Assembly (NCBI GenBank): GCA_026387355.1
Contig: JAPLLW010000012.1
Coordinates: 62,612 to 126,611 of the forward strand
Length of the DNA stretch: 64,000 nucleotides
From: Candidatus Omnitrophota bacterium
GTDB lineage: Bacteria > Omnitrophota > Gorgyraeia > Gygaellales > Profunditerraquicolaceae
Direction: 5' to 3'
Within the stretch, counting starts at the first letter, position 1. The number at the start of each line of letters is the position of its first letter. A program made the translations under genes and the position numbers. The notes under the pieces are model-generated. The model worked only from the letters and a program-made list of their open reading frames with translations, did not search any database and had not been told where the DNA came from. Shown here one piece after another: positions 1 through 64,000 of this stretch.

Positions 1-683
1 GGAAGGTAATCTTTCTTTTGCTGTCCGCTTTGTCACTTGTTTTAGCCACCTATGTTAAGCCCGTACCTTATTATTTGGGGTTTGTTTTATTCTTTTTTAT
101 ACTGTATTCAAATTGGGGAAAAATCTTTTGGAAGTATTTTAAACACGCTTTAATCTTTCTGTTAATCGTATATTCTTTATTAGGTATTTGGCAGGTCAGG
201 AATTATGCGCGGTTTCATAATGTTGCATTTAGTAGTGTAGAAAATGAGAATTACGGTAAAATGTTATTCAGAAGGTATGCCAGGAATAATGATCCCAATG
301 CCAAAGGCATGAGCCCGGTTTCTTATTACATAAATGCATCCATTAGATGTGCGTTGTCTTTTATGACTAGGCCGGGCAGTTTAAAATATTTTAAGTCACA
401 CTTATTAACCGTTATCGGCAAAGTACTTGCATACCCGTGGATGGTATTTTGGCTGGTCGGTTTTATATGGGGTACTGTAAAATTTAGACGCGATCTTTAT
501 GTCCAACTTTTGCTTGTTATTATTGCATATTTTACATTAGCTTCAGTCGGAATGCTTGCGTGGGATGCCGCTGAAAGGTATCGAGTGCCTATGGTGCCAT
601 GCATAGCAATAATTTCAGCATACGGGTGGGCGAATCTTCTGTCCTATTGTCATAAGAGTAGGTTAGTATGGAAAAATATATAG
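1..683 (+). CDS. Polytopic membrane protein, 5'-truncated at the window edge. Possibly the C-terminal part of a GT-C-type (ArnT/PMT-like) glycosyltransferase
   Basis: The reading frame is open back to position 3, and the track starts it at a TTG at 18. The protein is strongly hydrophobic with several predicted TM helices. The function call is weak: it rests on the membrane topology and the adjacent waaA/LPS context. Confidence 0.45.
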   Translation, partial: KVIFLLLSALSLVLATYVKPVPYYLGFVLFFFILYSNWGKIFWKYFKHALIFLLIVYSLLGIWQVRNYARFHNVAFSSVENENYGKMLFRRYARNNDPNAKGMSPVSYYINASIRCALSFMTRPGSLKYFKSHLLTVIGKVLAYPWMVFWLVGFIWGTVKFRRDLYVQLLLVIIAYFTLASVGMLAWDAAERYRVPMVPCIAIISAYGWANLLSYCHKSRLVWKNI

Positions 684-1537
684 AAAAATTTATTCGCTAC
701 ATGGAGATTGAGAAGAATTATTCTGCTCATACGATATTAAATTATAAGCTTGATCTTGAGGATTTCAGGAAATTCTGCGGTGAGATTGATTTTGAGAAGA
801 TTGATTACCTGCTCTTAAGAAAATACCTGGCAGTATTAAAAGAAAAAAACCTAGGTAACCGCACAGTCGGCAGGCACTTATCGGCACTGCGCAGCTTTTT
901 CAAATTTCTTAACCGGGATGGTTTAATTAAAGTTAATCCCATTCTTATGCTCTCTAGCCCTAAATTGGAAAAGCATCTTCCGTCGTATATGACGGAAGAA
1001 GAGGTGACTAAGCTAATTGAATCAGCTTTTTCTAAAGACAAGAAAGATATATCCGGGTTACGCGATAGAGCGATACTCGAGACATTTTACTCTAGCGGCT
1101 TGAGAATTTCGGAATTAGTGGCATTAAGCCTTGCAGATGTTGATTTTATCAGCGGTGTAGTAAAGGTATCCGGTAAAGGAAAAAAGGAGCGGGTTGTCCC
1201 GATCGGAGATGCAGCACTCTTAACAATCAGGAGTTATCTGGACAAAAGGCCAAAAGAGTCAAGCGCTGTTTTTTTAAACAAGAACGGAAAGCGTATCACT
1301 ACTAGGGGTGTGCGTAATATAGTGGGTAAATATCTAAAAAGCGCGGGAATTAAGCATGGAGTTTCCCCTCATACATTACGGCATTCTTTTGCCACGCATT
1401 TATTGGACCGGGGGGCGGATCTGCGCACAGTGCAGGAGTTATTAGGGCATGCGGATTTATCTACCACGCAGATCTACACGCATCTAACGACAGAGAAGAT
1501 CAAAAAGGTTTATGATAAGGCGCATCCTCACGCTTAA
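668..1537 (+). CDS. Site-specific tyrosine recombinase, XerC/XerD family
   Basis: The C-terminal catalytic motifs 'LRHSFATHLL..GADLRTVQELLGHADLSTTQIYTH' match the R-H-R-Y tyrosine recombinase signature. The N-terminal SAM-like domain reads 'YMEIEKNYSAHTILNYKLDLEDF'. Confidence 0.9.
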   Translation: MEKYIEKFIRYMEIEKNYSAHTILNYKLDLEDFRKFCGEIDFEKIDYLLLRKYLAVLKEKNLGNRTVGRHLSALRSFFKFLNRDGLIKVNPILMLSSPKLEKHLPSYMTEEEVTKLIESAFSKDKKDISGLRDRAILETFYSSGLRISELVALSLADVDFISGVVKVSGKGKKERVVPIGDAALLTIRSYLDKRPKESSAVFLNKNGKRITTRGVRNIVGKYLKSAGIKHGVSPHTLRHSFATHLLDRGADLRTVQELLGHADLSTTQIYTHLTTEKIKKVYDKAHPHA

Positions 1538-1560
1538 ATTCAGTAGATAGGGAAAACAAA

Positions 1561-2817
1561 ATGTTTATATTGTACGACCTTATATTTCTAATCTTAGTTA
1601 TAATTACGTTACCGGTTTATATTTTAAAGGGTAAATTCCATACGGAGTTTTTTAAGCGCTTTGGTGTTCTGCCAAAAGGGCTTGAGTTAGACCGTCCGAT
1701 ATGGGTTCATGCGGTAAGCGTAGGAGAAGCTGTAGTTGTACGCGGTTTAGTTGATGAATTGCGCAAGGTTTACCCGGGTAAGAAGTTTGTAATTTCTACT
1801 GTTACGCCTACGGGCAATAAGATTGCTAAAGATTTGGTTAAGGACGCAGACCTGTTAACTTATTTACCGCTAGATTTTAGTTTTATTGTAAGAAGCGTAA
1901 TGCAGCGAATTAATCCGCAACTCTTTATTATAGCCGAAACCGAGATCTGGCCAAACCTGATCAGCGTGCTTAATAAGAAAGGTATCCCGATTGTTACGGT
2001 TAACGGCAGGATATCTGATTCTTCTTTTAAGGGGTATCGGGTAATTAAATTCTTAATTAAAAATATTCTAGCCAAAGTGAATTTATTTTGCACTCAGACA
2101 GATTCTGACGCAAAGAGATTAATTGCGTTGGGGGTAGACCCTGATAAAATTAAAGTAACAGGAAATATGAAATTTGATCAGATAAATTTAGTAAGGACTA
2201 GTGATTATAGGAAGCGATTAGGTTTAAGTCCCGAAGAAAAACTTTTTGTTGCCGGTTCGACTCATTCCGGAGAAGAAGGGGTGGTGATCGGCGTTTATAA
2301 AAAAATACTTGATATTTTCCCCAATGTTAAACTTTTAATTGCCCCGCGCCATCCGCAAAGAGCTAAAGATATAGAGTTGTTAGCTAGAAGTTTTGGATTC
2401 TTTCCCGTTAAAACTTCAGAATTGTCAACTCAGTGTGTGTCATGTTTGCAAAAACCCGTCTTTATATTGGATACTGTAGGAGAGTTGGTTAATTTTTATA
2501 GCGCATCCGATATAGTTTTTGTGGGTGGAAGTTTGATTAAAAAAGGCGGGCATAATATTTTAGAGCCGGCTAGTCTTGGGAAGCCAGTAATTTTTGGGCC
2601 ATATATGTTTAATTTTCGCGATATTGCGCAGATGTTTATAGATAATAATGCTGCAATACAAGTGCATAACCAGGAAGAGTTGTTTCTTGCCGTAGAAAAT
2701 CTATTGAAAAATACTCAGAAGGTTCTAGAGTTAAACAGCCAGGCTAGAGAAGTAATCATTAGAAACCAAGGCGCAACCTTAAGGAGCGTGCAGGCGATTA
2801 AGGGTGTTCTTTGTTAA
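1561..2817 (+). CDS. waaA: 3-deoxy-D-manno-octulosonic acid (Kdo) transferase WaaA/KdtA
   Basis: The N-terminal 'IWVHAVSVGE' motif is typical of Kdo transferase. The size (418 aa) fits a GT30 enzyme, and lpxK is immediately downstream. Confidence 0.88.
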   Translation: MFILYDLIFLILVIITLPVYILKGKFHTEFFKRFGVLPKGLELDRPIWVHAVSVGEAVVVRGLVDELRKVYPGKKFVISTVTPTGNKIAKDLVKDADLLTYLPLDFSFIVRSVMQRINPQLFIIAETEIWPNLISVLNKKGIPIVTVNGRISDSSFKGYRVIKFLIKNILAKVNLFCTQTDSDAKRLIALGVDPDKIKVTGNMKFDQINLVRTSDYRKRLGLSPEEKLFVAGSTHSGEEGVVIGVYKKILDIFPNVKLLIAPRHPQRAKDIELLARSFGFFPVKTSELSTQCVSCLQKPVFILDTVGELVNFYSASDIVFVGGSLIKKGGHNILEPASLGKPVIFGPYMFNFRDIAQMFIDNNAAIQVHNQEELFLAVENLLKNTQKVLELNSQAREVIIRNQGATLRSVQAIKGVLC

Positions 2818-2873
2818 ATAGTTTGCGTATATAAGTATTTGTGTTAGGATAATTTTAATAATCAGGAGATCTC

Positions 2874-3272
2874 GTGTACAAGATAGCGGTTAAGCATGTT
2901 AAGGATTACGCTTTTAAAGTAAAATCTTCTGGATATGAGTTTGCTATTGACGCTAAAGGTAAAGAAGGAATTACTCCTCCGGATACGCTTTTGGCCGGTT
3001 TAGCCAGTTGCATCGGCGTGTATGTAACCAAGTATTCTGAGGGCGCTAAGCTTGGTTTAGAAAACTTTGAGATTATAGCTGAGGGAGAATTCAGCACTGA
3101 TGCGCCGGTTCGTTTTAAAGAGGTTAGTATCACTATTGATTTAAAAGGCGCAAAACTTGAGGAGCGCAGGGCGAATGCCTTAATGGAGTTTATTAAAAAC
3201 TGTCCAGTGCATAATACCCTGGAAAACAAACCTGAGGTAAAGATTAGAATAAATGATGGAGATAAGGGCTAG
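2874..3272 (+). CDS. OsmC/Ohr family peroxiredoxin-like protein
   Basis: A GTG start lies 7 nt after an AGGAG ribosome-binding site. The 'LLAGLASC' motif with conserved cysteines and the 132-aa size are typical of OsmC. Confidence 0.75.
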   Translation: MYKIAVKHVKDYAFKVKSSGYEFAIDAKGKEGITPPDTLLAGLASCIGVYVTKYSEGAKLGLENFEIIAEGEFSTDAPVRFKEVSITIDLKGAKLEERRANALMEFIKNCPVHNTLENKPEVKIRINDGDKG

Positions 3273-3975
3273 GCAGAAGAATAATATTGTTATCCTGGAT
3301 TTGGTCGGCCGCATTGATGTGGAATCGGCAAATCTGGTTGAGGCTATCGGCCAGTGCCTGCGCGATGGCTTTACCGATATTCTTTGTAATATGGAAGAGG
3401 TAGAGTTTATAGATTATATGGGGATATCGGTAATCGTTATCGTTTATAAAGAGATAACCAATAGCAAGGGGAGATTGAAATTTACCAATGTCCCAACCCA
3501 CATTAGAAATATTCTTTGCATAGCAGGCCTTGATCGGGCTATTGAGATTCACGTAGATGAGGAATTGGCTCTCAAGAGTTTTGGCGAAGATAAGATAATT
3601 GAAGATATCCAGAAGATGCAGTTGCGCCGCCGTTTTAAGCGTCTACCAATAGATTTGAAGATAGAATTAAAATCTAAATTTGGCAGGAGTCCGGTTTGCC
3701 TTAAGCTTGATCTGCTTAATTTAAGCGCAGTAGGCGCTTTTATCTTTGGGTGTGATAAATTTAAACTCGGCGATGAAGTAGTCTTGAAGTTACAGCTGCC
3801 CCCTAAGAACGAAGAATTCGAATTAGAAGCAAAGGTGGTCTGGATCCCCGATAAACATGTTCAACCGCATGCCTATCCTGGGCTCGGGGTAGAGTTTATA
3901 AATATTTTGCCACAGAAGCAGCAGAAGCTTATTGATTTCATCGAAAGAAACCTCTCTTTTATGTCCACGGATTAG
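3253..3975 (+). CDS. STAS (anti-sigma-factor antagonist) domain fused to a C-terminal PilZ (c-di-GMP binding) domain
   Basis: The N-terminal 'IVILDLVGRIDVESANLVEAIGQCL' is an SpoIIAA/STAS fold. The C terminus carries the PilZ motifs 'RRRFKR' (RxxxR) and 'DLLNLSAVG' (D/NxSxxG). The ORF overlaps the end of the osmC-like gene by 20 nt. Confidence 0.7.
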   Translation: MMEIRARQKNNIVILDLVGRIDVESANLVEAIGQCLRDGFTDILCNMEEVEFIDYMGISVIVIVYKEITNSKGRLKFTNVPTHIRNILCIAGLDRAIEIHVDEELALKSFGEDKIIEDIQKMQLRRRFKRLPIDLKIELKSKFGRSPVCLKLDLLNLSAVGAFIFGCDKFKLGDEVVLKLQLPPKNEEFELEAKVVWIPDKHVQPHAYPGLGVEFINILPQKQQKLIDFIERNLSFMSTD

Positions 3976-3984
3976 GTTATTTAA

Positions 3985-4638
3985 ATGTTTAAGCTAAAGT
4001 TTAAACCCAAAGCAATAATATTTGATATGGACGGGGTAATTGTAGATTCCATGCCGTATCATTTCTTGGCTTGGTATGAAGCCTTGCGGCCATACGGGTT
4101 AAGGGTAAGTTGTTTTGATGTTTACTCCAAGGAGGGTGAGTGCTGGGAAAAGACGCTTAAGGATCTATTCAAACGCTCGGGCATAAGGCCGACTGCAAGT
4201 CTTTTAAACGAAATATTTATCAAGCGCCAAAAGATATTTAAGAAGTATTTCCGGCGTTTTATTTTTAAAGGGGCAGAGGATTACCTGCTTTGTTTAAAGA
4301 GCCAGGGCTATTCCTTGGGTTTAGTAACCGGAAGTCCTATCCAGGAAGTAAATAAAATTTTATCTAGGGATATTCTTGGTTTATTTAACGCTATTGTAGC
4401 CGGAAACCAGGTTAAGAAGGGTAAGCCGCATCCTGAACCATACCTGAAAGCTGCCAAGTTACTTGATTTAAAGCCTAAAGGATGCGTAGTGGTTGAGAAT
4501 GCGCCTTTTGGGATTAAGTCTGCTAAAGGGGCAGGGATGTTTTGTATCGCCCTTACTACTAGCCTGCCTAAGGAATATCTCAAAGAGGCTGATATTGTAG
4601 TTGATAATTTAGCGGATATCTCCCGGATTATTTCTTAA
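3985..4638 (+). CDS. HAD-superfamily hydrolase (beta-phosphoglucomutase / phosphatase-like)
   Basis: HAD motif I 'IIFDMDGVIVDS' is present, with later 'GLVTGS' and 'VVVENAPFGIKSAKGAGM' motifs. Confidence 0.75.
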   Translation: MFKLKFKPKAIIFDMDGVIVDSMPYHFLAWYEALRPYGLRVSCFDVYSKEGECWEKTLKDLFKRSGIRPTASLLNEIFIKRQKIFKKYFRRFIFKGAEDYLLCLKSQGYSLGLVTGSPIQEVNKILSRDILGLFNAIVAGNQVKKGKPHPEPYLKAAKLLDLKPKGCVVVENAPFGIKSAKGAGMFCIALTTSLPKEYLKEADIVVDNLADISRIIS

Positions 4639-4689
4639 TAAAACTCCTATCTATTTGTCCGCTATAGGCTTTTCTCTCTGACAAAGATA

Positions 4690-4718
4690 TTGCTTCTTGT
4701 TTCCCTCTATGCTAAAAT
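4690..4718 (+). promoter_or_regulatory. Putative sigma70-type promoter (TTGCTT, 17-nt spacer, TAAAAT) upstream of lpxK
   Basis: The -35-like TTGCTT at 4690-4695 and the -10-like TAAAAT at 4713-4718 are separated by a 17-nt spacer. They lie in the only sizeable gap (114 bp) in this region. Confidence 0.3.
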
Positions 4719-4752
4719 AATAAGTTAATTTAGATAAGATTTATCTAATTTC

Positions 4753-5805
4753 TTGCCTATGAAAGACTTTCTTTATAAGTTGGCTACGGACAGGTACAGG
4801 GGGCCATTTTTTGCTATTTCAAAGCTCTTACTCTTACTGCTTTCTTTTGTTTATGGAGCCGTGATCAGGGGGTTAACCCTCCTTTTAACCTCTAGGGCGG
4901 TAAGCCCAAAATGCAGAGTTATTAGTATCGGCAATATTACTTTAGGGGGGACAGGTAAAACTTCTTTAGTAAAATTTGTTGCGCTTACCCTTCAGGCTAA
5001 TAAACATAAGGTTGCGATAATTAGCAGGGGTTATAAAAGACTAGCCTTAGGATTGGGTGATGAGCCTTCTATGTTGCTTAATGGTTTAAAGGATATTCCG
5101 GTGATTGTGGACAGGGACAGATTGCGTGGCGCCCAGAGAGCAGCTGATGAATACGCAGCAGATACGGTAATTTTTGATGATGGGATGCAGCAGTGGAGGG
5201 TAAAAAAGGATTTAGAGATCGTAGTAGTGAACGCGGTTGAGGCCTTTGGCAATCGGCATATGATACCTCGTGGGGTATTGCGTGAACCTCTCTCTTCGCT
5301 TAAGCGGGCAGATGTCTTTGTTTTAGCTAAGACTAATCTCGTCCTGAGCACTGAAGATATCAAAAAGAACTTGAATAAGATTAAACCCGGTACGCTTATC
5401 GTAGAGACTATACATCATCCGGAGGATTTATATGAACTTAGAAATCCGCAAAAGCATTTAGCTACGGATTTCCTGAAAGATAAAAACGTGGCTTTATTCT
5501 CAGGGATAGGCGATCCGGATTCTTTTGTAAGTTTGGTCAGGAATCTAGGGGCAAAGCCTAAATTGGATTTGAGGTTTATAGACCACCATAATTATAGCGA
5601 TGAGGATATATCCGGGATTATTAATAAATCTAAGCAGAAAGATCTAAAAATAATTGTTACAACAGAAAAAGATGCTTCTAGGCTCTCTGAAGAGAGGCTC
5701 AAGCCTTTTGATGATTTTAAACTCTTAGTTTTACCCATAAAATTAAAGATTGTTAAAAATGAAGGAGAATTTATTGCTAGATTACTTAGCTTGCGTTCTA
5801 TTTAA
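4753..5805 (+). CDS. lpxK: Tetraacyldisaccharide 4'-kinase LpxK
   Basis: The P-loop 'GNITLGGTGKT' is the LpxK signature. The 350-aa size fits, and waaA and lpxL neighbours support the call. Confidence 0.85.
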   Translation: MPMKDFLYKLATDRYRGPFFAISKLLLLLLSFVYGAVIRGLTLLLTSRAVSPKCRVISIGNITLGGTGKTSLVKFVALTLQANKHKVAIISRGYKRLALGLGDEPSMLLNGLKDIPVIVDRDRLRGAQRAADEYAADTVIFDDGMQQWRVKKDLEIVVVNAVEAFGNRHMIPRGVLREPLSSLKRADVFVLAKTNLVLSTEDIKKNLNKIKPGTLIVETIHHPEDLYELRNPQKHLATDFLKDKNVALFSGIGDPDSFVSLVRNLGAKPKLDLRFIDHHNYSDEDISGIINKSKQKDLKIIVTTEKDASRLSEERLKPFDDFKLLVLPIKLKIVKNEGEFIARLLSLRSI

Positions 5806-7702
5806 TGTCTTAGGCGCTATCTTTCGAATCTTACCTATCGGCGTATGTCTTTTTTTAGGCAGAAGACTTGGGGATTGTTTTTTTTATTTTGACCCCAGGC
5901 ATAAGGCAAGAAGCTACGCCAATATTAAGACTGCCTTGGGGGATAAATTAGAACCCAAGCAGATCTTGCGCTTAACCAGAGAATTCTACCAATCATTTGG
6001 ACAGAGTATAATCGAAATATTTCTTATTCCTATTATTGACCGTAAATATCTGGAAAAATATGTGCAGACTGAAGGCTCTGAGTATGTGTACAGTGCGTTA
6101 AAAAGAGGTAAGGGTGTAATTTTACTATCTGTTCACGCAGGAAGCTGGGAGCTCTCTAATCTTATCAGTGCTAATTTTGGATTTCCATTTGTTTTATTTG
6201 TTAAGGGGCAGCATTTCCCGCGTTTAAATAAATTACTAAATAGATATAGGCAAGCGAAGGGCTGCAAAATAATCACCAGAGAAGGCGGTCTTAAGCAGTT
6301 GATTGATAGTTTAAAAAGTAACTCTGCTGTTGGAATTACTTTGGATCAAGGCGGTAGGGCAGGTAGCTTAACAGATTTCTTTGGCCAAAATGCTTCCATG
6401 TCAACCGGTTGGATAAAGCTTGCGTTAAAATATGACTGTAGCGTTATCCCGGTATTCTTTACGCGAGTTTCAGGGCCAAAGATTAAGGTATTTGCCGCAA
6501 AACCGCTAGAATTGATCAGGAGTAATGATTTAGAAAAGGATATTCAGGATAATTTGAATCTGGCGACTAAAGTTTTTGAGGGATTTATCAGGAAATATCC
6601 AAAAGAATATCTTTGGACTTATAAGATTTGGAAATACTCAGACCAAAGGAATATTCTGATTTTAAGCGATGGTAAGTCCGGGCACCTGCGTCAATCAGAG
6701 GCGCTAGCTAAGATCGCTGGAAATTGTTTCAAGGATAAAGGGATAAAATCAAAAGTTAGTATTGTAGAGATAAAGTTTAAGGGTAGGTTCTCAAAGGTTG
6801 CATTATCCCTAAGTAGTTGCCTTATAGGTAAGTATTCTTGTCAGGGCTGCTTACGGTGTCTTAGAAAGTTCCTTGATGATAATACAAATAAAAGCTTAGC
6901 TGTAATTAAGCCGGATCTGGTTATCTCTTGCGGATCAAAACTTGCTTTGATTAATTATCTAATTTCGGCAGAAAATCAGAGTAAATCTGTTACATTAATG
7001 CGTCCGCCATTTTTTAGTGCAGCTAGATTTGATTTAGTAGTTATGCCACAACACGATCATACTTTCAGGCGTAAGAATATAGTCGTAACTACAGCCGCAC
7101 TGAATCTTATTGATCGGGAATATCTGGATGAGCAATCGGCAAAGCTTATGCGTTCTTACAATCTAAACGCGCAAGCTATCTATCTAGGTATATTAATAGG
7201 AGGATCTAGTAAGAAATTTAGGCTGGATAAGGACTTAATGGTTAGGGTGGTACGGGAGATTAAAACAGTAGCAGAGATAATTAATGCGGATATTCTTTTA
7301 ACTACTTCCCGCCGCACAGAGGGGGAACTCGAAGATTTAATAAAAAAAGAATTTAAGGATTATTCCCGGGCAAAGCTCGTAGTTATTGCTAATGAAAAAA
7401 ATATTCCTGAAGCCGTTGGCGGGATATTAGGTTTAAGTAAGATAATCATAAGTTCTCCAGAAAGTATATCGATGATCTCTGAGGGTGTTAATAGCGCAAG
7501 ACCGGTTGTAGTTTTTAATGCGCCGGGATTAAGTAGGAAGCATCAAGAGTTTTTGAGGAATTTAGCTAAAAAGAATTACATCTCCTTAGCGGAAAAAGAC
7601 AGTCTGGTTAAAGTAGTTACAGATCTTTGGGTGGATAAGCCAGCTAGGCATGTTTTAGAGGATAATGCGTTAATCACAAAAGCCTTAGAGAGAATATTAT
7701 GA
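5750..7702 (+). CDS. Fusion protein with an N-terminal lipid A biosynthesis (Kdo)2-lipid IVA acyltransferase domain (LpxL/HtrB family) and a C-terminal Elm1/DUF1022-like (GT-B-like) domain
   Basis: Residues ~1-300 resemble the LpxL family ('LSVHAGSWELSN', 'ITLDQGG'). Residues ~300-650 begin 'RNILILSDGKSGHLRQSEALAKIAG', the characteristic start of the bacterial 'mitochondrial fission ELM1' family. The annotated start overlaps lpxK by 56 nt, so the true start may be downstream. Confidence 0.65.
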   Translation: MLKMKENLLLDYLACVLFNVLGAIFRILPIGVCLFLGRRLGDCFFYFDPRHKARSYANIKTALGDKLEPKQILRLTREFYQSFGQSIIEIFLIPIIDRKYLEKYVQTEGSEYVYSALKRGKGVILLSVHAGSWELSNLISANFGFPFVLFVKGQHFPRLNKLLNRYRQAKGCKIITREGGLKQLIDSLKSNSAVGITLDQGGRAGSLTDFFGQNASMSTGWIKLALKYDCSVIPVFFTRVSGPKIKVFAAKPLELIRSNDLEKDIQDNLNLATKVFEGFIRKYPKEYLWTYKIWKYSDQRNILILSDGKSGHLRQSEALAKIAGNCFKDKGIKSKVSIVEIKFKGRFSKVALSLSSCLIGKYSCQGCLRCLRKFLDDNTNKSLAVIKPDLVISCGSKLALINYLISAENQSKSVTLMRPPFFSAARFDLVVMPQHDHTFRRKNIVVTTAALNLIDREYLDEQSAKLMRSYNLNAQAIYLGILIGGSSKKFRLDKDLMVRVVREIKTVAEIINADILLTTSRRTEGELEDLIKKEFKDYSRAKLVVIANEKNIPEAVGGILGLSKIIISSPESISMISEGVNSARPVVVFNAPGLSRKHQEFLRNLAKKNYISLAEKDSLVKVVTDLWVDKPARHVLEDNALITKALERIL

Positions 7703-9786
7703 GAGTGCTGCAAATATTACCGGAACTTAATGTCGGGGGTGTTGAAACCGGGACACTGGACCTGGCTAAATACTTAGTGCGTCAGGGCCATCATGCAGTA
7801 GTAGTTTCGGCAGGAGGTGTTTTGGTCAAAGATTTAGAGGCACTGGGAGCTGTGCATTATCAATTACCGGTGCATAAGAAATCGCTATTTACCATGTTTA
7901 AGGCTATAGCGCCACTTGCGGAGATTATAAAAAAAGAAAAGATTGATATTGTGCATGCTCGATCGCGAGTTCCTGCCTGGATAGCTTATTTTGCTGCTCG
8001 AAAATGCAAGGTTGTTTTTATAACTACCTGTCATGGTTATTATAAAATGCATCCTTTTAGCTATGTTATGGGCTGGGCAAAAAGAGTAATTGTTTTGAGT
8101 AATATAATTGCCCGACATATGATCGATGATTTTAGCGTGCCGCATGAACGTATAAAGTTAGTCCCGCGAAGTGTAGATCTGGAGAAGTTTAAATATTTGA
8201 GTCCGGATAAGAAGCGGGGTAAAGAATTTAATATCGGTCTTATCGGTAGGATTACTCCTTTAAAGGGCCATCTTTATTTTATCAAGGCTATGGCTAAGGT
8301 GGCTAGAGTCGTGCCTACATTAAAAATCTGGATAGTGGGAGATGCGCCTAGTTCGCGTCAGGCATATAAAGAACAGGTCCAGGTTTTAACCAGGAGATTG
8401 GGACTTGATCATTGCACGGAGTTTCTGGGGACACAAAGGAATATTCCTGAGATCCTTTCGCATCTGGACCTGGTAGTTTTAGCTACCACAACTCATGAAG
8501 CATTCGGCAGGGTGATTATTGAGGCCCAGGCAGCAGGCGTTCCTGTGGTAGCAACCGAAGTAGGTGGTGTTGTAGATATTATTGAGAATGGTCGCACAGG
8601 TTTACTTGTTCCTCCTGCGGATGCGCAAGGGATGGCGGATGCGGTTGTTAAGATATTCAAGGATCCGTCTCTTGCTCGCGATTTTGCTGAGGCAGCGTAT
8701 AAAAAGGTTAAGGATAAATATAATATTGAATTGATGGTCAAGAATACGCTAGCTGTTTACGAAGAGGCCTTGAGTAACTTCAAGCTGCTCATTATAAAGC
8801 TCAGCTCTTTAGGAGATATTATTTTATCTACCGCAAGTTTAAGAGCGATAAGAGAAAGATTCCCGCATCATAAAGTGAGTCTTTTGGTAGGAGAGGAGTC
8901 CAAAGAAGTATTATTCAGATGCCCATATATAGATGAACTTTTAGTAGTTGATCTTAAAGATAAGGATAAGGGGCTAAAGGGTTTGCTAAGCATTGCCCGT
9001 ATTTTAAGAAAAAAGAACTTTGATTTAGTTATTGATCTGCAGAATAACCGCGCAAGCCATATACTTTCCTTTCTTTCTTTATCCATCGATCGCTACGGCT
9101 ATGATAATAAAAAACTAAGTTTCTTACTTAACCATCGGATTAAGGATATTCTGCCGTTAGTTGATCCGGTAGCGCATCAGTTTAGATTGCTTAAGATGTT
9201 GGGGATAGATCTGAAGGATAACCGTTTAGAGTTGTGGCCAGCTAAAGAAGATGAAGATTATGTGGAGAATTTATTAAATACGCAATGGTTAAGTATTGAC
9301 CAGAAGATCATCGGCATAAATATAAGCGCAAGTAAGCGCTGGCTCACTAAGTATTGGGCCAAAGATAATATTGCGCGGTTGTGCGAGGAGCTGGGTTTAC
9401 GAAATATGCGCGTAGTACTTACCGGAACAGCTAGAGATTCCGCGGACGCTAAAGAGATTATCTCTATGATTAAGAATACAAAAATCATAAATGCCTGCGC
9501 TAAAACCAATGTAAATCAGCTAGCTTGTTTAATTAAAAGATGCTCAGTATATATCTCCGCTGATTCTTCACCTTTACATATTGCTGTAGCAGTAAAGGTT
9601 CCTGTAATCGCATTTTTCGGGCCGACTGATCCTAATAGACATATGCCTCCGGCAAGAGAGGCAATAGTTATTAAAAGGGACCTACCGTGCAGCCCGTGTT
9701 ATAAACCCAAATGCAAGGATAAGAAATGCATGAGTTTGATTACAGTTGAAGAAGTTTTAGGGGCGGTAGAAAAGCTATCAAAATGA
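7699..9786 (+). CDS. Bifunctional glycosyltransferase with an N-terminal GT4 domain and a C-terminal GT9 (LPS heptosyltransferase-like) domain
   Basis: The GT4 motif 'EAFGRVIIEAQAAGVPVVATEVGG...GLLVPP' sits in residues ~1-350. From ~355, 'LLIIKLSSLGDIILSTASLRAIRERFPHHKVSLLVGEE' and the C-terminal 'SADSSPLHIAVAVKVPVIAFFGPTDP' are typical of WaaC/WaaF/WaaQ. Confidence 0.75.
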   Translation: MRVLQILPELNVGGVETGTLDLAKYLVRQGHHAVVVSAGGVLVKDLEALGAVHYQLPVHKKSLFTMFKAIAPLAEIIKKEKIDIVHARSRVPAWIAYFAARKCKVVFITTCHGYYKMHPFSYVMGWAKRVIVLSNIIARHMIDDFSVPHERIKLVPRSVDLEKFKYLSPDKKRGKEFNIGLIGRITPLKGHLYFIKAMAKVARVVPTLKIWIVGDAPSSRQAYKEQVQVLTRRLGLDHCTEFLGTQRNIPEILSHLDLVVLATTTHEAFGRVIIEAQAAGVPVVATEVGGVVDIIENGRTGLLVPPADAQGMADAVVKIFKDPSLARDFAEAAYKKVKDKYNIELMVKNTLAVYEEALSNFKLLIIKLSSLGDIILSTASLRAIRERFPHHKVSLLVGEESKEVLFRCPYIDELLVVDLKDKDKGLKGLLSIARILRKKNFDLVIDLQNNRASHILSFLSLSIDRYGYDNKKLSFLLNHRIKDILPLVDPVAHQFRLLKMLGIDLKDNRLELWPAKEDEDYVENLLNTQWLSIDQKIIGINISASKRWLTKYWAKDNIARLCEELGLRNMRVVLTGTARDSADAKEIISMIKNTKIINACAKTNVNQLACLIKRCSVYISADSSPLHIAVAVKVPVIAFFGPTDPNRHMPPAREAIVIKRDLPCSPCYKPKCKDKKCMSLITVEEVLGAVEKLSK

Positions 9787-9859
9787 CCCCGTACCTACGT
9801 ATAATTCAGTCATTAAAGGCAGGGGGTTCTAATAAGTTAATTAAAAAAGTAGGTGCGGG

Positions 9860-10957
9860 GTGAAAATTCTTTTTATAATTAATCATCTTAATGTCGGAGG
9901 GATTACCAGCTATTCTCTGACTTTGGCAAAGGGCCTAAAGGCAGCCGGGCATGGTGTATATTGCGCGACTTACGCAGGAGAACTATTACCTAAATTTAAG
10001 GAAGCAGGAGTAGTTTACATGCATATACCAATAAAGACAAAGAAAGAAATTAATCCTAAAATATTATATAGCGTTTTTAAATTATCTAAAATAATAAAAG
10101 CAGAGAAAATTGATATTGTGCATACACATAGCCGGACGACTCAGGTTTTAGGGAGTCTGTTGCAGTGGTTTACCGGAGTAAAGCATGTTTTTACTTGTCA
10201 CGGTTTTTTTAAAAGCAGAATTTTACGTAGGCTATTCCCTTGTTGGGGGGATAAAATAATCGCTGTAAGTCAGCAAGTTAAAGATCACTTGGTTCAAGAT
10301 TTCAAAGTAAGCGATAAAAAAATAGTTGTTATAAATAACGGAATAGATGCGGATAGGTTTATTGGAGAGCTAAGTAAGACCAAGGACGAGATAAGGCAAG
10401 AGCTAGGATTAAACCATGGTCCTTTAGTTGGAATTATTGCCAGGCTTTCGGATGTTAAGGGGCATAAGTATCTTATTGAAGCAATGAAAGTAGTCTTAGA
10501 AAAGGCTCCTTCTGCGCAATTAGTAATTATAGGCGAAGGCAAGATGCAGGAAGAATTAAAAAACCTGACTATGGGGATAGGAATCAGTAAAAGCGTAATC
10601 TTTATCCAGCAGACATCTAATATGCAAGAGGCTTTGTCTGTTATGGATGTATTCGTAATGCCTTCATTGCAGGAAGGTTTAGGCCTTGCGCTTATGGAGG
10701 CAATGGCTTCTGGACTAAGTGTTGTTGGTTCAAATGTGGGTGGGATCAAAACTTTGATTGAGCATGGGCGCAATGGTTTATTAGTTGAGCCTGCTGATTC
10801 ACAGGGGCTAGCTTGCGCGATATCCAAGTTATTAGACGACGTATCCTTAAGGGAGAGATTAGGCATAGAGGCACGTAAGTTTATCCAGAATAATTTCTCT
10901 CAAAAGAAGATGGTTGATCAAACACTGGAGGTTTATGCGTCATGTTTAAGAGAATAA
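9860..10957 (+). CDS. Glycosyltransferase family 4 (WaaG/RfaG-like)
   Basis: The ORF has a GTG start. 'ILFIINHLNVGGITSY' and the C-terminal 'QEGLGLALMEAMASGLSVVGSNVGG...NGLLVEP' are typical of GT4. Confidence 0.85.
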   Translation: MKILFIINHLNVGGITSYSLTLAKGLKAAGHGVYCATYAGELLPKFKEAGVVYMHIPIKTKKEINPKILYSVFKLSKIIKAEKIDIVHTHSRTTQVLGSLLQWFTGVKHVFTCHGFFKSRILRRLFPCWGDKIIAVSQQVKDHLVQDFKVSDKKIVVINNGIDADRFIGELSKTKDEIRQELGLNHGPLVGIIARLSDVKGHKYLIEAMKVVLEKAPSAQLVIIGEGKMQEELKNLTMGIGISKSVIFIQQTSNMQEALSVMDVFVMPSLQEGLGLALMEAMASGLSVVGSNVGGIKTLIEHGRNGLLVEPADSQGLACAISKLLDDVSLRERLGIEARKFIQNNFSQKKMVDQTLEVYASCLRE

Positions 10958-11727
10958 GATTAATAGTAAGTGCCTGTTTGATTATTGTGTTTGTAGTATC
11001 AATCGGGTATCTACGCAGCATACGCACAGTTACGGTTATTACATATCATTCAATCGCGGCGATTGCGGATGAGGATGACCGGTTAACAGTTTTACCTAAG
11101 TCATTTAACCGGCAAATGCAGTTTTTAAAAGATCATAAATACAATGTTATCTCTTTAGAGAGACTGGGGGAACTTATTAAGTCTAAAAAAGCCCCTGATA
11201 AAACTATTGCCATAACCTTTGATGACGGCTTTAAGGATAATTATCTTTATGCCTATCCTGTTTTAAAGAGGTTAAATTTTCCAGCGACCATATTTATTAT
11301 TGTAGATAAGGTTGGTAGTTCAGGCAAGCGTTTGACTTGGGAGGAGATTAAGGAGATGCAGGGATCTGGTTTAATTACTTTTGGTAGCCATACCTTAAGT
11401 CATCCATATTTAACTGAAATTAATTCCGAGGCTGAGCTAAAAAGGCAAATCTTTGATTCTAAAAAGATTCTCGAGCAGAAATTAGGGGTTCCAGTAGATG
11501 TATTTTGTTATCCTTCCGGTAGATTTAATGCACATATTAAAGATTTGGTAGTCCAGGCAGGTTATAAGTTTGCCGTAGGGACAACTTTGGGGAAGAGGTT
11601 TTCTAATTTCGATCCATATTTAATTAAAAGAGTACGTATTTCTGCAAGTTCGGATAATCTAATTGATTTTTGGGCAAGGGTGAGCGGTTATTATAATTCA
11701 TTTCGGAAGCACAGCCGTACAAATTAA
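10942..11727 (+). CDS. Polysaccharide deacetylase (NodB homology domain), membrane-anchored
   Basis: There is an N-terminal TM helix. 'AITFDDGFKDNY' matches the NodB motif 1 (TFDDG), followed by 'HTLSHPYL'. Confidence 0.8.
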   Translation: MFKRIRLIVSACLIIVFVVSIGYLRSIRTVTVITYHSIAAIADEDDRLTVLPKSFNRQMQFLKDHKYNVISLERLGELIKSKKAPDKTIAITFDDGFKDNYLYAYPVLKRLNFPATIFIIVDKVGSSGKRLTWEEIKEMQGSGLITFGSHTLSHPYLTEINSEAELKRQIFDSKKILEQKLGVPVDVFCYPSGRFNAHIKDLVVQAGYKFAVGTTLGKRFSNFDPYLIKRVRISASSDNLIDFWARVSGYYNSFRKHSRTN

Positions 11728-12770
11728 TGAGTAAAGAGCATTCTGCTAAACGCATCCTTATTTTTAATGTTAATTGGCTAGGAGATGTTTTATTCTCTAC
11801 CGCTGTAATTAGAAATGTTCGACGTAATTTCCCGCATAGTTTTATTGCCTGCGTAATACCCAGCAGGTGCTATCCGGTGCTAAAAGGTAATCCGCATTTA
11901 GACGAAATAATTATCTTTGACGAAAAAGACCGGCATAGAAATGTCCTTCAGCGTTTAGATTTTATTCGCATACTTAAGGCTAAGAAATTTGATATTGCTT
12001 ATTTATTGCACCGTTCTTTCAGCCGCGCCTTAATCTGCAGGCTTGCGGGTATCCCTGAAAGGATAGGGCACCATACAAAGAAGAGAGGCTTTCTACTTAC
12101 AAAAAAAATCATACCTCCGCATAGAGATTCTTTGCATCGTATAGATTATTATTTGGATGTTATTGAAAAGGCGGGTTTAAAGATTGAAGACAGGTTTGCG
12201 GAATTCTTTTTTGGAAATGAGGACTTAGAATTCGTTGAAAAATTCTTAAGCAAGAATACGGTAGCAAAGGAAGATTTTGTAGTTGTGCTGAATCCTGGAG
12301 GAAACTGGTTGGCTAAGCGTTGGCCAAAAGATCATTGGGCGCGTCTTGCGGACAAATTAATACATGATTTCAAAGCCAAAGTGGTACTTACCGGTTCCCA
12401 TAATGATATATCTTTGGCTAAACATATCCAGGATGAGATGGTAAATAAGCCGATAATTGCCTGTGGAGTATTTAATTTAAAACAGCTTGGGGCATTAGCT
12501 AAGAGAGCGGATATATTTATTACTGCTGATACAGGGCCTTTGCATATTGCCAATAGCGTAGGTGCAAAGAAGATTATTGCAATCTTCGGTCCGACCTCAA
12601 CCTTGATTACCGGGCCTTATCCTGTGAAAAATGTAGTCATTCTGCAAAAAGACGTAGGCTGCGTTATCCCTTGTTATGAAGTTAACTGTAAAGATAGCCG
12701 TTGCATGAAGGCAGTTACAGTAGATGACGTAATAAATCAAGTAAAGTTACTAAGACTTACCAATGGTTAA
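11727..12770 (+). CDS. Glycosyltransferase family 9 (ADP-heptose:LPS heptosyltransferase-like)
   Basis: 'ILIFNVNWLGDVLFSTAVIRNVRRNFP' and 'ITADTGPLHIANSVGAKKIIAIFGPT' are typical GT9 motifs. Confidence 0.85.
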   Translation: MSKEHSAKRILIFNVNWLGDVLFSTAVIRNVRRNFPHSFIACVIPSRCYPVLKGNPHLDEIIIFDEKDRHRNVLQRLDFIRILKAKKFDIAYLLHRSFSRALICRLAGIPERIGHHTKKRGFLLTKKIIPPHRDSLHRIDYYLDVIEKAGLKIEDRFAEFFFGNEDLEFVEKFLSKNTVAKEDFVVVLNPGGNWLAKRWPKDHWARLADKLIHDFKAKVVLTGSHNDISLAKHIQDEMVNKPIIACGVFNLKQLGALAKRADIFITADTGPLHIANSVGAKKIIAIFGPTSTLITGPYPVKNVVILQKDVGCVIPCYEVNCKDSRCMKAVTVDDVINQVKLLRLTNG

Positions 12771-14787
12771 TAAAATCTTATTTATAACATTAAGTAATAT
12801 CGGTGATGTAGTATTGACTTTGCCGGTCCTAGATTTCCTGCGTCAGAATTTTCCCAATGCTTCGATTAGCGTAATTTGCGGCGTTAGGCCAAAAGAGCTG
12901 TTTGTTAATAGCCCGTACATCAATAAGCTTATTGTCTACGATAAGTATGCTCACCTTGCGCAGAAGCTAGAATTATTTAATAATCTAAGAAGAGAAAATT
13001 TTGATTTGATAGTGGATTTACGTAACTCCTTTCTGGGAGCGATTTTGCCAACTAGGTTTAGGACTTCCCCATTCCTAATGATACCTAGGTATATACAACA
13101 TATGAAAGATAGGCATCTTTATAGAGTCAAGAGTTTACGGTTAGGGAATGAATTAGCTAAGCCCGTGGATAAAACTTTTAATATCGCTCGTGCCGATGAG
13201 GAGTTTATTAAAAAGATATTGCAAGAAAATAATATACGTGAAGACGATAGATTGGTAGTAGTTTCTGCCGGAGCCAGGAGTGGTAGCAAGAAATGGCCCA
13301 GGGAAAGATTTGTGCAATTAATTTTTAAGTTAGTAAATGAATTATCTGTGAAAATAATTCTGGTGGGGGATAAAGGAGATGTTGCGTTAAGCCAGTCTAT
13401 TGCTAAGGAGTTAAAAAGTCAAGTCCTGGACTTAAGCGGCAGAACAAACTTAGGTGCATTAGCTGCGCTTATAAAGAAATCTAACCTTTTAATATGTAAT
13501 GATAGTGCAGTAATGCATATTGCTAGCTATTTTGATATTCCGGTTGTAGCTATATTTGGAATTACCGATGATGAAAAATACGCCCCATGGTCACAAGATT
13601 CTTCTGTGGTAAAGAAAGAGATCTTCTGCAGACCGTGCGAAAAGGCTGTATGCAGATTTGGGACTTTAGAATGTCTATCCCGGGTGCAGGTTGACGATGT
13701 CTTTAGAGAGGTAAAAGACAGATTAGAGAAAAAAGTTATAAGTAAAATCCCGCAAGATCTTAAGCGTATATTAATTGTACGTACTGATAGAATCGGAGAT
13801 GTGCTTTTATCTACTCCTGTAATTAAGGCGATTAGAGAGAGATATCCAAATGCTTTTCTTGCGATGATGGTTTCTGCGTATGCCAGGGAGATTATCGAAG
13901 GCAATCCTTATTTAGACCAGGTGATTATTTATGATAAAGACACAAAGCATAAGACTTGGATAAGTTCAATTAAGTTTGCCAAAGATCTTAATAAAAAGAA
14001 GTTTGATCTAGCGCTAGTCTTACATCCGACTAACCGCGTGCATTTAATTACTTTCCTCGCTGGGGTTCCCAGGAGGATAGGGTTAAACCGGAAGTTAGGG
14101 TTTTTGCTTACTAGTAAGTCAACGCATACCAAACAATTCGGGGAAAAGCATGAGTTAGAATATAACCTTGGTTTATTAAATTTTCTAGGGATTAAAGCAG
14201 AAGATAAAAGATTGTATATGCCGATTAAAGAAGAATCTGAAAAGAAGATCGAAGAGATGTTTCAGTTTCAATGTTTATGGTCGAAAGATAAATTATTAGC
14301 AATTCATCCGGCTGCCAGCTGTCCTTCTAAGATTTGGCCGGTAGAACGTTTTGCTGAATTAGCCGAAAAATTAGCGCAAAAATACGGGTTTAAAGTTTTA
14401 ATTGTCGGCGCCCCAAATGAAATGGGGCTTGCCGAAGATTTAATTAAGCGCATACATATACCGGTGATTAATTTCGTAGGTAAGACATCGATTAGTCAAT
14501 TAGCCAGTTTATTAAAAAGATGTACACTTTTTATTTCAAATGATTCAGGCCCGGTGCATATTGCATCAGCCGTAGGTACGCCGGTAATCTCAATTTTCGG
14601 AAGGAATCAGGCAGGCTTGAGTCCTAAGCGTTGGGGGCCAGTGGGCCCTAAAGATAAATTCTTGCATAAAGAGGTTGGGTGCATTAAGTGTTTGGCTCAT
14701 AATTGCAAGAAGGAATTCGCCTGTCTTAAGGCGATAAGCGTTGAGGATGTGGTTGAAGCGGCTAGTGTAATTATTAATCAACATTAG
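12763..14787 (+). CDS. Tandem double GT9 heptosyltransferase-like protein (two complete GT9 domains in one polypeptide)
   Basis: Domain 1 has 'ILFITLSNIGDVVLTLPVLDFLRQNFP' and 'ICNDSAVMHIASYFDIPVVAIFG'. Domain 2 (from ~aa 335) has 'ILIVRTDRIGDVLLSTPVIKAIRERYP' and 'ISNDSGPVHIASAVGTPVISIFG'. Confidence 0.8.
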   Translation: MVNKILFITLSNIGDVVLTLPVLDFLRQNFPNASISVICGVRPKELFVNSPYINKLIVYDKYAHLAQKLELFNNLRRENFDLIVDLRNSFLGAILPTRFRTSPFLMIPRYIQHMKDRHLYRVKSLRLGNELAKPVDKTFNIARADEEFIKKILQENNIREDDRLVVVSAGARSGSKKWPRERFVQLIFKLVNELSVKIILVGDKGDVALSQSIAKELKSQVLDLSGRTNLGALAALIKKSNLLICNDSAVMHIASYFDIPVVAIFGITDDEKYAPWSQDSSVVKKEIFCRPCEKAVCRFGTLECLSRVQVDDVFREVKDRLEKKVISKIPQDLKRILIVRTDRIGDVLLSTPVIKAIRERYPNAFLAMMVSAYAREIIEGNPYLDQVIIYDKDTKHKTWISSIKFAKDLNKKKFDLALVLHPTNRVHLITFLAGVPRRIGLNRKLGFLLTSKSTHTKQFGEKHELEYNLGLLNFLGIKAEDKRLYMPIKEESEKKIEEMFQFQCLWSKDKLLAIHPAASCPSKIWPVERFAELAEKLAQKYGFKVLIVGAPNEMGLAEDLIKRIHIPVINFVGKTSISQLASLLKRCTLFISNDSGPVHIASAVGTPVISIFGRNQAGLSPKRWGPVGPKDKFLHKEVGCIKCLAHNCKKEFACLKAISVEDVVEAASVIINQH

Positions 14788-14937
14788 CGTCTCACCTTGT
14801 CTTGTTTCTCGCAGGGACGCTTGTTTTGCCCTAGCGTGGCAAAACTAAGCTCGGGTCGGCTGCGTCGCTCTCTGACACTAAGGTGACGGAACCATGCCCG
14901 CTCCTTGCCGACACGCCCTGCTCGAAATCAAGTCAAG
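14788..14937 (+). repeat. GC-rich ~150-bp intergenic repeat element, copy A (MITE-like, or a structured RNA), with imperfect terminal inverted repeats
   Basis: It is ~85% identical to 50766-50914. The left end 'CGTCTCACCTTGTCTTGTTTCTCGCAGG' and the right end 'CCTGCTCGAAATCAAGTCAAG' form an imperfect inverted repeat. An internal hairpin reads GTTTTGCC-ctagcgt-GGCAAAAC. It is sharply GC-rich in an AT-rich genome and starts 1 nt after the stop codon. Confidence 0.6.
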
Positions 14938-14999
14938 TTGAGGCGCATGAAATATCTAGTTGATTTAACAGTAAATTATGTTAAAATTATAGCTTCGCC

Positions 15000-15929
15000 A
15001 TGATTAACTTAAACAAAGTAAAGACATATTCAATTAAGACCCGTTTTAGCAAGGTAAAATCGACAGATTTTGCCAAGATACCGGCTAAGGGGAGGAGTTT
15101 CTCTAGCTTTATGGATTCCCTTCCTAATATCTTAAAGGCTAAGGAGATACACTCTATTGTTGAAAGCATAGTTAAGGCTCGAAAGCAGAAGAAAGCCGTG
15201 ATCTTAATGGCTGGCGCGCATGTGATAAAATGCGGGCTGAATCCGGTGATAATTGAGCTGATTAAAAAGAAGGTTATTACTTGCGTATGCCTTAACGGAG
15301 CCGGTATAATCCATGATTTTGAACTAACCCTTCAGGGGAAGACTTCTGAAGATGTTGCGGAGAATTTAAAAACCGGTAAATTCGGGATGGGCCGGGAGAC
15401 CGCCGATTTCTTAAATAACGCTGTTGTCGACGGAGTAGCTGATGGCTTAGGCTTAGGTTATGCAGTAGCCAAGAAGATAGATGAAACAAAATTGCCGCAT
15501 AAAAACCTAAGTTTATTGCTAGCAGCTTATAAGCAGAAGATCCCGCTTTGCGTATTTGTGGCTATCGGAACAGACATTATCCACCAGCATCCTTCTTTTG
15601 ATGCCGGGCTTACTGCCGAAGGTTCCCAGCGCGATTTTTATACTTTAGTAGAGCATATAAGTTCACTTAATAATGGCGGAGTGGTTTTAAATTTTGGTTC
15701 AACGGTAATTATGCCGGAGGTATTCCTTAAGGCGCTTAATCTTGCGCGCAATCTTGGTGGAAAAGTGAAAGATTTTACTACTGCAAATTTTGATATGATT
15801 CACCACTACCGGCCGCAGCAGAATGTAGTGACGCGACCGGTTCTATCCGGCGGTAAAGGTTATTATATTATCGGTCACCACGAAATAATGCTCCCGCTTT
15901 TAGCGCAGGCAGTAACGGAGAGGTTATGA
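15000..15929 (+). CDS. Deoxyhypusine synthase-like protein (DHS family, NAD-binding fold)
   Basis: The pattern 'VILMAGAHVIKCG..LNPVIIELIKKKVITCVCLNGAGIIHDF' parallels the DHS core 'IFLGYTSNLISSG..VDVLVTTAGGVEEDL'. A weaker C-terminal similarity 'GVVLNFGSTVI' is also present. The call rests on recalled motifs only. Confidence 0.45.
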   Translation: MINLNKVKTYSIKTRFSKVKSTDFAKIPAKGRSFSSFMDSLPNILKAKEIHSIVESIVKARKQKKAVILMAGAHVIKCGLNPVIIELIKKKVITCVCLNGAGIIHDFELTLQGKTSEDVAENLKTGKFGMGRETADFLNNAVVDGVADGLGLGYAVAKKIDETKLPHKNLSLLLAAYKQKIPLCVFVAIGTDIIHQHPSFDAGLTAEGSQRDFYTLVEHISSLNNGGVVLNFGSTVIMPEVFLKALNLARNLGGKVKDFTTANFDMIHHYRPQQNVVTRPVLSGGKGYYIIGHHEIMLPLLAQAVTERL

Positions 15930-16939
15930 AGAATCTTAAAGAAATAATCAAGAAACTCAATAGATCTAAAGTTCTTGTCATCGGGGATTTGATTCTTGAT
16001 GAATACATCTGGGGAAAGGTAGAGAGGATTTCTCCCGAGGCCCCTGTTCCAGTAGTCTGGGCAAATAAAAAAACACATGTTCCGGGAGGGGCTGCGAACG
16101 TAGCGAATAATATCCGTTCATACGGAGCAGATGTGTATTTAGCGGGAGTACTCGGCAGCGATAAGAACGCCCAGGTGCTTTTAACAGAGCTAGAAAATAA
16201 TAAGATAAATACTAAGGGGATATTTGAGGAATCTACTCGATATACGACTGTAAAAAGCCGGATTATTGCAGGGCATCAACAGATAGTCAGAGTTGATTGG
16301 GAGCATACCGCGCCTTTAGCAAAAGAGACAACGCATAAGATTTTTAATTTTATTAAAATGAATATCAAAAATTTTGATGCGGTGATTATCGAAGATTATG
16401 GTAAGGGGGTAATTAACGCCCAGTTGCTTGGGAGCGTTATCTCTCTTGCTCGCTCGCATAATAAGATTATAATGGTTGATCCGAAAGAAGACCATTTTCA
16501 ATATTACGTAGGGGTAAATTCAATTACGCCTAACCGTAAGGAGCTTGAGAATGCGGTAAGGAATTTAAAGATTAAGGATAATAAAAATAAGTTGAAACTT
16601 GATAGCGATAAACTCTTCACCGATAAAGATATAAATCTTGCCGGTCAGCAAATCTTAGAATATTTAAACCTTGAGTCTTTATTGGTGACTTTGGGTGAGC
16701 AGGGAATGAAGTTATTTGAGAAGGGCGGCCGCATGACCCATATTCCGACCGTAGCTCAGGAGGTATTTGATGTCTCTGGAGCAGGGGATACGGTAATTTC
16801 CACTTTTACACTTGGTTTGTGCGCCGGTGCAAGTAAATTAGAGGCAGCGCATATTGCTAATTATGCAGCAGGTATCGTAGTCGGAAAAGTTGGCACGGCT
16901 ACAACTACCCGTGATGAACTATTAGAGAGGTTGGGTTAG
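15926..16939 (+). CDS. hldE: D-glycero-beta-D-manno-heptose-7-phosphate kinase (HldE/RfaE domain I, PfkB family). The adenylyltransferase domain is absent
   Basis: 'VLVIGDLILDEYIWGKVERISPEAPVPVV' is the RfaE kinase signature, and 'DVSGAGDTVISTF' is the PfkB motif. At 337 aa it covers only domain I. Confidence 0.85.
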   Translation: MKNLKEIIKKLNRSKVLVIGDLILDEYIWGKVERISPEAPVPVVWANKKTHVPGGAANVANNIRSYGADVYLAGVLGSDKNAQVLLTELENNKINTKGIFEESTRYTTVKSRIIAGHQQIVRVDWEHTAPLAKETTHKIFNFIKMNIKNFDAVIIEDYGKGVINAQLLGSVISLARSHNKIIMVDPKEDHFQYYVGVNSITPNRKELENAVRNLKIKDNKNKLKLDSDKLFTDKDINLAGQQILEYLNLESLLVTLGEQGMKLFEKGGRMTHIPTVAQEVFDVSGAGDTVISTFTLGLCAGASKLEAAHIANYAAGIVVGKVGTATTTRDELLERLG

Positions 16940-16941
16940 CT

Positions 16942-17682
16942 ATGGATGTGATCGGAGTAATTCCTGCTAGGTATTCTTCCACAAGATTCGAAGGTAAGGT
17001 CTTGGCTAAAATACTCGGTAAACCCATGATCCAGCATGTCTGGGAGAGGGCAAAGCAGGCAAAGTGTTTAGACGATATAATTATCGCTTGCGATAACGAA
17101 TCAGTGGCCAGAGTTGCTCAGGAATTTGGGGCAAAAGTTGTGATTACTTCTAAGGATCATACCTGCGGGACAGATAGGATAAGCGAAGTGATAAATCCTC
17201 TGGATGTAAAGATAGTGGTGAATATCCAAGGGGATGAGCCCTTGATTCATCCTACGATGATAGATAGCGTAGCGCGTGCGCTTTTAGAAGATAAAAGTTT
17301 AAATATGGCTACGCTTATGAAAAGGATAGATGATGCACAGTCTGTTAGCGATCCGAATGTAGTTAAGGTGGTAGTGGATAGAAATAATTTTGCCTTGTAT
17401 TTCTCACGCTCAGCCATTCCTTATTTTGCGAATAATTCCGAAATTAAAGATCCGGTTTATTTTAAGCATATCGGGCTATATGCCTATACCAAAGATTTTA
17501 TCTTTACCTATAGAAATCTACCCGTTTCTATTTTAGAACAGATTGAAAAACTTGAACAGTTAAGGGTTCTGGATGGTGGTTTTAGGATTAAGGTTATTGA
17601 AACAAAGTATGATACCGTAGGCGTAGATACTCAAAGCGACCTAGAGAAGGTTGAGGCTTATTTAAGAGAAGAGAAGATATAA
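16942..17682 (+). CDS. kdsB: 3-deoxy-manno-octulosonate cytidylyltransferase (CMP-Kdo synthetase)
   Basis: 'VIGVIPARYSSTRFEGKVLAKILGKPMIQHVWERA' is the canonical KdsB N-terminus. Confidence 0.9.
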   Translation: MDVIGVIPARYSSTRFEGKVLAKILGKPMIQHVWERAKQAKCLDDIIIACDNESVARVAQEFGAKVVITSKDHTCGTDRISEVINPLDVKIVVNIQGDEPLIHPTMIDSVARALLEDKSLNMATLMKRIDDAQSVSDPNVVKVVVDRNNFALYFSRSAIPYFANNSEIKDPVYFKHIGLYAYTKDFIFTYRNLPVSILEQIEKLEQLRVLDGGFRIKVIETKYDTVGVDTQSDLEKVEAYLREEKI

Positions 17683-18494
17683 TGCATGAGGTAATGGTAA
17701 AAAATATTCCGCTCGGTAATTCCAGGCCTTTGGTGCTTATTGCCGGACCCTGCGTAATCGAATCCCAAACGTTATGTCTTGATACCGCCAAAAGAATTAA
17801 GGATATTACTGTTAAGTTAGGTATTCCTTATATATTTAAATCCAGCTTTGATAAGGCTAACCGTACCTCCGTAGATTCTTATCGCGGGCCGGGGATAAAA
17901 AAAGGCCTTGAGGTTTTAAATAAGGTTAAGCAGCAGATCAAGGTTCCGGTATTAAGCGATGTGCATTGCGCTAAGGATATGCAAGAGGCTGCGAAAGTCT
18001 TGGATATTATCCAGATTCCGGCTTTTTTATCACGCCAGACGGATATTATAGTAAGCGCAGCTAAAACCGGCAAGGTTGTGAATATAAAAAAAGGGCAATT
18101 CTTGGCTCCTTGGGATATCTTGCCGATTATCAAGAAAATTGAATCCGTAGGCAATAAGAAGATTATCATTACTGAGCGGGGGGTAAGTTTTGGTTACAAT
18201 AATTTAGTTACGGATTTTAGGGCGCTACAGATAATGCGCGATTTTGGTTATCCGGTTATCTATGATGCAACCCATAGTATTCAGATTCCCGGTGGGAAGG
18301 GAACTTGTTCCGGAGGAGAAAGAAAGTTCGTGGATGGATTATCGCGCTCAGCCGTAGCTTTTGGTTGCGATGGCCTGTTTCTGGAAGTGCATCCTGATCC
18401 GGATAAAGCGCCTTGCGACGGAGCCAATATGATTAATCTAAAAGATTTGGAAAGGCTACTTAAACAAATTAAAAAGATAGAGGCAGCATTATGA
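17682..18494 (+). CDS. kdsA: 2-dehydro-3-deoxyphosphooctonate aldolase (Kdo-8-P synthase)
   Basis: 'LVLIAGPCVIES' and the DAHP-synthase-I family architecture, at 270 aa. Confidence 0.9.
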   Translation: MHEVMVKNIPLGNSRPLVLIAGPCVIESQTLCLDTAKRIKDITVKLGIPYIFKSSFDKANRTSVDSYRGPGIKKGLEVLNKVKQQIKVPVLSDVHCAKDMQEAAKVLDIIQIPAFLSRQTDIIVSAAKTGKVVNIKKGQFLAPWDILPIIKKIESVGNKKIIITERGVSFGYNNLVTDFRALQIMRDFGYPVIYDATHSIQIPGGKGTCSGGERKFVDGLSRSAVAFGCDGLFLEVHPDPDKAPCDGANMINLKDLERLLKQIKKIEAAL

Positions 18495-19459
18495 AGATAG
18501 ATGTGATTAAAAGGGCAAGAGAGGTTTTTGATATCGAGGCAGGCGCAATTAAAGATTTAAAAAAGCGCCTGGGTAAGAATTTTAAAGATTCAGTAAGTTT
18601 AATCCTGAAGACAAAAGGTCGGGTAATCGTAAGCGGGATGGGTAAGACCGGGATTATCGCTCAGAAATTTTCTGCTACTCTTGCATCAACCGGTACACCT
18701 AGTCTATTTTTGCATACTGCTGAAGCAATTCACGGCGATCTAGGTAAGGTTACAAACGACGATGTAGTTATTATACTTTCTAATAGCGGTTCGACCGAAG
18801 AGATGAAGCAATTTCTCCCGCTATTAAAGAAGATAGGTGCTAAAGTGATTGCGCTTACCGGTAACACAAAGTCTATTTTAGCAAAATATAGCGATTTAGT
18901 CTTAGATGTATCCGTAAAGAAAGAAGCATGTCCTTTAGGTCTTGCGCCTACGGCGTCTACTACCGCAACTCTAGCTATGGCTGATGCCCTAGCGGTCTGC
19001 TTATTGGAATTAAAAGGTTTTAAAGAAAAAGATTTTGCATTCTTTCATCCCGGTGGTGCTTTAGGCAAGCGCCTGCTTTTGAAGGTTGAAGATATTATGC
19101 GCTCAGGCAAAGCTAACCCGATAGTTAAAGAGAATGAATTGGTCTCAAGGGTGCTTTTAAAGATTACTCAGGCCCGCGCAGGTTCGGCTACAGTAATAGA
19201 TAGAGCCGGGAAGTTAATAGGTATATTTACTGACGGAGATCTGCGCCGCCATGTGGAGATTGATCGTAATCTTTCTGTACGCAAGATTAAAGAGGTAATG
19301 ACCAAGAATCCTACTGTAGTTTATAAGGATATGCTGGCAGCCGAGGCTATGCGCATCTTGCAGGAGAAAAGAATTGATGAATTACCGGTAGTAAATATTA
19401 AAAGAGAGCCGGTTGGACTTTTAGATGTGCAGGATCTTTTAAAAGCAGGATTAGCTTAA
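18491..19459 (+). CDS. kdsD: Arabinose-5-phosphate isomerase KdsD/KpsF (SIS plus tandem CBS domains)
   Basis: The SIS motif 'GRVIVSGMGKTGIIAQKFSATLASTGTPS' is followed by C-terminal CBS pairs. Confidence 0.9.
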   Translation: MKIDVIKRAREVFDIEAGAIKDLKKRLGKNFKDSVSLILKTKGRVIVSGMGKTGIIAQKFSATLASTGTPSLFLHTAEAIHGDLGKVTNDDVVIILSNSGSTEEMKQFLPLLKKIGAKVIALTGNTKSILAKYSDLVLDVSVKKEACPLGLAPTASTTATLAMADALAVCLLELKGFKEKDFAFFHPGGALGKRLLLKVEDIMRSGKANPIVKENELVSRVLLKITQARAGSATVIDRAGKLIGIFTDGDLRRHVEIDRNLSVRKIKEVMTKNPTVVYKDMLAAEAMRILQEKRIDELPVVNIKREPVGLLDVQDLLKAGLA

Positions 19460-19462
19460 GGC

Positions 19463-20005
19463 ATGTTCAATAATCCCATTACTGAAGATTTAAAAGAGCA
19501 CGCAAAAAAGATAAAGATTCTATTATTGGATGTGGATGGAGTGCTTACTGACGGCCGCATTGTTTATGATTCTAAGGCCCGGGATTCAAAGTTCTTTGAC
19601 GTGCATGATGGGTTAGGCGTTTATCTTTTAAGCAAAGTAGGTATAAAGACCATAATTGTGACTGCTAAGAGCTCGCGGGCGATTAAGCCAAGGGCCAAAG
19701 ACATGCGGGTAGCTGAAGTATTCGGTGATGTCTCACCCAAAAGCGCTATCCTTGATAAAATTATAAAGAAATATAATGTTTCTAAAGATGAAGTTTGTTT
19801 TGTCGCCGATGATCTTGTGGATCTAGGCTTAATGAAACTTGTTGGTTTTCCGGTTGCAGTCTTTAATGCCTGTCCTGAAATTAAACAGGTAGCCTCTTAT
19901 ATTACTATAAAGCATGGAGGTAGAGGCGCTGTGCGCGAAGTTGCCGAATTGATTCTTAAGGCGCAGGGCAAATGGAATGATATTGTAAAATTTTATGAAG
20001 CTTAA
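19463..20005 (+). CDS. kdsC: Kdo-8-phosphate phosphatase (HAD family)
   Basis: 'IKILLLDVDGVLTDGRIVY' and the 180-aa size fit KdsC. Its position after kdsD mirrors the E. coli yrbH-yrbI order. Confidence 0.85.
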   Translation: MFNNPITEDLKEHAKKIKILLLDVDGVLTDGRIVYDSKARDSKFFDVHDGLGVYLLSKVGIKTIIVTAKSSRAIKPRAKDMRVAEVFGDVSPKSAILDKIIKKYNVSKDEVCFVADDLVDLGLMKLVGFPVAVFNACPEIKQVASYITIKHGGRGAVREVAELILKAQGKWNDIVKFYEA

Positions 20006-20903
20006 ACAGCTCTTTTTTATCTTAGTTATCTTCTTTTTATCAGTAACTAACTGTTTAGCGGTGAAAAGTACCCCAAGCGTAGAATCTGACCAGCAGATCA
20101 GCGGTTTTTCTTTAGCAGGATACGCTGATAAGGGTAAGAAGAGTTGGGATATTGCCGGTAAAGAAGCTGAGATTTTTGCGGATACGGTAAAATTAAAAGA
20201 CGTTGAAGGAAATCTTTACGGTAAAGATGAGGATGTTAACCTTACTTCTAAGACAGGAGATTTTAATAAGGCAGACGGCAAAGTGCACTTAGAAAAGGAT
20301 GTGGTAATTACTACTTCAAAAGGGACTAAGCTTACCACTAATTCTATGGATTGGGATAGGAAGAATGAGATAGTTACTACGCTGGATAGGGTTAATATAG
20401 AAAAAGATAATATGAATCTTACGGGGATTGGGGCTCATGGAGAGCAGCGCTTAAAAAAAGTTGCGCTTAATAAAGACGTAAGGTTGGATATTAATCCCAC
20501 TCCTCCTTCGCTTAAGGCAGGAGAGATGAGCGTGAGCGATAAGGTTGTGGTTACTTGCGACGGTCCTCTGACCATAGATTACGATAAGAATGTTGCTACC
20601 TTTAATGATAATGTCAGGGTAGAGAGGATTGATTCTGTAATTTATAGCGATGCAATGGATTTATATTTTAGCTCAGGGAAATCCAAAGACGTAGTATCAA
20701 ATAAGGCCCCAAGCCTTATGGGAAACAATAAGATTGACAGGATCGTGGCTCGAGGCAATGTTAGGATTGTACGCGGTGAGAATACCTCTTATAGCGACGA
20801 AGCAGTTTATACAGCTATTGATAAAAAGATAATACTAAGCGGTAGACCGAAGCTAGTTTTTTATACCACAGAGGATTTTAAAAATGCATCTTTTGGAAAT
20901 TAA
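19995..20903 (+). CDS. LptA/LptC (OstA-like) periplasmic LPS-transport protein
   Basis: There is a signal peptide. The protein is rich in beta-strands with OstA-like repeats, and its position between kdsC and lptB matches the conserved yrbH-yrbI-lptC-lptA-lptB arrangement. The 302-aa length may indicate a fused or extended LptC/LptA. Confidence 0.6.
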
Positions 20904-21606
20904 AGGGCTAAGTAAATCTTACGGCGGCAGAGAAGTAGTTAAGGGCGTAGACATCCTGGTTAAGCGCGGAGAGATCGTCGGACTCCTGGGCCCTAATGGC
21001 GCCGGTAAAACAACTACTTTTTATATGGTAGTCGGAATCATTCCTCCTAACCGCGGAAAGATAGTCTTTGACAATTACGATATAACTAATTTACCTATTC
21101 ATGAACGCGCTCATTTTGGCATTGGTTATCTTTCGCAAGAAGCATCCATATTCCGTAAGCTCACAGTCGAAGAGAATATCATGGCAATCTTAGAGACACT
21201 CCCTATTAGCAGGCCAGAAAGAAAGCATCGTTTGGAGAGTTTGCTTAATGAACTAAATATAGCGCATCTTGCAAAGAGCAAAGCTTATACTTTATCTGGA
21301 GGCGAAAGACGCAGGCTCGAAATTACCCGCGCGCTAGTAACGAATCCATCCTTCATACTTTTAGATGAACCGTTCTCCGGCATTGATCCTATCGTAGTTA
21401 ATGAGGCGCAGGAGATTATTAAGGAATTAAGGGATAAAGGTTTAGGAATTTTACTTACGGATCATAATGTGAGAGAGACACTCTCTATCACTGATAGGGC
21501 GTATTTGATCGCCGAAGGTAAGATTCTTATTTCAGGTACAGCCGATGAACTTATTAATAACGCACAAGCCCGTTCGATTTATTTGGGTGAGAAATTCAGG
21601 ATGTAA
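20884..21606 (+). CDS. lptB: LPS export ABC transporter ATP-binding protein LptB
   Basis: Walker A 'GPNGAGKTT', ABC signature '[11 protein letters not shown]', Walker B '[11 protein letters not shown]', at 240 aa. Confidence 0.85.
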
Positions 21607-21617
21607 GAAAGGATAAA

Positions 21618-22493
21618 ATGAAGACCGAGGTAAAGAAGATTGATAGTAACGTAAGAGAGCTTAATGTAGAGATAAGTGGAGATGTAGTAAAAAATAAATT
21701 TGAAGATGTCTTTAAGCGCATAGGCTCGGAGGCAAAGGTTCCGGGATTTAGACCGGGGAATGCCCCGCGTGATATTTTAGAAAAGAATTATGCCGCACTT
21801 GCGCATGAGCAGGTATTAAAGGAGCTGGTTCCGGATATCTATAATGAGGCGATTAATAAAGAAGGGCTTGATGTTATTGAGATGCCCGAGATAACTGATG
21901 TGAAGCTTGAGAGGGAGCTACTCTCTTTTAAGGCAAAGGTTGAAGTAAGTCCTGAAATCAGCGTTAAAGACTATAAGGGTATTAAAATAAATTATAAGAG
22001 TGAAAATGTTTCTGCTGACGAAATTAAGCGCGCCGTTGATTCAATAAAAGAGTCGCGCAAGTTTGAGAAAATAGATGATAACCTGGCCAAGTCTTTAGGC
22101 TATCCGAATATGGCACAGCTAGAGAAGGTGCTAGAGAAGCAGATCTTTGTGCAGAAAGAAAATTCAGAGCGTCAAAAATCAGAGAGTAATATTATTGAAA
22201 GCCTGGTTAAGGGGCTGGATTTCAAGCTTCCGCAGTCTCTGGTTAAGCGCCAGCTTGAGGATATGGTCAGGCAGGCTAAAGTGGATTTAGCTTTAAAAGG
22301 AATGAGCCGCGAAAAAATAGATGAACAGGAGAAAAAGATTCGCGAGGAATTAATCCCTGAATCAGAGAAACAGGTTAAAGTTTATTTGGTGCTTGCGGCA
22401 ATAGCTAAGAAGGAGAATGTCGCCCAGGATGAACATATGCCGCGAAAAGTTATGGAGTTTATCATGAGGGAGGCAGATTGGAATATAAGTTAA
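21618..22493 (+). CDS. tig: Trigger factor lacking the central PPIase (FKBP) domain
   Basis: The N-terminal ribosome-binding domain carries the 'GFRPGNAP' signature, and a C-terminal chaperone arm is present. Only 291 aa remain, with no FKBP-type segment, and clpP follows directly. Confidence 0.75.
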
Positions 22494-23128
22494 ATAAAAA
22501 ACATAACAGGGAGGTTGGAATGGAGATTAAAAATCAGACTTTAGTCCCTATGGTTATTGAGCAGACCTCAAGAGGCTATGAGCGCGCCTATGATATCTAT
22601 TCAAGGCTTTTAAAAGATCGCATACTTTTTATAGGTACTCCCATAGATGACTATGTCGCCAATTTAATTATTGCTCAGATTTTATTTTTGCAGATGGAAG
22701 ATGTAGGTAAAGATATAAATGTATATATTAATTCTCCGGGAGGCTCAGTTACCGCCGGTCTTGCTATATACGATACTATGCAGTTTGTGAAATGCGATAT
22801 CGCTACTTATTGCGTAGGGCAGGCCTCAAGCATGGGGGCACTTTTATTGTGCGCAGGGACTAAGGGAAAACGCCAGTCTCTTCCTAACTCAAGGGTGATG
22901 ATCCATCAACCCTGGGGTGGCGTGCAGGGACAGGCTGAAGATATCTCCCGTCATGCCCAGGAGATCTTAAAGATGCGCGATAGGATAAATGAAATACTTG
23001 CTCAGCACACAGGGCAATCATTGGAAAAGGTGCAAAAGGATACTGATAGGGATTATTTTATGTCTGCTGCTGAAGCTAAGGCCTATGGGCTCGTTGACGA
23101 AGTAATTATCCCGAATAAAAAGAAATAA
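22478..23128 (+). CDS. clpP: ATP-dependent Clp protease proteolytic subunit
   Basis: '[20 protein letters not shown]', the catalytic Ser in '[11 protein letters not shown]', and 'MIHQP'. Confidence 0.95.
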
Positions 23129-23182
23129 GAATTTTATTTTCTAAATATAATATACCTTAAAAGATAGGAGGATTTCTTTGTC

Positions 23183-24319
23183 ATGAGGAAAAATTATCTA
23201 CTTACCCCAGGACCTACACCTCTACCACCGCAAGTAATGGAGGCGATGGCTAGGCCGATTATTCATCATCGCACCCCGCAATTTCAGGAGATTTTAATTG
23301 AGGCAACCGAAGGGATTAAATATGTCTTTCAGACTTCCGGTGATGTATTTATTCTAGCCTCTTCTGGTACCGGCGCGATGGAGGCCGCAGTAATTAATCT
23401 TCTTTCGCCCGGTGATACCGCACTTTTGATACAGGGAGGAAAATTCGGGGAGAGATGGACTGAGATCTGCAAGGCTTACGGGATTAATGCCGAAGTCCTG
23501 GATGTGGAATGGGGCAAGGCAGTAGATTTTAAAGATATAGAGAAAAGATTAAAAGCTAACCCTAATATTAAGGTTGTATTCACTACGCATTGTGAGACTT
23601 CAACAGGTGTGGTTAATGATATCGAGGCAATTGGTAATGTTGTTAAGAATACGCATGCAGTTTTAGTGGTTGATGCCATAAGCGGACTAGGAGCTATTGA
23701 TTTAAAGACCGATGCCTGGGGTTGTGATCTAGTAGTTTCCGGTTCACAGAAAGGTTTAATGCTTCCGCCTGGTTTAGGTTTTATCTCGGTAAGCGCTAAA
23801 GCCTGGAAGATGATCGAAGCTTCAAAGTCAGTGCGTTATTACTTTGATTTAAGGAAGTCAAAGAAGGCTATTGATAAGAATGACACTCCTTTTACTCCGG
23901 CAATCACTCTGATCATTGCCCTTGTTGAGGCACTTAGGATTATAAAGCAAGATGGTTTAGAGAATATTTTTAGACGTCATAGAAAAATGGCTGACGCAAC
24001 GCGCGCAGCAATGAAGGCATTAGGGCTTGAATTATTTGCACCCACCGCTGCTTCGGATGTTGTAACATCAGTTAAAGCGCCTGTTGGAATCGATGGAGAA
24101 AAACTGGTTAAAACTATGCGCGATACCTACGGAGTAACCATTGCCGGAGGGCAAGATGAGTTAAAAGGTAAAGTCTTTAGAATTGCACATATGGGTTTTA
24201 TCGAAGAGTTCGACATTATCGCCGGTATTTCATGTCTTGAGAAGGTGCTGACACAAATGGGTTATAAATTTCAAATGGGTTCGGGGGTTAAAGCAGCAGA
24301 AGAAATATTTCTGAAATAA
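23183..24319 (+). CDS. Class-V aminotransferase (AGXT / archaeal-type phosphoserine aminotransferase family)
   Basis: 'LLTPGPTPLPPQVMEAM' is the class-V aminotransferase N-terminus. The PLP-Lys region reads 'SGSQKGLM'. The gene sits adjacent to serA. Confidence 0.8.
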   Translation: MRKNYLLTPGPTPLPPQVMEAMARPIIHHRTPQFQEILIEATEGIKYVFQTSGDVFILASSGTGAMEAAVINLLSPGDTALLIQGGKFGERWTEICKAYGINAEVLDVEWGKAVDFKDIEKRLKANPNIKVVFTTHCETSTGVVNDIEAIGNVVKNTHAVLVVDAISGLGAIDLKTDAWGCDLVVSGSQKGLMLPPGLGFISVSAKAWKMIEASKSVRYYFDLRKSKKAIDKNDTPFTPAITLIIALVEALRIIKQDGLENIFRRHRKMADATRAAMKALGLELFAPTAASDVVTSVKAPVGIDGEKLVKTMRDTYGVTIAGGQDELKGKVFRIAHMGFIEEFDIIAGISCLEKVLTQMGYKFQMGSGVKAAEEIFLK

Positions 24320-24333
24320 ATAAGGAGTAACCG

Positions 24334-25920
24334 ATGATTAAAATCTTAGTGAGTGATCCACTCTCAGACGAAGGATTAAAAATTCTTAAAGATATTAAAG
24401 AATTCCAAGTGGACATTAAGACTGATTTAAAGCCGGAAGAACTAAAGTCAGTTATTAAGGATTATGATGCTCTTTTAGTAAGAAGTGCTACTAAGGTCAA
24501 TAAAGACCTGCTCGATGCGGCGGTAAAGCTTAAGGTAGTAGGCCGGGCAGGTGTTGGGCTGGATAATGTTGATCTCGGTGCTGCAACTCAAAAAGGCGTT
24601 ATTGTTATGAATACGCCCGGAGGAAACACTGTTTCTACGGCAGAACACGCGCTAAGTCTGATACTTTCGCTTTCGCGCAATATACCTCAGGCAAACGCTT
24701 CGATGAAGAAGGCTGAATGGAAACGTTCAAAGTTTATGGGGGTTGAGCTTTACGCGAAAACTCTTGGGATTATAGGTTTTGGCAGGATCGGGAGAGAAGT
24801 GGCAAAAAGGGCTTTATCTTTTGGGATGATTGTAGAGGCATATGACCCTTTCTTATCGCGCGAAGTTGCGGAATCGCTGGGTATTAAAATTGTCGAGCTA
24901 AAAGAATTATTTCAAGCCGCAGATTATATTACTATGCATACCCCGATGACCGAAGAAACAAAACATATGATATCTGCCGAGCAGTTTAAGATTATGAAGA
25001 AAGGCGTGCGTATTATTAATTGCGCAAGAGGAGGGATTATTGATGAGCAGGCTTTGATAGCTGCAGTTAAAGAAGGAAAGGTCGCGGGGGCTGCGTTGGA
25101 TGTCTTTGAGAAAGAGCCGTTAACTGCTGACAGTGAACTTTTGAAACTCGATAATATAATTCTTACTCCGCATTTAGGCGCATCTACCGAAGAGGCCCAG
25201 GTTAATGTGGCTATTGAAGTAGCTGAGATTGTGCGCGATGCGCTTTTAGGTAGAGGGATCCGTAACGCTGCTAATTATCCGTGCTTAGAGGCCGAAGTTA
25301 GTAAGATGCTTGATCCTTACATGGCACTAGCCGAGAAATTAGGCGCTTTTTGTTCTCAACTTGTCGAAGGCAGATTTCAAGAATTAGATATAAGTTATAG
25401 CGGAGAGATTGCCGCTTATGATTTAAGTCCTCTGACTATGGCGATCTCTAAGGGGCTACTTTCTCCAATACTAAAAGAAACGGTAAATTTTATAAATGCC
25501 GTTTCTTTGGCCAAAGAACGGGGAATTAAAATTAAAGAAGCAAAATCTTCTAAGGAGAATGAATTCGTTAATCTTATCCAGCTACAGATAAAGACTGATA
25601 AAGAGACAAGAATGGTATCTGGTACTCTCTCGAGTAATAAGAAAACAAGGATTGTAAAGATTGACGAATACTATGTAGATCTTGCGCCTACCGACGAGAT
25701 GATTTATATTGAAAATTGGGATAGGCCTGGTCTTATCGGAAGTTTAGGGACGTTTTTAGGCAAGCACAATATAAATATTGCGGCTATGACTTTTGGTCGG
25801 GACAATCCGGGTGGAAAGGCAATTAGCGTTTTGACCGTAGATAGCCCTGTTTCTGCAGAGACTATTGAGCAGATTAAGAAATTAGAGAATATTCTCACTG
25901 TTAAAGGCATAAGGTTATGA
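24334..25920 (+). CDS. serA: D-3-phosphoglycerate dehydrogenase with a C-terminal ACT domain
   Basis: The 2-hydroxyacid dehydrogenase NAD motif 'GIIGFGRIGREVA', the catalytic 'CARGGIID...TPHLGASTEEA', and the 528-aa length with ASB/ACT domains. Confidence 0.9.
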   Translation: MIKILVSDPLSDEGLKILKDIKEFQVDIKTDLKPEELKSVIKDYDALLVRSATKVNKDLLDAAVKLKVVGRAGVGLDNVDLGAATQKGVIVMNTPGGNTVSTAEHALSLILSLSRNIPQANASMKKAEWKRSKFMGVELYAKTLGIIGFGRIGREVAKRALSFGMIVEAYDPFLSREVAESLGIKIVELKELFQAADYITMHTPMTEETKHMISAEQFKIMKKGVRIINCARGGIIDEQALIAAVKEGKVAGAALDVFEKEPLTADSELLKLDNIILTPHLGASTEEAQVNVAIEVAEIVRDALLGRGIRNAANYPCLEAEVSKMLDPYMALAEKLGAFCSQLVEGRFQELDISYSGEIAAYDLSPLTMAISKGLLSPILKETVNFINAVSLAKERGIKIKEAKSSKENEFVNLIQLQIKTDKETRMVSGTLSSNKKTRIVKIDEYYVDLAPTDEMIYIENWDRPGLIGSLGTFLGKHNINIAAMTFGRDNPGGKAISVLTVDSPVSAETIEQIKKLENILTVKGIRL

Positions 25921-27665
25921 AGAAAAGTATTACATTGATCCTATTGATTACTGTTTTAGCGCTTTTCCTTGCGATTACAAAAAAGGCTAATGCTAAGAAT
26001 GGCGAACTTACCATTATTTATACCGGCGAGACACATGCTATGCTTTATCCTTGCAATTGCCCTATTGAGCCGGATGGTGGAGTCGCAAGGAGGGCAACCT
26101 TAATTAAACGATTAAAGCTTGAGTCTCCCGATGTCCTAATTCTAGATTCGGGTAATTTTTCTGCCGGCGGCCCACTTGATCAGCAAACCCTGAATGCACA
26201 GATTGATAAACAACGTACGAGCGTTTATCTTAACGCTATGGAGCTAATGAAATATGATGCTGTAGCGCTTAGCGATGATGAATTTAATTTCGGTAAGGAT
26301 TACCTTGAAGCAAGTATAGGCAAGGTAAAATTGAATTTCCTTAGCGCTAATTTAAGGGCTAAAGGAAGCCTACCCTATATAATTAAAGGAGCCGCGGGGT
26401 TTAAGATTGGGATTATCGGTTTGACTAATGCTGCGGCAAAAAATAAAGCAGGCGATTTAAAGTTTGTTGAGCCAAAGAGTGCCCTGGCAGAGACTGTTAC
26501 TTCGCTTAAGAAAAAAGGCGTACAGTTAATAATCCTATTAAGTAATCTTGGAGAGCCTGAAGATTTAATTCTTTTAGAAAAGGTTCCCGATATTGATGTT
26601 ATTATTGATGGACATTCTCATGAAAAGGACGCCGTCCCATACGTTAAGGTCGGTAAAACATTTATTTTAAGGCCATCCTGGCAGGGTCGTCGGCTCTGTA
26701 AAGCTAGTTTTACAATTAAGAATAATAAGTTGGAAAGTCTGGGAGTTGATGAGATAAGGGTATCGGACAAGACTACCGATGATGCTGCAATACAGACTAT
26801 ATTGCCGCGCTGTTTTTCCGATGAAAATTGTAAAAAGACCGGATTTATTGGCTCATGTGAAAACGCCGCAAGCATTAATTCCTCCTGTTCATTTAAGGAG
26901 GCTAAAAAGATCCTCTTGACGGTAATTACATCCAAGGAGTGCTTAACCTGTAATACCGAACCGGTAGTCAGCTATTTTAAGAAGCAGTTCGCCGGGCTCG
27001 TTGTTTCATATATATATTACCCGGATAAAAATGCAGTTAAGCTTATTAAAGATCTCAAATTAATCGGTTTACCTGTCTACTTAGTAAGCAAAGAAGCAGA
27101 GGGAGAAAGTAATTTTGACAGTTTAAAGGTAAATTTGGAAGATAAAGGGTCAGCCTATTTATTAAAACCCGAGGTGGGGGGGTTAACTTATTTTATTGGT
27201 CGTGAAAAGATTGAAGGAAAATTGGATTTATTTCTTAGTCTCTATGATAAAAATACGGTTGCTTTATTGGATATGATAAGGGAATTTAACCCGGTATTAC
27301 ATTTTCTTGTTTTTGCAGATCAAGGTTCGATAAGTTCGCCAGGTGGCCTGGCTGAGACGGAAGAAGATGAACGTGCAGTCTGCATTCAGAAATATTATCC
27401 TAAATATTTCTGGCCGTATCTAACTTGTCGAGCAAACAATATCAATAGTTCTTGGTGGGAGGATTGTCTTTCTGGTGCCGATAATGAAAAGATCAAATCT
27501 TGCGCCAGGGGAGCTGAAGGCAGGGCATTGTTAAAAGAAAATTGTGGCTTAAATAAAGAACTTAGAATAATGTATGGCCCAACTTATCTATTGAATAATC
27601 AGGAAATCTTTACTTCTAATGGTGTCCTCTCTAGAGATGAGTTTAAGAGAATAATCAGGAGGTGA
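25917..27665 (+). CDS. Secreted multi-domain protein: a degenerate 5'-nucleotidase/metallophosphatase-like N-terminal domain fused to two Cys-rich thioredoxin/DsbA-like domains
   Basis: A signal peptide 'MKKSITLILLITVLALFLAITKKANA' is present. 'DDEFNFGKDY' and 'IDGHSH' resemble the 5'-nucleotidase 'GNHEFD' and 'GGHSH' motifs, but the first metal-binding motifs look degenerate. The C-terminal regions have CxxC-like pairs ('CLTCN', 'CRANN...C...C') and a DsbA-like composition. Confidence 0.45.
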   Translation: MKKSITLILLITVLALFLAITKKANAKNGELTIIYTGETHAMLYPCNCPIEPDGGVARRATLIKRLKLESPDVLILDSGNFSAGGPLDQQTLNAQIDKQRTSVYLNAMELMKYDAVALSDDEFNFGKDYLEASIGKVKLNFLSANLRAKGSLPYIIKGAAGFKIGIIGLTNAAAKNKAGDLKFVEPKSALAETVTSLKKKGVQLIILLSNLGEPEDLILLEKVPDIDVIIDGHSHEKDAVPYVKVGKTFILRPSWQGRRLCKASFTIKNNKLESLGVDEIRVSDKTTDDAAIQTILPRCFSDENCKKTGFIGSCENAASINSSCSFKEAKKILLTVITSKECLTCNTEPVVSYFKKQFAGLVVSYIYYPDKNAVKLIKDLKLIGLPVYLVSKEAEGESNFDSLKVNLEDKGSAYLLKPEVGGLTYFIGREKIEGKLDLFLSLYDKNTVALLDMIREFNPVLHFLVFADQGSISSPGGLAETEEDERAVCIQKYYPKYFWPYLTCRANNINSSWWEDCLSGADNEKIKSCARGAEGRALLKENCGLNKELRIMYGPTYLLNNQEIFTSNGVLSRDEFKRIIRR

Positions 27666-27671
27666 TCTAAG

Positions 27672-30183
<2,512 letters not shown>

Positions 30184-30231
30184 CTTTTGTCCCTTTGTTA
30201 TAATTAAGTTTCAAAAAAGGAGAGGTGATTT

Positions 30232-30888
30232 ATGAAAAGATTATTTCAGGCGGTATTTTTAATTTCTGCTTGCGTTTCTTTAGTGGGTTGCACTTTTGTT
30301 TTTCAGAGCGGCAGGCGTTCAGATAAAGAGACGATCCAGAATCTCTCTAATCAACTAGATGAATTAAGCCAGGCCAAAAAACTCCTTGAGGAAAGATTAG
30401 GCCAAGAGATTTCCGATAAACAGGTTAAGTTGCAGATGATGGAAAAGGGGTTGGTTATTACAGTTGTCGGAGACCTACTTTTTGATTCAGGTAAAGCTAA
30501 AATTAGAAGCGAGGCCTATCCTCTCTTGGATAAAGTTTCCGTGGTATTAAAAGATAATATGGCTGGATTTAATGTCGGTATAGAAGGTTACACAGATGAT
30601 GTCCCGATTAAACATTCAAGCTGGAAGTCGAATTGGGAGTTATCTTCAGCGCGCGCTTTAAGCGTACTGCATTACTTGGTAAAAGATGAGGGTGTCGCTC
30701 CACAGAGGCTTTCTGCAATTGGTTTTGGTGAATACCGTTCAGTCGCTTCAAATGATACCAGGGAAGGACGTAAATTAAACCGCAGGGTTGAGATTGTTAT
30801 TCAGCCAAAGGTCGCTAAGGTAAGTCAGGGTAGGGGGGTTGCTAGCGAAGAGAGAGCCTTGATTGAGCCAAAAGAAAACCTTAAGTAA
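30232..30888 (+). CDS. OmpA/MotB-domain lipoprotein (peptidoglycan-associated)
   Basis: A lipoprotein signal with the lipobox 'LVGC', a coiled-coil linker, and a C-terminal OmpA-like domain ('NRRVEIVI'). Confidence 0.8.
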   Translation: MKRLFQAVFLISACVSLVGCTFVFQSGRRSDKETIQNLSNQLDELSQAKKLLEERLGQEISDKQVKLQMMEKGLVITVVGDLLFDSGKAKIRSEAYPLLDKVSVVLKDNMAGFNVGIEGYTDDVPIKHSSWKSNWELSSARALSVLHYLVKDEGVAPQRLSAIGFGEYRSVASNDTREGRKLNRRVEIVIQPKVAKVSQGRGVASEERALIEPKENLK

Positions 30889-30909
30889 TACTAAAAGGTA
30901 AAAATAAAT

Positions 30910-31290
30910 ATGGAAGAGAATATTAAGGGTAGGGCTATTATTATATTAGCAATATTGACTTTATTGCTTTTTATTCTCAATATAGGTTCGTGCGCTAGTT
31001 CTTTTAGCCAGGGTTCTGCTCGTAGAAAAGAGATGGCTCAACGTATGGACCTGGAAGAAAAGTTTGGTAAGCTTAATCAGGAGAAGGCAGCGGTCATTGA
31101 TAAATTAAAGGTAAAAGATAAAGAGCTGGACGATGAAAAAACAGCGCATATGGTTTCGAAAAAAGCGCTGCTTCAGGAACAGATGATTAGTCAGAGCCTG
31201 AAAGATGATTTACAAAAACTTACTAAGGTTAAGGAATCATTGGAAGCGCAGCTTAATCAAGTATTGTCTGGTAAGAAGGCCAAGAAATGA
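30910..31290 (+). CDS. Small membrane-anchored coiled-coil protein
   Basis: One N-terminal TM helix is followed by a charged heptad-like sequence. No recognisable family. It lies directly downstream of the OmpA-like gene. Confidence 0.45.
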   Translation: MEENIKGRAIIILAILTLLLFILNIGSCASSFSQGSARRKEMAQRMDLEEKFGKLNQEKAAVIDKLKVKDKELDDEKTAHMVSKKALLQEQMISQSLKDDLQKLTKVKESLEAQLNQVLSGKKAKK

Positions 31291-31326
31291 TTTAGGCTTT
31301 ATTAAAAGAACAGCCTAAAGTTCTTT

Positions 31327-31351
31327 AAAAGGGATCACATCCCTTTTTTTA
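31327..31351 (+). terminator. Rho-independent terminator after the coiled-coil ORF
   Basis: The stem AAAAGGGAT / ATCCCTTTT with a cac loop is followed by a T-run. Confidence 0.5.
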
Positions 31352-31470
31352 TTAATGAGGACATAATTTTCGCAGCAACAGAGAAGTAGGTTATCTGTAC
31401 GAATTAATGGCTTGTTTAATTAATTACGCAAACCATTGTAAATCGCAAAATTTATTACAGGAGGTGCTCT

Positions 31471-32433
31471 ATGGCAGCATTAGCGCGAGCAAAAGCAAAA
31501 AAGAAAGTCCTGAAGAAAGCAATTTTATCCAGCAAAAAGTTAAAAATAGTTAAATCTAAGGAGCGTTTACAGAAAGTTCTTAAAAAAGAGATTCCTGGAG
31601 CTCAGGAGGTTACTGTGGGTACGGCTAAATTTTCTCATCCTGAAACAAGCCGGATGCATAGAGGGCTTCCGCAAGAGCTCCCCTTTACCTATGGTCAAGA
31701 CAGGATGGTTCTTTTAGTGCGCGATCCCTGGTGGCTATTTACTTTCTGGGAAGTGAGACATGAGACCGTAGAGAAATTAAAGAATGAACTTAAGGATGAT
31801 TTTTATAAGGCCAGGCGCTTGCTTAGGGTATATGATGTAACTAATATTATTTTTAACGGAAACAATGCTAATAGATTCTTTGATATAGAGATAAATGAAT
31901 TTGCCAGCAGCTGGTATATTGATACATCAGGCCCGGGAAGATCTTGGTGCGTGGATCTAGGATTAAGATTACCCAATGGTAAATTTATAACAATTTTACG
32001 TTCTAACGTAGTGCATACTCCGCTCGACGGTCCATCGTCTATTACTGATGAGGAGTGGATGATTCCGGATGATCTCTTCGCAAGGCTTTATGGTATGGGT
32101 TTTGGTTTAGGAAGAAGTTCTCCCGTAGGTAAAAGTTGGATCGAGAGAGCGATTAGCTCTCCGGGTATAGCTTCGATGGCAAGCCCCGTAAGGAAACCTA
32201 AGCAACGCGGTTTTTGGCTAAAGGTTGACTGCGAATTAATTGTCTATGGCGCAACTGAACCGGATGCAAAAGTTACGGTTCAGGCTAAACCCATAAGCTT
32301 AAGGCCGGACGGTACATTTACTTTACGTTTTGCATTACCTGATGGCAAACAGGTTATTCCGGTTAAGTCGGTATCCGCTGATTGCGTTGAAGAGCGTGTA
32401 ATTACGCCAATTGTAGAGAGGGAAACCAAGTAA
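31471..32433 (+). CDS. DUF4912-family protein (a GH57-associated partner)
   Basis: 'MVLLVRDPWWLFTFWEV' is a conserved DUF4912 block. It is immediately upstream of, and translationally coupled to, a GH57 gene. Confidence 0.6.
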   Translation: MAALARAKAKKKVLKKAILSSKKLKIVKSKERLQKVLKKEIPGAQEVTVGTAKFSHPETSRMHRGLPQELPFTYGQDRMVLLVRDPWWLFTFWEVRHETVEKLKNELKDDFYKARRLLRVYDVTNIIFNGNNANRFFDIEINEFASSWYIDTSGPGRSWCVDLGLRLPNGKFITILRSNVVHTPLDGPSSITDEEWMIPDDLFARLYGMGFGLGRSSPVGKSWIERAISSPGIASMASPVRKPKQRGFWLKVDCELIVYGATEPDAKVTVQAKPISLRPDGTFTLRFALPDGKQVIPVKSVSADCVEERVITPIVERETK

Positions 32434-34013
32434 TGCATAAAGGTTATCTTTGTTTAGTCCTGCATGGCCATCTGCCCTACGTGCGTCATCCAGAGCATGA
32501 AGACTTCTTGGAGGAGGATTGGCTTTATGAAGCGATTACTGAGACTTATGTCCCGTTAATTTTGGCATTCGAGAGACTGGTTAATGACAAGGTAAAATTC
32601 CGCATTACCATGACTTTGAGCCCCACCTTAATCTCGATGTTAAGTGATTCCCTGCTTCAGGATCGTTATCTAAAACATATTAATAGGTTAATAGAGCTGG
32701 CCCACAAAGAGATAGAACGCACCCGCTGGCAACCGGAGTTTCATGAACTTGCTAAGATGTACCTTTCTGAGTTTTCTAAAGCCAGAGATACATTTTTAAG
32801 ATATAACCGTAATTTAATTAATGCTTTTAAGTATTTTCAGGATATAGGGAGATTAGAAGTAATTACCTGCGGCGCAACTCATGGATATTTTCCATTGATG
32901 AATGCCTGCAAGGAATCAGTTAAGGCCCAAGTTAGAGTTGCGGTAAGCCATTACGAAAGCGTTTTTGGTAGAAAGCCCAAAGGCATATGGCTTCCTGAGT
33001 GTGGTTATCATCCGGGACACGATGAGATATTAAAAGAGTCAGGCATTAGTTATTTCTTCACTGATTCTCACGGCATATTGCACGCAACCCCGCGTCCTAA
33101 ATACGGGGTCTTTGCTCCGGTTTATTGTAAGGGAACGGGGGTAGCTTGTTTTGCAAGAGACCTCGAATCTTCAAAGCAGGTCTGGTCTTCGATAGAGGGT
33201 TACCCAGGAGATTATAATTACCGTGAGTTTTATCGCGACATTGGTTTTGATCTTGAGTATGATTATATAAAGCCGTATATACATCCGGACGGAGTTAGAA
33301 TTAATACCGGGATAAAATATTATCGTATTACCGGTACAGGGAATAATAAAGAGGCGTATGTTTCGCGTTGGGCTCAGGATAGGGCTGCAGAGCATGCGGG
33401 GAACTTTATGTTTAACCGCCAGAAACAGATAGATTATCTTTATGGCCTTATGCAAAAAAAGCCGATAATCGTTTCTCCTTATGATGCCGAATTATTCGGC
33501 CACTGGTGGTACGAAGGCCCTATGTGGATTGAATATTTAATCAGAAAGATAGCTTTTGATCAGGACGAGATAAGCCTTGCTACGGCTAGTGATTATTTAG
33601 AGGAGAACCCGCGGAATCAGGTGGTTACTCCGTCGTATTCCAGCTGGGGTTGGAAGGGTTACAGCGAGATGTGGTTGCAAGGCCAGAATGACTGGATTTA
33701 TCGGCACCTATATGCTGCATCAGGCAGAATGACTGAGCTAGCTAAAAGCTATCCTAACGAAAATGGTTTAGTAAATAGGGCGCTGAATCAGGCCTTGCGC
33801 GAGCTATTATTAGCCCAGAGTTCTGATTGGGCTTTTATATTAGGAACCGGAACACATACTGAATATGCGCTACGTAGGACCAAGGATCATCTTTTGAAGT
33901 TTAACCGCCTTTATGAAGATATAAAGTCAAACTCAATCGACCAGGAGTGGCTTGCGGATATTGAGTATAAAGACAATATTTTCCCCGGGATAGATTATAA
34001 AACACACCAGTGA
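32433..34013 (+). CDS. Glycoside hydrolase family 57 enzyme (1,4-alpha-glucan branching enzyme-type)
   Basis: 'LCLVLHGHLPYVRHPE' is the GH57 N-terminal catalytic region. 'WLPECGYHPG' and 'ELFGHWWYEG' are conserved GH57 motifs. It is 526 aa. Confidence 0.85.
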   Translation: MHKGYLCLVLHGHLPYVRHPEHEDFLEEDWLYEAITETYVPLILAFERLVNDKVKFRITMTLSPTLISMLSDSLLQDRYLKHINRLIELAHKEIERTRWQPEFHELAKMYLSEFSKARDTFLRYNRNLINAFKYFQDIGRLEVITCGATHGYFPLMNACKESVKAQVRVAVSHYESVFGRKPKGIWLPECGYHPGHDEILKESGISYFFTDSHGILHATPRPKYGVFAPVYCKGTGVACFARDLESSKQVWSSIEGYPGDYNYREFYRDIGFDLEYDYIKPYIHPDGVRINTGIKYYRITGTGNNKEAYVSRWAQDRAAEHAGNFMFNRQKQIDYLYGLMQKKPIIVSPYDAELFGHWWYEGPMWIEYLIRKIAFDQDEISLATASDYLEENPRNQVVTPSYSSWGWKGYSEMWLQGQNDWIYRHLYAASGRMTELAKSYPNENGLVNRALNQALRELLLAQSSDWAFILGTGTHTEYALRRTKDHLLKFNRLYEDIKSNSIDQEWLADIEYKDNIFPGIDYKTHQ

Positions 34014-34720
34014 TAGATAAATTTAAGATCCCTAAACACATCGCCATCATTATGGATGGCAATGGCCGCTGGGCTAAAGAGCGCGGTCTCTCGCGTACTT
34101 TCGGCCACCGAGAAGGCGTAAAAAGAGTCAAGGAGATTGTTAGGGCTTCGGTTGAATTAGGGATTAAGGTAATAACTTTCTTTGCCTTTTCAACAGAAAA
34201 TTGGTCAAGGCCTAAGAGCGAGATTAATGTTTTAATGCGCTACCTGAATGATTTCCTGGTGCGGGAAATAAAAGAGATGGATAAGAAGAATATCCGTTTT
34301 CTTGCCATCGGTAGACAAGCACCTTTACCTACTCAGATTTACAAAAAGATTAAAGAGGCAGAGTCTCTTACCAAAGATAATACGGGGCTTACGGTTGTAC
34401 TAGCTTTAAATTATGGCTCAAGGCAGGAGATTATTGATGCTGCCAAGGGAATTGCACGTTCAGTTGTTTCAGGTAAGTTAGATATAGATGATTTAAATGA
34501 GGATGTCTTTGAGGGTTATCTTTATACTGCGGGCCTGCCTCATCCTGATCTTTTGATACGCACAAGCGCGGAGTTACGCATAAGTAATTTCCTGCTTTGG
34601 CAGCTTTCCTATGCAGAGTTTTATTTTCCGGATAAGTTCTGGCCGGATTTCAAAAAAGAAGATTTGATTGATGCGATAAAAGTATATCAGTCAAGAGAGA
34701 GAAGATTCGGGGGTATATAA
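34010..34720 (+). CDS. uppS: Undecaprenyl pyrophosphate synthase
   Basis: 'HIAIIMDGNGRWA', 'ITFFAFSTENWSRP' and 'IRTSAELRISNFLLWQ'. Confidence 0.9.
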   Translation: MIDKFKIPKHIAIIMDGNGRWAKERGLSRTFGHREGVKRVKEIVRASVELGIKVITFFAFSTENWSRPKSEINVLMRYLNDFLVREIKEMDKKNIRFLAIGRQAPLPTQIYKKIKEAESLTKDNTGLTVVLALNYGSRQEIIDAAKGIARSVVSGKLDIDDLNEDVFEGYLYTAGLPHPDLLIRTSAELRISNFLLWQLSYAEFYFPDKFWPDFKKEDLIDAIKVYQSRERRFGGI

Positions 34721-34721
34721 A

Positions 34722-35516
34722 ATGTTAGTAAAAAGAATATCTACTGCACTTATGTTAATCGGCATGATTACCGGAGTAATATTTTCTGATTGGTTGTGCG
34801 GTGTAGTAGTTACTATCTTTACTATCGGAGCTCTATATGAATTCTTTAATATGCTTGAGAAGAAAGGGATAAGCACATATAAATACGTTGGTATAGGTCT
34901 AGGTACGATTATCCCGCTTTCAATTATGTTCCGTTTTGAGTTAACCAAGGGTTGGGAGTTACTCTTTATGGCCGTGTCTTTATTATTTCTAATTCTTATG
35001 CAGTTTAAGCGTCGGAATAACGCAGGGGCAATAATTGATATTTCTACCACGTTATTCGGAGTAATCTATGTTTCTTGGTTTTTTAGTTTCTTAATTAAGA
35101 TTAGATATCTTGATAACGGTTTAGGACTTTTAGCGGCAGTATTGCTGATTACAAAATCAGGAGACATAGGGGCATATTTAATCGGAAGCCGTTTTGGCAA
35201 GATTCCGTTTATGCAGCGCATCAGTCCGAAAAAGACACTTGAAGGAGCAATAGGTGGATTAGTTTTTAATATCTTGGCCGGAATTGCTAGTAAACCGCTA
35301 CTTGGGTTTGGCTATGTGCATTTAATAGCGATGAGTATTTGTATCGGGATATTGGGGCAACTGGGGGACCTTTCCGAATCGCTTATCAAGCGCGATTGTC
35401 AGGTGAAAGACTCAGGAAGTATATTTCCCGGTATGGGTGGAGTCCTTGATGAAATAGATAGCTTACTCTTTGTTGTCCCGGTGTATTATTTCTACTTTAG
35501 CGTGATTATTAAATGA
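34722..35516 (+). CDS. cdsA: Phosphatidate cytidylyltransferase
   Basis: A polytopic membrane protein with the C-terminal CdsA signature 'SLIKRDCQVKDSGSIFPGMGGVLDEIDSLLF'. Confidence 0.85.
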   Translation: MLVKRISTALMLIGMITGVIFSDWLCGVVVTIFTIGALYEFFNMLEKKGISTYKYVGIGLGTIIPLSIMFRFELTKGWELLFMAVSLLFLILMQFKRRNNAGAIIDISTTLFGVIYVSWFFSFLIKIRYLDNGLGLLAAVLLITKSGDIGAYLIGSRFGKIPFMQRISPKKTLEGAIGGLVFNILAGIASKPLLGFGYVHLIAMSICIGILGQLGDLSESLIKRDCQVKDSGSIFPGMGGVLDEIDSLLFVVPVYYFYFSVIIK

Positions 35517-36667
35517 AAAATATTGCTGTTCTTGGTTCAACCGGCTCAATCGGTAAGAGCACCTTAAGTGTTGTCAGAAATTTCCCCGGCAGGTTTAAGG
35601 TTATAGCATTAAGTGCTAATTCAGATGTTCATTCTTTGTGTAGGCAGATAGAAGAATTTCAGCCCTCATTTGTCTGTATAAGGGATAAATCTGCAGCCGC
35701 ACGGGCTTCTAAGATAATTAAGCGTACTACAAAGATTTTTGTAGGTGATGATGGGCTTGATCAGCTAGTAAGAGAAAGAAGCATAGAGCAGGTAATGTTT
35801 GCGATTAGCGGCTCAGGAGCGCTTAGTTCTTTAGTTGAGGCAATTAAGGGCGGTAAAAGTATAGCTTTAGCTAATAAAGAAACGCTGGTTATGGCTGGTC
35901 CCTTGATTATGGGATTAGCAAAGAAGAAGAAAGTAAGTATACTCCCGGTAGATAGCGAGCAATCAGCTATCTGGCAGTGTCTTGAAGGCGAGAATAGGAA
36001 TAATTTAAGAAATATTTATCTTACTGCTTCCGGAGGTCCTTTACTTAAGAAGAGCAGGGCGGCTTTAGAAAGCATTCGGGTTAAGCAAGTACTCAGGCAT
36101 CCTAGATGGAAGATGGGGAAAAAGATTACGGTAGACTCAGCGACTCTTATGAATAAGGGGCTGGAATTACTAGAGGCGATGTTTTTATTCGACGTAGATT
36201 TTTTAAGGATTAAGGTTTTAGTCCATCCTGAGGCCTTGATTCATTCTATGGTTGAGTTTATTGACGGGGTAATTATTGCGCAGCTATCTGTTACTGATAT
36301 GCGCATTCCAATTCAGTATGCTTTATCGTATCCAGAGAGGTTACCTAGCAGGCTTAAGGGATTAGATTTTTATAAATTGGGCGTGTTAAATTTTGAGAAA
36401 CCCGATTTGCTAAAATTTCCGTGTTTGGGCTTGGCATACGAAGCGGCTAAAGGCCTGGGTACGCTTCCTTGTGTTTTAAATGCCGCAAATGAAGTTGCCG
36501 TAGGAGAGTTTTTAAGGGAGAGGTTAAGATTCACCCAAATATCTAAGGTTGTGGAAAAAGTAATGCGAAATCATTCTAATAAACAAAATCCGGGGTTAAG
36601 GGATATCCAAGAGGCGGATAATTGGGCAAGGATTAGTGCTCAAAGTGTGATTGCGAGGCTAAGCTAA
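35513..36667 (+). CDS. dxr: 1-deoxy-D-xylulose 5-phosphate reductoisomerase
   Basis: 'IAVLGSTGSIGKSTL', 'LANKETLV' and 'SGGPL'. Confidence 0.9.
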   Translation: MKNIAVLGSTGSIGKSTLSVVRNFPGRFKVIALSANSDVHSLCRQIEEFQPSFVCIRDKSAAARASKIIKRTTKIFVGDDGLDQLVRERSIEQVMFAISGSGALSSLVEAIKGGKSIALANKETLVMAGPLIMGLAKKKKVSILPVDSEQSAIWQCLEGENRNNLRNIYLTASGGPLLKKSRAALESIRVKQVLRHPRWKMGKKITVDSATLMNKGLELLEAMFLFDVDFLRIKVLVHPEALIHSMVEFIDGVIIAQLSVTDMRIPIQYALSYPERLPSRLKGLDFYKLGVLNFEKPDLLKFPCLGLAYEAAKGLGTLPCVLNAANEVAVGEFLRERLRFTQISKVVEKVMRNHSNKQNPGLRDIQEADNWARISAQSVIARLS

Positions 36668-36671
36668 AGAG

Positions 36672-37754
36672 ATGATTACTTTAATTGTTTTTCTATTAAT
36701 TCTGAGTATCCTTATTATTATCCATGAATTTGGCCATTTTATCGTAGCAAAGAAGATAGGGGTGCGCGTTGAGCAGTTTTCCCTAGGATTCGGCCGGATA
36801 TTATTTAAAAAGAAAAAAGGCGATACAGAATATAGTATAGCTTTATTTCCTTTGGGCGGGTTTGTGAAGTTGGCAGGAGATAACCTTGAAGAGTATACGG
36901 GAAAGAGCGATGAATATTTCTCGCAAGCGCCAGGAAAGCGTTTTTGGGTAATATTCTTTGGTCCGCTGCTTAATTATGTTTTAGCGATCCTGCTTTTTTG
37001 GATGATATTTTTTATAGGTTATCCTTCGCTTACTACTAAGGTCGGAGGTTTTGTAGATGGCTTCGGCGCCCAGGAGGCAGGGCTAAAAATCGGGGATAAG
37101 ATTATTGCCGTTGATTCGGAAAAAGTCGAGTATTGGGAGGATCTGCAGAAGGCAATATATTCTAAAAGGAGCGCTGATTTAGTAAAGATATCTGCAATCA
37201 GAGATGGAAAAGAATTTCAGGTTAATGTAAGGCTAAAAGTTAAGGTGCTTGAGGATGTAATAGGAGAGAAGAAGAAATTCGGGCTTTTAGGTATAACTCC
37301 TTTTGACGAAGTGGTTAAGGTGAGGCATGGGTTTATAGAGTCATTTGGCTTAGGGTTAGGTAAGACCGTAGATATTACTATTTTGACTTATAAGGCCCTT
37401 GGTCGGGTAATTACCGGTAAACTATCTATGCGCGAATCCATGACCGGGCCACTCGGAATATTCTTTATTACTTCTAAAGCCGCAAGCCTTGGTGTAATTG
37501 CAGTCTTACATTTAATGGCGGTATTAAGTTTAAGCCTTGCAATCTTTAATCTTCTACCTTTGCCAATACTTGATGGTGGGCATATATTTCTTTTGGCGCT
37601 AGAGAAGATACGCAAAAAGACCTTAAGTATAAAGTCTGAACAGGTTATTAATAAAGTAGGGCTTACCTTTATAATAGCCCTGGCTGTTTTGGTAACCTAT
37701 AACGATATAGCAAGGAACTTCGGAGAGCATATCTCAAAGTTTTTCATAAAATAA
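36672..37754 (+). CDS. rseP: RIP metalloprotease RseP (site-2 protease) with a PDZ domain
   Basis: The 'HEFGHF' zinc motif lies in TM1. A PDZ domain ('GLKIGDKIIAVD') and the C-terminal 'LNLLPLPILDGGH' are present. Confidence 0.85.
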   Translation: MITLIVFLLILSILIIIHEFGHFIVAKKIGVRVEQFSLGFGRILFKKKKGDTEYSIALFPLGGFVKLAGDNLEEYTGKSDEYFSQAPGKRFWVIFFGPLLNYVLAILLFWMIFFIGYPSLTTKVGGFVDGFGAQEAGLKIGDKIIAVDSEKVEYWEDLQKAIYSKRSADLVKISAIRDGKEFQVNVRLKVKVLEDVIGEKKKFGLLGITPFDEVVKVRHGFIESFGLGLGKTVDITILTYKALGRVITGKLSMRESMTGPLGIFFITSKAASLGVIAVLHLMAVLSLSLAIFNLLPLPILDGGHIFLLALEKIRKKTLSIKSEQVINKVGLTFIIALAVLVTYNDIARNFGEHISKFFIK

Positions 37755-37755
37755 A

Positions 37756-38811
37756 ATGGTTATTAAACGAAAGAAATCAAAGATTGTGAAAATCGGCAAA
37801 GTCTTTATTGGAGGGAATTATCCGATTGCCATACAATCGATGGTAAAGGTGAAGACCTCTGATATTGATAAGGCTGTAAAAGAAATCCGCATTCTGCAAA
37901 CAGCCGGTTGCGAGATTATACGCTTAGCGGTAAAAGATAAGTTAGATGCTTTCGCCATAAAAGATATTAAGCGTAAGGTTAAGATTCCTTTAGTTGCAGA
38001 TATTCATTTTGATTACAAGTTAGCTTTAATGGCCATAGATAGCGGTGTAGATAAAATCCGGCTTAACCCCGGGAATATCTACAAAAAAGAAGAGATTAAA
38101 GAGGTAGTTACAGCGTTAAAACTCGCTAAATTACCTTTACGTATCGGGTTAAATTCAGGTTCGGTTAGAGATAATCATTCTAAGGGTATGTCAGACAGAC
38201 TGGTAGCTAGCGCACTTGACTATATAAGGATAATCGAAGGATTTAAATTTCACAATATTGTTGTTTCTTTAAAAGCCTCTAATATTTTAGATACTGTAGG
38301 GGCATATCGAAAGTTAGCTTCGCTTTGCGAATATCCGCTGCATTTGGGGCTTACCGCTACCGGTTCTCCATTTGCCGGAGCCGTAAAATCAGGGGTTGCT
38401 TTAGGTTCTTTACTTTTAGATGGTATTGGTGATACAATAAGGATATCATTGACGGATAAGTCAGCGGAAGAGGTCTATTCAGCTAAGATTATTTTAGAAT
38501 CGTTAGGGCTGCGTAGTTTCGGTCATACACTGATTAGCTGCCCTACTTGCGGCCGCTGTGAGGTAGATTTAGTAAAGATAGTAAGGGAGCTGGAAGAAAA
38601 ACTGCAATTAGAAGGCAAGCGTATTGCTGCTGATAAATTTAAGTCTATAGCATTAATGGGATGTATAGTTAATGGACCGGGAGAGGCAAAAGAGGCTGAT
38701 ATAGGTGTTGCTTTCGGTAAGAACCAAGGTTTATTATTTAAAAAGGGTAAGCCGGTAAGAAAGATACCCGTTAGAAATTGCATAGAGCTACTATTGAAGG
38801 AGATAAAATAA
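37756..38811 (+). CDS. ispG: 4-hydroxy-3-methylbut-2-enyl diphosphate synthase (GcpE)
   Basis: The TIM-barrel N-terminal region 'PIAIQSMVK' and the C-terminal Fe-S cysteines 'CPTCGRC...GCIVNGPGE'. Confidence 0.9.
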   Translation: MVIKRKKSKIVKIGKVFIGGNYPIAIQSMVKVKTSDIDKAVKEIRILQTAGCEIIRLAVKDKLDAFAIKDIKRKVKIPLVADIHFDYKLALMAIDSGVDKIRLNPGNIYKKEEIKEVVTALKLAKLPLRIGLNSGSVRDNHSKGMSDRLVASALDYIRIIEGFKFHNIVVSLKASNILDTVGAYRKLASLCEYPLHLGLTATGSPFAGAVKSGVALGSLLLDGIGDTIRISLTDKSAEEVYSAKIILESLGLRSFGHTLISCPTCGRCEVDLVKIVRELEEKLQLEGKRIAADKFKSIALMGCIVNGPGEAKEADIGVAFGKNQGLLFKKGKPVRKIPVRNCIELLLKEIK

Positions 38812-38812
38812 T

Positions 38813-40072
38813 ATGGCACAGTCTTTAAAGGATAAAATAAGGGAAGATCTGGTTTCTCAGCATTATGATTTATTGTCAAAGCTACAGCTTAATCCACAAG
38901 AGCTCAAAGATACTATCAATAAGATGATGGATGCAATTTTCAGTAATCCGAAGAATACCTTTGCCGATGTTGACAGGGCGAAGCTTATTAAAGAGCTGGT
39001 TGATGAGTTTGTAGGCTTAGGGCCCATAGATGTTTTAATGAAGGATTCTGGCGTAACTGAAGTAATGATTAACGGGCCGAAAAGGGTTTATGTCGAGAGA
39101 AGAGGGAATAAGGAGCTATCGGATATTACTTTTGAGAGCGAGAATCAGCTTATGTCTTTAGTGCAAAAGATGCTTATGCCCACGCGCCGCAGAGTTGATG
39201 AATCAAGCCCTTATACGGATTTTTGTCTTAAAGATGGTTCTCGTGTAAATGTGATTATATATCCGGTTGTCATGGATGGCCCGGTGGTTACCATAAGAAA
39301 ATTCCTAAAAGAGATAAAGACAGTGGAAGACCTATTGAGCTTAGAGACTTTAGATAAAAGGATGGCGGATTTCCTGGTGGCAGCAATAAAGGCAAAGTTA
39401 AATATTATCATGTCCGGTTCAACCGGTTCAGGTAAGACCACTACCTTAAATGTGCTTGCTTCATATATTTCCAGTGATGAGCGTATTGTTACTATAGAGG
39501 ATACAACAGAATTAAACCTACCCCAGGATCACGTAATCAGGTTGCAGGCAAAGCAGGCTAATATTGACGGTAAGGGAGAGATAACCATAAGAAATCTTTT
39601 TAGGAATGCCTTGCGTATGCGGCCTAAGCGCATAATCATCGGTGAAATAAGAGGGGCTGAGGCATTCGATATGTTGCAGGCAATATGCTCAGGGCACGGT
39701 GGGTCGCTTGCGGTTATACATGCGGAAAATCCGCAGGATGTTATATACCGCATTGAAACAATGATTATCACCTCAGGCCTCCCGATTACCTTAGATGTAA
39801 TCAGTCGTCATGTCGCTGCATCAGTTAATATTATTTTGCATCAGGAACAATTATTAGATGGCTCGCGAAAGATTACGCATATTACGGCGGTAAACGGGCT
39901 GAAAAATGGTCAGGTTGTCTTAGAAGATTTGTTTACCTATGATATCGAAAGCTCGGTTCCCGGCCAAAAAGTTATGGGTCGTTGGAAGGCAACCGGTGTT
40001 ATGCCGGTATTTTACCCTGTATTCGCAAGGACAGGGGTAGAATTATCCAAGGAAATATTTAATAAGGATTAA
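38813..40072 (+). CDS. CpaF/TadA-like type II/IV secretion-system ATPase (Flp-pilus assembly family). No pilus genes are adjacent
   Basis: Walker A 'SGSTGSGKTTTLNVL', 'IIIGEIRGAEA' and a His-box 'HGGSLAVIHAE'. The 419-aa size fits the CpaF family. Confidence 0.75.
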   Translation: MAQSLKDKIREDLVSQHYDLLSKLQLNPQELKDTINKMMDAIFSNPKNTFADVDRAKLIKELVDEFVGLGPIDVLMKDSGVTEVMINGPKRVYVERRGNKELSDITFESENQLMSLVQKMLMPTRRRVDESSPYTDFCLKDGSRVNVIIYPVVMDGPVVTIRKFLKEIKTVEDLLSLETLDKRMADFLVAAIKAKLNIIMSGSTGSGKTTTLNVLASYISSDERIVTIEDTTELNLPQDHVIRLQAKQANIDGKGEITIRNLFRNALRMRPKRIIIGEIRGAEAFDMLQAICSGHGGSLAVIHAENPQDVIYRIETMIITSGLPITLDVISRHVAASVNIILHQEQLLDGSRKITHITAVNGLKNGQVVLEDLFTYDIESSVPGQKVMGRWKATGVMPVFYPVFARTGVELSKEIFNKD

Positions 40073-40074
40073 GT

Positions 40075-41316
40075 ATGTTTTGGTCAAAAACTTTTATTCC
40101 AACTTTAAAAGAGACTCCGCAAGAAGCAGAGTCAATCAGCCATCAACTCTTGCTGCGTGCAGGGCTTGTGCGTATGCTTATGGCCGGCGCTTATTCGTAT
40201 CTACCTTTAGGGTTGAAAGTCCTGGAGAATATCCAAAATATTATCCGCCAGGAGATGAATTCTTGCGATGCCTCTGAGTTATTGTTACCGGCGCTACAGC
40301 CGCTAGATTTATGGCAGCGCACCGGGCGCGATAAGGATATAGGCGAGGTAATGATAAAGTTTACTGATCGACGGGGTAGAAAGCTCTGTTTAGGGCCTAC
40401 GCACGAAGAAGTGATTACTGATTTAGTTAAAAGCCAGGTGTCTAGTTATAAGCAGCTACCCGTAATTTTATATCAAATACAGACTAAATTTCGCGATGAG
40501 ATTAGGCCGCGCTTTGGGCTGGTCAGGGCTTGCGAGTTCATTATGAAAGACGCCTATAGCTTTGATAAAGATGAAGCAGGGCTTGATAAAAATTACCAGG
40601 CGATGTATGAAGCTTACATTAGGATATTTAAGAGGTGCGGTTTAAAGGTGCTCACCCCTGAGGCAGACTCAGGAGTGATGGGCGGTAAGGTTTCCCACGA
40701 ATTTATGGTCCCGGCTAATGACGGAGAGGATGTAGTTTTAGTCTGTTCAAAGTGTAATAAAGCTAAGGCATTTAAGGAGGGCGTTCAAGATAAATGTCCT
40801 GATTGTAATATTGATTTGGAAAGGGTAAATGCTATTGAAGTTGGGCACATATTTAAGTTGGGGACTAAATATAGCGTTTCGCTGGGCGCTAATTTCGTGG
40901 ATGCATTTGGCAAGTTGAATCCGATTATTATGGGTTGCTATGGAATAGGAGTTTCTAGATTAATCTCAGCGGCAATTGAGCAGAATTATGATGCAAATGG
41001 GATTATCTGGCCGCAAGAATTAGCGCCTTATAAAGTTATAATATTGGTTTTGGATGTAACGGATGAAGCGATCATGAGATTAGCTTTGAGTGTTTATAAA
41101 GATTTAGAGGATAGCGGTATTGAGGTTTTGTTTGATGATCGTGATGAGCGGGCAGGAGTAAAATTTAAGGATGCTGATCTTTTGGGCATACCTTTGCAGA
41201 TTATAATCGGTAAAGGCGCTTTAAAGGACGGGCAGATTGAATTAAAGAATCGCCGTACGCAGGCTAAAGTTATTAAGCCAAAAGAAGAGATCTTAAAAGA
41301 GATAAAGAATTTGTGA
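40075..41316 (+). CDS. proS: Prolyl-tRNA synthetase, bacterial type, with the INS editing domain replaced by a short CxxC...CxxC zinc ribbon
   Basis: The N terminus matches E. coli ProRS ('LKETPQEAESISHQLLLRAG', 'LGPTHEEVITDL', 'YQIQTKFRDEIRPRFGL'). It is only 413 aa, and 'VCSKCNK...CPDCN' occupies the position where the INS domain normally sits. Confidence 0.85.
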   Translation: MFWSKTFIPTLKETPQEAESISHQLLLRAGLVRMLMAGAYSYLPLGLKVLENIQNIIRQEMNSCDASELLLPALQPLDLWQRTGRDKDIGEVMIKFTDRRGRKLCLGPTHEEVITDLVKSQVSSYKQLPVILYQIQTKFRDEIRPRFGLVRACEFIMKDAYSFDKDEAGLDKNYQAMYEAYIRIFKRCGLKVLTPEADSGVMGGKVSHEFMVPANDGEDVVLVCSKCNKAKAFKEGVQDKCPDCNIDLERVNAIEVGHIFKLGTKYSVSLGANFVDAFGKLNPIIMGCYGIGVSRLISAAIEQNYDANGIIWPQELAPYKVIILVLDVTDEAIMRLALSVYKDLEDSGIEVLFDDRDERAGVKFKDADLLGIPLQIIIGKGALKDGQIELKNRRTQAKVIKPKEEILKEIKNL

Positions 41317-41317
41317 T

Positions 41318-41776
41318 ATGGATAAAGATATCCTGATTAAAGAGCTGCAAAGTCTACTTTCGGATTTTCTTAAAGACCAGAATATGGATTTAGTTGATAT
41401 TATCTATAGATACGAAGGCAGGGATTTATTCTTGAGAGTTTTGGCTGACAAGACGCAGGGTGGTATTAATCTTGATGAATGCGCTCAACTAAACCGGGCG
41501 ATTAGCGTCATTCTTGATGAGCGGAATATTTTGCAGGAGAGGTATGTTCTGGAGGTTTCTTCTCCGGGACTTGACCGGGTACTTAAAACTGAAAAAGATT
41601 TTATGCGCACTTTGAATAAGGATGTAAAAGTATTCTTAAGCGAGCAGACCTCTGGTAAGCTCGAATGGGATGGGGTTGTCAAGAATGTGGATAGCAATTT
41701 TGTTCATCTTGATATAGGCCAAAAGGTGTTAGAAATACCTTTGAATAAAATTAATAAAGCAAAAAGAATAATTTAG
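41318..41776 (+). CDS. rimP: Ribosome maturation factor RimP
   Basis: A 152-aa protein with 'LEVSSPGLDRVLK'. The rimP-nusA-infB order is conserved. Confidence 0.8.
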   Translation: MDKDILIKELQSLLSDFLKDQNMDLVDIIYRYEGRDLFLRVLADKTQGGINLDECAQLNRAISVILDERNILQERYVLEVSSPGLDRVLKTEKDFMRTLNKDVKVFLSEQTSGKLEWDGVVKNVDSNFVHLDIGQKVLEIPLNKINKAKRII

Positions 41777-41792
41777 GATCGGAGAGTGCGAT

Positions 41793-43022
41793 ATGAGTCA
41801 GGAACTATTAGCTATAATTGAGCAAATCGAAAGAGAAAAAGGGATTAAAAAAGAGGTATTAATTCAGGCAGTCGAGAGCGCTATGTTAAGCGCTGCTAAG
41901 CGCGTGATTGATCTTAAGCCGGATGAGGAGTTTAAGGTTGAGATTGATCGTAGCAACGGAAAAATTCGCGCCTGGAGGAATCAGGAAGAGATTACTTCTA
42001 TTGACTTTGGTCGTATTGCGGCTTCTACTGCGCGTCAGGTGATTATTCAGAAGATGCGCGAAGCAGAGAAGGATGTTGTTTTCGGCGAATTTCAAGGCAG
42101 AGTTGGCGAGATTGTTAGCGGTACTATTTATCGCTTTGAAAGAGGCAATATAATTGTAGATCTTTTAGGTAAAGCCGAAGGGGTATTGATCAAGCGCGAA
42201 CAGTCGCCTAAAGAAGAATTTAAACAGGGTCAGAGAATACGCGCTTTTGTTTTAGAGGTAAAAAAAGAGCCTAAAGGAGCCCAAATTATCCTTTCGCGTA
42301 CGCACTCGAATTTGGTTAAGAAATTATTTGAATTGGAAGTCCCTGAGATTTACGAGGGGATTGTGGAGATAAAAGCAATATCGCGTCAAGCAGGAGAGCG
42401 TACTAAGATCGCGGTATACTCTAAGAATGATAAAGTTGATCCGGTGGGTGCCTGCGTTGGTATGCGTGGTAACCGGGTAAGAAATATTGTAAATGAGCTT
42501 TACGGAGAAAAGATTGATATTGTGCGCTTTAATGATGATATCCGCGAATATATTAAAAATGCGCTTTCCCCGGCCAAGGTAGCTGAAATAAAATTAGATA
42601 AAGAGCACATGAAAGCTGAAGTTGTTGTTGATGATGATCAGCTATCTTTAGCTATAGGAAAGCATGGGCAGAATGTGCGCTTAGCTTCTAAGCTCATCGG
42701 TTGGGATCTAGATATTCGTACCAAGGCTAATACACAAGAAGCATTAGCGAAGAAAGAGAAGTCTCAAGAAGAGGCGGTTGTCGCTACGGATGAACCGGTG
42801 CTTGAGAAAAAGGCCAAGAAAGAGAAGAAGGCAAAGAAGGCCGATATCTCGCTTGAGGAGTTATCTGGCATAGGCGAGAAGACGCTTGTGAATTTAAAAG
42901 AGGCAGGTATAAACACTGTGGCAGATCTGCTTAAGGCAAAATTAGAGGATTTGACTCAAGTTAAAGGTATCGGCGAAAAGAAAGCTGAGAAATTAATTGC
43001 TCAGGTCAAGAAAATAAAATAG
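41793..43022 (+). CDS. nusA: Transcription termination/antitermination factor NusA
   Basis: 'LLAIIEQIEREKGI', S1 and KH domains ('GACVGMRGNRVRNI'), and a C-terminal HhH region. Confidence 0.9.
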   Translation: MSQELLAIIEQIEREKGIKKEVLIQAVESAMLSAAKRVIDLKPDEEFKVEIDRSNGKIRAWRNQEEITSIDFGRIAASTARQVIIQKMREAEKDVVFGEFQGRVGEIVSGTIYRFERGNIIVDLLGKAEGVLIKREQSPKEEFKQGQRIRAFVLEVKKEPKGAQIILSRTHSNLVKKLFELEVPEIYEGIVEIKAISRQAGERTKIAVYSKNDKVDPVGACVGMRGNRVRNIVNELYGEKIDIVRFNDDIREYIKNALSPAKVAEIKLDKEHMKAEVVVDDDQLSLAIGKHGQNVRLASKLIGWDLDIRTKANTQEALAKKEKSQEEAVVATDEPVLEKKAKKEKKAKKADISLEELSGIGEKTLVNLKEAGINTVADLLKAKLEDLTQVKGIGEKKAEKLIAQVKKIK

Positions 43023-43050
43023 TTCTTAACTAGGAAGAGGGTGTGAGGGT

Positions 43051-45225
43051 ATGGTTATTAAACCAAAGAAAGAAAAGAAAGCGATTAAGAAAGAAGTCAC
43101 TACTAAGAATAAGCAGGTCGTAAAAAAGCCAGCTAAGACTGTTGTTGTTAAGCAGGTTAAAAAGACTCTTTCCGTAATTAAGCATAAGACAGTAGAAACC
43201 GCTAAAGTTAAGAAGCTGGTAGTGCATAAGAAACCAGCTGTAAAAAAAGAAGAAGTTAGCGTTAGCCGTCCTATAGTCGCCGAAGTAAAGCCTATTGTAC
43301 ATCCAGCGGTACCTATTCATGTTAAAGTTCAGTCGCAGATTCATGCTAAGCCGCAGCAGCCAGCAGCTGCTAAGCCAATTTTATCTCCTAAGCCAGCTCA
43401 ACCTGTTAAGCCAGAGACAAAGGTTGAAGTGAAGTCCGAAGTTAAGGCTCCACCCGTACCGGCTGTTCATTTAAAAGATTTAGAATTAGAGCTTCCTATT
43501 ACCGTGAAGGATCTGGCGATAAAATTGCAAGAGAAGCCTTCTGTTATTATTAAGAGCCTTATGGATTTAAAGATCATGGTTGGGATAAATCAGAATCTTG
43601 ATGAAGCAGTGGCAAGTAAAATCTGCGAGAAATATCATTTCAAGATTAAGAAGGCCCTAGATGAAGAAGAGACGGCTTTGAGTATGCATAATATTATTGA
43701 TGAAGCAAAGGATCTAAAGCACCGGTCACCGGTGATTACATTTATGGGGCATGTTGACCATGGCAAGACTTCATTATTAGACGCAATCCGCAAGACTAAA
43801 GTTGCTGAAGGCGAACATGGAGGAATCACTCAGCATATCGGCGCATACAGGGTAGAACTGCCGCACGGCGAGATTACTTTTCTGGATACCCCGGGCCATG
43901 AGGCCTTTACCGCAATGCGTTCCCGCGGGGCAAGTATCACAGATATTGTTGTTCTGGTTGTTGCTGCTGATGACGGTATAATGCCTCAAACGCAGGAAGC
44001 TATAGACCATGCCCGGGCAGCCGGAGTCTCGCTTATTGTAGCAATAAACAAAATTGATATGCCGGGAGCGGATGTCGATAAGGTTAAAAAACAATTGGCT
44101 AAACTTGACCTGAATCCTGAGGATTGGGGAGGTAAGACTATTACTGTCCCTGTATCCGCTAAGACCGGCCAGGGGATCGATGATTTACTGGAGATGATCA
44201 TTCTTGAGGCTCAAATGTTAGAGCTTAAGGCTAACCCTAACCGTTTGGCTAAAGGTGTTGTAATAGAGGCGCAGATGTCCAAAGGGAGGGGGCCGGTAGT
44301 AACCTTACTTGTTCAAAACGGTACCTTGCATTTAAATGAAAATATTATTGTCGGCAATTATTACGGTAAGATACGCGCAATGTTTAATGATCGTGGACAT
44401 TCAGTAACTTTTGCAACACCTTCTGTGCCGGTTGAGGTTTTGGGCATAACAGATATCCCTGCAGCCGGAGAGCAATTTTTTGCCTTTGCAGGAGAAAGGC
44501 AGGCTAAGGATTTAGCACAGATGCGCCTGCAGAGAGAAAAACAGCAGCAGATAAAGGTAGTCAAACGTATAAATTTAGAAGACTTGCATGCCCAGATTCA
44601 GGAGGGCAAGATTAAGGAATTAAAGCTGGTGATCAAGGCAGATGTTCAGGGTTCAATTGAGGCAATCAAAGATACCTTAAACAAATTAAACGTATCGGAG
44701 ATAAAACTCGATTTTATACATGCAGGCGTTGGCGATATCAATAGCTCCGATGTAATTCTAGCGATTGCTTCTAACGCGCTTATTTTGGGATTTAATGTTA
44801 GGATTGATGATTTAGCTAAAGAATTAATGGACAAGGAAGGCGTGGATGTTAAAGTTTATAATATTATTTACGAATTGGCCAATGATATCAAAGCGGCTAT
44901 TGAAGGGATGCTTGAGCCGAAATTGAAGAAGATCTTCTTAGGCAGGGCCGAAGTCCGCAAAGTCTTGAGATTATCAAAGGCAGGGACTATTGCCGGATGT
45001 TTTGTGAATAAGGGTAAATTTAATCGAAACTGCACGGTCAATTTAATTAGGAATGGCGAGCTTGTTTTTGAAGGCAAGCTTTCATCGCTTAAGCGTTTTA
45101 AAGATGACGTGCGCGAGGTAGCCGAAGGGTTTGAGTGCGGAATGAGTTTTTCCGGATTCGATCAATATATGGAAGGCGATATTATTGAGGCTTACGATAT
45201 TGAAAAGATTGCAAGGAGACTATGA
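43051..45225 (+). CDS. infB: Translation initiation factor IF-2
   Basis: A Lys/Val-rich N-terminal region, the G domain '[17 protein letters not shown]', 'DTPGHEAF' and 'NKID'. Confidence 0.95.
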
Positions 45226-46202
45226 AAGGTAGAATATTAAGCGGAATGCGGCCGACCGGTAAATTGCACCTCGGTCATTTAGTTGGGGCATTGGATAACT
45301 GGATAAAGCTGCAGGATGAGTATGACTGCTTATTTATGGTAGCGGATTGGCATGCGTTTATGAGTGAATATGAGAATACTTCTGAGCTTGCCGAGAATAT
45401 CATTGATAATGTCGCTGATTGGTTAAGCGTAGGTATCGATCCTAAGAGATCAACTATATTTGTGCAATCGCATGTTGCAGAGCACACCCAGCTACATATG
45501 ATATTTTCTTGTATTACTCCTTTGGGTATTTTAGAGCGTTGCCCGACTTACAAAGAGCAGATGCGCGAAATAAATACGAGAAATCTAAATACCTATGGAT
45601 TTCTAGGTTATCCGGTTCTTCAGGCCTCCGATATACTTCTTTATAAGGCGAATAAGGTTCCCGTAGGTCAGGATCAGCTTCCACATTTAGAGCTTACCCG
45701 AGAGATTTCAAGGCTCTTTAATAATTTGGCCAAGCGCGAAGTTTTCCCCTCACCAGATGCAATATTAACTCAAAGCCCAAAGCTCCTTGGTCTAGACGGA
45801 CGTAAAATGAGTAAGAGTTATTTGAATACGATTAATCTCTCTGATGCTCCGGATGAGATAGTGCGCAAGATTTCCACGATGTTTACCGACCCTCAAAGAA
45901 TTAAATTAAGCGATAATGGGCATCCTGATATATGTAACGTTTTTTCTTACTATACTACTTTTGCCCCGGAGCTTAAGAATGAAATTTTTGATGGGTGCTC
46001 TAATGCAAGATTTGGTTGTACTGAATGCAAGAAAAGACTAGCTCAAAGGATTATAGAAAAGATTTCTCCTTTTCAGAAGAAAAGAACAGAACTGCTTAAA
46101 GATAAAACAGTAATAAGTAAAATCCTCGAAGAAGGCAGAGAGAAGGCTTCTTTTTTAGCAATAGAGACAATGCGGCAAGTGCGTAAGGCAGTTAATCTAT
46201 GA
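45222..46202 (+). CDS. trpS: Tryptophanyl-tRNA synthetase
   Basis: The HIGH-type 'SGMRPTGKLHLGHLVG' and the 'KMSKS' motif. Confidence 0.9.
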   Translation: MKGRILSGMRPTGKLHLGHLVGALDNWIKLQDEYDCLFMVADWHAFMSEYENTSELAENIIDNVADWLSVGIDPKRSTIFVQSHVAEHTQLHMIFSCITPLGILERCPTYKEQMREINTRNLNTYGFLGYPVLQASDILLYKANKVPVGQDQLPHLELTREISRLFNNLAKREVFPSPDAILTQSPKLLGLDGRKMSKSYLNTINLSDAPDEIVRKISTMFTDPQRIKLSDNGHPDICNVFSYYTTFAPELKNEIFDGCSNARFGCTECKKRLAQRIIEKISPFQKKRTELLKDKTVISKILEEGREKASFLAIETMRQVRKAVNL

Positions 46203-46960
46203 ATTATAAGATAAAATTAGAGGTTTTTGAGGGTCCGCTGGATCTCCTTCTTTATCTAGTTAAAAAGGATCATTTAAATATCTACGATATTCCAATAGCT
46301 AAAGTAACCGATCAGTATCTTCAGTATTTAAATTTAATGCAGTTGTTGGATCTGAATGTCGCGGGAGAATTCCTGGTTATGGCAGCTACGCTTATGCAGA
46401 TTAAATCTAAAATGCTTTTACCGGTTGAAGAGGGCGAAGGTGTTACCGAAGAACAGATAGACCCGCGCGAGGAATTAGTAAAGCGGCTGCTTGAGTACGA
46501 GAAGTTTAAAGAGATAGCCGGTTCCCTTCGTCAAAAAGAGGTTGAACAGCAGGAGGTTTTTAAGCGGCCAAAGATGGAAGAGGCAAAAGAGATAGGCGAA
46601 GATAAAGATACCTATTTTGAAGCGAGCATATTTGATTTGATCAATGCTTTTTCAAAGGCCCTCAAGGATATCCCCAAAGAAGTTTTCTACGAAGTAATCA
46701 AGGATAAATTTACGGTAGAAGAAGCGGTGCATAAGATACTTCACCTTTTACTGGTTAAGCCTGAACTTAGGCTCTCCGAATTATTCAAGCAGGCAAAGAA
46801 TAAGATGGAGATTGTAGTTACGTTCCTCGGGGTTTTAGAATTAATCCGTATGAAAGAGATTGTTGCCAGACAAAGCGAGCTTTTCCAAGAGATAGATATC
46901 GTAAGAAACAAGGAGAATATTATTCCTTATGACGGAAGAGATCAGGCAGAGCATACTTAA
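46199..46960 (+). CDS. scpA: Segregation and condensation protein A
   Basis: 'LEVFEGPLDLLLYLVKKDHLNIYDIPIAKVTDQYLQYL' is the ScpA N-terminus. Confidence 0.8.
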   Translation: MNYKIKLEVFEGPLDLLLYLVKKDHLNIYDIPIAKVTDQYLQYLNLMQLLDLNVAGEFLVMAATLMQIKSKMLLPVEEGEGVTEEQIDPREELVKRLLEYEKFKEIAGSLRQKEVEQQEVFKRPKMEEAKEIGEDKDTYFEASIFDLINAFSKALKDIPKEVFYEVIKDKFTVEEAVHKILHLLLVKPELRLSELFKQAKNKMEIVVTFLGVLELIRMKEIVARQSELFQEIDIVRNKENIIPYDGRDQAEHT

Positions 46961-47978
46961 AGGGTCAGTAGAGATAGTTAATAACAGAGAGTCCGAAGAA
47001 GATGTTGTTTTAAATATCTCTCTGCGGCCTAAGAAATTCGCTGAATTCCTCGGACATAAAGAGATTGTCGATAACTTAAAGATCTCTATTCAGGCAGCTA
47101 AGCAAAGAAACGAGCCGCTTGAGCATGTTTTGTTGAGTGGTCCTCCCGGCTTAGGGAAAACATCTTTGTCGCATATCATTGCTCATGAAATGAGTGCTAA
47201 GATTACCGCTACAAGTGGACCGGCAATTGAGCGTGCAGGCGACCTGATCGGAATATTAACTAATTTAGAGCAGGGTGATATTTTATTTATTGATGAGATC
47301 CACCGCCTATCTAAAGTAGTCGAAGAATTTTTATACCCGGCGATGGAGAGTTTTCAGATTGATTTTGTTATTGATAAGGGTCCGTATGCTAAGACGATTA
47401 AATTTAATCTTAAGCCTTTTACTCTGATAGGCGCGACTACGCGCAGCGGCCTGCTTGCCGCTCCCTTACGCGGAAGATTTGGGATATTTTATTCCTTAGA
47501 TTTTTATAAAATTGAAGATTTGGCAAAAATTGTCATGCATTCAGCTGATATATTAGGGGTTAATATGGAGAATTCTGCAGCCGAGGAAGTGGCGCGCAGG
47601 GCCCGCGGGACTCCGCGCATAGCCAATAGGTTATTGCGCCGCATAAGAGATTATGCGCAGGTTTCAGGAGTCAAAATTGTTACCTTTGAGATGGCTTCTA
47701 AGTCATTGGATGATTTAAGAATTGATAAAGCCGGTTTTGATGACTTGGATCGCAAGGTATTAAGGCTGGTCTTGGAGTCTTATAACGGAGGCCCGGTGGG
47801 GGTTGAGTCATTGGCTGCGAGCTTAAATGAGGAAGTGGATACTATTGTGGATACAGTAGAGCCGTATCTATTAAAGGCAGGTTATTTGAAACGCACCTCG
47901 CGCGGCCGTACCGCTACCAAGCTGGCATTCGATCACTTCGGTTTAAAATATACCAAAGAACAGCAGGATCTTTTTTAA
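46929..47978 (+). CDS. ruvB: Holliday junction branch-migration helicase RuvB
   Basis: The AAA+ Walker A 'GPPGLGKTSL', 'LFIDEIHRL', and 'ATTRSGLLAAPLRGRFGI'. No ruvA is adjacent. Confidence 0.9.
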   Translation: MTEEIRQSILKGSVEIVNNRESEEDVVLNISLRPKKFAEFLGHKEIVDNLKISIQAAKQRNEPLEHVLLSGPPGLGKTSLSHIIAHEMSAKITATSGPAIERAGDLIGILTNLEQGDILFIDEIHRLSKVVEEFLYPAMESFQIDFVIDKGPYAKTIKFNLKPFTLIGATTRSGLLAAPLRGRFGIFYSLDFYKIEDLAKIVMHSADILGVNMENSAAEEVARRARGTPRIANRLLRRIRDYAQVSGVKIVTFEMASKSLDDLRIDKAGFDDLDRKVLRLVLESYNGGPVGVESLAASLNEEVDTIVDTVEPYLLKAGYLKRTSRGRTATKLAFDHFGLKYTKEQQDLF

Positions 47979-47982
47979 TGAA

Positions 47983-48033
47983 TCTGCCGTGTTTCTCGCT
48001 TAGCGGGTGGCGCCGTGACAGGACCCGCCAGAG
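47983..48033 (+). repeat. Short GC-rich repeat, copy D: a truncated left-TIR-like segment plus the 'GCGGGTGGCGCCGTGACAGGACCCGC' hairpin module
   Basis: 'TCTGCCGTGTTTCTCGC' resembles the left ends of elements A and B. The module GCGGGT-ggcgccgtgacagg-ACCCGC recurs at 50957-50982, at 51014-51038, and in reverse at 55625-55645. Confidence 0.45.
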
Positions 48034-48043
48034 TAATTAATTT

Positions 48044-48583
48044 ATGAAAGTATTAGTTCATACTTGTTGCGCACCTTGTCTAATTTATCCTTTAGAGTTT
48101 CTTAGGGAGAAGGATATTGATGTAACCGGGTTTTTTTATAATCCAAATATCCACCCGCTTGAGGAATACAACAGGCGCAAAGAAGCCGTAGAAATTATCT
48201 CTCAAGATAAGGATGTTAAGGTTATTTATCCGGAGTATAAACCGGAGGAATATTTTAAGCTTATAAGTAATGCTGAGAATGATTCAGGTAGGTGTGCGAT
48301 TTGTTGGGAAATGCGCTTATTGAAAACAGCGCTCGCTGCTAAAGAGATGGAATTCGATGCAATTACCACCACACTTTTAGTTAGTCCCTACCAAGATCAG
48401 CAATTATTACAGGGCATAGGCGAGCATATCTCCGAAAAGGAGAATATAGATTTTTATTTTAAAGATTTTCGATCAGGTTTTAGAAAAGCCCATGATGAAG
48501 CTAAGAAGCTCGGGATATATTGTCAGAGGTATTGCGGTTGCACCTATTCAGAGTTGGAAAGGCAAAAGAAAAGGGTTAAGTAG
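48044..48583 (+). CDS. queH: Epoxyqueuosine reductase QueH (DUF208)
   Basis: 'VLVHTCCAPCLIYPLE', later conserved Cys residues, and the 179-aa size. Confidence 0.8.
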   Translation: MKVLVHTCCAPCLIYPLEFLREKDIDVTGFFYNPNIHPLEEYNRRKEAVEIISQDKDVKVIYPEYKPEEYFKLISNAENDSGRCAICWEMRLLKTALAAKEMEFDAITTTLLVSPYQDQQLLQGIGEHISEKENIDFYFKDFRSGFRKAHDEAKKLGIYCQRYCGCTYSELERQKKRVK

Positions 48584-49750
48584 ATGAAAAGGGGGTTTAT
48601 TTTATTTCTAATCGTTTTAATTCTCCCGTTTAGCGCTTTTGCTCAAGGAGCTAACGGCGTTTTAAATAAGGGTCTGTGGGTTAGCGTATTTTCTAAGGGC
48701 AAAGTATTATATTCCAAGGAAGCCGTAATTAAACTTATTGATACTTGCAAGAGATCAGGTATTAACCAGATATATTTACAGGTTTATCAATCCGGCAATG
48801 CTTACTATAATACTAAAATCGCTGATCGCACAAAATACGAAGATCTGGTAAAAGCAGCAGGAGTTGATACTATAGATTTTCTACTGCAGGAAGCCGCTAA
48901 GAACAATATCAAGGTATTTGCCTGGGTTAATCTATTGAGCCTTGGGCAGAATGAAAACGCTTATATACTTAAGAAATTTGGCAGCGATATTTTAACCCGG
49001 GATCAGTATGGAAGGCCTTCTGGCCGAAAAGATGCGAATGATTCAGATAAATATTTCTTGCGAGAAGAACAGATCTTTCTTGAGCCGGGTGATGAACGCG
49101 TAGCTAAGCAGCTAATCACAATCACAGAAGAGATAATTTACAGGTATCCTGCATTTAGCGGAGTGCATCTTGATTATGCGCGATATCCTATGACCGTTCC
49201 TTTTATCCCGGGCTCAAGATTTACTAAGCAGGGATTAACTTATGGATACGGGAAGAAGAATGTTGAGCATTTTAAGTGGATAGAAGGTCAAGATCCATTA
49301 AGCGGGCTAGAAACCGATGTTGATTATTTTAAGTGGGACCAGTGGAGGAGGAATCAGATTACAAGTTTGATTAAAAGAATATCTACTCATGTAAAGAAGC
49401 GTTCTCCCGGGATACTGGTCTCATGTGCCGTAATACCTGCAAGTGAACGTGCTTATGCCAGTATGTTTCAGGATTGGCCATATTGGCTTGAGGAAGGCCT
49501 CCTTGATTACGTAGTTTTAATGAATTATTCGCAGGACAATCAATTATCGAAAGAGATTGTTAAATCAGCTTTAGGCCTAAGGGATAAGGGAAAGGTATTT
49601 ATAGGGATCGGAGCTTTCCTGATCAAAGATAACCAGCGAATCCTTGAGCAGTATAAGATTGTCAAGAAATTAAACCCGGACGGTATAGTTCTCTTTTCCT
49701 ACGATGACATTACTGATGAGTTAGCCGACTCTATCGGTCAAATCAAATGA
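48584..49750 (+). CDS. Secreted glycoside-hydrolase-like family 10 (GHL10/YngK-like) protein
   Basis: A signal peptide and the TIM-barrel GHL10-type motifs 'GINQIYLQVY', 'VFAWVNLL' and 'GVHLDYARYP'. Confidence 0.6.
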   Translation: MKRGFILFLIVLILPFSAFAQGANGVLNKGLWVSVFSKGKVLYSKEAVIKLIDTCKRSGINQIYLQVYQSGNAYYNTKIADRTKYEDLVKAAGVDTIDFLLQEAAKNNIKVFAWVNLLSLGQNENAYILKKFGSDILTRDQYGRPSGRKDANDSDKYFLREEQIFLEPGDERVAKQLITITEEIIYRYPAFSGVHLDYARYPMTVPFIPGSRFTKQGLTYGYGKKNVEHFKWIEGQDPLSGLETDVDYFKWDQWRRNQITSLIKRISTHVKKRSPGILVSCAVIPASERAYASMFQDWPYWLEEGLLDYVVLMNYSQDNQLSKEIVKSALGLRDKGKVFIGIGAFLIKDNQRILEQYKIVKKLNPDGIVLFSYDDITDELADSIGQIK

Positions 49751-49765
49751 TCCCTCTTTGAAATA

Positions 49766-50755
49766 ATGAAACTATCTAGCTTCGATTATAGCCTCCCCAA
49801 AGAATTAATTGCCCAGTATCCACTAGAAAAGCGCGAATCTGCAAAGCTTATGGTAGTTAAGCGCTCAACGCTAACTATAGAGCATTGCGTATTTAAAGAC
49901 CTGGGTAATTTTCTAAAAAAAGACGATCTTTTAGTTTTAAATGATACAAAGGTGCTAACCTGTCGACTCATCGGGCATAAGGCGACCGGAGGCAAGGTTG
50001 AAGTTTTGTTAACTAAGCGTAAATCCGGATCCATTTTTGAAGCAATGATTCAGCCCAGTCGGACAAAAGTCGGAGAGAAGATAATTTTTGGCCAGGGTAA
50101 AATAACCGGAATAGTCTCAAACCGTAGGGAGATATCTTTTAAGGTTAGCGATGCCAATGATATTTATAAGCTGGGTCAGGTGCCGCTGCCTCCTTATATC
50201 AGGAGAGAACCTGAAGAATTGGACAAAGAATATTATCAGACAGTTTATGCTGATAAAGAAGGAGCTATTGCATCACCTACAGCAGGATTACATTTTACCG
50301 ATGGATTACTTAAAGATTTAAGCGCAAGCGGAATCAATATTGCATATTTAACTTTGCATGTCGGCGTAGGCACATTTAAGCCGGTAGTTACTGATGATAT
50401 AACTGAGCATAGAATGGAACCGGAGTATTTTCAGGTTCCTGAGAATACGAAGCAAAAAGTAGAAGAGGCGCGTAAGGTTAAGGCGCGTATTATTGCCGTA
50501 GGCACAACTTCTCTGCGCGCGCTTGAAACATATGCTAATGGAGTTAAAGAAGGGCAAACGGATCTATTTATTTATCCCGGGTATAAATTTAAATTGGTAG
50601 ACAGCCTTTTAACTAATTTTCATCTGCCCAAGACTACGCTTTTTATGCTTGTTTGTGCTTTTGTCGGAGAGAAGCTGATGAAAGAGGCGTATCAAGAGGC
50701 AGTAGATAAGAAATACAGGTTTTACAGTTACGGCGATACGATGTTGATTATTTGA
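49766..50755 (+). CDS. queA: S-adenosylmethionine:tRNA ribosyltransferase-isomerase
   Basis: 'FDYSLPKELIAQYPLEKRESAKLMV', 'TLHVGVGTF' and 'AVGTTSLRALE'. Confidence 0.9.
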   Translation: MKLSSFDYSLPKELIAQYPLEKRESAKLMVVKRSTLTIEHCVFKDLGNFLKKDDLLVLNDTKVLTCRLIGHKATGGKVEVLLTKRKSGSIFEAMIQPSRTKVGEKIIFGQGKITGIVSNRREISFKVSDANDIYKLGQVPLPPYIRREPEELDKEYYQTVYADKEGAIASPTAGLHFTDGLLKDLSASGINIAYLTLHVGVGTFKPVVTDDITEHRMEPEYFQVPENTKQKVEEARKVKARIIAVGTTSLRALETYANGVKEGQTDLFIYPGYKFKLVDSLLTNFHLPKTTLFMLVCAFVGEKLMKEAYQEAVDKKYRFYSYGDTMLII

Positions 50756-50765
50756 AATATATTTA

Positions 50766-50914
50766 GCGTCTGTCTTGTCTTGTTTCTCGCAGGGACGCTT
50801 GTTTTGCCCCAGCGTGGCAAAACTGCGCTCGGGTCGGCTGCGTCGCTCGTCCGCGTTTCACTCGGACACCGTGCCCGCTCCTTGCCGACACGCCCTGCTC
50901 GAAATCAAGCCAAG
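50766..50914 (+). repeat. GC-rich ~150-bp intergenic repeat element, copy B (paralogue of 14788-14937)
   Basis: About 85% identical to copy A. The left end 'GCGTCTGTCTTGTCTTGTTTCTCGCAGG' and right end 'CCTGCTCGAAATCAAGCCAAG' form an imperfect inverted repeat. It has the same internal GTTTTGCC/GGCAAAAC hairpin and begins ~10 nt after the queA stop. Confidence 0.6.
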
Positions 50915-50956
50915 CCATTCGCTAAGCTTAGGCCATATATAAATAATTAAGGTTTA

Positions 50957-51038
50957 AGCGGGTGACGCGGCGACAGGTCCCCTACTTTTCGAGGCGAATA
51001 GCCGAGAACAAGTAGGGTGGCGACGCGGCAGGACCCGC
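50957..51038 (+). repeat. Palindromic GC-rich segment carrying two divergent copies of the 'GTGACAGGACCCG' module flanking an inner CCTACTT/AAGTAGG stem
   Basis: 'AGCGGGTGACGCGGCGACAGGTCCCC' and 'AGGGTGGCGACGCGGCAGGACCCGC' both resemble the module at 48002-48027. The segment abuts, and may overlap, the tgt start. Confidence 0.4.
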
Positions 51039-51056
51039 TTGAAATTAAGAATAAAT

Positions 51057-52190
51057 ATGTTTACTTTAATTCAACAAGACAAAAATAGTAAAGCACGTCT
51101 GGGCAAGCTAGCCACAGAGCATGGCGAAATTGAGACGCCGGTTTTTATGCCTGTTGGTACGCACGCTACTGTTAAAGGACTTTATCCCAAGGATATCTTA
51201 GAGTCTGGCGCGCAGATTATGCTTTCCAACACCTATCATTTATTTCTCCGGCCGGGTATGGATGTTATACGTAAGGCTGGGGGATTGCATAAATTTATCT
51301 CTTGGGAGAAGCCAATACTTACGGATAGCGGGGGATACCAGGTTTTTAGTCTTGCGCTTTTAAGGAAATTAAGCGACAAGGGAGTTGAGTTTCAATCGCA
51401 CATTGACGGATTCAAACATTTTCTCACCCCTGAAGATGTTGTTGATATACAGATTGATTTAGGTTCTGATATTATGATGCCTTTGGATGAGTGCGTGCAT
51501 TATCCCTGCACTAAGGATCATGCTGAGGTAGCCATGAAACGCACGCTTGGCTGGGCAAATCGTTCACGTAAGCATCTGCTTGAGCATAAAAAACATGGTC
51601 CGACAAAGAAACAATTGCTTTTTGGTATTGTGCAGGGAGCAACTTACGATGACCTGCGTAAAATTTGTGCCAAGGAGATTGTGGATATTGATTTTGACGG
51701 TTATGCTATAGGAGGAGTTTCTGTTGGAGAACCCAGCGAGTTAATATATAATATACTTGATTATTCCGCATCGTTACTACCTTCAGAAAAACCACGATAT
51801 GCTATGGGCATAGGCTATCCTCCTGATATTGTTGAGGCGGTGGATAGAGGTATAGATATGTTTGATTGCGTGGTGCCTACGCGTTACGGAAGAAACGGCA
51901 CGGCTTTTACCAGCAGGGGAAAAGTCCCCATTAAGAATGCCGCATACACCGAAGACCTTAGGGCTCTTGATGAGGAGTGCTTGTGTTATGTCTGCAAGAA
52001 TTTCAGCCGTTCATACCTGCGGCATCTATTTAATGCGCAGGAGATGTTAGGGCTTACGCTACTTTCATTGCATAATGTTTATTATTTCTTGGATTTGGCA
52101 CGAAAGATCCGCGAAGCGATTAAGAAAAATCAGTTTAGCGAATTTAAAAAAGAATTTTTATCAAAATATAATAATTCCGCATGCGCATAG
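51057..52190 (+). CDS. tgt: Queuine tRNA-ribosyltransferase
   Basis: 'ETPVFMPVGTHATVKG', the catalytic region 'LTDSGGYQV', and the zinc site 'CLCYVC...H'. The track offers a TTG at 51039 that lies inside the repeat, so the ATG at 51057 is preferred. Confidence 0.88.
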   Translation: MFTLIQQDKNSKARLGKLATEHGEIETPVFMPVGTHATVKGLYPKDILESGAQIMLSNTYHLFLRPGMDVIRKAGGLHKFISWEKPILTDSGGYQVFSLALLRKLSDKGVEFQSHIDGFKHFLTPEDVVDIQIDLGSDIMMPLDECVHYPCTKDHAEVAMKRTLGWANRSRKHLLEHKKHGPTKKQLLFGIVQGATYDDLRKICAKEIVDIDFDGYAIGGVSVGEPSELIYNILDYSASLLPSEKPRYAMGIGYPPDIVEAVDRGIDMFDCVVPTRYGRNGTAFTSRGKVPIKNAAYTEDLRALDEECLCYVCKNFSRSYLRHLFNAQEMLGLTLLSLHNVYYFLDLARKIREAIKKNQFSEFKKEFLSKYNNSACA

Positions 52191-52879
52191 AGATAATCAC
52201 CATATTCCCTAAAATGTTTGAGCCGGTGCTTAATGAATCAATTATTAAAAGAGCGCAAGCTAAGGGTAAGGTTAGATTCTGCATTCATGATTTAAGGGAT
52301 TATACTGACGATAAACACCGTAAAGTCGACGACCGTCCTTTTGGTGGCGGCTCGGGGATGTTGCTTTGCGCTCAACCTATCTTTAAGGCAGTAGAAAAGA
52401 TAAAATCAAAAAATAAGAGAAATAAGTATAGCGTTATCTTATTGTGTCCTCAAGGAAAGAAATTAACCCAGAAGATCTCGACGGATATATCCAAAAGAAA
52501 GAATATTATTTTAATCTGCGGGCATTATGAAGGCGTAGATGAGCGTGTGCGACAGTCGTTAGCGGATGAGGAGATCTCAATAGGCGATTATGTTTTGACC
52601 GGAGGAGAGCTTCCTGCAATGGTTTTGATTGACAGTGTTGTGCGTCTGATTCCGGGTGTACTCGGTGACAAAAATTCCTTGAATTTTGAGTCATTTGAAG
52701 GTAATCTATTAGAACATCCGCATTACACGCGGCCGGCAAACTTTCGAGATATAAGCGTTCCGGAAGTACTTCTTTCAGGAGATCATAAAATGATTGAAGC
52801 CTGGAGGAAGAGGGAGTCATTAAAAAGGACGCAAGAAAGACGGCCTGATCTTTTAAAAAAATCAAGAGAGGAGAAGTAA
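52181..52879 (+). CDS. trmD: tRNA (guanine37-N1)-methyltransferase
   Basis: 'MRIEIITIFPKMFE', the SPOUT knot region 'LICGHYEGVDERV' and 'SIGDYVLTGGELPAMVLIDS'. Confidence 0.9.
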   Translation: MRIEIITIFPKMFEPVLNESIIKRAQAKGKVRFCIHDLRDYTDDKHRKVDDRPFGGGSGMLLCAQPIFKAVEKIKSKNKRNKYSVILLCPQGKKLTQKISTDISKRKNIILICGHYEGVDERVRQSLADEEISIGDYVLTGGELPAMVLIDSVVRLIPGVLGDKNSLNFESFEGNLLEHPHYTRPANFRDISVPEVLLSGDHKMIEAWRKRESLKRTQERRPDLLKKSREEK

Positions 52880-52883
52880 GTAA

Positions 52884-53243
52884 ATGGATAAGATGAAACT
52901 TATTGAGAGTCAGTTTGTTAAAAAAGATCTTCCTGAATTTGTGGTCGGGGATACGGTAAAAGTTTTAACCAGAATACCCGAAGGTCCGGATAAGGTCCGC
53001 CTGCATCCTTTTGAGGGTGTAGTGATCTCTAAAGAAGGTTCCGGGGCGAAGGAGCACTTTACGGTAAGAAAAGTTTCTTACGGCGAAGGGATTGAGCGCG
53101 TATTTCCTTTATATTCACCTAGCATAGAGCGTATTGAGGTTATACACTCCGGTCAGGTTAGAAGGGCAAAGCTCTATTATTTAAGAGGCAAGGTTGGCAA
53201 GCGCGCTACGAAAATCGAAGACAAGCAAGAGAAAAAAGCCTGA
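52884..53243 (+). CDS. rplS: 50S ribosomal protein L19
   Basis: 'FVVGDTVKV...EG..R...FEGVVI' and the 119-aa size. The trmD-rplS order is conserved. Confidence 0.9.
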
Positions 53244-53847
53244 TCTGCTTTTCTTTGAGCGCAAGCTTAAGAAAAAAGGCTTTGATTTAATTATCGGTGT
53301 GGATGAGGCAGGGCGTGGTCCGTTGGCAGGTCCGGTGGTGGCAGCAGCAGTAGCGTTAAAAAGTTCGAATTTTGTAAACCGCATAGATGATTCAAAGAAG
53401 CTGACTCCTAAGCTGCGTGAGAAGGCACTACTTGAGATTAACGCAAAATCAATATCCGGTATAAGTATTGTTAGCCATAAGGTGATCGACCGTATAAATA
53501 TTCTAGAAGCAACTAAGCTTGCAATGCGAAGCGCTGTTCTTTCTTTGATAAAAAAAATTAAGGATTTAGAGTCCTTGCGCATACATGTTATTGTTGACGG
53601 TAATTTTATTCCTGATTTAGGTCTACCCTGCACAGCTATTATTAAAGGCGATGCTAAATCAATGAGTATTGCTTGTGCATCAATCCTAGCTAAGGTTACC
53701 CGAGACCGCATTATGGAAGATTTCGATTCGATTTATCCGCAGTACGGTTTTGCTAAACATAAGGGTTACCCCACAAAAGCGCACAGGGAAGTCTTAAGAA
53801 GAATAGGGCCGTCCGTAATACATAGAAAGAGTTTTCACTATGTCTAG
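53194..53847 (+). CDS. rnhB: Ribonuclease HII
   Basis: '[21 protein letters not shown]' carries the DEAGRG catalytic motif. The annotated ATG overlaps rplS by 50 nt, so the true start is uncertain. Confidence 0.85.
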
Positions 53848-54220
53848 TGACAATCTGGATCTAGGTAGGCAGGCGGAAGAGAGCGCTACGCGTTTTCTTA
53901 AAAGCCATGGGTATAAAATAGTCTGCCGTAATTATAAGATTAAGTTAGGCGAGATCGATATTATCGCAAAAGATAAAGATACGTTTTGTTTTGTGGAGGT
54001 TAAATCTCGTAGAAGTGATAAGTTTGGTTTGCCTGCAGAGGCAGTATCCAGGCTAAAGCAGCTTCAGATTTCCAGGGTTGCTTTAAGTTTTCTGAAAACA
54101 AAAGGAATGTTAGATAGCAAGGCCAGATTTGATGTTGTTGCAATAGATTATTCTAATCCTACGGAAAAGATAGATCTGATTAAAGATGCATTTGAGTTAA
54201 GGGGAGGCTATGCCTACTAA
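53840..54220 (+). CDS. yraN: YraN-family (UPF0102) predicted endonuclease
   Basis: 'GEIDIIAKDKDTFCFVEVKSR' is the YraN signature. The rnhB-yraN adjacency is conserved. Confidence 0.8.
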   Translation: MSSDNLDLGRQAEESATRFLKSHGYKIVCRNYKIKLGEIDIIAKDKDTFCFVEVKSRRSDKFGLPAEAVSRLKQLQISRVALSFLKTKGMLDSKARFDVVAIDYSNPTEKIDLIKDAFELRGGYAY

Positions 54221-54782
54221 AATGTATAAGCAGGGACCAATCGATAAATATATAGACGATCTGGCTGCTAAATTACCGGCTCCGGGTGGCGGATCAGCTG
54301 CTGCTCTTAATGCCTCAATGGGGGCTGCCCTAATCAGTATGGTGGTTAATTTTACTCTCGGTAAACCCAAATACGCAGAATACGAAAAAGAACTCAAAGG
54401 TATTTTGGGTAAATCCGAGAATCTCAAGGGAGAATTTTTAAGGCTCATGGATCTTGATGTAATTGCCTATCAGAGTAAGAATATGCGGGATGCATTAAAT
54501 GTCCCTTTTATGCTAACCAGGCTTTGTTGCGAAGGGCTAAAGCTCTGTCCGCCGCTTTTAAAAATGGGAAATAAAAATCTCATAAGTGATGTGGCAGTAG
54601 CGGCGATAATGCTTGAGTCTGCTTATGCATGCGCCTATTTTAACGTTATTATAAATCTAAATACAATTGCTGATACGAAACTGACTCAGGTAGTAGAAAA
54701 AGAGTTAAAACAAAAAGACAAGATAGTGAAAAAGATAAGAAAAGACGTGGAGGATAAAGTTGGCAAAATTATTAGAGGGTAA
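54210..54782 (+). CDS. Cyclodeaminase/cyclohydrolase-family protein (FTCD C-terminal domain-like, possibly a methenyl-THF cyclohydrolase)
   Basis: 'LPAPGGGSAAALNASMGAAL' is the hallmark of the formiminotransferase-cyclodeaminase C-domain family. It is adjacent to folD. Confidence 0.65.
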   Translation: MPTKMYKQGPIDKYIDDLAAKLPAPGGGSAAALNASMGAALISMVVNFTLGKPKYAEYEKELKGILGKSENLKGEFLRLMDLDVIAYQSKNMRDALNVPFMLTRLCCEGLKLCPPLLKMGNKNLISDVAVAAIMLESAYACAYFNVIINLNTIADTKLTQVVEKELKQKDKIVKKIRKDVEDKVGKIIRG

Positions 54783-55593
54783 ACCCTTAGCTGAAGCGAT
54801 TAAGGAAAAGATCAGGCTTGATGTAGCGGGGATGAGTAAAAAGCCAGTTTTAGCTAGCGTTATTGTAGGAGATAATGCCGGAGCTGCTTCTTATGCGAAA
54901 TCCCAAGCGAAGGTCGCTGAGTCTTTGGGTATCGTTTACCAATTGCATGCTTTGGGTAATGATACTACAGAAGTAACACTAGTTGATTTTATCAAGAAGC
55001 TCAACAACGATAAGGATGTAAACGGGATAATTGTGCAAATGCCCCTTCCTGCGCAGATAGACGCAAAAAAGATTAGCCAGCTGATTGCTCCGGAAAAAGA
55101 TGTTGAAGGAATGCATCCTGCAAATATGGGTAAGATTGTTTTTGAGAAAAGCAAAGTACTTCCTTGCACGCCTGCGGCAGTTGTTGAGTTATTGAATAGT
55201 ACCGGAGTTGACCTTTATGGCAAGGAAGTGGTAGTTGTCGGCCATAGCGAGATCGTGGGTAAGCCGGTCGCGTTATTACTTCTAGATAAATTTGCTACGG
55301 TTACAGTATGCCATATCGGAACTTCTAAGGCAGGAAAACTAGAGGAGCATGTTAAAAAGGCGGAAGTTTTGATTGTAGCTGTTGGCCGCGCCGGATTGAT
55401 CAAGGGTGATTGGGTTAAAGATGGCGCAATTGTAATAGATGTTGGAATTAACAGAGTGGCGGATAAAATTGTGGGGGATGTAGAGTTTGAGGTAGCTGAG
55501 AAAAAGGCTTCCTATATTACACCTGTTCCAGGTGGCGTTGGCCCGCTTACTGTCACTATGCTCATGCGCAACCTCGTTGAGCTAGCTAAGTAA
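54760..55593 (+). CDS. folD: Bifunctional methylene-THF dehydrogenase / methenyl-THF cyclohydrolase
   Basis: 'GIIVQMPLP', 'CTPAAVVELL' and 'VVVGHSEIVGKPVALLL...VTVCH' and 'TPVPGGVGPLTVTML'. Confidence 0.9.
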   Translation: MAKLLEGKPLAEAIKEKIRLDVAGMSKKPVLASVIVGDNAGAASYAKSQAKVAESLGIVYQLHALGNDTTEVTLVDFIKKLNNDKDVNGIIVQMPLPAQIDAKKISQLIAPEKDVEGMHPANMGKIVFEKSKVLPCTPAAVVELLNSTGVDLYGKEVVVVGHSEIVGKPVALLLLDKFATVTVCHIGTSKAGKLEEHVKKAEVLIVAVGRAGLIKGDWVKDGAIVIDVGINRVADKIVGDVEFEVAEKKASYITPVPGGVGPLTVTMLMRNLVELAK

Positions 55594-55600
55594 TATTTAA

Positions 55601-55736
55601 TCCGTTCTTTTCTCGTTTAATTATTTTACGGGTCCTGTCACGGGGCGCTTCTTGCGCTAAGATGCGCTTCGAAGCATCCCCGTGCCACCCGTAAAAAGTA
55701 TAATGTGTACCTGCGAGAAACAAGACAAGGCAGACG
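55601..55736 (+). repeat. GC-rich repeat element, copy C: a long imperfect hairpin (55623-55699) bounded by a degenerate left end and a near-perfect inverted copy of the A/B left TIR at its right end
   Basis: The right end 'CCTGCGAGAAACAAGACAAGGCAGACG' (55710-55736) is the reverse complement of the copy B left end 'CGTCTGTCTTGTCTTGTTTCTCGCAGG' with 1 mismatch. The left end 'TCCGTTCTTTTCTCG' resembles the same TIR. The core hairpin is TTTACGGGT...CACGGGG...GATGC-GCTTCGAAGC-ATC...CCCCGTG...ACCCGTAAA, and it contains the reverse of the GTGACAGGACCCG module. Confidence 0.5.
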
Positions 55737-55749
55737 ATAAATTTATTGG

Positions 55750-56628
55750 TTGAAAAGAATGACCTTCAAAGAGAAAATCCAGGCAAATAAGTTTTTAGTT
55801 ACTTCTGAAATCGGCCCGCCAAAAGGAATTGAATTCAGCCATCTTTTAGAGGATGCAGAATTAATCCGTACCCGCGTAGATGCGATTAATGTTACTGACC
55901 TGCAGAGCTCAGTGATGCGGCTGGGGTCTTTAGCTGTCTGCAGTATTTTAAAACAGAACGGCTTTGAGCCGATATTTCAGATGACCTGCCGCGATAGGAA
56001 CCGCCTGGCCTTACAGTCGGATCTGCTATCAGCAGCTGCTTTTGGAATTGAAAATGTTTTAATGCTTACCGGTGACCATACTACCTTAGGCGACCATCCT
56101 GACGCAAAACCAGTTTTTGATTTAGATTCAGTGCAATTGCTGCAGGTAGCTAAAAAACTCCAGGAAGGCGCTGATATGAAAGGCAATAAGTTAACCGGGG
56201 CTAGCCCTAAGTTTTGCTTGGGCGCGGTTGTTAATCCCGGAGCTGATCCAATTGAGCCGCAGATCATAAAGATGGAGAAAAAGATTGCTGCGGGCGCAGA
56301 GTTCTTTCAGACCCAGGCAGTATATGATCTAAAAATCTTCGAGAATTTCTTGAGTAAGACCAGGCATCTTAAAACTAAGATCATGGCCGGGATTGTTTTA
56401 CTTAAATCCGCAGGAATGGCTAAATATATGAATAAGAATGTTGCGGGGGTATTTGTTCCGGATAATCTGATTAAAGAGATGGAAGAGACAAAAGATAAGA
56501 CAGCGCAGTCAATTGAGATTGCCTCGCGCCTGATCAACGAATTAAAGCCTATGTGTGACGGAATACATATTATGCCTATTGGCTGGGATAAGTTAGTCCC
56601 GCGTGTTTTAGACGCTTCAAGTTTATGA
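55750..56628 (+). CDS. metF: 5,10-methylenetetrahydrofolate reductase
   Basis: 'FLVTSEIGPPKG', 'NVLMLTGD' and the 292-aa size. The start may be a TTG at 55750 or the ATG at 55759. Confidence 0.85.
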   Translation: MKRMTFKEKIQANKFLVTSEIGPPKGIEFSHLLEDAELIRTRVDAINVTDLQSSVMRLGSLAVCSILKQNGFEPIFQMTCRDRNRLALQSDLLSAAAFGIENVLMLTGDHTTLGDHPDAKPVFDLDSVQLLQVAKKLQEGADMKGNKLTGASPKFCLGAVVNPGADPIEPQIIKMEKKIAAGAEFFQTQAVYDLKIFENFLSKTRHLKTKIMAGIVLLKSAGMAKYMNKNVAGVFVPDNLIKEMEETKDKTAQSIEIASRLINELKPMCDGIHIMPIGWDKLVPRVLDASSL

Positions 56629-56647
56629 TAATCAAAAGGAGACTTTT

Positions 56648-58573
56648 ATGTCAAGTGTCGAAAAGAAATCTATAGATTTAGCTTCGCAGGAGATGTTGCA
56701 AAAGGCCCAGGAAGAAAATATTAAAACTGCCTGGGATAGATTGGAATCGCAAGAGCCGCAATGCGGTTTTGGTAAATTAGGTGTATGTTGTACGGTCTGC
56801 GATATGGGCCCCTGTAGGGTGGATCCTTTTGGAGAAGGGGCTCAAACCGGGGTATGTGGTGCCGGAGCTGATACTATCGCAGCCAGAAATTTAGCGCGCA
56901 AGGTTGCGGTAGGCGGTTCAGCGCATTCCGATCATGGAAGGGATGTAGCGCATACGCTTTCTTTAGCTAGCCAGGTACATACACATGGCAAGTCTAAAAC
57001 TCATACACATGATTATGAAATATTAGATTTAGAAAAACTTAAAAGTTTAGCTCTGGAGTTTGGTGTAAACATTGATCAGTCAAAAGAGCAGATTGCCAAG
57101 GAGCTATCTAAAAAGCTACTCGAAGAATTCGGTAAACAAGAGGGGGAGCTTACTTTTTGCAAGCGCGCCCCAAAAAAACGCCAGGAGATCTGGAAGAAGT
57201 TAGGTATTACTCCGCGCGGTATAGATAGGGAAGTAGTTGAGCTTTTGCATACCACTACCATGGGTATGGATAATGATTATAAGAATCTTGTCACAAGCAG
57301 TATGCGCGGCGCTCTCTCTGACGGCTGGGGCGGCTCGATGATTGCAACTGAAGTGCAGGATATTATGTTGGGTAGCCCTGTGCCGATAAGGGGCAAGGTT
57401 AATCTTGGCGTATTAAAAGAGAATTATGTTAATATCCTCGTGCACGGACATGAACCGGTTTTATCTGAGATGGCGGTAAAGGCTGTGCAGGATCCGGAGT
57501 TAATAGCACTAGCTAAAAAGTTAGGCGCTGAAGGGATCAATTTAGCCGGGATCTGTTGTACTGCTAATGAAATCTTGATGCGTAACGGCATCCCTGTAGC
57601 CGGTAATTTTCTACAACAGGAATTAGCTATTATTACAGGTGCTGTTGAGTTAATGATGGTCGATGTGCAGTGTATCATGCCGGCTTTGCATGAGGTTACC
57701 AGTTGTTTTCATACTAAGCTTGTTACTACCAGTCCCAAGGCGCGTTTTCCCGGAGTTCAGCACATCGAGTTCGAAACTAAAAACGCTTATGAAATTGCCA
57801 AGCAGATTATAAAAATCGGAGTTGAGAATTTTGCCAATAGAAACAAATCAAGGGTAAATATTCCCAAGCACGAGGTTGATCTTGTCGCTGGTTTTACTAA
57901 AGAAGGCGTGTCTAAGATGTTGGGTGGTGTTTATCGTCCATCATATAGGCCTTTGAATGAGGCAATTATTGCTGGAAAGATCCGCGGCCTGGCCGGGGTA
58001 GTCGGTTGTAATAACCCCAAACAGACGCATGATCATTTTCATACAACTTTAGTTAAAGAACTGATTAAGAATGATGTCTTGGTTCTACAGACCGGCTGTT
58101 CTGCTATTGCTTGCGCTAAGCAAGGATTACTCGTTCCCGAAGCAGCTAAGCTTTATGCGGGGAAAGGTTTACTTGAGATTTGCGAGGCAGTGGGAATTCC
58201 CCCGGTTCTGCATTTAGGTTCTTGCGTAGATAACTCCCGTATTTTAGTGGCAGCCTCTCAGGTTATTGCAGAAGGTGGCTTAGGAGAAGATTTATCGGAT
58301 ATTCCCGCGGCAGGTTGTGCACCTGAGTGGATGTCGGAGAAGGCAATTACTATCGGATTCTATTTTGTAGCTTCCGGAGTCTATACTATTTTCGGCTCAA
58401 GCCCGTTTGCAACACTGGGTAGCCCCAACCTTACAAATTATCTAACTAAGGAATTAGAGCAGGTTGTCGGAGGCAGATTTGAATTTTGCGATGATCCCTT
58501 AGAGATGGCGCAGTTGATGATCGCGCATATTGATAAAAAACGCGCAGCATTAAAATTAAAGGCCTGGGGATAA
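56648..58573 (+). CDS. cooS: Anaerobic carbon-monoxide dehydrogenase catalytic subunit (CooS / AcsA)
   Basis: The N-terminal cluster motifs 'CGFGKLGVCCTVCDMGPCR', the mid-protein 'GHEP' and 'GCNNP', and the C-cluster ligands. It is 641 aa. Confidence 0.85.
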   Translation: MSSVEKKSIDLASQEMLQKAQEENIKTAWDRLESQEPQCGFGKLGVCCTVCDMGPCRVDPFGEGAQTGVCGAGADTIAARNLARKVAVGGSAHSDHGRDVAHTLSLASQVHTHGKSKTHTHDYEILDLEKLKSLALEFGVNIDQSKEQIAKELSKKLLEEFGKQEGELTFCKRAPKKRQEIWKKLGITPRGIDREVVELLHTTTMGMDNDYKNLVTSSMRGALSDGWGGSMIATEVQDIMLGSPVPIRGKVNLGVLKENYVNILVHGHEPVLSEMAVKAVQDPELIALAKKLGAEGINLAGICCTANEILMRNGIPVAGNFLQQELAIITGAVELMMVDVQCIMPALHEVTSCFHTKLVTTSPKARFPGVQHIEFETKNAYEIAKQIIKIGVENFANRNKSRVNIPKHEVDLVAGFTKEGVSKMLGGVYRPSYRPLNEAIIAGKIRGLAGVVGCNNPKQTHDHFHTTLVKELIKNDVLVLQTGCSAIACAKQGLLVPEAAKLYAGKGLLEICEAVGIPPVLHLGSCVDNSRILVAASQVIAEGGLGEDLSDIPAAGCAPEWMSEKAITIGFYFVASGVYTIFGSSPFATLGSPNLTNYLTKELEQVVGGRFEFCDDPLEMAQLMIAHIDKKRAALKLKAWG

Positions 58574-58578
58574 TTTTT

Positions 58579-59025
58579 ATGAAGAAGTTATTCTATGAAG
58601 TTAAAAAATGCCTGGGTTGTAAATCTTGTGAAGTTGCCTGCGCAGTTGCGCATTCGGCTAGTGGAGATTTATTCAAGGTTTTTCATGAAGAAAAGCTATC
58701 TCTACCTAGAAAGAAGGTTCTTTCATCCAAAGGAAATAATTATCCGGTATCCTGTCGTCATTGTAAAGACCCTAAGTGTGTGGATGCCTGTATGGCTGCG
58801 GCATTAGTTTATGATACTAAAAGCGGTATTGTCGAACACATAGAAGAGCGTTGCGTGGGTTGCTGGATGTGTGTGATGGTCTGTCCGTATGGAGCGATTC
58901 GTCCTAATATTAAATCAAAGTTGCCTTTACGTTGCGATAAATGCAAGGATAAGCTTGAGCCTGCCTGTGTTAAGGCTTGTCCAACGCAAGCAGTGATCTG
59001 GCAGGAAGAGGAAGTGGCCCGATGA
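58579..59025 (+). CDS. cooF: 4Fe-4S ferredoxin-type iron-sulfur protein (CooF-like)
   Basis: Multiple CxxCxxC...CP motifs ('CLGCKSCEVAC', 'CRHCKDPKCVDAC', 'CVGCWMCVMVCP', 'CDKCKD...CVKACP'). Confidence 0.75.
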   Translation: MKKLFYEVKKCLGCKSCEVACAVAHSASGDLFKVFHEEKLSLPRKKVLSSKGNNYPVSCRHCKDPKCVDACMAAALVYDTKSGIVEHIEERCVGCWMCVMVCPYGAIRPNIKSKLPLRCDKCKDKLEPACVKACPTQAVIWQEEEVAR

Positions 59026-60287
59026 AAAATTATCTTATAATCGGAAATTCAGCAGCAGGGATTTCTGCCGTAGAAGCGATAAGAAGTAAGGATAAGGAAT
59101 CCAAGATCACGCTTTTATCAAGCGAAGATTACCCCGGGTATTGCCGTTGCTTAATCTCGTATTTTCTGGCTGGGCAGATAAAAGAGGATAAACTTTTATA
59201 CCGGCCAGAGAGTTTTTATAAAGATAATAATGTTGAATTGTTCTTAAATAAAAAAGTAAGCCGGGTTGACCCTAAAAAGAATAAAGTTGTCTGTGAAGAC
59301 AGGACTCAAATAAGTTATGATCAGTTGTTAATTGCTACGGGTTCTTCACCAAAGTTTCCCGAGATACAGGGTATTAAGAAAAAAGGGGTTTTTGGTTTAC
59401 GTACGGTTAAAGATACTAAAGAGATTGATGGATTGCTTCCTATAACCAGAGCAGCAGCCGTATTAGGGGGCGGGTTAGTCGGCCTTAAAGCAGCTTATGC
59501 CCTTAAGAAAAGAGGGGTAGATGTAAAGGTTGTGATTAAATCAGACCAGGTTTTATCGCAGATGCTCGATTTTGAGGCAGCTTTATTTGTGCAGAAGAGA
59601 TTAGAGGAGAATGGTATTGATGTAGTCTTGGGTCAGGACGTAAAAGAGATTATCGGCGAAGGGGATATCCGGGCGGTAAAATTAAGCTCCGGCAAGACTT
59701 TTGAGGCCTCTTTAATTGTTGTAGGTAAAGGTGTTTCGCCGAACATTGATTTAGTTAAGGATGCCGAGATAAAAACCGGCGAAGGTATAGTTACGGATAA
59801 ACTATTGCAGACAAATGTTCCGAATATTTATGCCTCAGGTGATGTAGCTGAGACTTTTGATATAACTATCGGAAAGTATGCGGTTAATGCGCTTTGGCCG
59901 GTTGCGATTGAACAGGGCAGGATCGCAGGTGCGAATATGACAGGAGATGCTATTAACTACGACGGTTCTTTAGGTATAAATTCCATCGAATTTTTTGGCC
60001 TTCCTACCGTATCTTTAGGGATTTATAAAAAAGATAAAGCAGATACTTCCCTTGAGGAGTTAAAATTAAGCGATGCCAAATCAGGCAAATACAAAAAACT
60101 GACATTGAGAGGTAATTTACTGATAGGTGCGATTTTAGTAGGAGATATAAAATCAAGCGGTCTATTTTTGAGATTAATAAGAGAGAAGATAGATATCTCA
60201 CCTATAAAAGATAAGCTACTTGAAGAAAACTTTGGATTTCCTGATTTATTAGAACTCATAAAAGATAAGGAGAAGATTTATGTCTAA
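58977..60287 (+). CDS. FAD/NAD(P)-dependent pyridine nucleotide-disulfide oxidoreductase (the CooS-associated oxidoreductase type)
   Basis: FAD-binding 'YLIIGNSAAGISAVEAI' and NAD-binding 'AAAVLGGGLVGLKAAYAL', plus the typical cooS-cooF-oxidoreductase gene order. Confidence 0.8.
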   Translation: MSNASSDLAGRGSGPMKNYLIIGNSAAGISAVEAIRSKDKESKITLLSSEDYPGYCRCLISYFLAGQIKEDKLLYRPESFYKDNNVELFLNKKVSRVDPKKNKVVCEDRTQISYDQLLIATGSSPKFPEIQGIKKKGVFGLRTVKDTKEIDGLLPITRAAAVLGGGLVGLKAAYALKKRGVDVKVVIKSDQVLSQMLDFEAALFVQKRLEENGIDVVLGQDVKEIIGEGDIRAVKLSSGKTFEASLIVVGKGVSPNIDLVKDAEIKTGEGIVTDKLLQTNVPNIYASGDVAETFDITIGKYAVNALWPVAIEQGRIAGANMTGDAINYDGSLGINSIEFFGLPTVSLGIYKKDKADTSLEELKLSDAKSGKYKKLTLRGNLLIGAILVGDIKSSGLFLRLIREKIDISPIKDKLLEENFGFPDLLELIKDKEKIYV

Positions 60288-62460
60288 GATTGTGGCAACT
60301 TTAGCGATTCAAGGAGCAGCCAAGCTTTATGCTCAGGCCTTTGATTCTTTAAATAAAGCAATTAAAGAAAAAGGTGAGAACCAAAAGATAGGTTTTCCTG
60401 AGACGGCATTTTATCTGCCTATGGCAAATGCACTTTTGGGTGCTAAGGTTGAGACCTTAAAAGATGCGCTGCCTATTTTGGAGCACGCTAAAAGTTTAAT
60501 TAAAGAAGTTCCTTCCGAAAAAGTATGGCTTCCTTATTTAGGTGATGCATTGGATGCCGGTATGGCGGCTTTATTCTGCGAAGAGATAATTGTTGCTTTG
60601 CGTTATTTATATGGCATAGATCCGGAGAAGGATTGCGTGGGGTTTTGCACGGATTCTATTTTGCGCCAGCTAGGAATTCAGCTTGTTGATGGCCGTATGC
60701 CCGGAGTTGCGCTTATATTAGGAGCTGCTCCTGATAACAAAAAGGCTGTTGAGATAGTCAGGCAATTGCAGGAGAAGAATATTCTTACTTTTGTTGGATC
60801 ATCAACTAACGGCCGTTCGATTATCGACCAGCTTCTGGAAGAGAATGTAGAGATGGGCTGGGAGAATTATATTGTTCCTTACGGTCGCGATACCATCTCT
60901 TCTATATATGTATTAAATTTTGCTATACGGTCTACTTTGACATTCGGTGGGATTAAAGCAGGCCAGGCGCAGAAATGCCTTGCCTATACCCGAGATCGCG
61001 TTCTTGCTTTTGGTCTGGCTTTAGGAGCAGTTGATGAATACAAGGTTGCAACCGGCGCCGGAGCTATAGCTATGGGTTTTCCGGTTATCGCTGATACAGA
61101 TATCCCAGAGATAAAGGCATCTGGCGTGACTACCTATGAAGCGTTGGTAAAAGAGCTTGATTACAAAAAAATTGTCTGGCGCGCTCTTGAAGTAAGAGGA
61201 ATCAAGGTGAAGGTAAGCAATATTCCTGTGCCGGTTGCTTATGCAGCGGCATTTGAGGGAGAGAGGGTGCGTAAAGAACAGTTGCATGTTGAGTTTGGCG
61301 GTAAGGCAAGCACTGCTTTTGAGTTTCTTTCTACCGGTAAAGCAGATGAACTAGAGGATGGCAAAATAGAATTAATCGGTTCGGATATTGATCAGTTGCC
61401 TAAAGGGAGCAAGTCTTTACCTTTAGCTATAATTGTTGAGGTTTCCGGCAGAAAGATGCAAAAAGATTTTGAGCCGATCTTAGAACGTCAGATCCACCGT
61501 TTTACAAATTACGCCATGGGTTTAATGCATGTAGGCCAGCGCGATATGAGCTGGGTCAGGATTAGTAATGATGCTTTTGCTAAGGGTTTTCGTCTAAAGC
61601 ACCTGGGTGTAATTATCCATGCTATGTTGCACCAGGAGTACAGTGCTATCGTAGATAAAGTGCAAGTGAAGTTATATACTACCCAATCTGATGTTGATAA
61701 ATTGCTCGTGCATGCAAAAAAGGTTTATGAGGAGCGCGATGAGCGTATCGGTGAAATGACTGATGAAAGCGTAGATACTTATTATTCATGTTTATTGTGT
61801 CAGTCATTTGCGCCTAATCATGTTTGCGTTGTTACTCCAGAGAGGCTTGGTCTTTGCGGAGCGTATTCTTGGCTGGATGCCAAGGCTTCTTTTGAGATTA
61901 CTCCTACCGGGCCAAACCAGCCGATTTTAAAAGGCAGTACGCTTGATAAAAGATTAGGCCAGTGGGAGAATGTGAATGAATTTGTAAAACAAAAGTCAAA
62001 TAAGAGCGTAGAAACTGTGAGTATGTATTCGCTTATGGATTCTCCTCAGACATCCTGCGGTTGCTTTGAATGTATACTTGCAATAATCCCCGAGGCTAAC
62101 GGGGTAATGATTGTGAACCGCGATTATTCAGGCTTGACTCCTTCGGGGATGAGTTTTACTACTTTAGCCGGTTCGGTTGGAGGAGGGGTACAGACTCCGG
62201 GATTCTTGGGTGTAGGTAAATTATATATTTTAAGTAAGAAATTTATTTATGCCGAAGGCGGGCTTAAGCGCCTGGTCTGGATGCCCAAAGAATTAAAAGA
62301 ATTGCTAGGAGATAAATTAAAGAAACGTTGTCAGGAGATTGGTGAGCCAGACCTATTGGATAAGATCGCGGATGAGACGAATGCTACAACCTCTGATGAG
62401 CTATTGAGTTATCTAGCTAAGGTGGGTCATCCGGCACTTGCTATGGATGCATTAATGTAA
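60280..62460 (+). CDS. acsB: Acetyl-CoA synthase (CODH/ACS complex A-cluster subunit AcsB/CdhC)
   Basis: The A-cluster Cys ligands 'CLLCQSFAPNHVCVV...LCGAY' and the Ni-binding 'SCGCFECILAI' (Cys-Gly-Cys). It is 726 aa. Confidence 0.85.
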   Translation: MSKIVATLAIQGAAKLYAQAFDSLNKAIKEKGENQKIGFPETAFYLPMANALLGAKVETLKDALPILEHAKSLIKEVPSEKVWLPYLGDALDAGMAALFCEEIIVALRYLYGIDPEKDCVGFCTDSILRQLGIQLVDGRMPGVALILGAAPDNKKAVEIVRQLQEKNILTFVGSSTNGRSIIDQLLEENVEMGWENYIVPYGRDTISSIYVLNFAIRSTLTFGGIKAGQAQKCLAYTRDRVLAFGLALGAVDEYKVATGAGAIAMGFPVIADTDIPEIKASGVTTYEALVKELDYKKIVWRALEVRGIKVKVSNIPVPVAYAAAFEGERVRKEQLHVEFGGKASTAFEFLSTGKADELEDGKIELIGSDIDQLPKGSKSLPLAIIVEVSGRKMQKDFEPILERQIHRFTNYAMGLMHVGQRDMSWVRISNDAFAKGFRLKHLGVIIHAMLHQEYSAIVDKVQVKLYTTQSDVDKLLVHAKKVYEERDERIGEMTDESVDTYYSCLLCQSFAPNHVCVVTPERLGLCGAYSWLDAKASFEITPTGPNQPILKGSTLDKRLGQWENVNEFVKQKSNKSVETVSMYSLMDSPQTSCGCFECILAIIPEANGVMIVNRDYSGLTPSGMSFTTLAGSVGGGVQTPGFLGVGKLYILSKKFIYAEGGLKRLVWMPKELKELLGDKLKKRCQEIGEPDLLDKIADETNATTSDELLSYLAKVGHPALAMDALM

Positions 62461-62469
62461 TATTTTCTC

Positions 62470-62497
62470 TTGACGCAATAGATTTAAGGTATATAAT
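62470..62497 (+). promoter_or_regulatory. Putative sigma70 promoter (TTGACG, 16-nt spacer, TATAAT) upstream of the TPR gene
   Basis: A near-consensus -35 at 62470-62475 and -10 at 62492-62497 in the 45-bp gap after acsB. Confidence 0.35.
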
Positions 62498-62505
62498 TAT
62501 TAATA

Positions 62506-63270
62506 ATGAAGGCCAAGCAAACCCACGGAGAAAACTTGAAAAAAACAATCCTGATTTTAAGCTGTTTTTTATTTCTACTTGCTACTTATATCTTTGCAGC
62601 AGATGATCTTGGGGATAAAAGAAATAAAGCGCTTACTGATCTACAGCTTCAAGCCAGGGATTATCGCGAGCAAGGTTTAAAGATGCAGGAAGTAGGGGAT
62701 TTGGATGCTGCCACGAAGCTATATCAGAAATCAGAACAGCTTGATCCATCCTATGCGGTTGTCTGTAATGATCTGGGCATTATTTATGAAGCTAAAGGCG
62801 AGATAGATAGGGCAGAAGAAAGTTATCTTAAGTCTATAAATATCGACCCGCATTATTTGAGCGCTTATAGCAACTTGGCTATTCTTTATGAAGGGGAGCG
62901 TAAATTAGGTAAGGCTGCTTTTTGTTGGAAGAGAAGGGTTGATTTAGGGGATCCCAAAGACCCCTGGACTTTAAAAGCTAGGCAGCGTTTAGAGGATATC
63001 CGTCTTGCTTTATCTCCTAGGCCTTCCTCAGAGACTCAGGAAAGAGAAGTTGTCGGTCTTATGAAAGATGTTACAAACGAGAAATACGTTGTAAGGCATG
63101 ATGATAAGGCATTCGCCAGGAAGAAATTCCAGGAGGCAAAATTTAGCTATGGTAAAGAAGATTACGCTACGGCCTTACAAGATGCATCAGATGCTCAGTT
63201 TCTGGACCCGGATAATAAAGAAATAGATGCTTTTATTGTGAAAACCCAGAATAGGGCGTTAACACAATAA
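62506..63270 (+). CDS. Secreted or membrane-anchored tetratricopeptide-repeat protein
   Basis: An N-terminal hydrophobic segment and TPR-like repeats ('AATKLYQKSEQLDPSYAVVCNDLGIIYEAKGEIDRAEESYLKSINIDPHY...'). Confidence 0.7.
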   Translation: MKAKQTHGENLKKTILILSCFLFLLATYIFAADDLGDKRNKALTDLQLQARDYREQGLKMQEVGDLDAATKLYQKSEQLDPSYAVVCNDLGIIYEAKGEIDRAEESYLKSINIDPHYLSAYSNLAILYEGERKLGKAAFCWKRRVDLGDPKDPWTLKARQRLEDIRLALSPRPSSETQEREVVGLMKDVTNEKYVVRHDDKAFARKKFQEAKFSYGKEDYATALQDASDAQFLDPDNKEIDAFIVKTQNRALTQ

Positions 63271-63321
63271 AAAACCACAGATAATTCTCCTCCCAAAAAT
63301 TGAATTCCAATTGTTGTATTA

Positions 63322-64000
63322 ATGAATAAAAAACGATTATATTTACTTGATGCAACCGCTTTTTGTTATCGTGCATTCTACGCAATAAGGGGATTGTCTA
63401 CTTCTTTTGGCCAGCCTACAGGCGCAATTTACGGTTTTCTAAATATACTAAATAAGATTATAAAGGATAAGAAGCCCGATTATTTAGCAGCTTGCTTTGA
63501 TGTCTCTCGCGATACATTTAGGTCAAGGAAATTCGCAGAATATAAGATTCAAAGGCCGAGTATGCCGGATGACTTGGTCTCGCAGATTCCGATTATTAAA
63601 GAGATAATTGCCTATTACGGGATTACCATATTTGAGAAACCTGGTTACGAAGCAGATGATTTAATCGCAACCCTTGCCTGTTTGGCTAAGGTAAAAGGAA
63701 TAAACACGACAATTGTTAGTTCCGATAAAGATATATTGCAGCTGGTAGATAAAGATATTGAAGTTTTTAATCCCTATAAAGAAGAGGGGATAATTTATGA
63801 TGAAGATGAAGTACTTAAGCGTTTTGGAGTTAAGCCGGACCAGATTGTTGACTTGATCAGTCTTATGGGTGATGCAGCAGATAATATTGCGAGTGTCCCG
63901 GGTATCGGAGAAAAAACCGCGGTTGAGTTGATTAAAGAGTTTGGTTCGGTAGATAAGCTATTAAAAGAACTCGATAAAATTAAGAAACCTAAAGTCAGGG
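63322..64000 (+). CDS. polA: DNA polymerase I, 5'-3' exonuclease N-terminal part (3'-truncated by the window end)
   Basis: 'LYLLDATAFCYRAFYAI...GQPTGAIYGFLN' is the PolA/FEN N-terminus. The ORF runs open to the window edge. Confidence 0.8.
   Translation, partial: MNKKRLYLLDATAFCYRAFYAIRGLSTSFGQPTGAIYGFLNILNKIIKDKKPDYLAACFDVSRDTFRSRKFAEYKIQRPSMPDDLVSQIPIIKEIIAYYGITIFEKPGYEADDLIATLACLAKVKGINTTIVSSDKDILQLVDKDIEVFNPYKEEGIIYDEDEVLKRFGVKPDQIVDLISLMGDAADNIASVPGIGEKTAVELIKEFGSVDKLLKELDKIKKPKVR

Follow-up and report, generated by a model that had tools for sequence, protein, structure and literature searches.

The glycosyltransferase GtrOC1 of Acinetobacter baumannii, a member of the Pfam family Mito_fiss_Elm1, was predicted in 2014 to act in lipooligosaccharide synthesis (PMC4172580), and its deletion was later found to leave a Kdo2 core (PMC10936431). 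In 2025 the same protein, renamed KdoT (A1S_2903), was identified in vitro as a CMP-Kdo:Kdo2-lipid IVA KdoIII transferase; the purified enzyme transfers Kdo on its own, adding a third residue, prefers a tetra-acylated substrate and requires R180 of an SRRT motif, and a distant homolog from Rickettsia complements a delta-kdoT mutant (PMC12856342). The statement of the initial annotation that DUF1022/ELM1 proteins have no demonstrated function is therefore outdated, in view of the proven in vitro activity of KdoT (PMC12856342) and the earlier prediction for GtrOC1 (PMC4172580). Several divergent Mito_fiss_Elm1 types (GtrOC1, 14, 19, 22) occur in the Acinetobacter OC loci (PMC4172580). KdoT is unable to initiate Kdo addition on lipid IVA, unlike WaaA (KdtA), which belongs to a separate family, GT30. 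The Pfam family takes its name from the plant protein ELM1 of Arabidopsis. That protein is a mitochondrial fission factor, described as an adaptor of DRP3A on mitochondria; the context of the bacterial protein has no link to fission, and for it the family name is misleading. A literature search for work on lipid A or LpxL in Omnitrophota found nothing relevant.

The window analysed here, a stretch of 64,000 nucleotides (64 kb) from an Omnitrophota bacterium, carries a fused lpxL-kdoT-like gene at positions 5759..7702 (this and all other features lie on the + strand), encoding 647 aa if ATG 5759 is taken as the start. At its longest, the reading frame opens at TTG 5750 and closes with the TGA stop at 7700–7702 (650 aa), and the start of the identical protein in the NCBI database (P0001) is placed at TTG 5774 (642 aa); since the homologs open with 'MKxxx..DY', ATG 5759 is the likely start. 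The proposed combination of an LpxL-type acyltransferase and an Elm1/DUF1022 domain in one ORF was borne out by the Pfam search, in which both domains cleared their cut-offs by a wide margin: PF03279 (Lip_A_acyltrans) at aa 6–295, covering positions 7–294 of the 295-position model (152 bits, E 2e-44, cut-off 22.3), and PF06258 (Mito_fiss_Elm1) at aa 311–615 (160 bits, E 9e-47, cut-off 27). The block RNILILSDGKSGHLRQSEALA occupies aa 297–317. The two existing annotations name one half each, 'ELM1/GtrOC1 family putative glycosyltransferase' at NCBI and 'KDO2-lipid IV(A) lauroyltransferase' at IMG. The alignment and the full-length AF2 model (pLDDT 87.6, pTM 0.84) place the domain junction at KYSDQ (6632..6646, aa 292–296), where the last helix of the acyltransferase (281–291) almost directly meets the first strand of the GT-B half (296–303); the junction between the two halves is thus modelled as rigid, with no flexible linker. 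No second copy of either the acyltransferase or the ELM1 domain was found in the 64-kb window.

The N-terminal half (5759..6643, aa 1–295) is an LpxL/LpxM-type secondary lipid A acyltransferase domain. According to a Kyte–Doolittle scan its only strongly hydrophobic stretch is the N-terminal segment YLACVLFNVLGAIFRILPIGVCLFLG (5783..5860, aa 9–34), modelled by AF2 as helices 3–24 and 27–44, which is likely to be a single membrane anchor; LpxL and LpxM have an N-terminal anchor as well. The model shows both this anchor and the fold of a solved LpxL/LpxM-family member. The HX4E catalytic dyad (H126 and E131) lies in the motif HAGSWE (6134..6151, aa 126–131), and neither these residues nor the DQGG block vary among 46 homologs. 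All 17 NCBIfam equivalog models scored below their cut-offs, the best being NF006270 with 131 bits versus the required 248, and hence NCBIfam does not assign this half specifically to LpxL, LpxM or LpxP. The mannoside acyltransferase PatA matches its structure as well as LpxL and LpxM do. Compared to LpxL (HtrB) and LpxM of E. coli, and to LpxM of A. baumannii (structure 5KNK), the Omnitrophota protein bears an additional C-terminal glycosyltransferase of 350 aa.

This C-terminal half (6647..7699, aa 297–647) belongs to the ELM1/GtrOC1/KdoT family and is modelled as a GT-B fold with two Rossmann-like subdomains; judging from the HX4E dyad and the GT-B fold, both halves of the protein look catalytically intact. 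A PDB sequence search with the C-terminal domain returned no homolog, so that no solved structure of the ELM1 family is available for comparison, and the best structural matches were UDP-sugar enzymes, not WaaA. The KdoT sequence used as reference is not A1S_2903 itself but an ortholog pieced together from an Acinetobacter chromosome record in which the gene is frameshifted: fragments of KdoT were rebuilt from the mutagenesis primers, and their 51-aa concatenate matched truncated ORFs, one of which led to the frameshifted kdoT ortholog. With this ortholog the window domain shares 24% identity over 284 aa (E 1e-18; hhalign probability 99.7%). Besides PF06258 and the GT-B fold, the two have the motifs SDGKxGH, P-x-HD, GGSSK, TTSRRT and ESxSMI in register, including the required arginine. 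The SDGKSGH motif of the window protein (6665..6685) contains D304 and H309, equivalent to D8 and H13 of KdoT; D304, G308 and H309 do not vary within the fused clade. H432 and D433 (HD, 7052..7057) correspond to H109 and D110 of KdoT, and the SRRT motif (S517, R518, R519 and T520; 7307..7318) to S178–T181. In three alignments extending from the fused clade to the wider family, R519, the equivalent of R180, is invariant, while the position of R179 varies (SLRT, SPRT), a pattern that mirrors the mutagenesis of KdoT. Many GT-B enzymes have a conserved arginine near the donor, which is not in itself specific for Kdo.

Neither KdoT nor the glycosyltransferase part of the fused protein contains a transmembrane helix. 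Unlike KdoT, a stand-alone protein of Proteobacteria, the window domain is covalently joined to an acyltransferase, occurs in Omnitrophota and has a predicted activity. It is also about 55 aa longer, with an insert of ~45 aa in the acceptor-side subdomain, absent from Acinetobacter KdoT and modelled with lower AF2 confidence, that bears the Cys-containing segment CLIGKYSCQGCLRC (6818..6859). A zinc site in this insert was considered and dropped, because C361 alone is more than 90% conserved.

The lpxK gene (4753..5805) lies directly upstream, overlapping the fusion by 47 nt, and has this position in all 65 testable related loci. The waaA gene for the GT30 Kdo transferase (1561..2817) is a bona fide one, and its product has no sequence similarity to the ELM1 domain. 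It is located three genes upstream of the fusion, with genes for a STAS-PilZ protein and a HAD hydrolase between waaA and lpxK, so the placement 'directly downstream of waaA-lpxK' given in the initial annotation holds only approximately. On the other side, the ATG of a gene for a fused GT4-GT9 glycosyltransferase (7699..9786) overlaps the stop codon of the fusion (ATGA). The genes of the CMP-Kdo donor pathway, kdsB, kdsA, kdsD and kdsC (16942..20005), are part of the same co-directional array. A polysaccharide deacetylase gene and GT4 genes accompany the ELM1-family gene in the LPS core loci of both systems, and the GT4-GT9 gene following the ELM1 module may echo the KdoT–GnaT pairing in Acinetobacter, the GT4 enzyme GnaT/LpsB being the one that acts after KdoT in A. 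baumannii.

The protein is probably a membrane-anchored bifunctional enzyme, as judged from its motifs, its modelled folds and its likeness to KdoT, with a secondary acyltransferase and a KdoT-like Kdo transferase both acting on Kdo2-lipid IVA. One polypeptide would combine two predicted enzymes of LPS assembly at the cytoplasmic face. Most likely, the N-terminal half (aa 1–295) would use acyl-ACP to acylate Kdo-substituted lipid IVA, while the C-terminal half (aa 297–647), by analogy with A. baumannii KdoT, would most likely attach a further Kdo, drawn from CMP-Kdo, to the Kdo2-lipid IVA that WaaA makes; core extension by the translationally coupled GT4-GT9 enzyme would follow. Kdo2-lipid IVA would thereby be the lipid intermediate common to both halves, and the fusion may serve to anchor an otherwise anchor-less glycosyltransferase at the membrane near its substrate, in 1:1 stoichiometry with the acyltransferase. 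The analysis shows the identity of the domains, their intact motifs and folds, the conservation of the fusion and the synteny. What each half acts on, which sugar is donated and in which order the reactions run is what we infer, the role of Kdo as donor coming from homology and from the nearby waaA, kds genes and lpxK.

It is possible, if rather unlikely, that the architecture is as described and that the sugar transferred by the ELM1 domain is not Kdo, or that the domain modifies Kdo-lipid A at another position; in one version of this alternative the ELM1 domain is a KdoII transferase beside a monofunctional WaaA. The identity to KdoT of only 24% and the acceptor-side insert of ~45 aa count against a Kdo transferase, and the family may hold further specificities; divergent Mito_fiss_Elm1 types are found even within the Acinetobacter OC loci. 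The top structural matches to UDP-sugar enzymes rather than WaaA point the same way, as do the stand-alone Omnitrophota paralogs (P0213 and P0276), which have no adjoining lipid A gene and are found in O-antigen-like clusters or unrelated contexts. However, the motif required in KdoT is conserved in register together with its surroundings, the gene lies between waaA/lpxK and the core glycosyltransferases in an array with the genes of CMP-Kdo synthesis, and even a homolog as distant as that of Rickettsia still complements delta-kdoT (PMC12856342).

A C-terminal domain that is not a transferase at all, either an enzyme resembling epimerases or hydrolases or a non-catalytic scaffold recruiting the downstream glycosyltransferases, is very improbable. 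The family was formerly annotated as 'nucleoside-diphosphate-sugar epimerase', but UDP-GlcNAc 2-epimerase was rejected as a candidate, the fused protein having no match to Pfam Epimerase_2 (PF02350). The donor-side motifs, invariant over hundreds of sequences, would not be explained by a passive scaffold, and purified KdoT moves Kdo unaided (PMC12856342).

The fused gene itself is real and conserved across Omnitrophota. At least 120 homologs, among the matches listed, all contain both Pfam domains, and 46 sequences can be aligned across the junction 'YLWTYKIWKYxxExNILILSDGKxGH' with no gap. In a profile search of genome contigs with a diverse alignment, the best 80 loci, defined at the level of GTDB species, were without exception from Omnitrophota; an uninterrupted in-frame LpxL extension (263–394 aa) was present in 72 of them, the fused gene ended at a contig edge in six and was frameshifted in two (L045 and L057). 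All 72 testable intact species loci retain the fusion. True gene splits in L045 and L057 were rejected, as their frameshifts fall within conserved motifs and not at the domain boundary, which points to assembly errors. The concern that a frameshift or sequencing error had produced the ORF was thereby ruled out: that an assembly error or frameshift merged two neighbouring genes is hardly credible because, although the window derives from a metagenome-assembled genome and two related assemblies carry frameshifts in the fused gene, 72 independent genomes at species level and 93 cluster representatives of full length have the ORF uninterrupted, the junction is conserved and gap-free, the modelled fold is continuous, and both known frameshifts lie in conserved motifs away from the domain boundary.

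As the initial annotation suggested, the related loci were searched for lpxL and elm1 as two separate neighbouring genes, and no such pair was found. Instead, some relatives have at the same locus a stand-alone ELM1 gene without an LpxL domain, and others an LpxK-ELM1 fusion (related metagenomic contigs P0138, P0167 and P0161; locus L089). The latter resemble the window gene in the ELM1 module, the locus, the GT4-GT9 gene and the SRRT motif, but differ in that the partner is the 4'-kinase LpxK and the LpxL domain is absent from the locus. LpxL is thus not an obligatory partner, which counts against the bifunctional reading. The ELM1 module has its most constant partner not in LpxL but in the downstream GT4-GT9 gene, which follows it directly in 67 of 71 loci and is present in all architectural variants.

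Returning to the proposed bifunctional acyltransferase and Kdo transferase, we note that the 'strong guilt-by-association evidence' expected from the fusion is reduced to corroboration, since the function of KdoT/GtrOC1 had already been demonstrated. What is new in the fusion is how two known enzymes are arranged; it gives no clue to an unknown enzyme, and with the function of the ELM1 family established, it raises no new question.

The natural LpxL-ELM1 and LpxK-ELM1 fusions lend independent genomic support to an action of ELM1 enzymes at the Kdo2-lipid IVA stage, on the inner membrane's cytoplasmic face. The order of ELM1 followed by GT4 parallels the unexplained co-dependence of KdoT and GnaT in cells of A. 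baumannii. One could speculate, although we regard it as doubtful, that ELM1 and GT4 form an ancient inner-core unit common to Omnitrophota and Proteobacteria, a WaaA-independent branch of 'KdoIII then next sugar', and that its repeated covalent capture by an upstream lipid A enzyme, mostly LpxL and in some lineages LpxK, reflects kinetic coupling or a hand-off of substrate where the pathway branches at Kdo2-lipid IVA. If true, these ultra-small bacteria would run core initiation, 4'-phosphorylation and secondary acylation on a single, physically organised assembly line. More generally, the fusion extends the reach of the KdoT family well past Proteobacteria, to a candidate phylum lacking LPS chemistry from cultured members, and predicts that the inner core of Omnitrophota contains an extra, WaaA-independent sugar, probably Kdo.

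The longest forward-strand open reading frame across the fused gene extends from a TTG codon at 5750 to the stop codon at 7700–7702. Since aligned homologs open with 'MKxxx..DY', the probable start is the ATG at 5759, giving a gene at 5759–7702 and a 647-aa protein from whose first residue all positions are counted; for the identical NCBI protein (P0001), the start was called at TTG 5774 (642 aa). Pfam searches bore out the two-domain architecture proposed in the initial annotation, an LpxL-type acyltransferase joined to an Elm1 domain: Lip_A_acyltrans (PF03279) matched residues 6–295 (E 2e-44) and Mito_fiss_Elm1 (PF06258) residues 311–615 (E 9e-47), both far over the curated cut-offs. Every NCBIfam match to the N-terminal half was to an LpxL/LpxM/LpxP-type model, none of which reached its equivalog cut-off. 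In an alignment of 46 fused homologs (alignment A1), neither the acyltransferase dyad of HAGSWE (H126, E131) nor the DQGG block varies. The sole strongly hydrophobic stretch, residues 9–34, fits one N-terminal anchor of the LpxL/LpxM kind. In the confident full-length AlphaFold2 model (pLDDT 87.6, pTM 0.84), only about four residues separate helix 281–291 from strand 296–303, so the two domains look rigidly joined, not tethered. No sequence-similar solved structure was detectable for the C-terminal half in a PDB sequence search.

An artificial joining of two genes by a frameshift or sequencing error is unlikely. Both Pfam domains are present in all 120 homologs listed for the full-length protein (46–100% identity, about 620–717 aa), and the named homologs among the matches listed belong to Omnitrophota/Omnitrophica; likewise, 116 of the 150 closest 50%-identity cluster representatives carry both domains, 93 of them at full length. 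When each GTDB species was represented by one genome, 442 genomes contained a relative, and the best 80 of these, all Omnitrophota, were examined. An in-frame, uninterrupted extension of 263–394 aa precedes the ELM1 match in 72 of the 80, with an HX4[D/E] motif in 71 of these 72 intact loci. A contig end cuts the gene in six loci, and in two (L045 and L057) the reading frame shifts within conserved motifs rather than where the domains meet, a sign of assembly errors. In the 46-sequence alignment, the conserved junction 'YLWTYKIWKYxxExNILILSDGKxGH' runs through without a break. Taken with the uninterrupted species loci, this identifies the fusion as genuine. Seventeen of the 80 species-representative records (including L010, L011, L032, L042, L049, and L050) are third-party assemblies titled 'uncultured Planctomycetales'; they carry an Omnitrophota-type fused gene (44–55% identity), and their titles probably give the taxonomy coarsely or wrongly.

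The fused gene sits within a long array of LPS genes, all on the forward strand. A xerC/D-like recombinase gene (668–1537) is followed by waaA (1561–2817), genes for a STAS-PilZ protein (3253–3975) and a HAD hydrolase (3985–4638), and lpxK (4753–5805), which overlaps the fused gene by 47 nt in a different frame (5759–5805). Downstream lies a GT4-GT9 fusion gene (7699–9786), with GT4 at residues of about 1–360 and a heptosyltransferase-like GT9 at about 360–695, whose ATG overlaps the stop codon of the LpxL-ELM1 gene (ATGA). Then come genes for a GT4 (9860–10957), a polysaccharide deacetylase (10942–11727), a GT9 (11727–12770), a double GT9 (12763–14787), and a PfkB kinase (15926–16939), followed by kdsB (16942–17682), kdsA (17682–18494), kdsD (18491–19459), kdsC (19463–20005), an LptC-LptA fusion gene (19995–20903), and lptB (20884–21606). 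The gene order is identical in three relatives (L001, L003, and L004; about 53–55% identity). Among the best 80 of the 442 species loci, an LpxK homolog ends beside the start of the fused gene in all 65 testable cases, and a GT4-GT9 homolog begins right after it in 67 of 71, with overlapping stop and start codons in 33 of the 67.

Other genes of the array deserve mention. The 674-aa protein encoded at 12763–14787 has two matches to the GT9 (heptosyltransferase) family, suggesting a tandem GT9-GT9 fusion; its counterpart is one 689-aa gene in L001 and two separate GT9 genes in L089. The 302-aa product of 19995–20903 combines an LptC domain (residues 23–163) with LptA/LptD_N (193–288) and looks like an LptC-LptA fusion adjoining lptB and kdsBADC; taken with the other cases, this suggests that fusion between adjacent LPS genes is common in this lineage. 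The protein encoded between waaA and lpxK, a position its gene also has in L003 and L004, combines STAS (anti-sigma antagonist-like) and PilZ (c-di-GMP-binding) domains, a pairing that may point to regulation linked to c-di-GMP within the LPS operon.

Separate adjacent lpxL and elm1 genes, for which the relatives were checked, were not found; three other arrangements occur instead. Three divergent clusters (P0138, P0167, and P0161) have an LpxK-ELM1 fusion followed by GT4-GT9. In L089, the order is waaA ... LpxK-ELM1 (P0167, L089:3438–5543), GT4-GT9, GT4, GT9, GT9, PfkB, and the LpxK-ELM1 junction is clean, the LpxK C-terminus being followed by about 10 residues and ILILSDGKAGH. In L090 and L091, lpxK, a stand-alone ELM1 gene (P0144, L090:1893–2990), and GT4-GT9 follow one another, with no LpxL domain at the locus; P0144 and the ELM1 part of P0138 share 66% identity. 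The third arrangement, an SDR gene, a stand-alone ELM1 gene, and GT4-GT9, was found in a MAG labelled 'Deltaproteobacteria' (L092). Since the variants retain GT4-GT9, downstream of the ELM1 module in every architecture seen, and swap or drop LpxL, the GT4-GT9 gene is the constant partner and LpxL the usual, not obligatory, fusion partner. Overlaps of lpxK with the downstream gene, called also in L001 and L003 (47–50 nt) and with the stand-alone ELM1 gene in L090 (41 nt), may have eased the origin of LpxK-ELM1 fusions. More distant stand-alone Omnitrophota paralogs lie in an O-antigen-like cluster or an unrelated context, and a Hyphomicrobiaceae homolog has no adjoining lipid A genes. Two stand-alone paralogs from Omnitrophota MAGs, P0213 (L085:7001–8110) and P0217, have NCBI accessions in a consecutive range, which suggests the same assembly; P0213 has SLRT in place of SRRT and is located away from lipid A genes, suggesting further, different ELM1-family roles within Omnitrophota.

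The initial description of the DUF1022/ELM1 family as lacking any demonstrated function no longer holds. The Acinetobacter baumannii protein GtrOC1, listed as a Mito_fiss_Elm1 protein of Pfam clan CL0113, was predicted to be a lipooligosaccharide glycosyltransferase by Kenyon et al. (2014; PMC4172580). Deletion of its ELM1-like gene A1S_2903 left a Kdo2 core (VanOtterloo et al. 2024; PMC10936431), and in a follow-up JBC paper of December 2025 the protein was purified, found to catalyse transfer of Kdo from CMP-Kdo to Kdo2-lipid IVA in vitro, and named KdoT (PMC12856342). KdoT cannot use lipid IVA, prefers tetra-acylated over hexa-acylated substrate about two-fold, and requires R180 of the conserved SRRT motif, while D8, H13, H109, D110, and R179 can each be dispensed with singly; the kdoT mutant can be complemented with a homolog from Rickettsia (PMC12856342).

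Fragments of A. baumannii KdoT, recovered by translating the mutagenesis primers in the supplement of that paper (PMC12856342), were MHIVYVSDGKAGHRSQALG, AVIPEHDGIPA, ILTTSRRTPAE, and RVATYLLAKN. Used as a concatenated query, they matched truncated ORFs only, one of them on a 3.9-Mb Acinetobacter chromosome (CP115961.1, locus L088). There, the kdoT ortholog (L088:5001–5890) is the first gene of the outer-core locus; immediately before it, where Kenyon et al. (PMC4172580) place ilvE, is an aminotransferase gene (Pfam Aminotran_4), and after it come genes for a Glyco_trans_1_2 glycosyltransferase, a polysaccharide deacetylase, a GT2, and a GT4. A one-base frameshift splits it into 90-aa and 205-aa ORFs; the protein obtained by joining both frames has 296 aa, with H109, D110, R179, and R180 at their published numbers. 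Many further Acinetobacter records give 45–90-aa N-terminal kdoT fragments, reflecting either sequencing errors or frequent inactivation. The window ELM1 domain is 24% identical to the reconstructed ortholog over 284 residues (E 1e-18), and an Omnitrophota profile of fused and stand-alone domains aligned with it at an hhalign probability of 99.7% (E 8e-27). Five motifs are in register (window/KdoT ortholog): SDGKSGH/SDGKAGH, MPQHD/IPEHD, GGSSK/GGSSK, LLTTSRRT/ILTTSRRT, and ESISMISE/DSVSMIFE. In a wider set including alphaproteobacterial members, the second arginine of SRRT is invariant and the first is substituted in some (SLRT, SPRT), which agrees with the essential R180 and dispensable R179 of KdoT.

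The main difference from Acinetobacter KdoT is an extra acceptor-side insert of about 45 aa (about residues 330–380), where the model is less confident (pLDDT of about 70–76). It includes CLIGKYSCQGCLRC (window 6818–6859, residues 354–367), of whose cysteines C361 alone is more than 90% conserved in the 46 sequences; this segment may contact lipid or membrane rather than bind a metal. Some fused homologs (P0091, P0113, and other long ones such as P0093, P0095, and P0114) have a variable, repetitive Arg/Pro-rich insertion directly after the conserved HD motif (alignment A1 columns of about 466–521), with units resembling RPPRRRRGDSQSH repeated up to several times; it is absent from the window protein.

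Altogether, one anchored polypeptide combining an intact LpxL-type acyltransferase with an intact KdoT-type GT-B domain is conserved across Omnitrophota, its gene lying between those for Kdo2-lipid IVA synthesis (LpxK, WaaA) and for core-extending enzymes. E. coli LpxL acts on Kdo2-lipid IVA. This compound is also the preferred substrate of KdoT (PMC12856342), so both halves could share one substrate: the GT-B domain would transfer a further Kdo onto it from CMP-Kdo, the acyltransferase half would attach a secondary acyl chain to this intermediate as well, and the coupled GT4-GT9 enzyme would act after the ELM1 half. The fusion would also provide a membrane tether for an anchor-less glycosyltransferase, a role proposed because KdoT itself is membrane-associated though it has no transmembrane helix (PMC12856342). 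That the protein is bifunctional and acts on Kdo-lipid A intermediates is very probable, and the mechanism as a whole is moderately favoured; for CMP-Kdo as the donor and a third Kdo as the product, the chances are about even. The main alternative is that the ELM1 half uses a different sugar or acceptor position, while an epimerase-like or scaffold role for this KdoT-like domain is unlikely.

The fusion can be seen in public annotation, where each pipeline names one half only; our literature search found no description of an LpxL-ELM1 fusion or of how Omnitrophota synthesize lipid A. The acyltransferase and ELM1/KdoT families and the ELM1-family link to Kdo-lipid A, the latter established by experiment, are already known, so the fusion represents a new arrangement of known enzymes and not the hoped-for key to an unknown family. 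The LpxL-ELM1 fusion has its use in corroboration and in annotation, and a modest further interest comes from the LpxK-ELM1 variants and the invariant order of ELM1 followed by GT4.

Follow-up and report, generated by a model that had tools for sequence, protein, structure and literature searches.

The glycosyltransferase run that we analysed in a Candidatus Omnitrophota contig (window, the whole stretch of DNA under analysis: 64,000 nucleotides) lies in a conserved LPS operon consisting of WaaA, LpxK, LpxL-Elm1, glycosyltransferases, HldA, KdsBADC, and LptCAB. In our preferred reading, which we consider probable, the run forms the core-oligosaccharide part of an LPS operon that occurs throughout the phylum Omnitrophota, and its coupled glycosyltransferase modules would act along the pathway proposed below. 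Six GT-B modules (two GT4 and four GT9) from four genes, in the fixed order GT4f-A, GT4s, B, C-D, would carry out the transfers.

All five open reading frames (ORFs) of the run are on the + strand, have no internal stop, and matched the original prediction exactly in coordinates and lengths (695, 365, 261, 347, and 674 aa). Its domain calls (GT4-GT9, GT4, deacetylase, GT9, and GT9-GT9) were also correct by Pfam, with consistent NCBIfam calls. The 695-aa fusion (7699-9786) showed Glyco_transf_4 and Glycos_transf_1 at residues 12-335 and Glyco_transf_9 at residues 431-676 (PF01075, E = 5e-35), giving an N-terminal retaining GT-B GT4 module, GT4f (7699-8775), and a C-terminal GT9 module A (8776-9786). 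It is followed by the stand-alone GT4 gene GT4s (9860-10957, GTG start, 365 aa, Pfam GT4), a NodB/CE4-type polysaccharide deacetylase (10942-11727, 261 aa, Polysacc_deac_1, PF01522, E = 4.5e-30), and the stand-alone GT9 module B (11727-12770, 347 aa, Glyco_transf_9, PF01075, E = 8e-36). The 674-aa tandem (12763-14787) matched Glyco_transf_9 twice along the protein (E = 1.3e-73) and consists of module C (12763-13752, TIGR02195 score 142.9) and module D (13753-14787, TIGR02195 score 159.8). The Pfam-based junctions, at about nt 8776 (GT4-GT9) and about nt 13730-13765 (GT9-GT9), were close to those predicted near 8750 and 13760.

The GT4-GT9 and GT9-GT9 fusions are not assembly artefacts. Indels are possible in MAG-derived sequence and adjacent operon genes overlap by only a few nucleotides (1-16 nt), so a hidden frameshift or lost stop codon could in principle have merged two single-domain genes. 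We give this explanation practically no weight, and it is refuted by the conservation of the fusions across genomes. Both ORFs are continuous, and each fusion has more than 120 full-length homologues at 57-84% identity and almost constant length. The 695-aa ORF recurred unchanged in three independent assemblies: one NCBI MAG and the Logan assemblies SRR20698638 and ERR15302206, which come from two independent read sets. Among GTDB species representatives, GT9-GT9 was a single ORF in 80/80 loci, which were the top-scoring ones among at least 590 matches and thus biased to closer relatives, and GT4-GT9 was a single ORF in all 52 species-representative loci without a contig-end cut. AlphaFold2 confidently modelled each fusion as two packed GT-B modules (pLDDT 88.6 and 87.6, pTM 0.82 each).

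The predicted LPS core setting was borne out, and lipid A biosynthesis added to it, by the flanking genes, all on the + strand. Upstream are WaaA Kdo transferase (1561-2817, PF04413, E = 3e-61), LpxK lipid A 4'-kinase (4753-5805, PF02606, E = 3e-74), and a fusion of an LpxL-type late acyltransferase with an Elm1 (KdoT-like) glycosyltransferase module (5750-7702, PF03279 and PF06258). Downstream are the HldA/RfaE-domain-I heptose-7-phosphate kinase (15926-16939, TIGR02198, 382 bits, cut-off 345) and KdsB, KdsA, KdsD, KdsC, an LptC-LptA-like fusion, and LptB (16942-21606, by Pfam, NCBIfam, and synteny). The gene order lpxK/lpxL, run, hldA/kdsBADC/lptCAB was retained in 52/52 loci. HldA, part of the ADP-heptose donor pathway, was downstream in 50 loci, and it was the only gene of this pathway seen in the 64-kb window, where GmhA, GmhB, HldC, and HldD were not detected. 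LpxL-Elm1 is a third fusion adjoining the run, absent from the original prediction; the ATG at 5759 is possibly its true start. It was a single ORF in 52/52 loci, with H129/E134 (HX4E) and S520, R521, and R522 (SRRT) invariant in 53/53 orthologues.

We examined whether the run might instead make another glycoconjugate, such as a Pel-like exopolysaccharide, a capsule, or a TibC/BAHT-type O-heptosylated protein. NCBI names GT4f 'PelF', and its NF038011 score was 120 against a cut-off of 100; however, the alignment was limited to model positions 258-489 of 489. The deacetylase showed PgaB/IcaB-like NCBIfam matches, which were below cut-off. TibC/AAH (BAHT; 4RAP) is an ADP-heptose user with a GT9-like GT-B domain, and the C-terminal Cys4 motif of all Omnitrophota GT9 modules recalls the Cys4 metal site, or iron finger, in the TibC C-lobe (PMC4358343). 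However, the Cys spacing is 2, 15, 11 in TibC and 2-3, 4, 4-6 in the Omnitrophota modules, which also lack the N-terminal beta-barrel and beta-hairpin thumb of TibC. The TIGR04414 (Aah/TibC) match was weak, at 37 bits far under its cut-off of 200, and Foldseek matched TibC/AAH at E ~1e-8 with a TMt of only ~0.5. TibC is encoded in an autotransporter context, whereas the Omnitrophota context is LPS. Neither pel nor wzx/wzy genes, nor any for an ABC exporter or an autotransporter, were found near the run, which invariably lies between lpxK/lpxL and hldA/kds/lpt. We consider a non-LPS product highly unlikely.

The module order GT4f-A-GT4s-B-C-D was colinear across Omnitrophota lineages, distant genomes included. 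Module A was always fused to GT4f (52/52 loci, and also L088 and L089), and the linker between the two is no longer than about 4 residues. The other breakpoints varied: C is fused to D at this locus, whereas B-C is fused in P0294 and P0310, and GT4s-B-C is fused in P0260/L088 with D separate. D is its own gene in both L088 and L089, GT4s is missing from L089, and C-like modules stand alone in P0269 and P0290. The same colinear modules joined at different breakpoints provide Rosetta-stone-type evidence for functional coupling. The module coupling behind the predicted 'assembly line' gains support from this, and channelling or sequential hand-over between modules is something that we only infer.

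All six modules (two GT4 and four GT9) retain their catalytic motifs. In GT4f, the EX7E glutamates E267 and E275 were invariant in 50 homologues, and the EX7E motif of GT4s, which is 32% identical to GT4f, was kept in 61-62 of 62 orthologues. The key residues of WaaC are D13, K192, D261, and H266, of which K192 touches heptose O5/O6 (PMC3559599). Equivalents were present in all four GT9 modules and were invariant or nearly so in 45-68 orthologues. Module A showed invariant D373, K551, D622, H627, and C664/667/672/677, with the signature DSSPLH. Module B kept D20, K197, W199, D268, H273, and its four cysteines in 67-68 of 68 orthologues. In module C, D15, K176, D247, and H252 align with the four WaaC residues, and D15, W178, D247, and C289/292/297/304 were invariant in 45 homologues. 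In module D, for which the top PDB matches were 3TOV and WaaF 1PSW, D346, W525, D594, H599, and C640/643/648/654 were invariant.

These residues bear on whether each fusion has only one catalytic module, the partner being a degenerate pseudo-glycosyltransferase with a scaffolding or acceptor-binding role. Non-catalytic GT-like domains do occur in other systems. Among the GT9 modules, C diverges most (it shares 26-29% identity with the other three), and the GT9-GT9 fusion is less conserved than GT4-GT9 (median identity 57% vs 70%). Nevertheless, 45-50 homologues showed little or no variation at the catalytic Asp, at the K-x-W lysine, and in the D(S/T)xxxH signature, and this held for both halves of each fusion; D and C-like modules also occur as the separate genes described above. 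We regard a dead partner module as very unlikely.

The donor sugar is less clear-cut. None of the four GT9 modules reached the WaaC/HepI model cut-off of NCBIfam, and three GT9 paralogues passed the HepII model; module B, for example, scored 154.7 against TIGR02195 (cut-off 134.6). Module A was under every NCBIfam heptosyltransferase cut-off. These scores therefore do not yield the assignment to WaaC, WaaF, or WaaQ type sought in the original prediction, do not establish heptose specificity, and point to no module for the first heptosylation step; GT9 membership is no proof of a heptose donor. It is possible, although our preferred reading is clearly the likelier, that the run makes an LPS core in which at least one GT9 module moves a non-heptose sugar, the 'heptosyltransferase' label being partly wrong. 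The missing HepI match and the scores of module A favour this, as do the third residue of the module A signature, where Ser replaces Gly/Ala, and the single heptose-pathway gene in the operon. Furthermore, four heptoses plus an extra Kdo would make an unusually heptose-rich inner core. However, the K192 and D261/H266 equivalents are kept in all four modules, HldA is conserved in the operon, and relatives are fused to or beside GmhB-, HldA-, and HldC-like genes. A D(T/S)(S/A)XXH variant is also reported for the D,D-heptosyltransferase WahD (PMC3559599).

The deacetylase carries TFDD and HTLSH motifs, with D94, D95, and H150 invariant in 45/45 orthologues, and its N-terminus was hydrophobic (KD >= 1.9) in all 45. 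Its gene was present in 44/61 loci and located elsewhere in L089. A CE4 enzyme does lie within the run here, as predicted, but it is an accessory component, with a putative N-terminal membrane anchor, that the system does not always include. From this topology, which we infer, it more likely modifies the glycan at the membrane, or on its far side, than as part of a cytoplasmic assembly line.

We compared the modules with characterised systems. Structural matches gave each module a GT9 or GT4 fold. E. coli WaaC, WaaF, and WaaQ (GT9; 2H1H, 1PSW) share the Pfam family and GT-B fold (TMt 0.79-0.80) and are likewise encoded alongside lipid A, Kdo, and heptose genes. However, they are single modules of ~320-350 aa, whereas the Omnitrophota modules come as covalent pairs (GT4-GT9 and GT9-GT9), are only ~19-26% identical to the E. 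coli heptosyltransferases, and carry a Cys4 motif with no counterpart in the aligned WaaC, WaaF, and 3TOV.

Acinetobacter baumannii KdoT, a recently characterised third-Kdo transferase, is an 'ELM1-like' KdoIII transferase with the GT4 partner GnaT/LpsB (PMC12856342). The upstream Omnitrophota gene resembles it in domain and motif (PF06258 and the invariant SRRT), and a GT4 module comes immediately after its Elm1 module. The closest solved relative of GT4f is the Rickettsia africae GT4 7MI0 (198 bits, TMt 0.83), and a functional KdoT homologue is known in Rickettsia. Unlike in A. baumannii, LpxL and the KdoT-like module form one protein, and so do the GT4 module and a GT9.

Multi-module glycosyltransferases are known from O-antigen and capsule pathways, including WbdA (two GT4), KpsC (tandem Kdo-transferase), and WbbB. 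These also place successive transferases for one lipid-linked acceptor on one polypeptide, but they polymerise or build linkers and belong to other GT families, while the Omnitrophota case concerns a non-repeating core and GT9. A literature search returned no description of the tandem GT9 architecture. The atypical architecture was right insofar as the fusions are real; tandem GT9 is not unique to the lineage, since among the top 150 representative clusters 38 reached 640 aa or more, one of them from Wallbacteria. In P0318 a HAD domain is inserted between two GT9 modules. The Candidatus Wallbacteria protein PKK92148.1 (P0301, 716 aa) also has two GT9 modules with two Cys4 motifs and adjoins LpxL, a GmhB-like HAD, HldA, and HldC. 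It is only ~29% identical and its modules do not correspond one-to-one with C and D (best B-like and D-like, with near ties), and it is possibly an independent fusion.

In the proposed pathway, LpxK would yield lipid IVA and WaaA would attach Kdo. The LpxL-KdoT-like fusion would then add a secondary acyl chain and probably one more Kdo. The GT4 modules would follow, drawing on UDP- or GDP-donors to attach hexose-type or N-acetylhexosamine-type sugars, and the GT9 modules would add heptose or a related sugar with ADP-heptose as the source. Donor sugars, acceptors, order of action, and physical hand-over are all put forward here as presumed. The acceptor would be anchored by its lipid in the inner membrane, with the transfers taking place on the cytoplasmic side, and the product would be flipped and then exported via the Lpt proteins encoded downstream. 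Fusion of the modules may set their stoichiometry and hold successive active sites beside one membrane-bound acceptor. The deacetylase would be an optional membrane-anchored tailoring enzyme, probably N-deacetylating a core or lipid-proximal amino sugar. The KdoT-like Elm1 domain implies an additional Kdo step, which would alter the likely core chemistry, and the conserved modules suggest that six LPS-core transferase modules work together in the uncultured phylum Omnitrophota.

Pfam and NCBIfam searches upheld all five domain calls of the original prediction, which had described a run of fused LPS-core glycosyltransferases at 7699-14787, and its coordinates for the five ORFs, all on the + strand, were exact. 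The run consists of a GT4-GT9 fusion (7699-9786, 695 aa), a stand-alone GT4 (9860-10957, 365 aa), a NodB-type deacetylase (10942-11727, 261 aa), a stand-alone GT9 (11727-12770, 347 aa) and a GT9-GT9 tandem (12763-14787, 674 aa). We refer to the halves of the 695-aa fusion as GT4f and module A, to the stand-alone GT4 as GT4s, to the stand-alone GT9 as module B, and to the halves of the tandem as modules C and D. When the halves of the two fusions were scanned separately, each half matched independently. The GT4/GT9 junction, near residue 360 (nt ~8776), is virtually linker-free, and the GT9/GT9 junction falls near residues 322-334 (nt ~13730-13765). Hidden stops at these boundaries had been named as a point to check, and there were 0 internal stops in either fusion. 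AF2 models of the 695-aa and 674-aa proteins showed two packed GT-B modules (pLDDT 88.6 and 87.6, respectively; pTM 0.82 each). The individual modules superimposed on solved GT9 and GT4 enzymes in Foldseek, and no PDB entry covered two modules in searches with the fusion models (TMq <=0.47).

By its homologues, the window derives from Candidatus Omnitrophota. Full-length relatives of the GT9-GT9 protein number more than 120 (57-65% identity); those of the GT4-GT9 protein also exceed 120, share 71-84% identity and are mostly 695-697 aa long. An NCBI MAG encodes an identical copy of the 695-aa protein, and independent assemblies of SRR20698638 and ERR15302206 yielded this ORF as well. A scan of GTDB species representatives returned at least 590 relatives, and we took the best 80 loci, all Omnitrophota, as a census; some carry the placeholder label 'Planctomycetales' and show the same synteny as the Omnitrophota loci. 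GT9-GT9 was one ORF in 80/80 of these best loci, and GT4-GT9 was one ORF in all 52 census loci without contig-end truncation. The order LpxL-Elm1, GT4-GT9, GT4, GT9, GT9-GT9 was likewise kept in 52/52 loci. The homologues, the independent assemblies, the single-ORF census and the confident packing of the AF2 models together exclude an assembly artefact, and the fusions are genuine.

All four GT9 modules matched PF01075 (E from ~8e-36 to 1e-73, well over the gathering score of 22), as had been predicted. In Foldseek comparisons of the AF2 models, they aligned with 3TOV (TMt 0.81-0.90), WaaF (0.79-0.80) and WaaC (0.79). The important residues of E. coli WaaC are D13, K192, D261 and H266, and its signature is D(T/S)(A/G)XXH (PMC3559599). 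Equivalents of these four residues were present in every GT9 module, with little or no variation among 45-68 orthologues. The signature is matched exactly by modules B, C and D, and module A carries DSSPLH, which fits the variant D(T/S)(S/A)XXH reported for WahD (PMC3559599).

Pairwise identity was 26-34% among the four GT9 modules and 32% between the two GT4 modules, and both sets are old paralogues. A recent tandem duplication behind the GT9-GT9 protein was ruled out, modules C and D sharing no more than 28% identity, within the low range of all GT9 pairs. The comparison with WaaC, WaaF and WaaQ that had been suggested for donor assignment held for the key WaaC residues; assignment to one of the three was not possible from sequence, and the NCBIfam equivalog models were uninformative on this point. 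None of modules A-D reached the HepI/WaaC cut-offs (TIGR02193, 185.3; NF008204, 437), with best TIGR02193 scores of 93.3, 66.6, 92.2 and 93.6 for A, B, C and D, respectively. Against the HepII/WaaF model TIGR02195 (cut-off 134.6), modules B (154.7), C (142.9) and D (159.8) scored above and module A (127.8) below, but the model is non-discriminating here since paralogues as divergent as B, C and D cannot all be WaaF orthologues. Module A fell below the cut-off of every heptosyltransferase model in NCBIfam.

Both GT4 modules contain the Pfam domains Glyco_transf_4 and Glycos_transf_1, and in Foldseek they aligned with 7MI0, HepE and BshA (TMt 0.82-0.86). The EX7E motif is formed by E267 and E275 in GT4f, where both are invariant, and by E272 and E280 in GT4s, where they are kept in 61-62 of 62 orthologues. 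A non-catalytic scaffold module within the fusions is unlikely, since the catalytic motifs are kept in all the GT9 modules and in both GT4 modules. NCBI names a protein identical to the 695-aa fusion (P0121) 'GT4 family glycosyltransferase PelF' or 'heptosyltransferase II'. The score for NF038011, the model for PelF, was 120-122 against a cut-off of 100, but the match covered only model positions 258-489 of 489. We found no pelA-G context, the neighbours of the fusion being lpx, kds and lpt genes. 'PelF' is a naming artefact of a partial model match, and it masks the GT4-GT9 fusion.

Near the C-terminus, every GT9 module carries an invariant Cys4 motif, C-x2,3-C-x4-C-x4-6-C, encoded on the + strand at ~9688-9729 (module A), 12660-12704 (B), 13627-13674 (C) and 14680-14724 (D). 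Within the subclade it is widespread, occurring in 110 of 150 representative clusters, but WaaC, WaaF and 3TOV lacked it in the alignment. AF2 confidence falls at these positions. The motif is probably a structural metal site for Zn or Fe. TibC also has a Cys4 iron finger, but its spacing, C-x2-C-x15-C-x11-C, is unlike that of the GT9 modules, and the BAHT family to which it belongs has an N-terminal beta-barrel (PMC4358343). Membership of the BAHT (TibC/AAH) family was rejected on this spacing, on a TIGR04414 score of 37.4 bits against a cut-off of 200, and on a TMt of ~0.5.

A third fusion, absent from the original prediction, lies directly upstream of the run (5750-7702, +) and joins LpxL to an Elm1 domain (PF06258, E = 9e-47). 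It was one ORF in 52/52 loci. The HX4E dyad of the LpxL half was kept in 53/53 orthologues. KdoT, a CMP-Kdo transferase of the PF06258 'ELM1-like' family shown in December 2025 to add a third Kdo, needs an invariant SRRT motif and has the GT4 enzyme GnaT/LpsB as its partner, and a Rickettsia KdoT homologue is functional (PMC12856342). The Elm1 domain of the window carries SRRT at positions 520-523; S and both R are present in 53/53 orthologues, and T in 51/53. The Elm1 half had no relatives in the PDB. We considered whether the Elm1 domain takes the place of WaaA, and this was ruled out by the presence of WaaA at 1561-2817. For GT4f, the next module downstream, the closest solved relative was 7MI0, an uncharacterised Rickettsia africae GT4, which scored 198 bits, as compared with 113 bits for GT4s and ~98 bits for other GT4 structures; we found no literature on 7MI0. 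Together, the Elm1 module and GT4f may represent a pair of the KdoT/GnaT type, which we treat as a lead and not a result, and the core may then contain an extra Kdo bearing a GT4-added sugar.

The LPS genes of the operon form an almost complete late pathway by Pfam and NCBIfam. WaaA holds operon position 1 and is followed by LpxK (4753-5805, position 2), the LpxL-Elm1 fusion (position 3), the glycosyltransferase run (position 4), a GSU2086-family protein (15000-15929, +, position 5), the heptose-7-phosphate kinase HldA (15926-16939, position 6), KdsB, KdsA, KdsD and KdsC (position 7), an LptC-LptA-like fusion (19995-20903, +, 302 aa, position 8) and LptB (position 9). Packing was tight, with neighbouring genes overlapping by 1-16 nt, and the gene order was repeated in distant Omnitrophota genomes. 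The remainder of the 64-kb window consists of housekeeping genes. HldA was the sole ADP-heptose-pathway gene in the window, where GmhA, GmhB, HldC and HldD were not seen.

Several further features of the region were recorded. The 302-aa ORF combines LptC and LptA/LptD_N-like domains, and a comparable single ORF occurred in 30 of 37 related loci. The GSU2086-family protein, where present always encoded between the GT9-GT9 gene and hldA, has a deoxyhypusine-synthase-like fold and a median identity of 73% over 51 loci; its gene was missing from five loci (L024, L026, L037, L079 and L089), and the protein may be part of heptose or core metabolism. A STAS-PilZ protein (3253-3975, +), a candidate c-di-GMP receptor, was conserved at its place between waaA and lpxK in two loci of distant Omnitrophota (L003 and L004), which hints that envelope synthesis is regulated. 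The sole sizeable intergenic gap of the LPS block, 212 nt at 14788-14999, contains a promoter-like sequence (14960-14987, extended -10) just 5' of the GSU2086-family gene, and regional matches of this kind were not above chance; other positive gaps were <=73 nt. The counterpart of the gap in L003 held a 169-aa ORF with no Pfam match. Promoter and terminator matches in the window were at chance level only, and no Rfam families were found anywhere in it. Strand bias was extreme, with 56 of 58 ORFs of at least 150 aa on the + strand and a positive GC skew in every 2-kb bin (0.13-0.29). Two + strand ORFs, at 18-683 (221 aa) and 25917-27665 (582 aa), had no Pfam match at E <= 1e-4.

The deacetylase belongs to the NodB/CE4 family (PF01522, E = 4.5e-30), with TFDD at residues 92-95 and HTLSH at 150-154. 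D94, D95 and H150 were invariant in 45/45 orthologues; the second His aligned in 11/45 only, which may reflect an alignment shift. Its absence from L003 and L004 had suggested a lineage-specific insert, a reading overturned by the 80-locus census, in which the gene was present in 44 of 61 loci; in L089 it lies elsewhere. The N-terminus was strongly hydrophobic in 45/45 orthologues. The protein is best seen as an optional tailoring enzyme, predicted from its N-terminus to be membrane-anchored, and it may plausibly N-deacetylate an amino sugar of the core.

To compare architectures, the halves of distant multi-module relatives were classified against the window modules and their loci were then inspected. 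The window reads [GT4f-A] [GT4s] [deacetylase] [B] [C-D]. The locus encoding P0260 (L088) reads [GT4f-A] [GT4s-B-C] [D], P0260 being a 1081-aa GT4s-B-C triple fusion, and the locus encoding P0310 (L089) reads [GT4f-A] [B-C] [D] [extra GT9] [deacetylase]. Module order was constant across the compared lineages, and the positions of the stop codons alone differed. GT4f-A and LpxL-Elm1 were fused in all cases examined. Among other relatives, P0373 is a GT9-GT4 fusion in reversed order, and P0318 (875 aa) contains a GT9, a HAD-like domain (PF13242, GmhB-type) and a second GT9. Tandem GT9 proteins also occur beyond the phylum, as judged from a single Wallbacteria record and a second record labelled only 'bacterium'. 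The Wallbacteria tandem GT9 (L087) lies between LpxL and the genes for a GmhB-like HAD, HldA and HldC, which follow it directly, and this locus, together with the HAD-bearing relative, ties the GT9 subclade to the ADP-heptose pathway. The Wallbacteria neighbours, and HldA in the operon, are indirect support that the GT9 modules may take ADP-heptose as donor and act on a Kdo or heptose residue of the lipid A-core.

Colinear modules with shifting breakpoints are Rosetta-stone evidence of joint action. They give the 'assembly line' of core synthesis originally proposed its strongest support, but channelling and the order of action are not proven by them. In the mechanism we consider most likely, LpxK and WaaA would make Kdo-lipid IVA, to which the LpxL-KdoT-like protein would add an acyl chain and probably one more Kdo. 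The GT4 and GT9 modules would lengthen the core on the cytoplasmic side, where the joining of neighbouring modules would fix their stoichiometry and proximity on the membrane-bound acceptor, and the product would be exported by the Lpt proteins. A bolder reading, which we consider rather improbable, is a modular glycosyltransferase 'megasynthase' in which sugars are added in the very order of the modules on the chromosome and polypeptides (LpxL-KdoT, GT4f-A, GT4s, B, C, D), and in which one membrane-associated complex moves a lipid-anchored acceptor from site to site. If this were true, the lineage-specific breakpoints would be snapshots of a single complex, and the system would be a glycolipid counterpart of PKS/NRPS colinearity, with natural fused pairs for studies of substrate hand-over.

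The GT9, GT4, CE4, LpxL and KdoT families are known, and the proteins are already public under single-domain names. What is new is a set of core glycosyltransferase modules that are conserved and colinear, with fusions that vary; the searchable literature yielded no specific account of tandem, bifunctional or fused GT9 proteins, nor of LPS genetics in Omnitrophota. The single-domain names hide these architectures, which matters for the prediction of envelope chemistry.

Omnitrophota are small, possibly host-dependent bacteria. The LpxL-KdoT-like fusion would extend the KdoT family to this distant uncultured phylum and link extra Kdo addition to late acylation. How peripheral LPS-core glycosyltransferases reach a shared membrane acceptor in order, and whether they do so as a complex, is to our knowledge poorly understood. 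Six modules in constant order, joined in lineage-specific pairs and triples, argue for physical or kinetic coupling. Omnitrophota are in this respect a natural experiment, offering ready fused constructs for the structure and enzymology of consecutive core steps. The finding is in principle unsurprising, but the fused modules provide a concrete, testable handle on the cooperation of consecutive LPS-core glycosyltransferases.

Follow-up and report, generated by a model that had tools for sequence, protein, structure and literature searches.

A family of branched hairpin repeats interspersed in Omnitrophota genomes

Introduction

Why should two closely similar GC-rich segments stand behind unrelated genes in one and the same Omnitrophota genome? 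The Omnitrophota are abundant, barely cultivated nanobacteria. Our literature search on repeats in Omnitrophota and Velamenicoccus found no mention of a repeat or non-coding element family, and it appears that none has been described before. An earlier note on this DNA had offered a MITE-like mobile element, a conserved structured RNA or a terminator module as explanations. The two segments, here called copy A and copy B, were analysed in the 64-kb stretch of DNA in which they lie (the window) and in related loci. They are copies of a previously undescribed interspersed repeat family of Omnitrophota.

Results and discussion

Copies A and B

Both GC-rich segments are present in the 64-kb window, copy A at 14787-14946 and copy B at 50763-50925, 36 kb apart among queA, tgt, trmD and GT9 genes. 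Their GC content is 0.55-0.58, as compared to about 0.40 for the window. The earlier estimate of about 85% identity agrees with our alignment, where the mean column identity is 87% and two blocks are 96% identical, one of 75 nt in the 5' part (14796-14870 and 50774-50848) and one of 47 nt in the 3' part (14891-14937 and 50868-50914). The approximately 20 nt between the blocks are wholly different, yet they form a hairpin in each copy. A 29-mer and a 23-mer from the core blocks occur only at A and B in the window, with 0 expected in shuffles. The likeness runs from TTAGCGTCT to CAAG and, as had been noticed, the genes in front of the copies are unrelated, a tandem Glyco_transf_9 (GT9) gene upstream of A and queA upstream of B. 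Since the flanks and the neighbouring genes are unrelated, a segmental duplication is ruled out, and with it a 3' UTR shared in that way.

A terminal inverted repeat is present as proposed, but its length of about 21 bp was an underestimate. In copy A GCGTCTCA (14787-14794) pairs with TGAGGCGC (14939-14946), and in copy B TTAGCG (50763-50768) pairs with CGCTAA (50920-50925), so that these outer stems extend the elements to about 160-163 nt. The first base of the outer stem of A is the G of the TAG stop codon of the GT9 gene. Each window copy has the orientation of its operon and starts either at a stop codon or no more than 8 nt from one. The internal hairpin GTTTTGCC-n7-GGCAAAAC is real and found throughout the family. 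The GACGC...GCGTC pair thought to bracket it is not a conserved pairing; the family pairs ACGC with GCG directly 3' of the hairpin. The parts of the two copies are the following.

14787..14946, + strand: copy A, full element with type I middle domain (match to covariance model R1 at 14782-14953, 149.5 bits, E 4.9e-34)
14787-14794/14939-14946, + strand: outer stem P1 of copy A (sequence, alignment)
14796-14816/14916-14937, + strand: arms P2-P4 of copy A (sequence, alignment)
14823..14845, + strand: P5 hairpin of copy A, GTTTTGCC, loop CTAGCGT, GGCAAAAC (stem covaries, loop kept in diverged members)
14871..14890, + strand: hypervariable tip hairpin P8 of copy A, TCTGACAC-TAAG-GTGACGGA (unlike copy B, still a hairpin; P8 pairs covary family-wide)
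14891..14903, + strand: conserved unpaired junction ACCATGCCCGCTC of copy A, J8/7 and the 3' side of P7 (columns at least 90% conserved, outside any search pattern)
50763..50925, + strand: copy B, full element, type I (R1 match 50760-50930, 173.3 bits, E 1.1e-39)
50763-50768/50920-50925, + strand: P1 of copy B (sequence)
50774-50794/50893-50914, + strand: arms of copy B (sequence)
50801-50823, + strand: P5 of copy B (sequence)
50849..50867, + strand: hypervariable tip hairpin P8 of copy B, GTCCG-CGTTTCACT-CGGAC (sequence, alignment, fold)

Smaller relatives in the window

It was also possible to find two mini relatives of about 75-85 nt, one minimal hairpin and one solo arm in the window. They are given here together with a piece of a second repeat family.

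50956..51040, - strand: mini relative adjoining copy B, AAGCGGGT-CCTG...CCCTACTT/AAGTAGGG...ACCCGCTT, with the CGGGTCCTG motif (R1 19.6 bits, E 0.004; DNA fold z -3.3)
55624..55696, + strand: mini relative TTTTACGGGT-CCTGT-CACGGGG...CCCCGTG-CC-ACCCGTAAAA (R1 38.3 bits, E 1.5e-7; DNA fold z -8.0)
55710..55735, - strand: solo copy of the 5' arm (reverse complement GTCTGCCTTGTCTTGTTTCTCGCAGG), left as a truncated remnant of the main element, read against the family consensus
48003..48027, - strand: minimal hairpin GCGGGT-CCTGTCACGGCGCC-ACCCGC upstream of queH, with an exact CGGGTCCTG motif (R1 10.6 bits, E 0.6, weak alone)
47977..48003, no strand assigned: terminus fragment AATGAATCTGCCGTGTTTCTCGCTTAG of the second repeat family, context only, outside the main element (agrees with the terminal inverted repeats of an element of about 265 nt, L029 3425-3690)

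The mini relative next to copy B has P1 and the CCTG-loop module in common with the main element, and the other one sits between the ORFs 54760-55593 and 55750-56628. The exact CGGGTCCTG motif occurs three times in the window, as compared to 0.14 expected. At the aligned site of the minimal hairpin, upstream of queH, locus L032 carries a full element, and an element lies upstream of queH in L092, L076 and L055 too.

Extent of the family

When 185,579 species genomes were scanned for an exact 19-mer, five true full-length homologues were obtained, and every one of them lies in one of three Omnitrophota MAGs. By a search with the pattern of the 5' hairpin, at least 120 metagenome contigs were found to carry relatives, and a profile search of the fetched loci (1.03 Mb) gave 157 matches. 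The family is real and widespread, and with so many further copies in relatives the proposal of a repeat family is fully supported. The members range from about 160 to 235 nt, typically about 170 nt. Their density is very uneven, from two copies in the 64 kb of the window to 5-6 copies in 5.7 kb of locus L128, which resembles an array, its copies being separated by one or two ORFs of unknown function.

That the segments could not be matched to RNase P, SRP, tmRNA, 6S or a known riboswitch was borne out in every Rfam scan that we made. With Rfam 15, which includes HEARO, the IS605-orfB RNAs, 6S, SRP, tmRNA, RNase P, ribozymes and riboswitches, the window gave 0 matches at the gathering threshold; around both copies only chance matches were seen at E up to 10 (E 3.7-6.9), and 17 related loci gave only tRNAs and one group I intron. 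A tRNA/tmRNA scan of the window found none, and sequence searches in viral contigs, plasmids and phages gave no match.

A shared fold kept by compensatory changes

All copies share one fold, in which a long terminal stem closes a three-way junction with two branches. The terminal stem (P1-P4) is imperfect, about 30 bp, with fixed bulges. One branch is the P5 hairpin and the other is P6-P7, capped by the hypervariable palindromic tip P8; longer forms carry an insert of about 50 nt with two hairpins after P5. The loop of P5, CC(A/T/G)GCG(T/A) (TAGCGT in copy A), is invariant, but the metagenome copies were chosen by an exact match to P5, so that the lack of variation in P5 in their alignment follows from that choice, and covariation of P5 is visible only in the diverged copies found later by the profile search. 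In those diverged copies the stems of P5, P4 and P6 change in a compensatory manner, and the P5 loop and J8/7 are kept.

The fold is maintained by compensatory changes. Among 87 distinct copies, 89.8% of the cells were paired, as compared to 79.2% in shuffled and 33-47% in slid alignments. Double changes were seen in 43 of the 62 pairs (28 when shuffled, 22-28 when slid), and the covariation score was 0.269 against 0.106 and 0.04-0.06, respectively. Copies A and B fold much better than their shuffles on both strands, as RNA (z -2.9 to -4.3) and as DNA (z -3.7 and -4.7). A pseudoknot between GCG of the P5 loop and UGC of J8/7 was also considered, and is not claimed, its support being a single double change in L060.

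The same 87 copies have more G.U than A.C in their stems, 182 as compared to 104. Wobble pairs are frequent at five positions, for instance a U.G at one pair in 40 of the 87 copies, and when these five positions are left out the bias disappears, with 65 G.U and about 101 A.C. The excess of G.U points, with moderate strength, to one specific folded strand, and RNA accounts for it no less well than DNA does.

RNA or DNA

The elements could be a functional structured RNA, either a multi-copy sRNA or RNP component or a cis-acting mRNA element for processing, stability or protein binding. Such a role would account for the strong covariation in every helix beside nearly invariant unpaired junctions and loops, and for the conserved U.G pairs, which are valid on the + strand only. 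The covariance model also discriminates the strands, giving 149-173 bits on the + strand and 12 bits on the - strand (11.9 for copy B). The position and orientation of the two window copies behind stop codons agree with a transcript as well, and sense copies in general lie a median of 19.5 nt past the upstream stop codon. Against this, the orientation relative to the genes is random (34 sense and 29 antisense, p 0.61) and the antisense copies are as well conserved as the sense copies, with equal profile scores (p 0.91). No conserved promoter was seen on the 5' side, where -10-like hexamers at a fixed position were not enriched in 98 5' flanks as compared to the 3' flanks, and no promoter or terminator was found at the window copies. 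The tips are often perfect palindromes with 3-nt loops, which is a habit of DNA and not of RNA, and the G.U bias is lost without the five wobble-rich positions. Taken with Rfam families that do not match even at E 10, and with a syntenic site that carries differing subfamilies in differing orientations, this makes an RNA function unlikely in our judgement.

The terminator module of the earlier note, like a 3' UTR shared through a segmental duplication, would explain why the window copies come directly after stop codons. Neither window copy has a terminator-like site on its + strand or a U-tract; it is runs of A that follow the outer stem, and they do so on both strands. Half of the copies are antisense to the operon, and more than 100 copies stand in unrelated contexts between unrelated flanks. 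These data on U-tract, orientation, flanks and context already refute both versions, to which we leave scarcely any likelihood.

A host site that acts at the level of DNA would not depend on the direction of transcription. It could be a cruciform or a single-stranded hairpin bound by protein, with a role in nucleoid organisation, site-specific recombination or the priming of DNA synthesis, similar to ssi or sso. The folds are stable under DNA parameters, the elements are retained at shared syntenic sites in genomes with 56-76% protein identity, and the P5 loop may resemble the CS-6 loop of ssoA origins, a tentative lead in this direction. Yet a single-strand function linked to replication predicts a bias with GC skew, and the orientation relative to GC skew was 39:28 (p 0.22). 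The differences in presence and absence at the queA|tgt junction, the very uneven density and the existence of truncated, nested and remnant copies also speak against a host site, and we regard it as rather unlikely.

Insertion sites and ends

In the window, copy B and its adjacent mini element lie between queA and tgt and split a gene pair that is otherwise contiguous: in L032, L087 and L092 the two genes are 1-4 nt apart or overlapping, and the junction is empty. At another site, upstream of a DS-like gene, seven genomes carry type I or type II copies in sense or antisense orientation. The proteins flanking that site are 56-76% identical across the seven genomes, and the orthologous copies are no more alike than paralogs. 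One and the same site can carry different subfamilies, and a site that is filled in one genome can be empty in another. The flanks of empty and filled pairs are only about 66-71% identical, too diverged to fix the insertion junction. The element also adjoins the second repeat family and has a module in common with it. All Logan contigs with this queA stop 27-48 nt past its stop codon, inside copy B. The annotated neighbours of the copies are housekeeping genes and not transposases, and no recurrent neighbouring protein family was found, the largest cluster being present in 9 of about 120 loci. A GATAATC repeat was seen near the copy in L088.

The ends of the elements were compared in about 100 distinct copies. 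The check for insertion-site duplications that had been suggested gave no direct repeats outside them; instead the flanks beyond the ends continue the complementarity as an inverted repeat. In all copies the terminal inverted repeat is imperfect and measures at least about 30 bp. The 1.03 Mb of fetched loci yielded no longer element that shares these ends, and no adjacent or internal transposase was found in the loci examined. Homologues of the IS200 TnpA and the E. coli RAYT were not found at E < 0.1 by phmmer and tblastn in about 1 Mb of loci, which is a weak test.

A classical MITE, that is a deletion derivative of an IS with a DDE transposase, moved by cut-and-paste and leaving a target-site duplication, would likewise be small and intergenic, with terminal inverted repeats, no ORF and many copies in both orientations. 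Such an origin is improbable here: the ends lack direct repeats and run on outward as inverted repeat, neither a longer element sharing the ends TTTAGCGGGTCCTG...CCACCCGCTAAA nor a transposase was met in 1 Mb of loci, and recognition of the terminal repeats alone does not explain why the internal helices covary. The MITE-like reading of the earlier note survives in the broad sense, with many copies in either orientation, filled and empty sites, nesting and assembly breaks, but not in the classical one, as the target-site duplication is absent and no autonomous partner was found in the fetched loci.

Likeness to known systems

With no target-site duplication and no autonomous partner found, the closer analogy is to the REPIN/ERIC type of repeats than to MITEs. 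REP/REPIN sequences are extragenic, GC-rich hairpin repeats of inverted arms with no internal gene and no target-site duplication. They are present in many copies among core genes, often just past stop codons, as singlets, inverted doublets and mosaics (BIMEs); their stems are kept by paired changes and they persist at syntenic sites. The Omnitrophota element resembles the REP/REPIN-RAYT system of Proteobacteria in these respects, being likewise an extragenic, multi-copy hairpin of inverted arms with no target-site duplication. It is, however, far larger than a palindrome of 20-40 nt or a simple hairpin of about 100 nt, and branched with conserved loops. The shared unit is TTTAGCGGGT-CCTGT...CC-ACCCGCTAAA, with no GTAG, in contrast to the GTAG-type 5' tetranucleotide of REP. 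No sequence similarity exists to these repeats of another phylum, which go together with a single-copy RAYT gene (Y1 HUH) that they flank; in the weak test described above no RAYT was found in the Omnitrophota loci.

The ERIC/IRU elements of enterobacteria are imperfect palindromes of at least about 127 bp, intergenic and in either orientation, as here. Longer forms of ERIC arise by insertion at fixed internal sites, to which the insert after P5 is the counterpart, and shorter forms by deletion; ERIC is highly conserved across species, and neither a transposase nor a duplication is known for it. The two are not similar in sequence; blastn against 5,426 complete E. coli genomes, which carry ERIC, gave no match. 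Unlike ERIC, the Omnitrophota core branches, all of its arms covary and its palindromic tip is hypervariable. Correia (NEMIS), BOX, RUP and MITEs are, like the present family, small, non-coding and modular, with inverted ends; they are co-transcribed and break short-read assemblies. Correia, RUP and most MITEs have target-site duplications and an identifiable parent IS, neither of which was found for the Omnitrophota element.

The attC sites of integrons show another kind of likeness, and a site of this or another cassette-boundary type would fit the imperfect palindrome, its fixed bulges and its tip, which varies and sometimes branches, the single-strand fold, the conservation of structure more than of sequence, the frequent position directly after an ORF and the array-like L128. 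The outer stem is nevertheless (G)TTTAGCGGGT...ACCCGCTAAA(C) with covarying variants, and not the RYYYAAC...GTTRRRY core-site consensus, and the element is larger than attC. The window copies form no co-oriented array, being 36 kb apart among housekeeping genes, and orientation is mixed in the family. Among Pfam matches of 26 neighbouring proteins scanned there was no tyrosine-recombinase (integrase) family, and no protein family recurs beside the copies. It is very improbable that these are attC-type sites.

A proposed mobile repeat that depends on its structure

There is, in our estimate, about an even chance that the family behaves as a non-autonomous, structure-dependent mobile repeat of the REPIN/ERIC/MITE kind, closest to REPIN and ERIC. 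The random orientation relative to genes and GC skew, the filled and empty sites, the exchange of subfamilies at one syntenic site, the interrupted copy in L128, the second repeat family alongside, the contig ends inside copy B and the lack of a promoter or terminator at the window copies all speak for it. An enzyme from a gene elsewhere in the genome would act in trans to copy or move the elements, and it would recognise a folded single strand, most likely of DNA. Candidates would be a HUH transposase of the RAYT type or some other recombinase specific for structure. Mobilisation would then require, and so preserve, the fold together with a few sequences in loops and junctions, while the remainder drifts. 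Transcription of the window copies is probably passive, as part of the + strand operons.

Some observations count against a mobile repeat. In the 1 Mb of loci the weak homology test gave no mobilising enzyme, and a long element sharing the ends was likewise not found. Stems that covary freely next to junctions and loops that stay invariant are what a functional RNA would be expected to show, and this pattern of an invariant core is richer than in most described MITEs. The G.U excess in the stems agrees with RNA no less than with DNA, and the retention at shared syntenic sites could reflect a host function.

As selfish DNA alone, the family would be a well-documented new example; if the conserved core is functional, it would be a new class of structured nucleic acid. 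Its copies are so frequent that assemblies break at them and core operons are punctuated by them. The covariance model can serve for masking and annotation, for flagging mis-assemblies and as a lineage marker. The alignment, unusually rich in covariation, also makes a ready case for finding a new hairpin-recognising enzyme or RNA-binding partner by phylogenetic profiling, with the complete genomes that have newly become available.

It is conceivable, although we consider it doubtful, that some unknown, structure-specific machine uses the element as substrate or partner, namely a new mobile system that recognises hairpins and inserts palindromes with no duplication of the target, or else a new multi-copy class of structured RNA or RNP that pervades the Omnitrophota genomes. 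If either is true, the core for protein contact or catalysis would consist of the invariant P5 loop, both UC/UC internal loops and the ACCNUGCCCGCUC junction. If it is the new mobile system, its footprints would be the 'inside-out', end-like palindromes of P8 and the 35-nt palindrome by which one copy in L128 is interrupted, as compared to its near-identical twin.

The two copies in the window

The two similar segments claimed in the earlier note, here called copies A and B, are present as described, with a mean column identity of 87% in the alignment. The repeat finder resolves their similarity into two blocks of 75 and 47 nt, both 96% identical and separated by about 20 nt which have nothing in common between A and B but are self-complementary in both. 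The core 29-mer and 23-mer occur at just these two sites in the window, and never in window shuffles. The terminal inverted repeat is also there, but it had been drawn too short and reaches farther outward, to the following limits:

14787-14946, copy A, with the tandem Glyco_transf_9 (GT9) gene 5' and a deoxyhypusine-synthase-like (DS-like) gene 3'
50763-50925, copy B, with queA 5' and tgt 3'

The first base of the outer stem of copy A is the G of the TAG stop codon of the GT9 gene. The GC content is 55–58% in the elements and about 40% in the window, and all ORFs longer than 130 aa in the three listed window stretches are on the + strand. Since the likeness of A and B stops at the element ends, and their neighbouring genes differ, a segmental duplication is excluded.

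The gene before copy A (12763-14787) is a 674-aa fusion of two Glyco_transf_9 (heptosyltransferase-like) domains, preceded by a single-domain GT9 gene, and its orthologues in relatives are just 56–60% identical, though the gene order is kept. Between copy A and the DS-like gene (15000) lies the sole sigma-70-like site near this copy (14960-14987, TTGATT-16-TAAAAT, TG upstream), possibly a promoter of the downstream DS-like/PfkB genes. The tgt ORF as mechanically called has a TTG start at 51039, inside the outer stem of a mini element, but translation more probably begins at the ATG at 51057 (MFTLIQQD...).

Distribution of the family

The copies are members of a new interspersed-repeat family whose elements are highly structured and which is so far confined to Omnitrophota. 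The earlier note had proposed looking for the element in Rfam and in other genomes. Rfam has no family matching the window, the two copies (tested to E<=10) or 17 related loci, and the window holds no tRNA or tmRNA genes. Further copies were found in number. A 19-mer of the 3' block, scanned as an exact pattern against one genome per species (185,579 species), matched 19 stretches, five of which align across the whole element; all five come from three Candidatus Omnitrophota MAGs, nzgw297 (three copies), CG11_41_12 and GWA2_41_15. The remaining 14 were dismissed as chance matches, their similarity being limited to 19–23 bases. A pattern for the 5' hairpin matched at least 120 metagenome contigs and no viral contigs, and the plasmids, phages and E. 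coli genomes searched gave no match to the element. As each scan used one exact pattern, copy numbers are lower bounds and the diversity is biased toward the patterns; the metagenome loci were assigned taxonomically, for a subset only, by synteny with the window and the three MAGs.

From the fetched loci 126 copies were extracted, 101 of them distinct and complete, and a profile search of this 1.03 Mb gave 157 matches, including diverged copies outside the search pattern. The densest locus, L128, has 5–6 copies in 5.7 kb. All four Logan contigs encoding exactly this queA end inside copy B, 27–48 nt past the queA stop codon, which is the typical signature of an assembly-breaking repeat.

Fold and covariation

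The architecture was derived from RNAalifold on the two main subtypes together with per-pair counts. The outermost helix, P1 (TTTAGCGGGT/ACCCGCTAAA, 6–19 bp), varies in its outer part among subfamilies with complementarity kept, and is followed by a fixed asymmetric loop (CCTGT/CC), P2 (CTTGGCTTG/CAAGCCAAG), a bulged T, P3 (TTTC/GAAA), a UC/UC 2x2 loop, and P4 (GCGGGG/CCCCGC), which leads into a three-way junction. One branch is the hairpin P5 (GTTTTGCC, loop CC(A/T/G)GCG(T/A), GGCAAAAC), the other the P6 arm with a second UC/UC loop, P7 and the tip hairpin P8. On the 3' side of P8, the conserved unpaired ACCNTGCC continues into the P7 3' strand (GC), and together they form the conserved block ACCNTGCCCGCTC. 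P6 has alternative versions: GTCGGC/GCCGAC in type I, to which the window copies belong, GGACCC/GGGU.CC with CUG/CGG in type II, and also GTGGGC/GCCCAC.

Pairs were counted in a MAFFT alignment of 87 distinct copies against shuffled and slid controls, which correct only partly for the structure being derived from the sequences counted:

Pairing and covariation in 87 copies
Cells paired: observed 89.8%; shuffled 79.2%; slid 33–47%
Pairs changed on both sides, of 62: observed 43; shuffled 28; slid 22–28
Covariation score: observed 0.269; shuffled 0.106; slid 0.04–0.06

Examples are a P4 pair (GC 43, AU 36) and a P8 pair (CG 45, GC 35, UA 4). P5 is invariant in this alignment because the search pattern required it. 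In the diverged copies its stem is GATTTTCC/GGAAAATC, GGATTTTC/GAAAATCC, GCTTTTCC/GGAAAAGC or GCTCGCC/GGCGAGC with the loop unchanged, while P4 can be GCAGCA/TGCTGC and P6 CAAAATTC/GAATTTTG or TGCGTTGC/GCAACGCA. The paired changes in the alignment and in the diverged copies imply long-lasting selection on the fold. P8 varies between 13-nt stem-loops and perfect 16–18-bp palindromes, some copies have a two-hairpin insert of about 50 nt 3' of P5, and a few unpaired segments outside any search pattern are at least 90% conserved.

RNA or DNA

It seems that one specific strand is the folded one. The covariance model built on the alignment gives the window copies + strand scores of 173 and 149.5 bits, as against 11.9 bits for the - strand, a difference that mirrors sequence as much as structure. 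Stem mismatches in the 87 copies are more often G.U (182) than A.C (104), and wobble pairs are frequent at five positions, including a P6 pair that is U.G in 40 of 87 copies and a P8 pair that alternates between U.G and C-G; A.C reaches 13 at most at any position. This would suit a functional structured RNA, which we consider conceivable but unlikely. Without the five positions there is no G.U bias (65 G.U, about 101 A.C), and type I copies alone have 37 G.U and 34 A.C.

Several observations speak against such an RNA. Between co-directional genes the orientation is random (34 sense, 29 antisense, p 0.61), with equal profile scores for the two (p 0.91), and there is no bias with GC skew (39 to 28, p 0.22). 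Hexamers resembling a -10 box show no positional enrichment 5' of the element as compared to the 3' flank, and neither a promoter 5' nor a + strand terminator 3' of copies A and B was found. A-runs follow the outer stem on both strands, and in many copies the tip hairpin is a perfect palindrome with a loop of 3 nt. The missing terminator and the A-runs beyond the outer stem also contradict the terminator module suggested earlier, and a terminator or shared 3' UTR is hardly credible. Either strand of the window copies forms a far more stable fold than shuffled controls (z -2.9 to -4.3 as RNA, -3.7 and -4.7 as DNA). That the element is a site used by the host at the DNA level is rather doubtful, and an attC-like site is very improbable.

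Sites and turnover

Housekeeping genes of ordinary kinds surround the element (queA, tgt, trmD, GT9, PfkB, SHMT, FolD, the CCA-adding enzyme, Sua5, ABC transporters, a TonB-dependent receptor and others), with no recurrent protein family at element loci beyond synteny. ORFs in these loci come from a simple caller of our own. Sites are filled differently from genome to genome. Between queA and tgt the window has copy B and an 85-nt mini element; in L032, L087 and L092 the gap is 1–4 nt or the genes overlap, and L119 has an element 3' of queA. Upstream of queH, where L092, L076, L055 and L032 have an element, the window has just a minimal hairpin of 25 nt plus a piece of a different repeat.

Seven genomes, whose flanking proteins are 56–76% identical, have a copy at the site upstream of the DS-like gene. 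It is a sense copy of type I in the window and in L005, a sense copy of type II in L120 and L126, and an antisense copy in L018, L091 and L105. Copy A is 78.9% identical to its positional counterpart in L005 and 79.3% to its paralogue B, and the L005 copy has more in common with B (84.7%). Such a pattern is consistent with repeated insertion, replacement or conversion at one preferred position; with mixed subfamilies and orientations, and orthologues no more alike than paralogues, vertical descent of one functional locus is disfavoured. Single contigs also carry several subfamilies side by side, with near-identical pairs in each.

The MITE-like reading of the earlier note thus holds in part. 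The copies are a repeat family and we favour a non-autonomous, structure-dependent mobile element, a reading to which we give an even chance, but no direct repeats flank the elements and no longer element sharing the ends occurs in the fetched DNA. A classical DDE-type MITE is accordingly improbable. The closest in behaviour are REPINs and ERIC elements, and mobilisation would be carried out by an enzyme acting on the element; a weak test for IS200/RAYT homologues gave no match in the fetched DNA.

In L128, a copy and its twin at 4134 are near-identical but for a 35-nt perfect palindrome (5634-5668) in the conserved junction of the former. This insertion, TCCCGTTAGAAAAC-GTA-GTTTTCTAACGGGG-CCCG, is a perfect 13-bp palindrome with CCCG on either side; it resembles the element ends turned inside-out, and P8 of many copies is similar. 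Full elements of different subfamilies also occur as inverted back-to-back pairs 0–8 nt apart, that is, doublets of doublets:

L070, 1844-2013 (+) and 2022-2211 (-)
L117, 198-377 (+) and 375-586 (-)

In two contigs the element is preceded by a tRNA-Arg(CCG) gene (L029 3132-3204, about 20 nt away; L049 7954-8026, about 165 nt away), another shared site, at which L029 has a short and L049 a long variant. L057 has a group I intron (8173-8415, RF00028, 86.9 bits) outside the tRNA genes as called, between tRNA-Thr(TGT) 8057-8129 and tRNA-Gly(TCC) 8568-8639.

Mini elements and a second repeat family

With filters off, the covariance model found additional pieces in the window:

55624-55696, mini element, 73 nt (38.3 bits, E 1.5e-7)
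50956-51040, - strand, mini element, 85 nt (19.6 bits, E 0.004)
47995-48034, minimal hairpin, weak match

A solo 5' arm of the main element is located at 55710-55735. Both mini elements and the minimal hairpin contain CGGGTCCTG (3 observed in the window, 0.14 expected) and have P1 plus the CCTG(T)/CC module in common with the family consensus. The end module is therefore the common denominator of the element kinds, as would be expected if a mobilising enzyme recognises it.

Another repeat, about 265 nt long and bounded by the inverted ends AATGAAYCTGGCGGTTTTCGAGCGA ... CTGAGCGAGAAAAGCGGCAGGTTCATT, forms a second family. It has no Rfam match and is present at 19 or more of about 120 loci, often 10–30 nt 3' of the main element (L029 3425-3690; also L036, L080, L091, L132, L005, L128, L135, L066, L041 and others), and as a fragment at 47977-48003 in the window. 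The two-hairpin insert of the long variants is homologous to its internal part (L143 1450-1518 and L098 4383-4445 against L029 3485-3553, 75–76% over 63–69 nt), and the two families thus share modules, as in mosaic repeats.

Follow-up and report, generated by a model that had tools for sequence, protein, structure and literature searches.

Gene organization of the locus

Within the window (that is, the whole 64-kb stretch of DNA that was analyzed), positions 15000..15929 of the forward strand, on which all of the features described here lie, encode a protein of 309 residues. The existence of this open reading frame is far beyond chance, inasmuch as its product matches the NCBIfam profile NF052581 with 409 bits (E = 1.3e-122) and has thousands of homologous clusters (see below). 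As the original prediction had placed it, the gene is preceded by GT9 genes and followed by a heptose kinase gene. The former are a GT9 heptosyltransferase-family gene at 11727..12770 (Pfam Glyco_transf_9, 124 bits) and a tandem one at 12763..14787, whose product of 674 residues contains two GT9 domains (Glyco_transf_9, 247.8 bits in two stretches). The latter (15926..16939) encodes the kinase alone and is thus an hldA, not a bifunctional hldE, as is indicated by its PfkB domain and by a score of 382 bits against TIGR02198 (rfaE_dom_I; cutoff 345). The four kds genes predicted 3' of hldA were likewise recovered by Pfam: kdsB of the CMP-Kdo synthetase type (16942..17682; CTP_transf_3, 205 bits); kdsA of the Kdo-8-phosphate synthase type (17682..18494; DAHP_synth_1, 245 bits); kdsD of the arabinose-5-phosphate isomerase type, with an SIS and two CBS domains (18491..19459; SIS, 99 bits; CBS, 70 bits); and a gene for a kdsC-like HAD phosphatase (19463..20005; Hydrolase_3 and Hydrolase). 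Also 3' of the gene under study are an lptC-like gene and a probable lptB, and farther 5' of the GT9 genes are waaA, lpxK and an lpxL-type gene. Because the waaA/lpxK/lpxL-type, GT9, hldA, kds and lpt genes occur together, the window is an LPS super-operon.

The stop codon of the gene (TGA, 15927-15929) overlaps the start codon of hldA (ATG, 15926-15928), so that the 4-nt coupling noted originally is indeed encoded, as an ATGA start/stop overlap at 15926..15929. A Shine-Dalgarno-like GGAGAGG, presumably serving hldA, lies inside the 3' end of the preceding reading frame (15917..15923). A consensus scan found a weak sigma-70-like promoter match (TTGATT-16-TAAAAT, with a TG) at 14960..14987, which ends 12 nt 5' of the ATG at 15000 and which is not significant alone (1 site versus 2.4 expected in shuffled sequences).

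The repeat described as lying directly upstream of the gene is also real. It is a structured, MITE- or REP-like, genome-specific element of about 150 nt at 14787..14945, with another copy at about 50765-50925 (arms 96% identical); as RNA it is predicted to fold with -73.7 kcal/mol (z = -6.2). It sits between the GT9 gene and the gene under study and thus outside of the conserved module. A role as a regulatory RNA of this gene was ruled out, since the repeat has no Rfam match, was not found in 80 related loci, and has its other copy between queA and tgt; hence it is treated here as a mobile or REP-like insertion.

Family membership and gene start

The 309-residue protein belongs to NF052581, termed here the GSU2086 family, by a full-length match above the curated cutoff (409.1 bits versus 250): residues 2-304 align with profile positions 2-301 of 301. 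Because the profile matches from residue 2, a start at 15000 is favored over one at Met38, at which a public annotation (P0002, 272 aa) apparently begins; the conservation across the family of R15 and K18 also supports the upstream start. The nearest homologs are from Omnitrophota metagenome-assembled genomes (73-89% identity), and P0002, which is among them, has 100% identity across 88% of the query. A word-indexed homolog search, in which at least 8000 candidate clusters were scored, was complemented by an exhaustive search of a 50%-identity library, which yielded 2485 clusters at E ≤ 1e-3, including 478 at E ≤ 1e-30. In public records these homologs are named 'deoxyhypusine synthase family protein', 'deoxyhypusine synthase' or 'hypothetical protein'. 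The gene is an ordinary member of a known, unstudied family, one that is already curated (as NF052581) and catalogued, yet uncharacterized. At position 186, which is His in 91% of the family, the Omnitrophota clade of this protein has either Phe or Tyr. A phage origin of the gene was considered and ruled out, as the protein has no match among phage records.

The literature searched mentions GSU2086 in a single paper, which describes it as hypothetical and as part of a sugar operon; no paper was found that names both deoxyhypusine synthase and heptose, nor, among the papers listed, one that mentions deoxyhypusine synthase along with lipopolysaccharide or gmhA.

Fold and structural relatives

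An AlphaFold2 model, computed from 103 diverse family members (mean pLDDT 97.6, pTM 0.93), consists of a single domain with six parallel strands alternating with helices. The DHS-like fold implied by the original prediction is borne out by this model and by its Foldseek matches to the PDB, the top ranks of which are nearly all deoxyhypusine synthases (DHS), such as 7cmc (TM 0.67, 16% identity), with the Methanococcus maripaludis structure 3c2q ranking 6th and the ornithine cyclodeaminase ArgZ (6juy) 43rd; AgrE, too, is among the fold matches. At the sequence level the family profile ranks PDB entries differently: it matches ArgZ/AgrE with E-values of 2e-6 to 1e-5, 3c2q with 5e-5 and DHS with 0.02, the matches to ArgZ, AgrE and 3c2q being limited to one stretch of about 65 residues. 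(A homolog search seeded with the 64-residue cyclodeaminase-matching segment yielded nothing but fragments, none of them longer than 112 aa.) Based on these Foldseek and profile matches, the family is placed within a DHS/LOR-SDH-cyclodeaminase structural superfamily, where it lies a little closer to the cyclodeaminases than to DHS.

With the C-terminal domain of the LOR/SDH-type ornithine cyclodeaminases (ArgZ/AgrE, 6juy and 6lrf; M. maripaludis 3c2q) the family shares the Rossmann fold and a motif, G..vi.tG ... nGA.aiHD.E.A.G, that includes HD.E. Unlike the window's protein, however, those enzymes have an N-terminal LOR/SDH domain, and the genomic context here consists of heptose genes rather than arginine/ornithine genes. 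By HMM and domain criteria the protein is not such a cyclodeaminase: it scores 20 bits against PF21570 (below the cutoff of 27, some other family members scoring 27-33 bits) and 15 against TIGR00300 (cutoff 411).

Relationship to deoxyhypusine synthase

Both motifs that had suggested a DHS-like gene are present, VILMAGAHVIKCG at residues 67-79 and VITCVCLNGAGIIHDF at residues 92-107, and hhalign pairs both segments with residues 98-139 of human DHS (TIFLGYTSNLISSG...VDVLVTTAGGVEEDL; the human sequence used is identical to that of the PDB chains). The alignment sets G72-K77 and N99-G102 opposite human residues 104-109 and 131-134, the NAD-binding loops of DHS, and it pairs H105 and D106, both invariant, with E137 and D138, a histidine thus replacing E137. 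The protein does possess a DHS-like Rossmann fold with glycine-rich dinucleotide loops. Beyond these N-terminal motifs, however, nothing aligns by sequence. Against a DHS profile (built from vertebrate and plant sequences, the top 120 DHS matches being too alike for a deep profile) only K62-F107 of the window's protein was aligned, with L94-L139 of the human enzyme (46 columns); the family profile aligned with a single DHS sequence over 38 columns; and a forced global hhalign of the family against DHS produced a meaningless alignment.

The Pfam search proposed at the outset does return a DS (PF01916) match just above threshold (29.2 bits versus a gathering score of 27), which covers residues 46-115 only and profile positions 12-82 of 288, some 25% of the model. 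Nor is the protein a GmhA or a GmhB, since no SIS or HAD domain was matched in Pfam or NCBIfam, so that the outcome named as refuting the original prediction did not occur. Against DHS equivalogs the scores are low: 27.3 bits for TIGR00321 (cutoff 304) and 15-20 bits for the other NCBIfam models (cutoffs 300-500). The catalytic lysine of DHS is human Lys329, located between the last two β-strands. Within the equivalent loop (residues 266-292, an equivalence drawn from fold topology rather than from a residue-level superposition) no alignment column is at least 60% Lys among 103 family members; K286 is Lys in 33% of these, and the only Lys-rich columns of the alignment are 18, 77 and 244. Thus, though its fold matches that of DHS (human; Pyrococcus horikoshii 7cmc) at 12-16% identity, the family lacks a conserved counterpart of the Lys329 loop. 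Moreover, bacteria use EF-P and are not known to use eIF5A, so that the acceptor substrate of DHS would be missing. Because the HMM and profile match is short (and scores far below the equivalog cutoffs), because the loop lacks a conserved lysine, and because Arg, Lys and His abound in the crevice, a true DHS was rejected: the family has the DHS fold without being a DHS, and the thousands of database entries called 'deoxyhypusine synthase (family protein)' are probably misnamed. The prediction of a DS-family protein accordingly holds for the N-terminal nucleotide-loop motifs and fails for a functional DHS.

Association with heptose biosynthesis across phyla

Linkage to a heptose kinase, which had appeared to be an unexpected oddity of this genome, turns out instead to be the genomic hallmark of the family, recurring in many phyla and as gene fusions. 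A scan of one genome per GTDB species confirmed at least 597 relatives, of which the best 80 loci were analyzed; these derive from Omnitrophota, Desulfobacterota, Nitrospirota, Bacteroidota/Ignavibacteria, Gemmatimonadota and Acidobacteriota/Aminicenantes, and further from Poribacteria, Binatia, KSB1, Zixibacteria, Verrucomicrobiota and Methylomirabilota. When the neighboring genes were clustered without prior labels, the top three clusters, identified with NCBIfam, were GT9 heptosyltransferases (23 loci), GmhA (22 loci; in 20 of these the adjacent upstream gene) and the HldA kinase (19 loci; in 17 of these the adjacent downstream gene). A second, seed-based census of the same 80 loci with score thresholds gave GmhA in 23, GT9 in 22, HldA in 19, HldC in 5 and GmhB in 1, with at least one of the five occurring within two genes in 51 of the 80; about 29 have no heptose gene nearby. 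The -4 ATGA overlap with hldA recurs identically in loci from nine other species among the 80.

Individual gene orders convey the same picture. One locus (L019) reads: PRPP-synthetase-like gene, GSU2086-family gene, HldC-GmhB fusion, GmhA, HldA, two GT9 genes, PMT_2, GT4 and a third GT9; in another (L029) the family gene lies between lpxA and hldE; and in Bacteroidota loci the order is GT9, DUF3108, GSU2086-family gene and CPBP protease. Two plasmids carry homologs that are more distant, at about 40% identity, but in which practically all of the conserved residues are retained. In Solidesulfovibrio plasmid pDCAR1, an NTase-PfkB fusion, the family gene and an SIS gene occur in succession within a glycan cluster; in a Chloroflexota plasmid, the order is HAD, family gene, PfkB and SIS, adjoining a sugar ABC transporter and without a nucleotidyltransferase.

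Among the 150 best representatives of the family, the GSU2086 domain is fused most often to CTP_transf_like/HldC (P0135, P0139, P0169, P0198 and P0268); it is also fused to PfkB/HldA (P0199), to a whole HldE (P0233), to SIS_2/GmhA (P0207 and P0221), to a HAD/GmhB-like domain (P0204) and to an ARMT1 phosphatase together with HldC (P0167), and it is tandemly duplicated in P0123. Because it is fused with each of the pathway's four other activities, the family belongs to the heptose pathway and is no stand-in for any of them; its role as a replacement for GmhA, HldA, GmhB or HldC is thus rejected, as it both co-occurs with and is fused to each.

In Geobacter sulfurreducens the order is rmlA (GSU2083), gmhB (GSU2084), hldE (GSU2085), GSU2086 and gmhA (GSU2087); hence the family's eponym lies beside hldE, gmhA and gmhB, whereas its homolog in the window, itself a full-length family match, lies beside hldA. 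The Helicobacter pylori cluster gmhA-hldE-hldD-gmhB (HP0857-HP0860; PMC8204981) has three genes in common with that of Geobacter, in which GSU2086 fills the slot of hldD. In a Geobacter electrode Tn-seq study (PMC5585712), the three genes GSU2085, GSU2086 and GSU2087 score -3.1, -3.2 and -3.7; the GSU2086 phenotype could reflect a polar effect on hldE.

Conserved residues and the predicted crevice

The near-invariant residues of the family alignment are H74, K77, H105, D106, E108, T115, S116, E117, E133, H186, D192, H195, H197, D212, N231, E240, K244, D265, Y270, R271, R279, H294 and E295; at positions 269 and 293 histidine is found in 60-66% of members. Mapped onto the model, these residues (roughly 25 polar ones that hardly vary) all lie where the strands terminate on their C-terminal side or where the next helix makes its first turn; in this fold, ligands usually occupy the crevice formed there. 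Because so many Arg, Lys and His residues line it, a phosphorylated ligand would be preferred over spermidine: a crevice rich in His, Arg, Lys, Asp and Glu should suit an anionic phosphosugar better. Of the sugar or polyamine role proposed originally, the sugar half thus stands, in view of the neighborhoods and fusions, and the polyamine half is disfavored by the presumed preference of the crevice for a phosphosugar.

Proposed function

That the family belongs to the ADP-heptose pathway we regard as very likely, and that it is an enzyme rather than a regulator as likely; it is probably, therefore, an unrecognized enzyme of that pathway. The neighborhoods in many phyla and the domain fusions argue for a dedicated role within the heptose module, feeding the GT9 heptosyltransferases. 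Regarding its reaction, the structural relatives provide a lead: DHS, homospermidine synthase and the LOR/SDH-type cyclodeaminases all hold a nicotinamide-type dinucleotide tightly and borrow a hydride with no net redox change. In Proteobacteria the C6 epimerization of heptose is carried out by HldD, an SDR enzyme that likewise borrows a hydride, on a different scaffold. HldD is also the only canonical pathway step that, among the loci and fusions examined, never adjoins or is fused to the GSU2086 family. A search with a presumptive E. coli HldD sequence as the seed, any error in which would weaken the negative result, found no match of at least 80 bits within the 1.2 Mb surrounding the 80 genes (±10 kb), the best being three generic SDR matches of 20-46 bits; Pfam annotation of key operons revealed no SDR; and within the window HldD was found neither by seed search nor by annotation of most reading frames of at least 150 aa.

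Because the relatives and HldD alike borrow a hydride, and HldD alone is never beside or fused to the family, a redox-neutral heptose epimerization suggests itself. The overall mechanism, which we put forward tentatively and with less than even confidence, would be as follows. A single-domain cytoplasmic protein of about 310 residues with a six-stranded Rossmann-like fold would serve as a component of the heptose module, being co-translated, in the window, with the heptose-7-phosphate kinase HldA. By analogy with its structural relatives, it would bind a dinucleotide in the crevice at the C-terminal strand ends, borrow a hydride from its substrate and then return it, so that the stereochemistry of a heptose, either phosphorylated or ADP-activated, would be altered without net redox change; the likeliest such reaction would be C6 epimerization of D-glycero- to L-glycero-manno-heptose. 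The assignment as an epimerase is somewhat more doubtful than the mechanism as a whole, and NAD dependence is plausible. Homology to HldD (TIGR02197) is not implied, no SDR/Epimerase domain having been matched in the window's protein by Pfam or NCBIfam; the analogy proposed is purely functional, in that both would keep a nicotinamide cofactor bound and leave its redox state unchanged overall. As to the substrate, HldC being the commonest fusion partner favors ADP-heptose, whereas the triad of SIS, GSU2086-family and PfkB genes and the Chloroflexota cluster without a nucleotidyltransferase favor a heptose phosphate; judging from its gene content, the latter cluster, in which HAD, family, PfkB and SIS genes adjoin sugar-uptake genes, may fit heptose phosphates, or even catabolism, better than ADP-heptose. 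Two observations run counter to the mechanism as a whole: the roughly 29 of 80 loci without a nearby heptose gene, and the Phe at position 186 in the window's own clade.

Among the alternatives, an unlikely one that nevertheless carries appreciable weight has the protein working on heptose phosphates at a point between GmhA and HldA, either as an accessory factor or as an enzyme without redox chemistry, with the phosphosugar instead of NAD in its crevice. It might then be an anomerase or mutarotase of heptose-7-phosphate, a phosphoesterase or mutase that requires a metal, or a scaffold that passes the unfavorable product of GmhA on to the kinase. The eight histidines that are conserved, along with several carboxylates, exceed what would be expected of a plain NAD site and could, to judge from the alignment, point to a metal or to a non-redox mechanism. 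The histidines, which could bind a metal, bear as well on an improbable variant, namely the same enzyme role with NAD replaced by nickel-pincer adenine dinucleotide (NPAD) or by a different modified nicotinamide cofactor. In its favor, the family profile is nearer to ArgZ, AgrE and 3c2q than to DHS and shares with them the nGA.aiHD.E.A.G motif, and TIGR00300 is named nickel-pincer dependent in NCBIfam. Cyclodeaminases with the HD.E motif are reported to use NPAD, as PMC13524815 cites, and nickel-pincer enzymes are usually racemases or epimerases; because the family shares this motif, NAD is not to be assumed. No recurrent lar-type genes, however, occur among the annotated neighbor clusters, nor any among the annotated reading frames of the window. 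Rather more credible than the NPAD variant, yet still quite unlikely, is an enzyme, redox-neutral or redox, for the synthesis of a non-canonical heptose (such as a C2, C3 or C4 epimer or a keto-heptose) that enters lineage-specific core or glycan structures; such an enzyme would be no equivalent of HldD. The arguments from fold and context apply to it equally, and the Solidesulfovibrio plasmid cluster, with its nonulosonic-acid genes, methyltransferases and three radical-SAM genes, suggests a decorated glycan; against it, the family is widespread, strongly conserved and tied to plain gmhA/hldE/GT9 sets, as befits a core step, and the GT9 enzymes characterized so far use ADP-L,D- or ADP-D,D-manno-heptose.

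Two further possibilities carry little weight. A non-catalytic regulator or sensor of the pathway, binding ADP-heptose or NAD, would accord with the binding of ADP-ribose-like ligands by DHS/Sir2-type folds, ADP-heptose being an ADP-sugar; but the near-invariant polar residues at the strand ends and the cis fusions to catalytic domains are typical of enzymes, and neither Pfam nor NCBIfam detects a DNA-binding or signaling domain, which makes this very improbable. Least probable of all, and scarcely to be expected, is a DHS- or homospermidine-synthase-type aminobutyl transferase that modifies a polyamine or an amine of an LPS precursor. It draws on the fold, on the Pfam DS score just over the gathering threshold and on the public names, whereas the equivalog scores (15-27 bits versus cutoffs of 300-500), the mere 46 aligned columns, the lack of a conserved lysine in the last-strand loop (K286 being Lys in 33% of members), the invariant His in place of E137, the histidine-rich basic crevice, which would suit anionic ligands, and the absence of polyamine genes from the neighborhoods annotated all tell against it.

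Significance

The 15000-15929 product is thus a DHS/LOR-SDH-fold protein and a candidate for one more enzyme in glycero-manno-heptose biosynthesis. The ADP-heptose pathway (GmhA, HldE or HldA/HldC, GmhB and HldD) is regarded as complete; it is a target for antibiotic adjuvants and gives rise to heptose 1,7-bisphosphate and ADP-heptose, both of which are agonists of innate immunity. To it is added here a fifth conserved, pathway-linked protein, which hundreds of species, spread over at least a dozen phyla, possess and which is fused to four of the pathway's enzymes. This implies either that many bacteria use a different enzyme for a known step or that there is an extra step unseen in Proteobacteria. 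It is conceivable, though on balance rather unlikely, that a hydride-borrowing epimerase, using NAD or possibly the nickel-pincer dinucleotide, replaces HldD for making L-glycero-D-manno-heptose in several phyla, these being Omnitrophota, Desulfobacterota, Nitrospirota, Bacteroidota, Acidobacteriota, Gemmatimonadota and others. If this is true, it would provide the first carbohydrate substrate for the DHS/cyclodeaminase fold; and if the epimerase acts, as it might, at the heptose-phosphate stage, then the textbook order of the pathway would change.

The start codon and a clade-specific residue

In one public annotation of an identical protein (P0002, 272 aa), the GSU2086-family protein begins at an apparent start corresponding to Met38, at the ATG at 15111, with a strong AAGGGGAGGAG string (15087-15097) ahead of it inside the ORF. 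The start at 15000, which gives a protein of 309 aa, is the better call, because the curated family model (NF052581) aligns from residue 2 of this longer form and because two residues upstream of Met38, R15 and K18, are conserved.

At residue 186 (codon at 15555-15557) the window protein has a phenylalanine, whereas 91% of the family has a histidine. Among the 120 closest homologs, all from Omnitrophota, 105 share the phenylalanine, 9 have a tyrosine and 6 have the histidine; the remaining conserved polar residues are all retained alongside this change. Phe186 is a clade-specific active-site variant.

Family naming and unusual architectures

It is common for family members, P0002, P0006 and P0054 among them, to appear in public databases as 'deoxyhypusine synthase', with or without the addition 'family protein'. 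This naming, which rests on a partial match to the Pfam DS family, is probably a systematic over-annotation. Three family representatives have an unusual architecture: the family domain is tandemly duplicated in P0123 (679 aa) and is preceded by an N-terminal RyR domain in P0236 (408 aa), while P0243 (723 aa) ends in a fragment of a GH38 mannosidase that could be an assembly artefact.

The surrounding LPS and heptose genes

The hldA kinase gene is present within the 64-kb window; none of gmhA, hldC, gmhB and hldD is recognisable there, and therefore the genome must encode the remaining heptose-pathway steps at other loci. One possible GmhB substitute, to which the match is weak, is the product of a HAD phosphatase gene (3985-4638) adjoining waaA and lpxK. 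The LPS genes of the window include four fusions: an LpxL-type acyltransferase lengthened at its C-terminus by about 350 aa (5750-7702), a GT4-GT9 fusion of 695 aa (7699-9786), a tandem GT9-GT9 protein of 674 aa (12763-14787), and an LptC of 302 aa with a weakly LptA-like C-terminus (19995-20903).

A two-copy repeat and a possible C1-related gene group

An element of about 150 nt, with a GC content above that of the flanking DNA, occurs twice in the window, each time running on from the stop codon of the gene before it: that of a GT9 gene for the first copy (14787-14945) and that of queA for the second (about 50765-50925). The outer arms are 96% identical between the copies and enclose a central hairpin that is copy-specific; the predicted RNA fold has an energy of -73.7 kcal/mol (z = -6.2). 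The element matches nothing in Rfam, and exact matches to two of its conserved core segments are absent from the 80 related loci (the best-matching loci in a scan of one genome per GTDB species). Its appearance is that of a MITE- or REP-like element specific to this genome.

Further downstream (54760-60287), genes for FolD, a methylenetetrahydrofolate-reductase-like protein, a Prismane/CO-dehydrogenase family protein and a pyridine-nucleotide-disulphide oxidoreductase are grouped together, and possibly represent C1 or Wood-Ljungdahl-related genes of this Omnitrophota genome.

Plasmid-borne relatives

More distant homologs occur at two plasmid loci. On pDCAR1 of Solidesulfovibrio carbinolicus (L081, 8559-17932), a family member lies between an SIS gene and a reversed-order HldE, in which the NTase domain is N-terminal and the PfkB domain C-terminal; the surroundings comprise pseudaminic/neuraminic-acid genes, split transketolase genes, methyltransferases and three radical-SAM genes. 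The plasmid thereby seems to carry a gene cluster for making a decorated glycan. On the Chloroflexota plasmid CP069395 (L082, 2010-16096), the gene order is HAD, family member, PfkB and SIS, and the HAD gene is directly preceded by genes for a GntR regulator, an AP_endonuc_2 isomerase, two Gfo/Idh/MocA oxidoreductases, DeoC and a sugar ABC transporter; the cluster is without a nucleotidyltransferase. LPS production is not known from Chloroflexota. This second cluster may be a variant of the heptose module that serves the salvage or catabolism of heptose.
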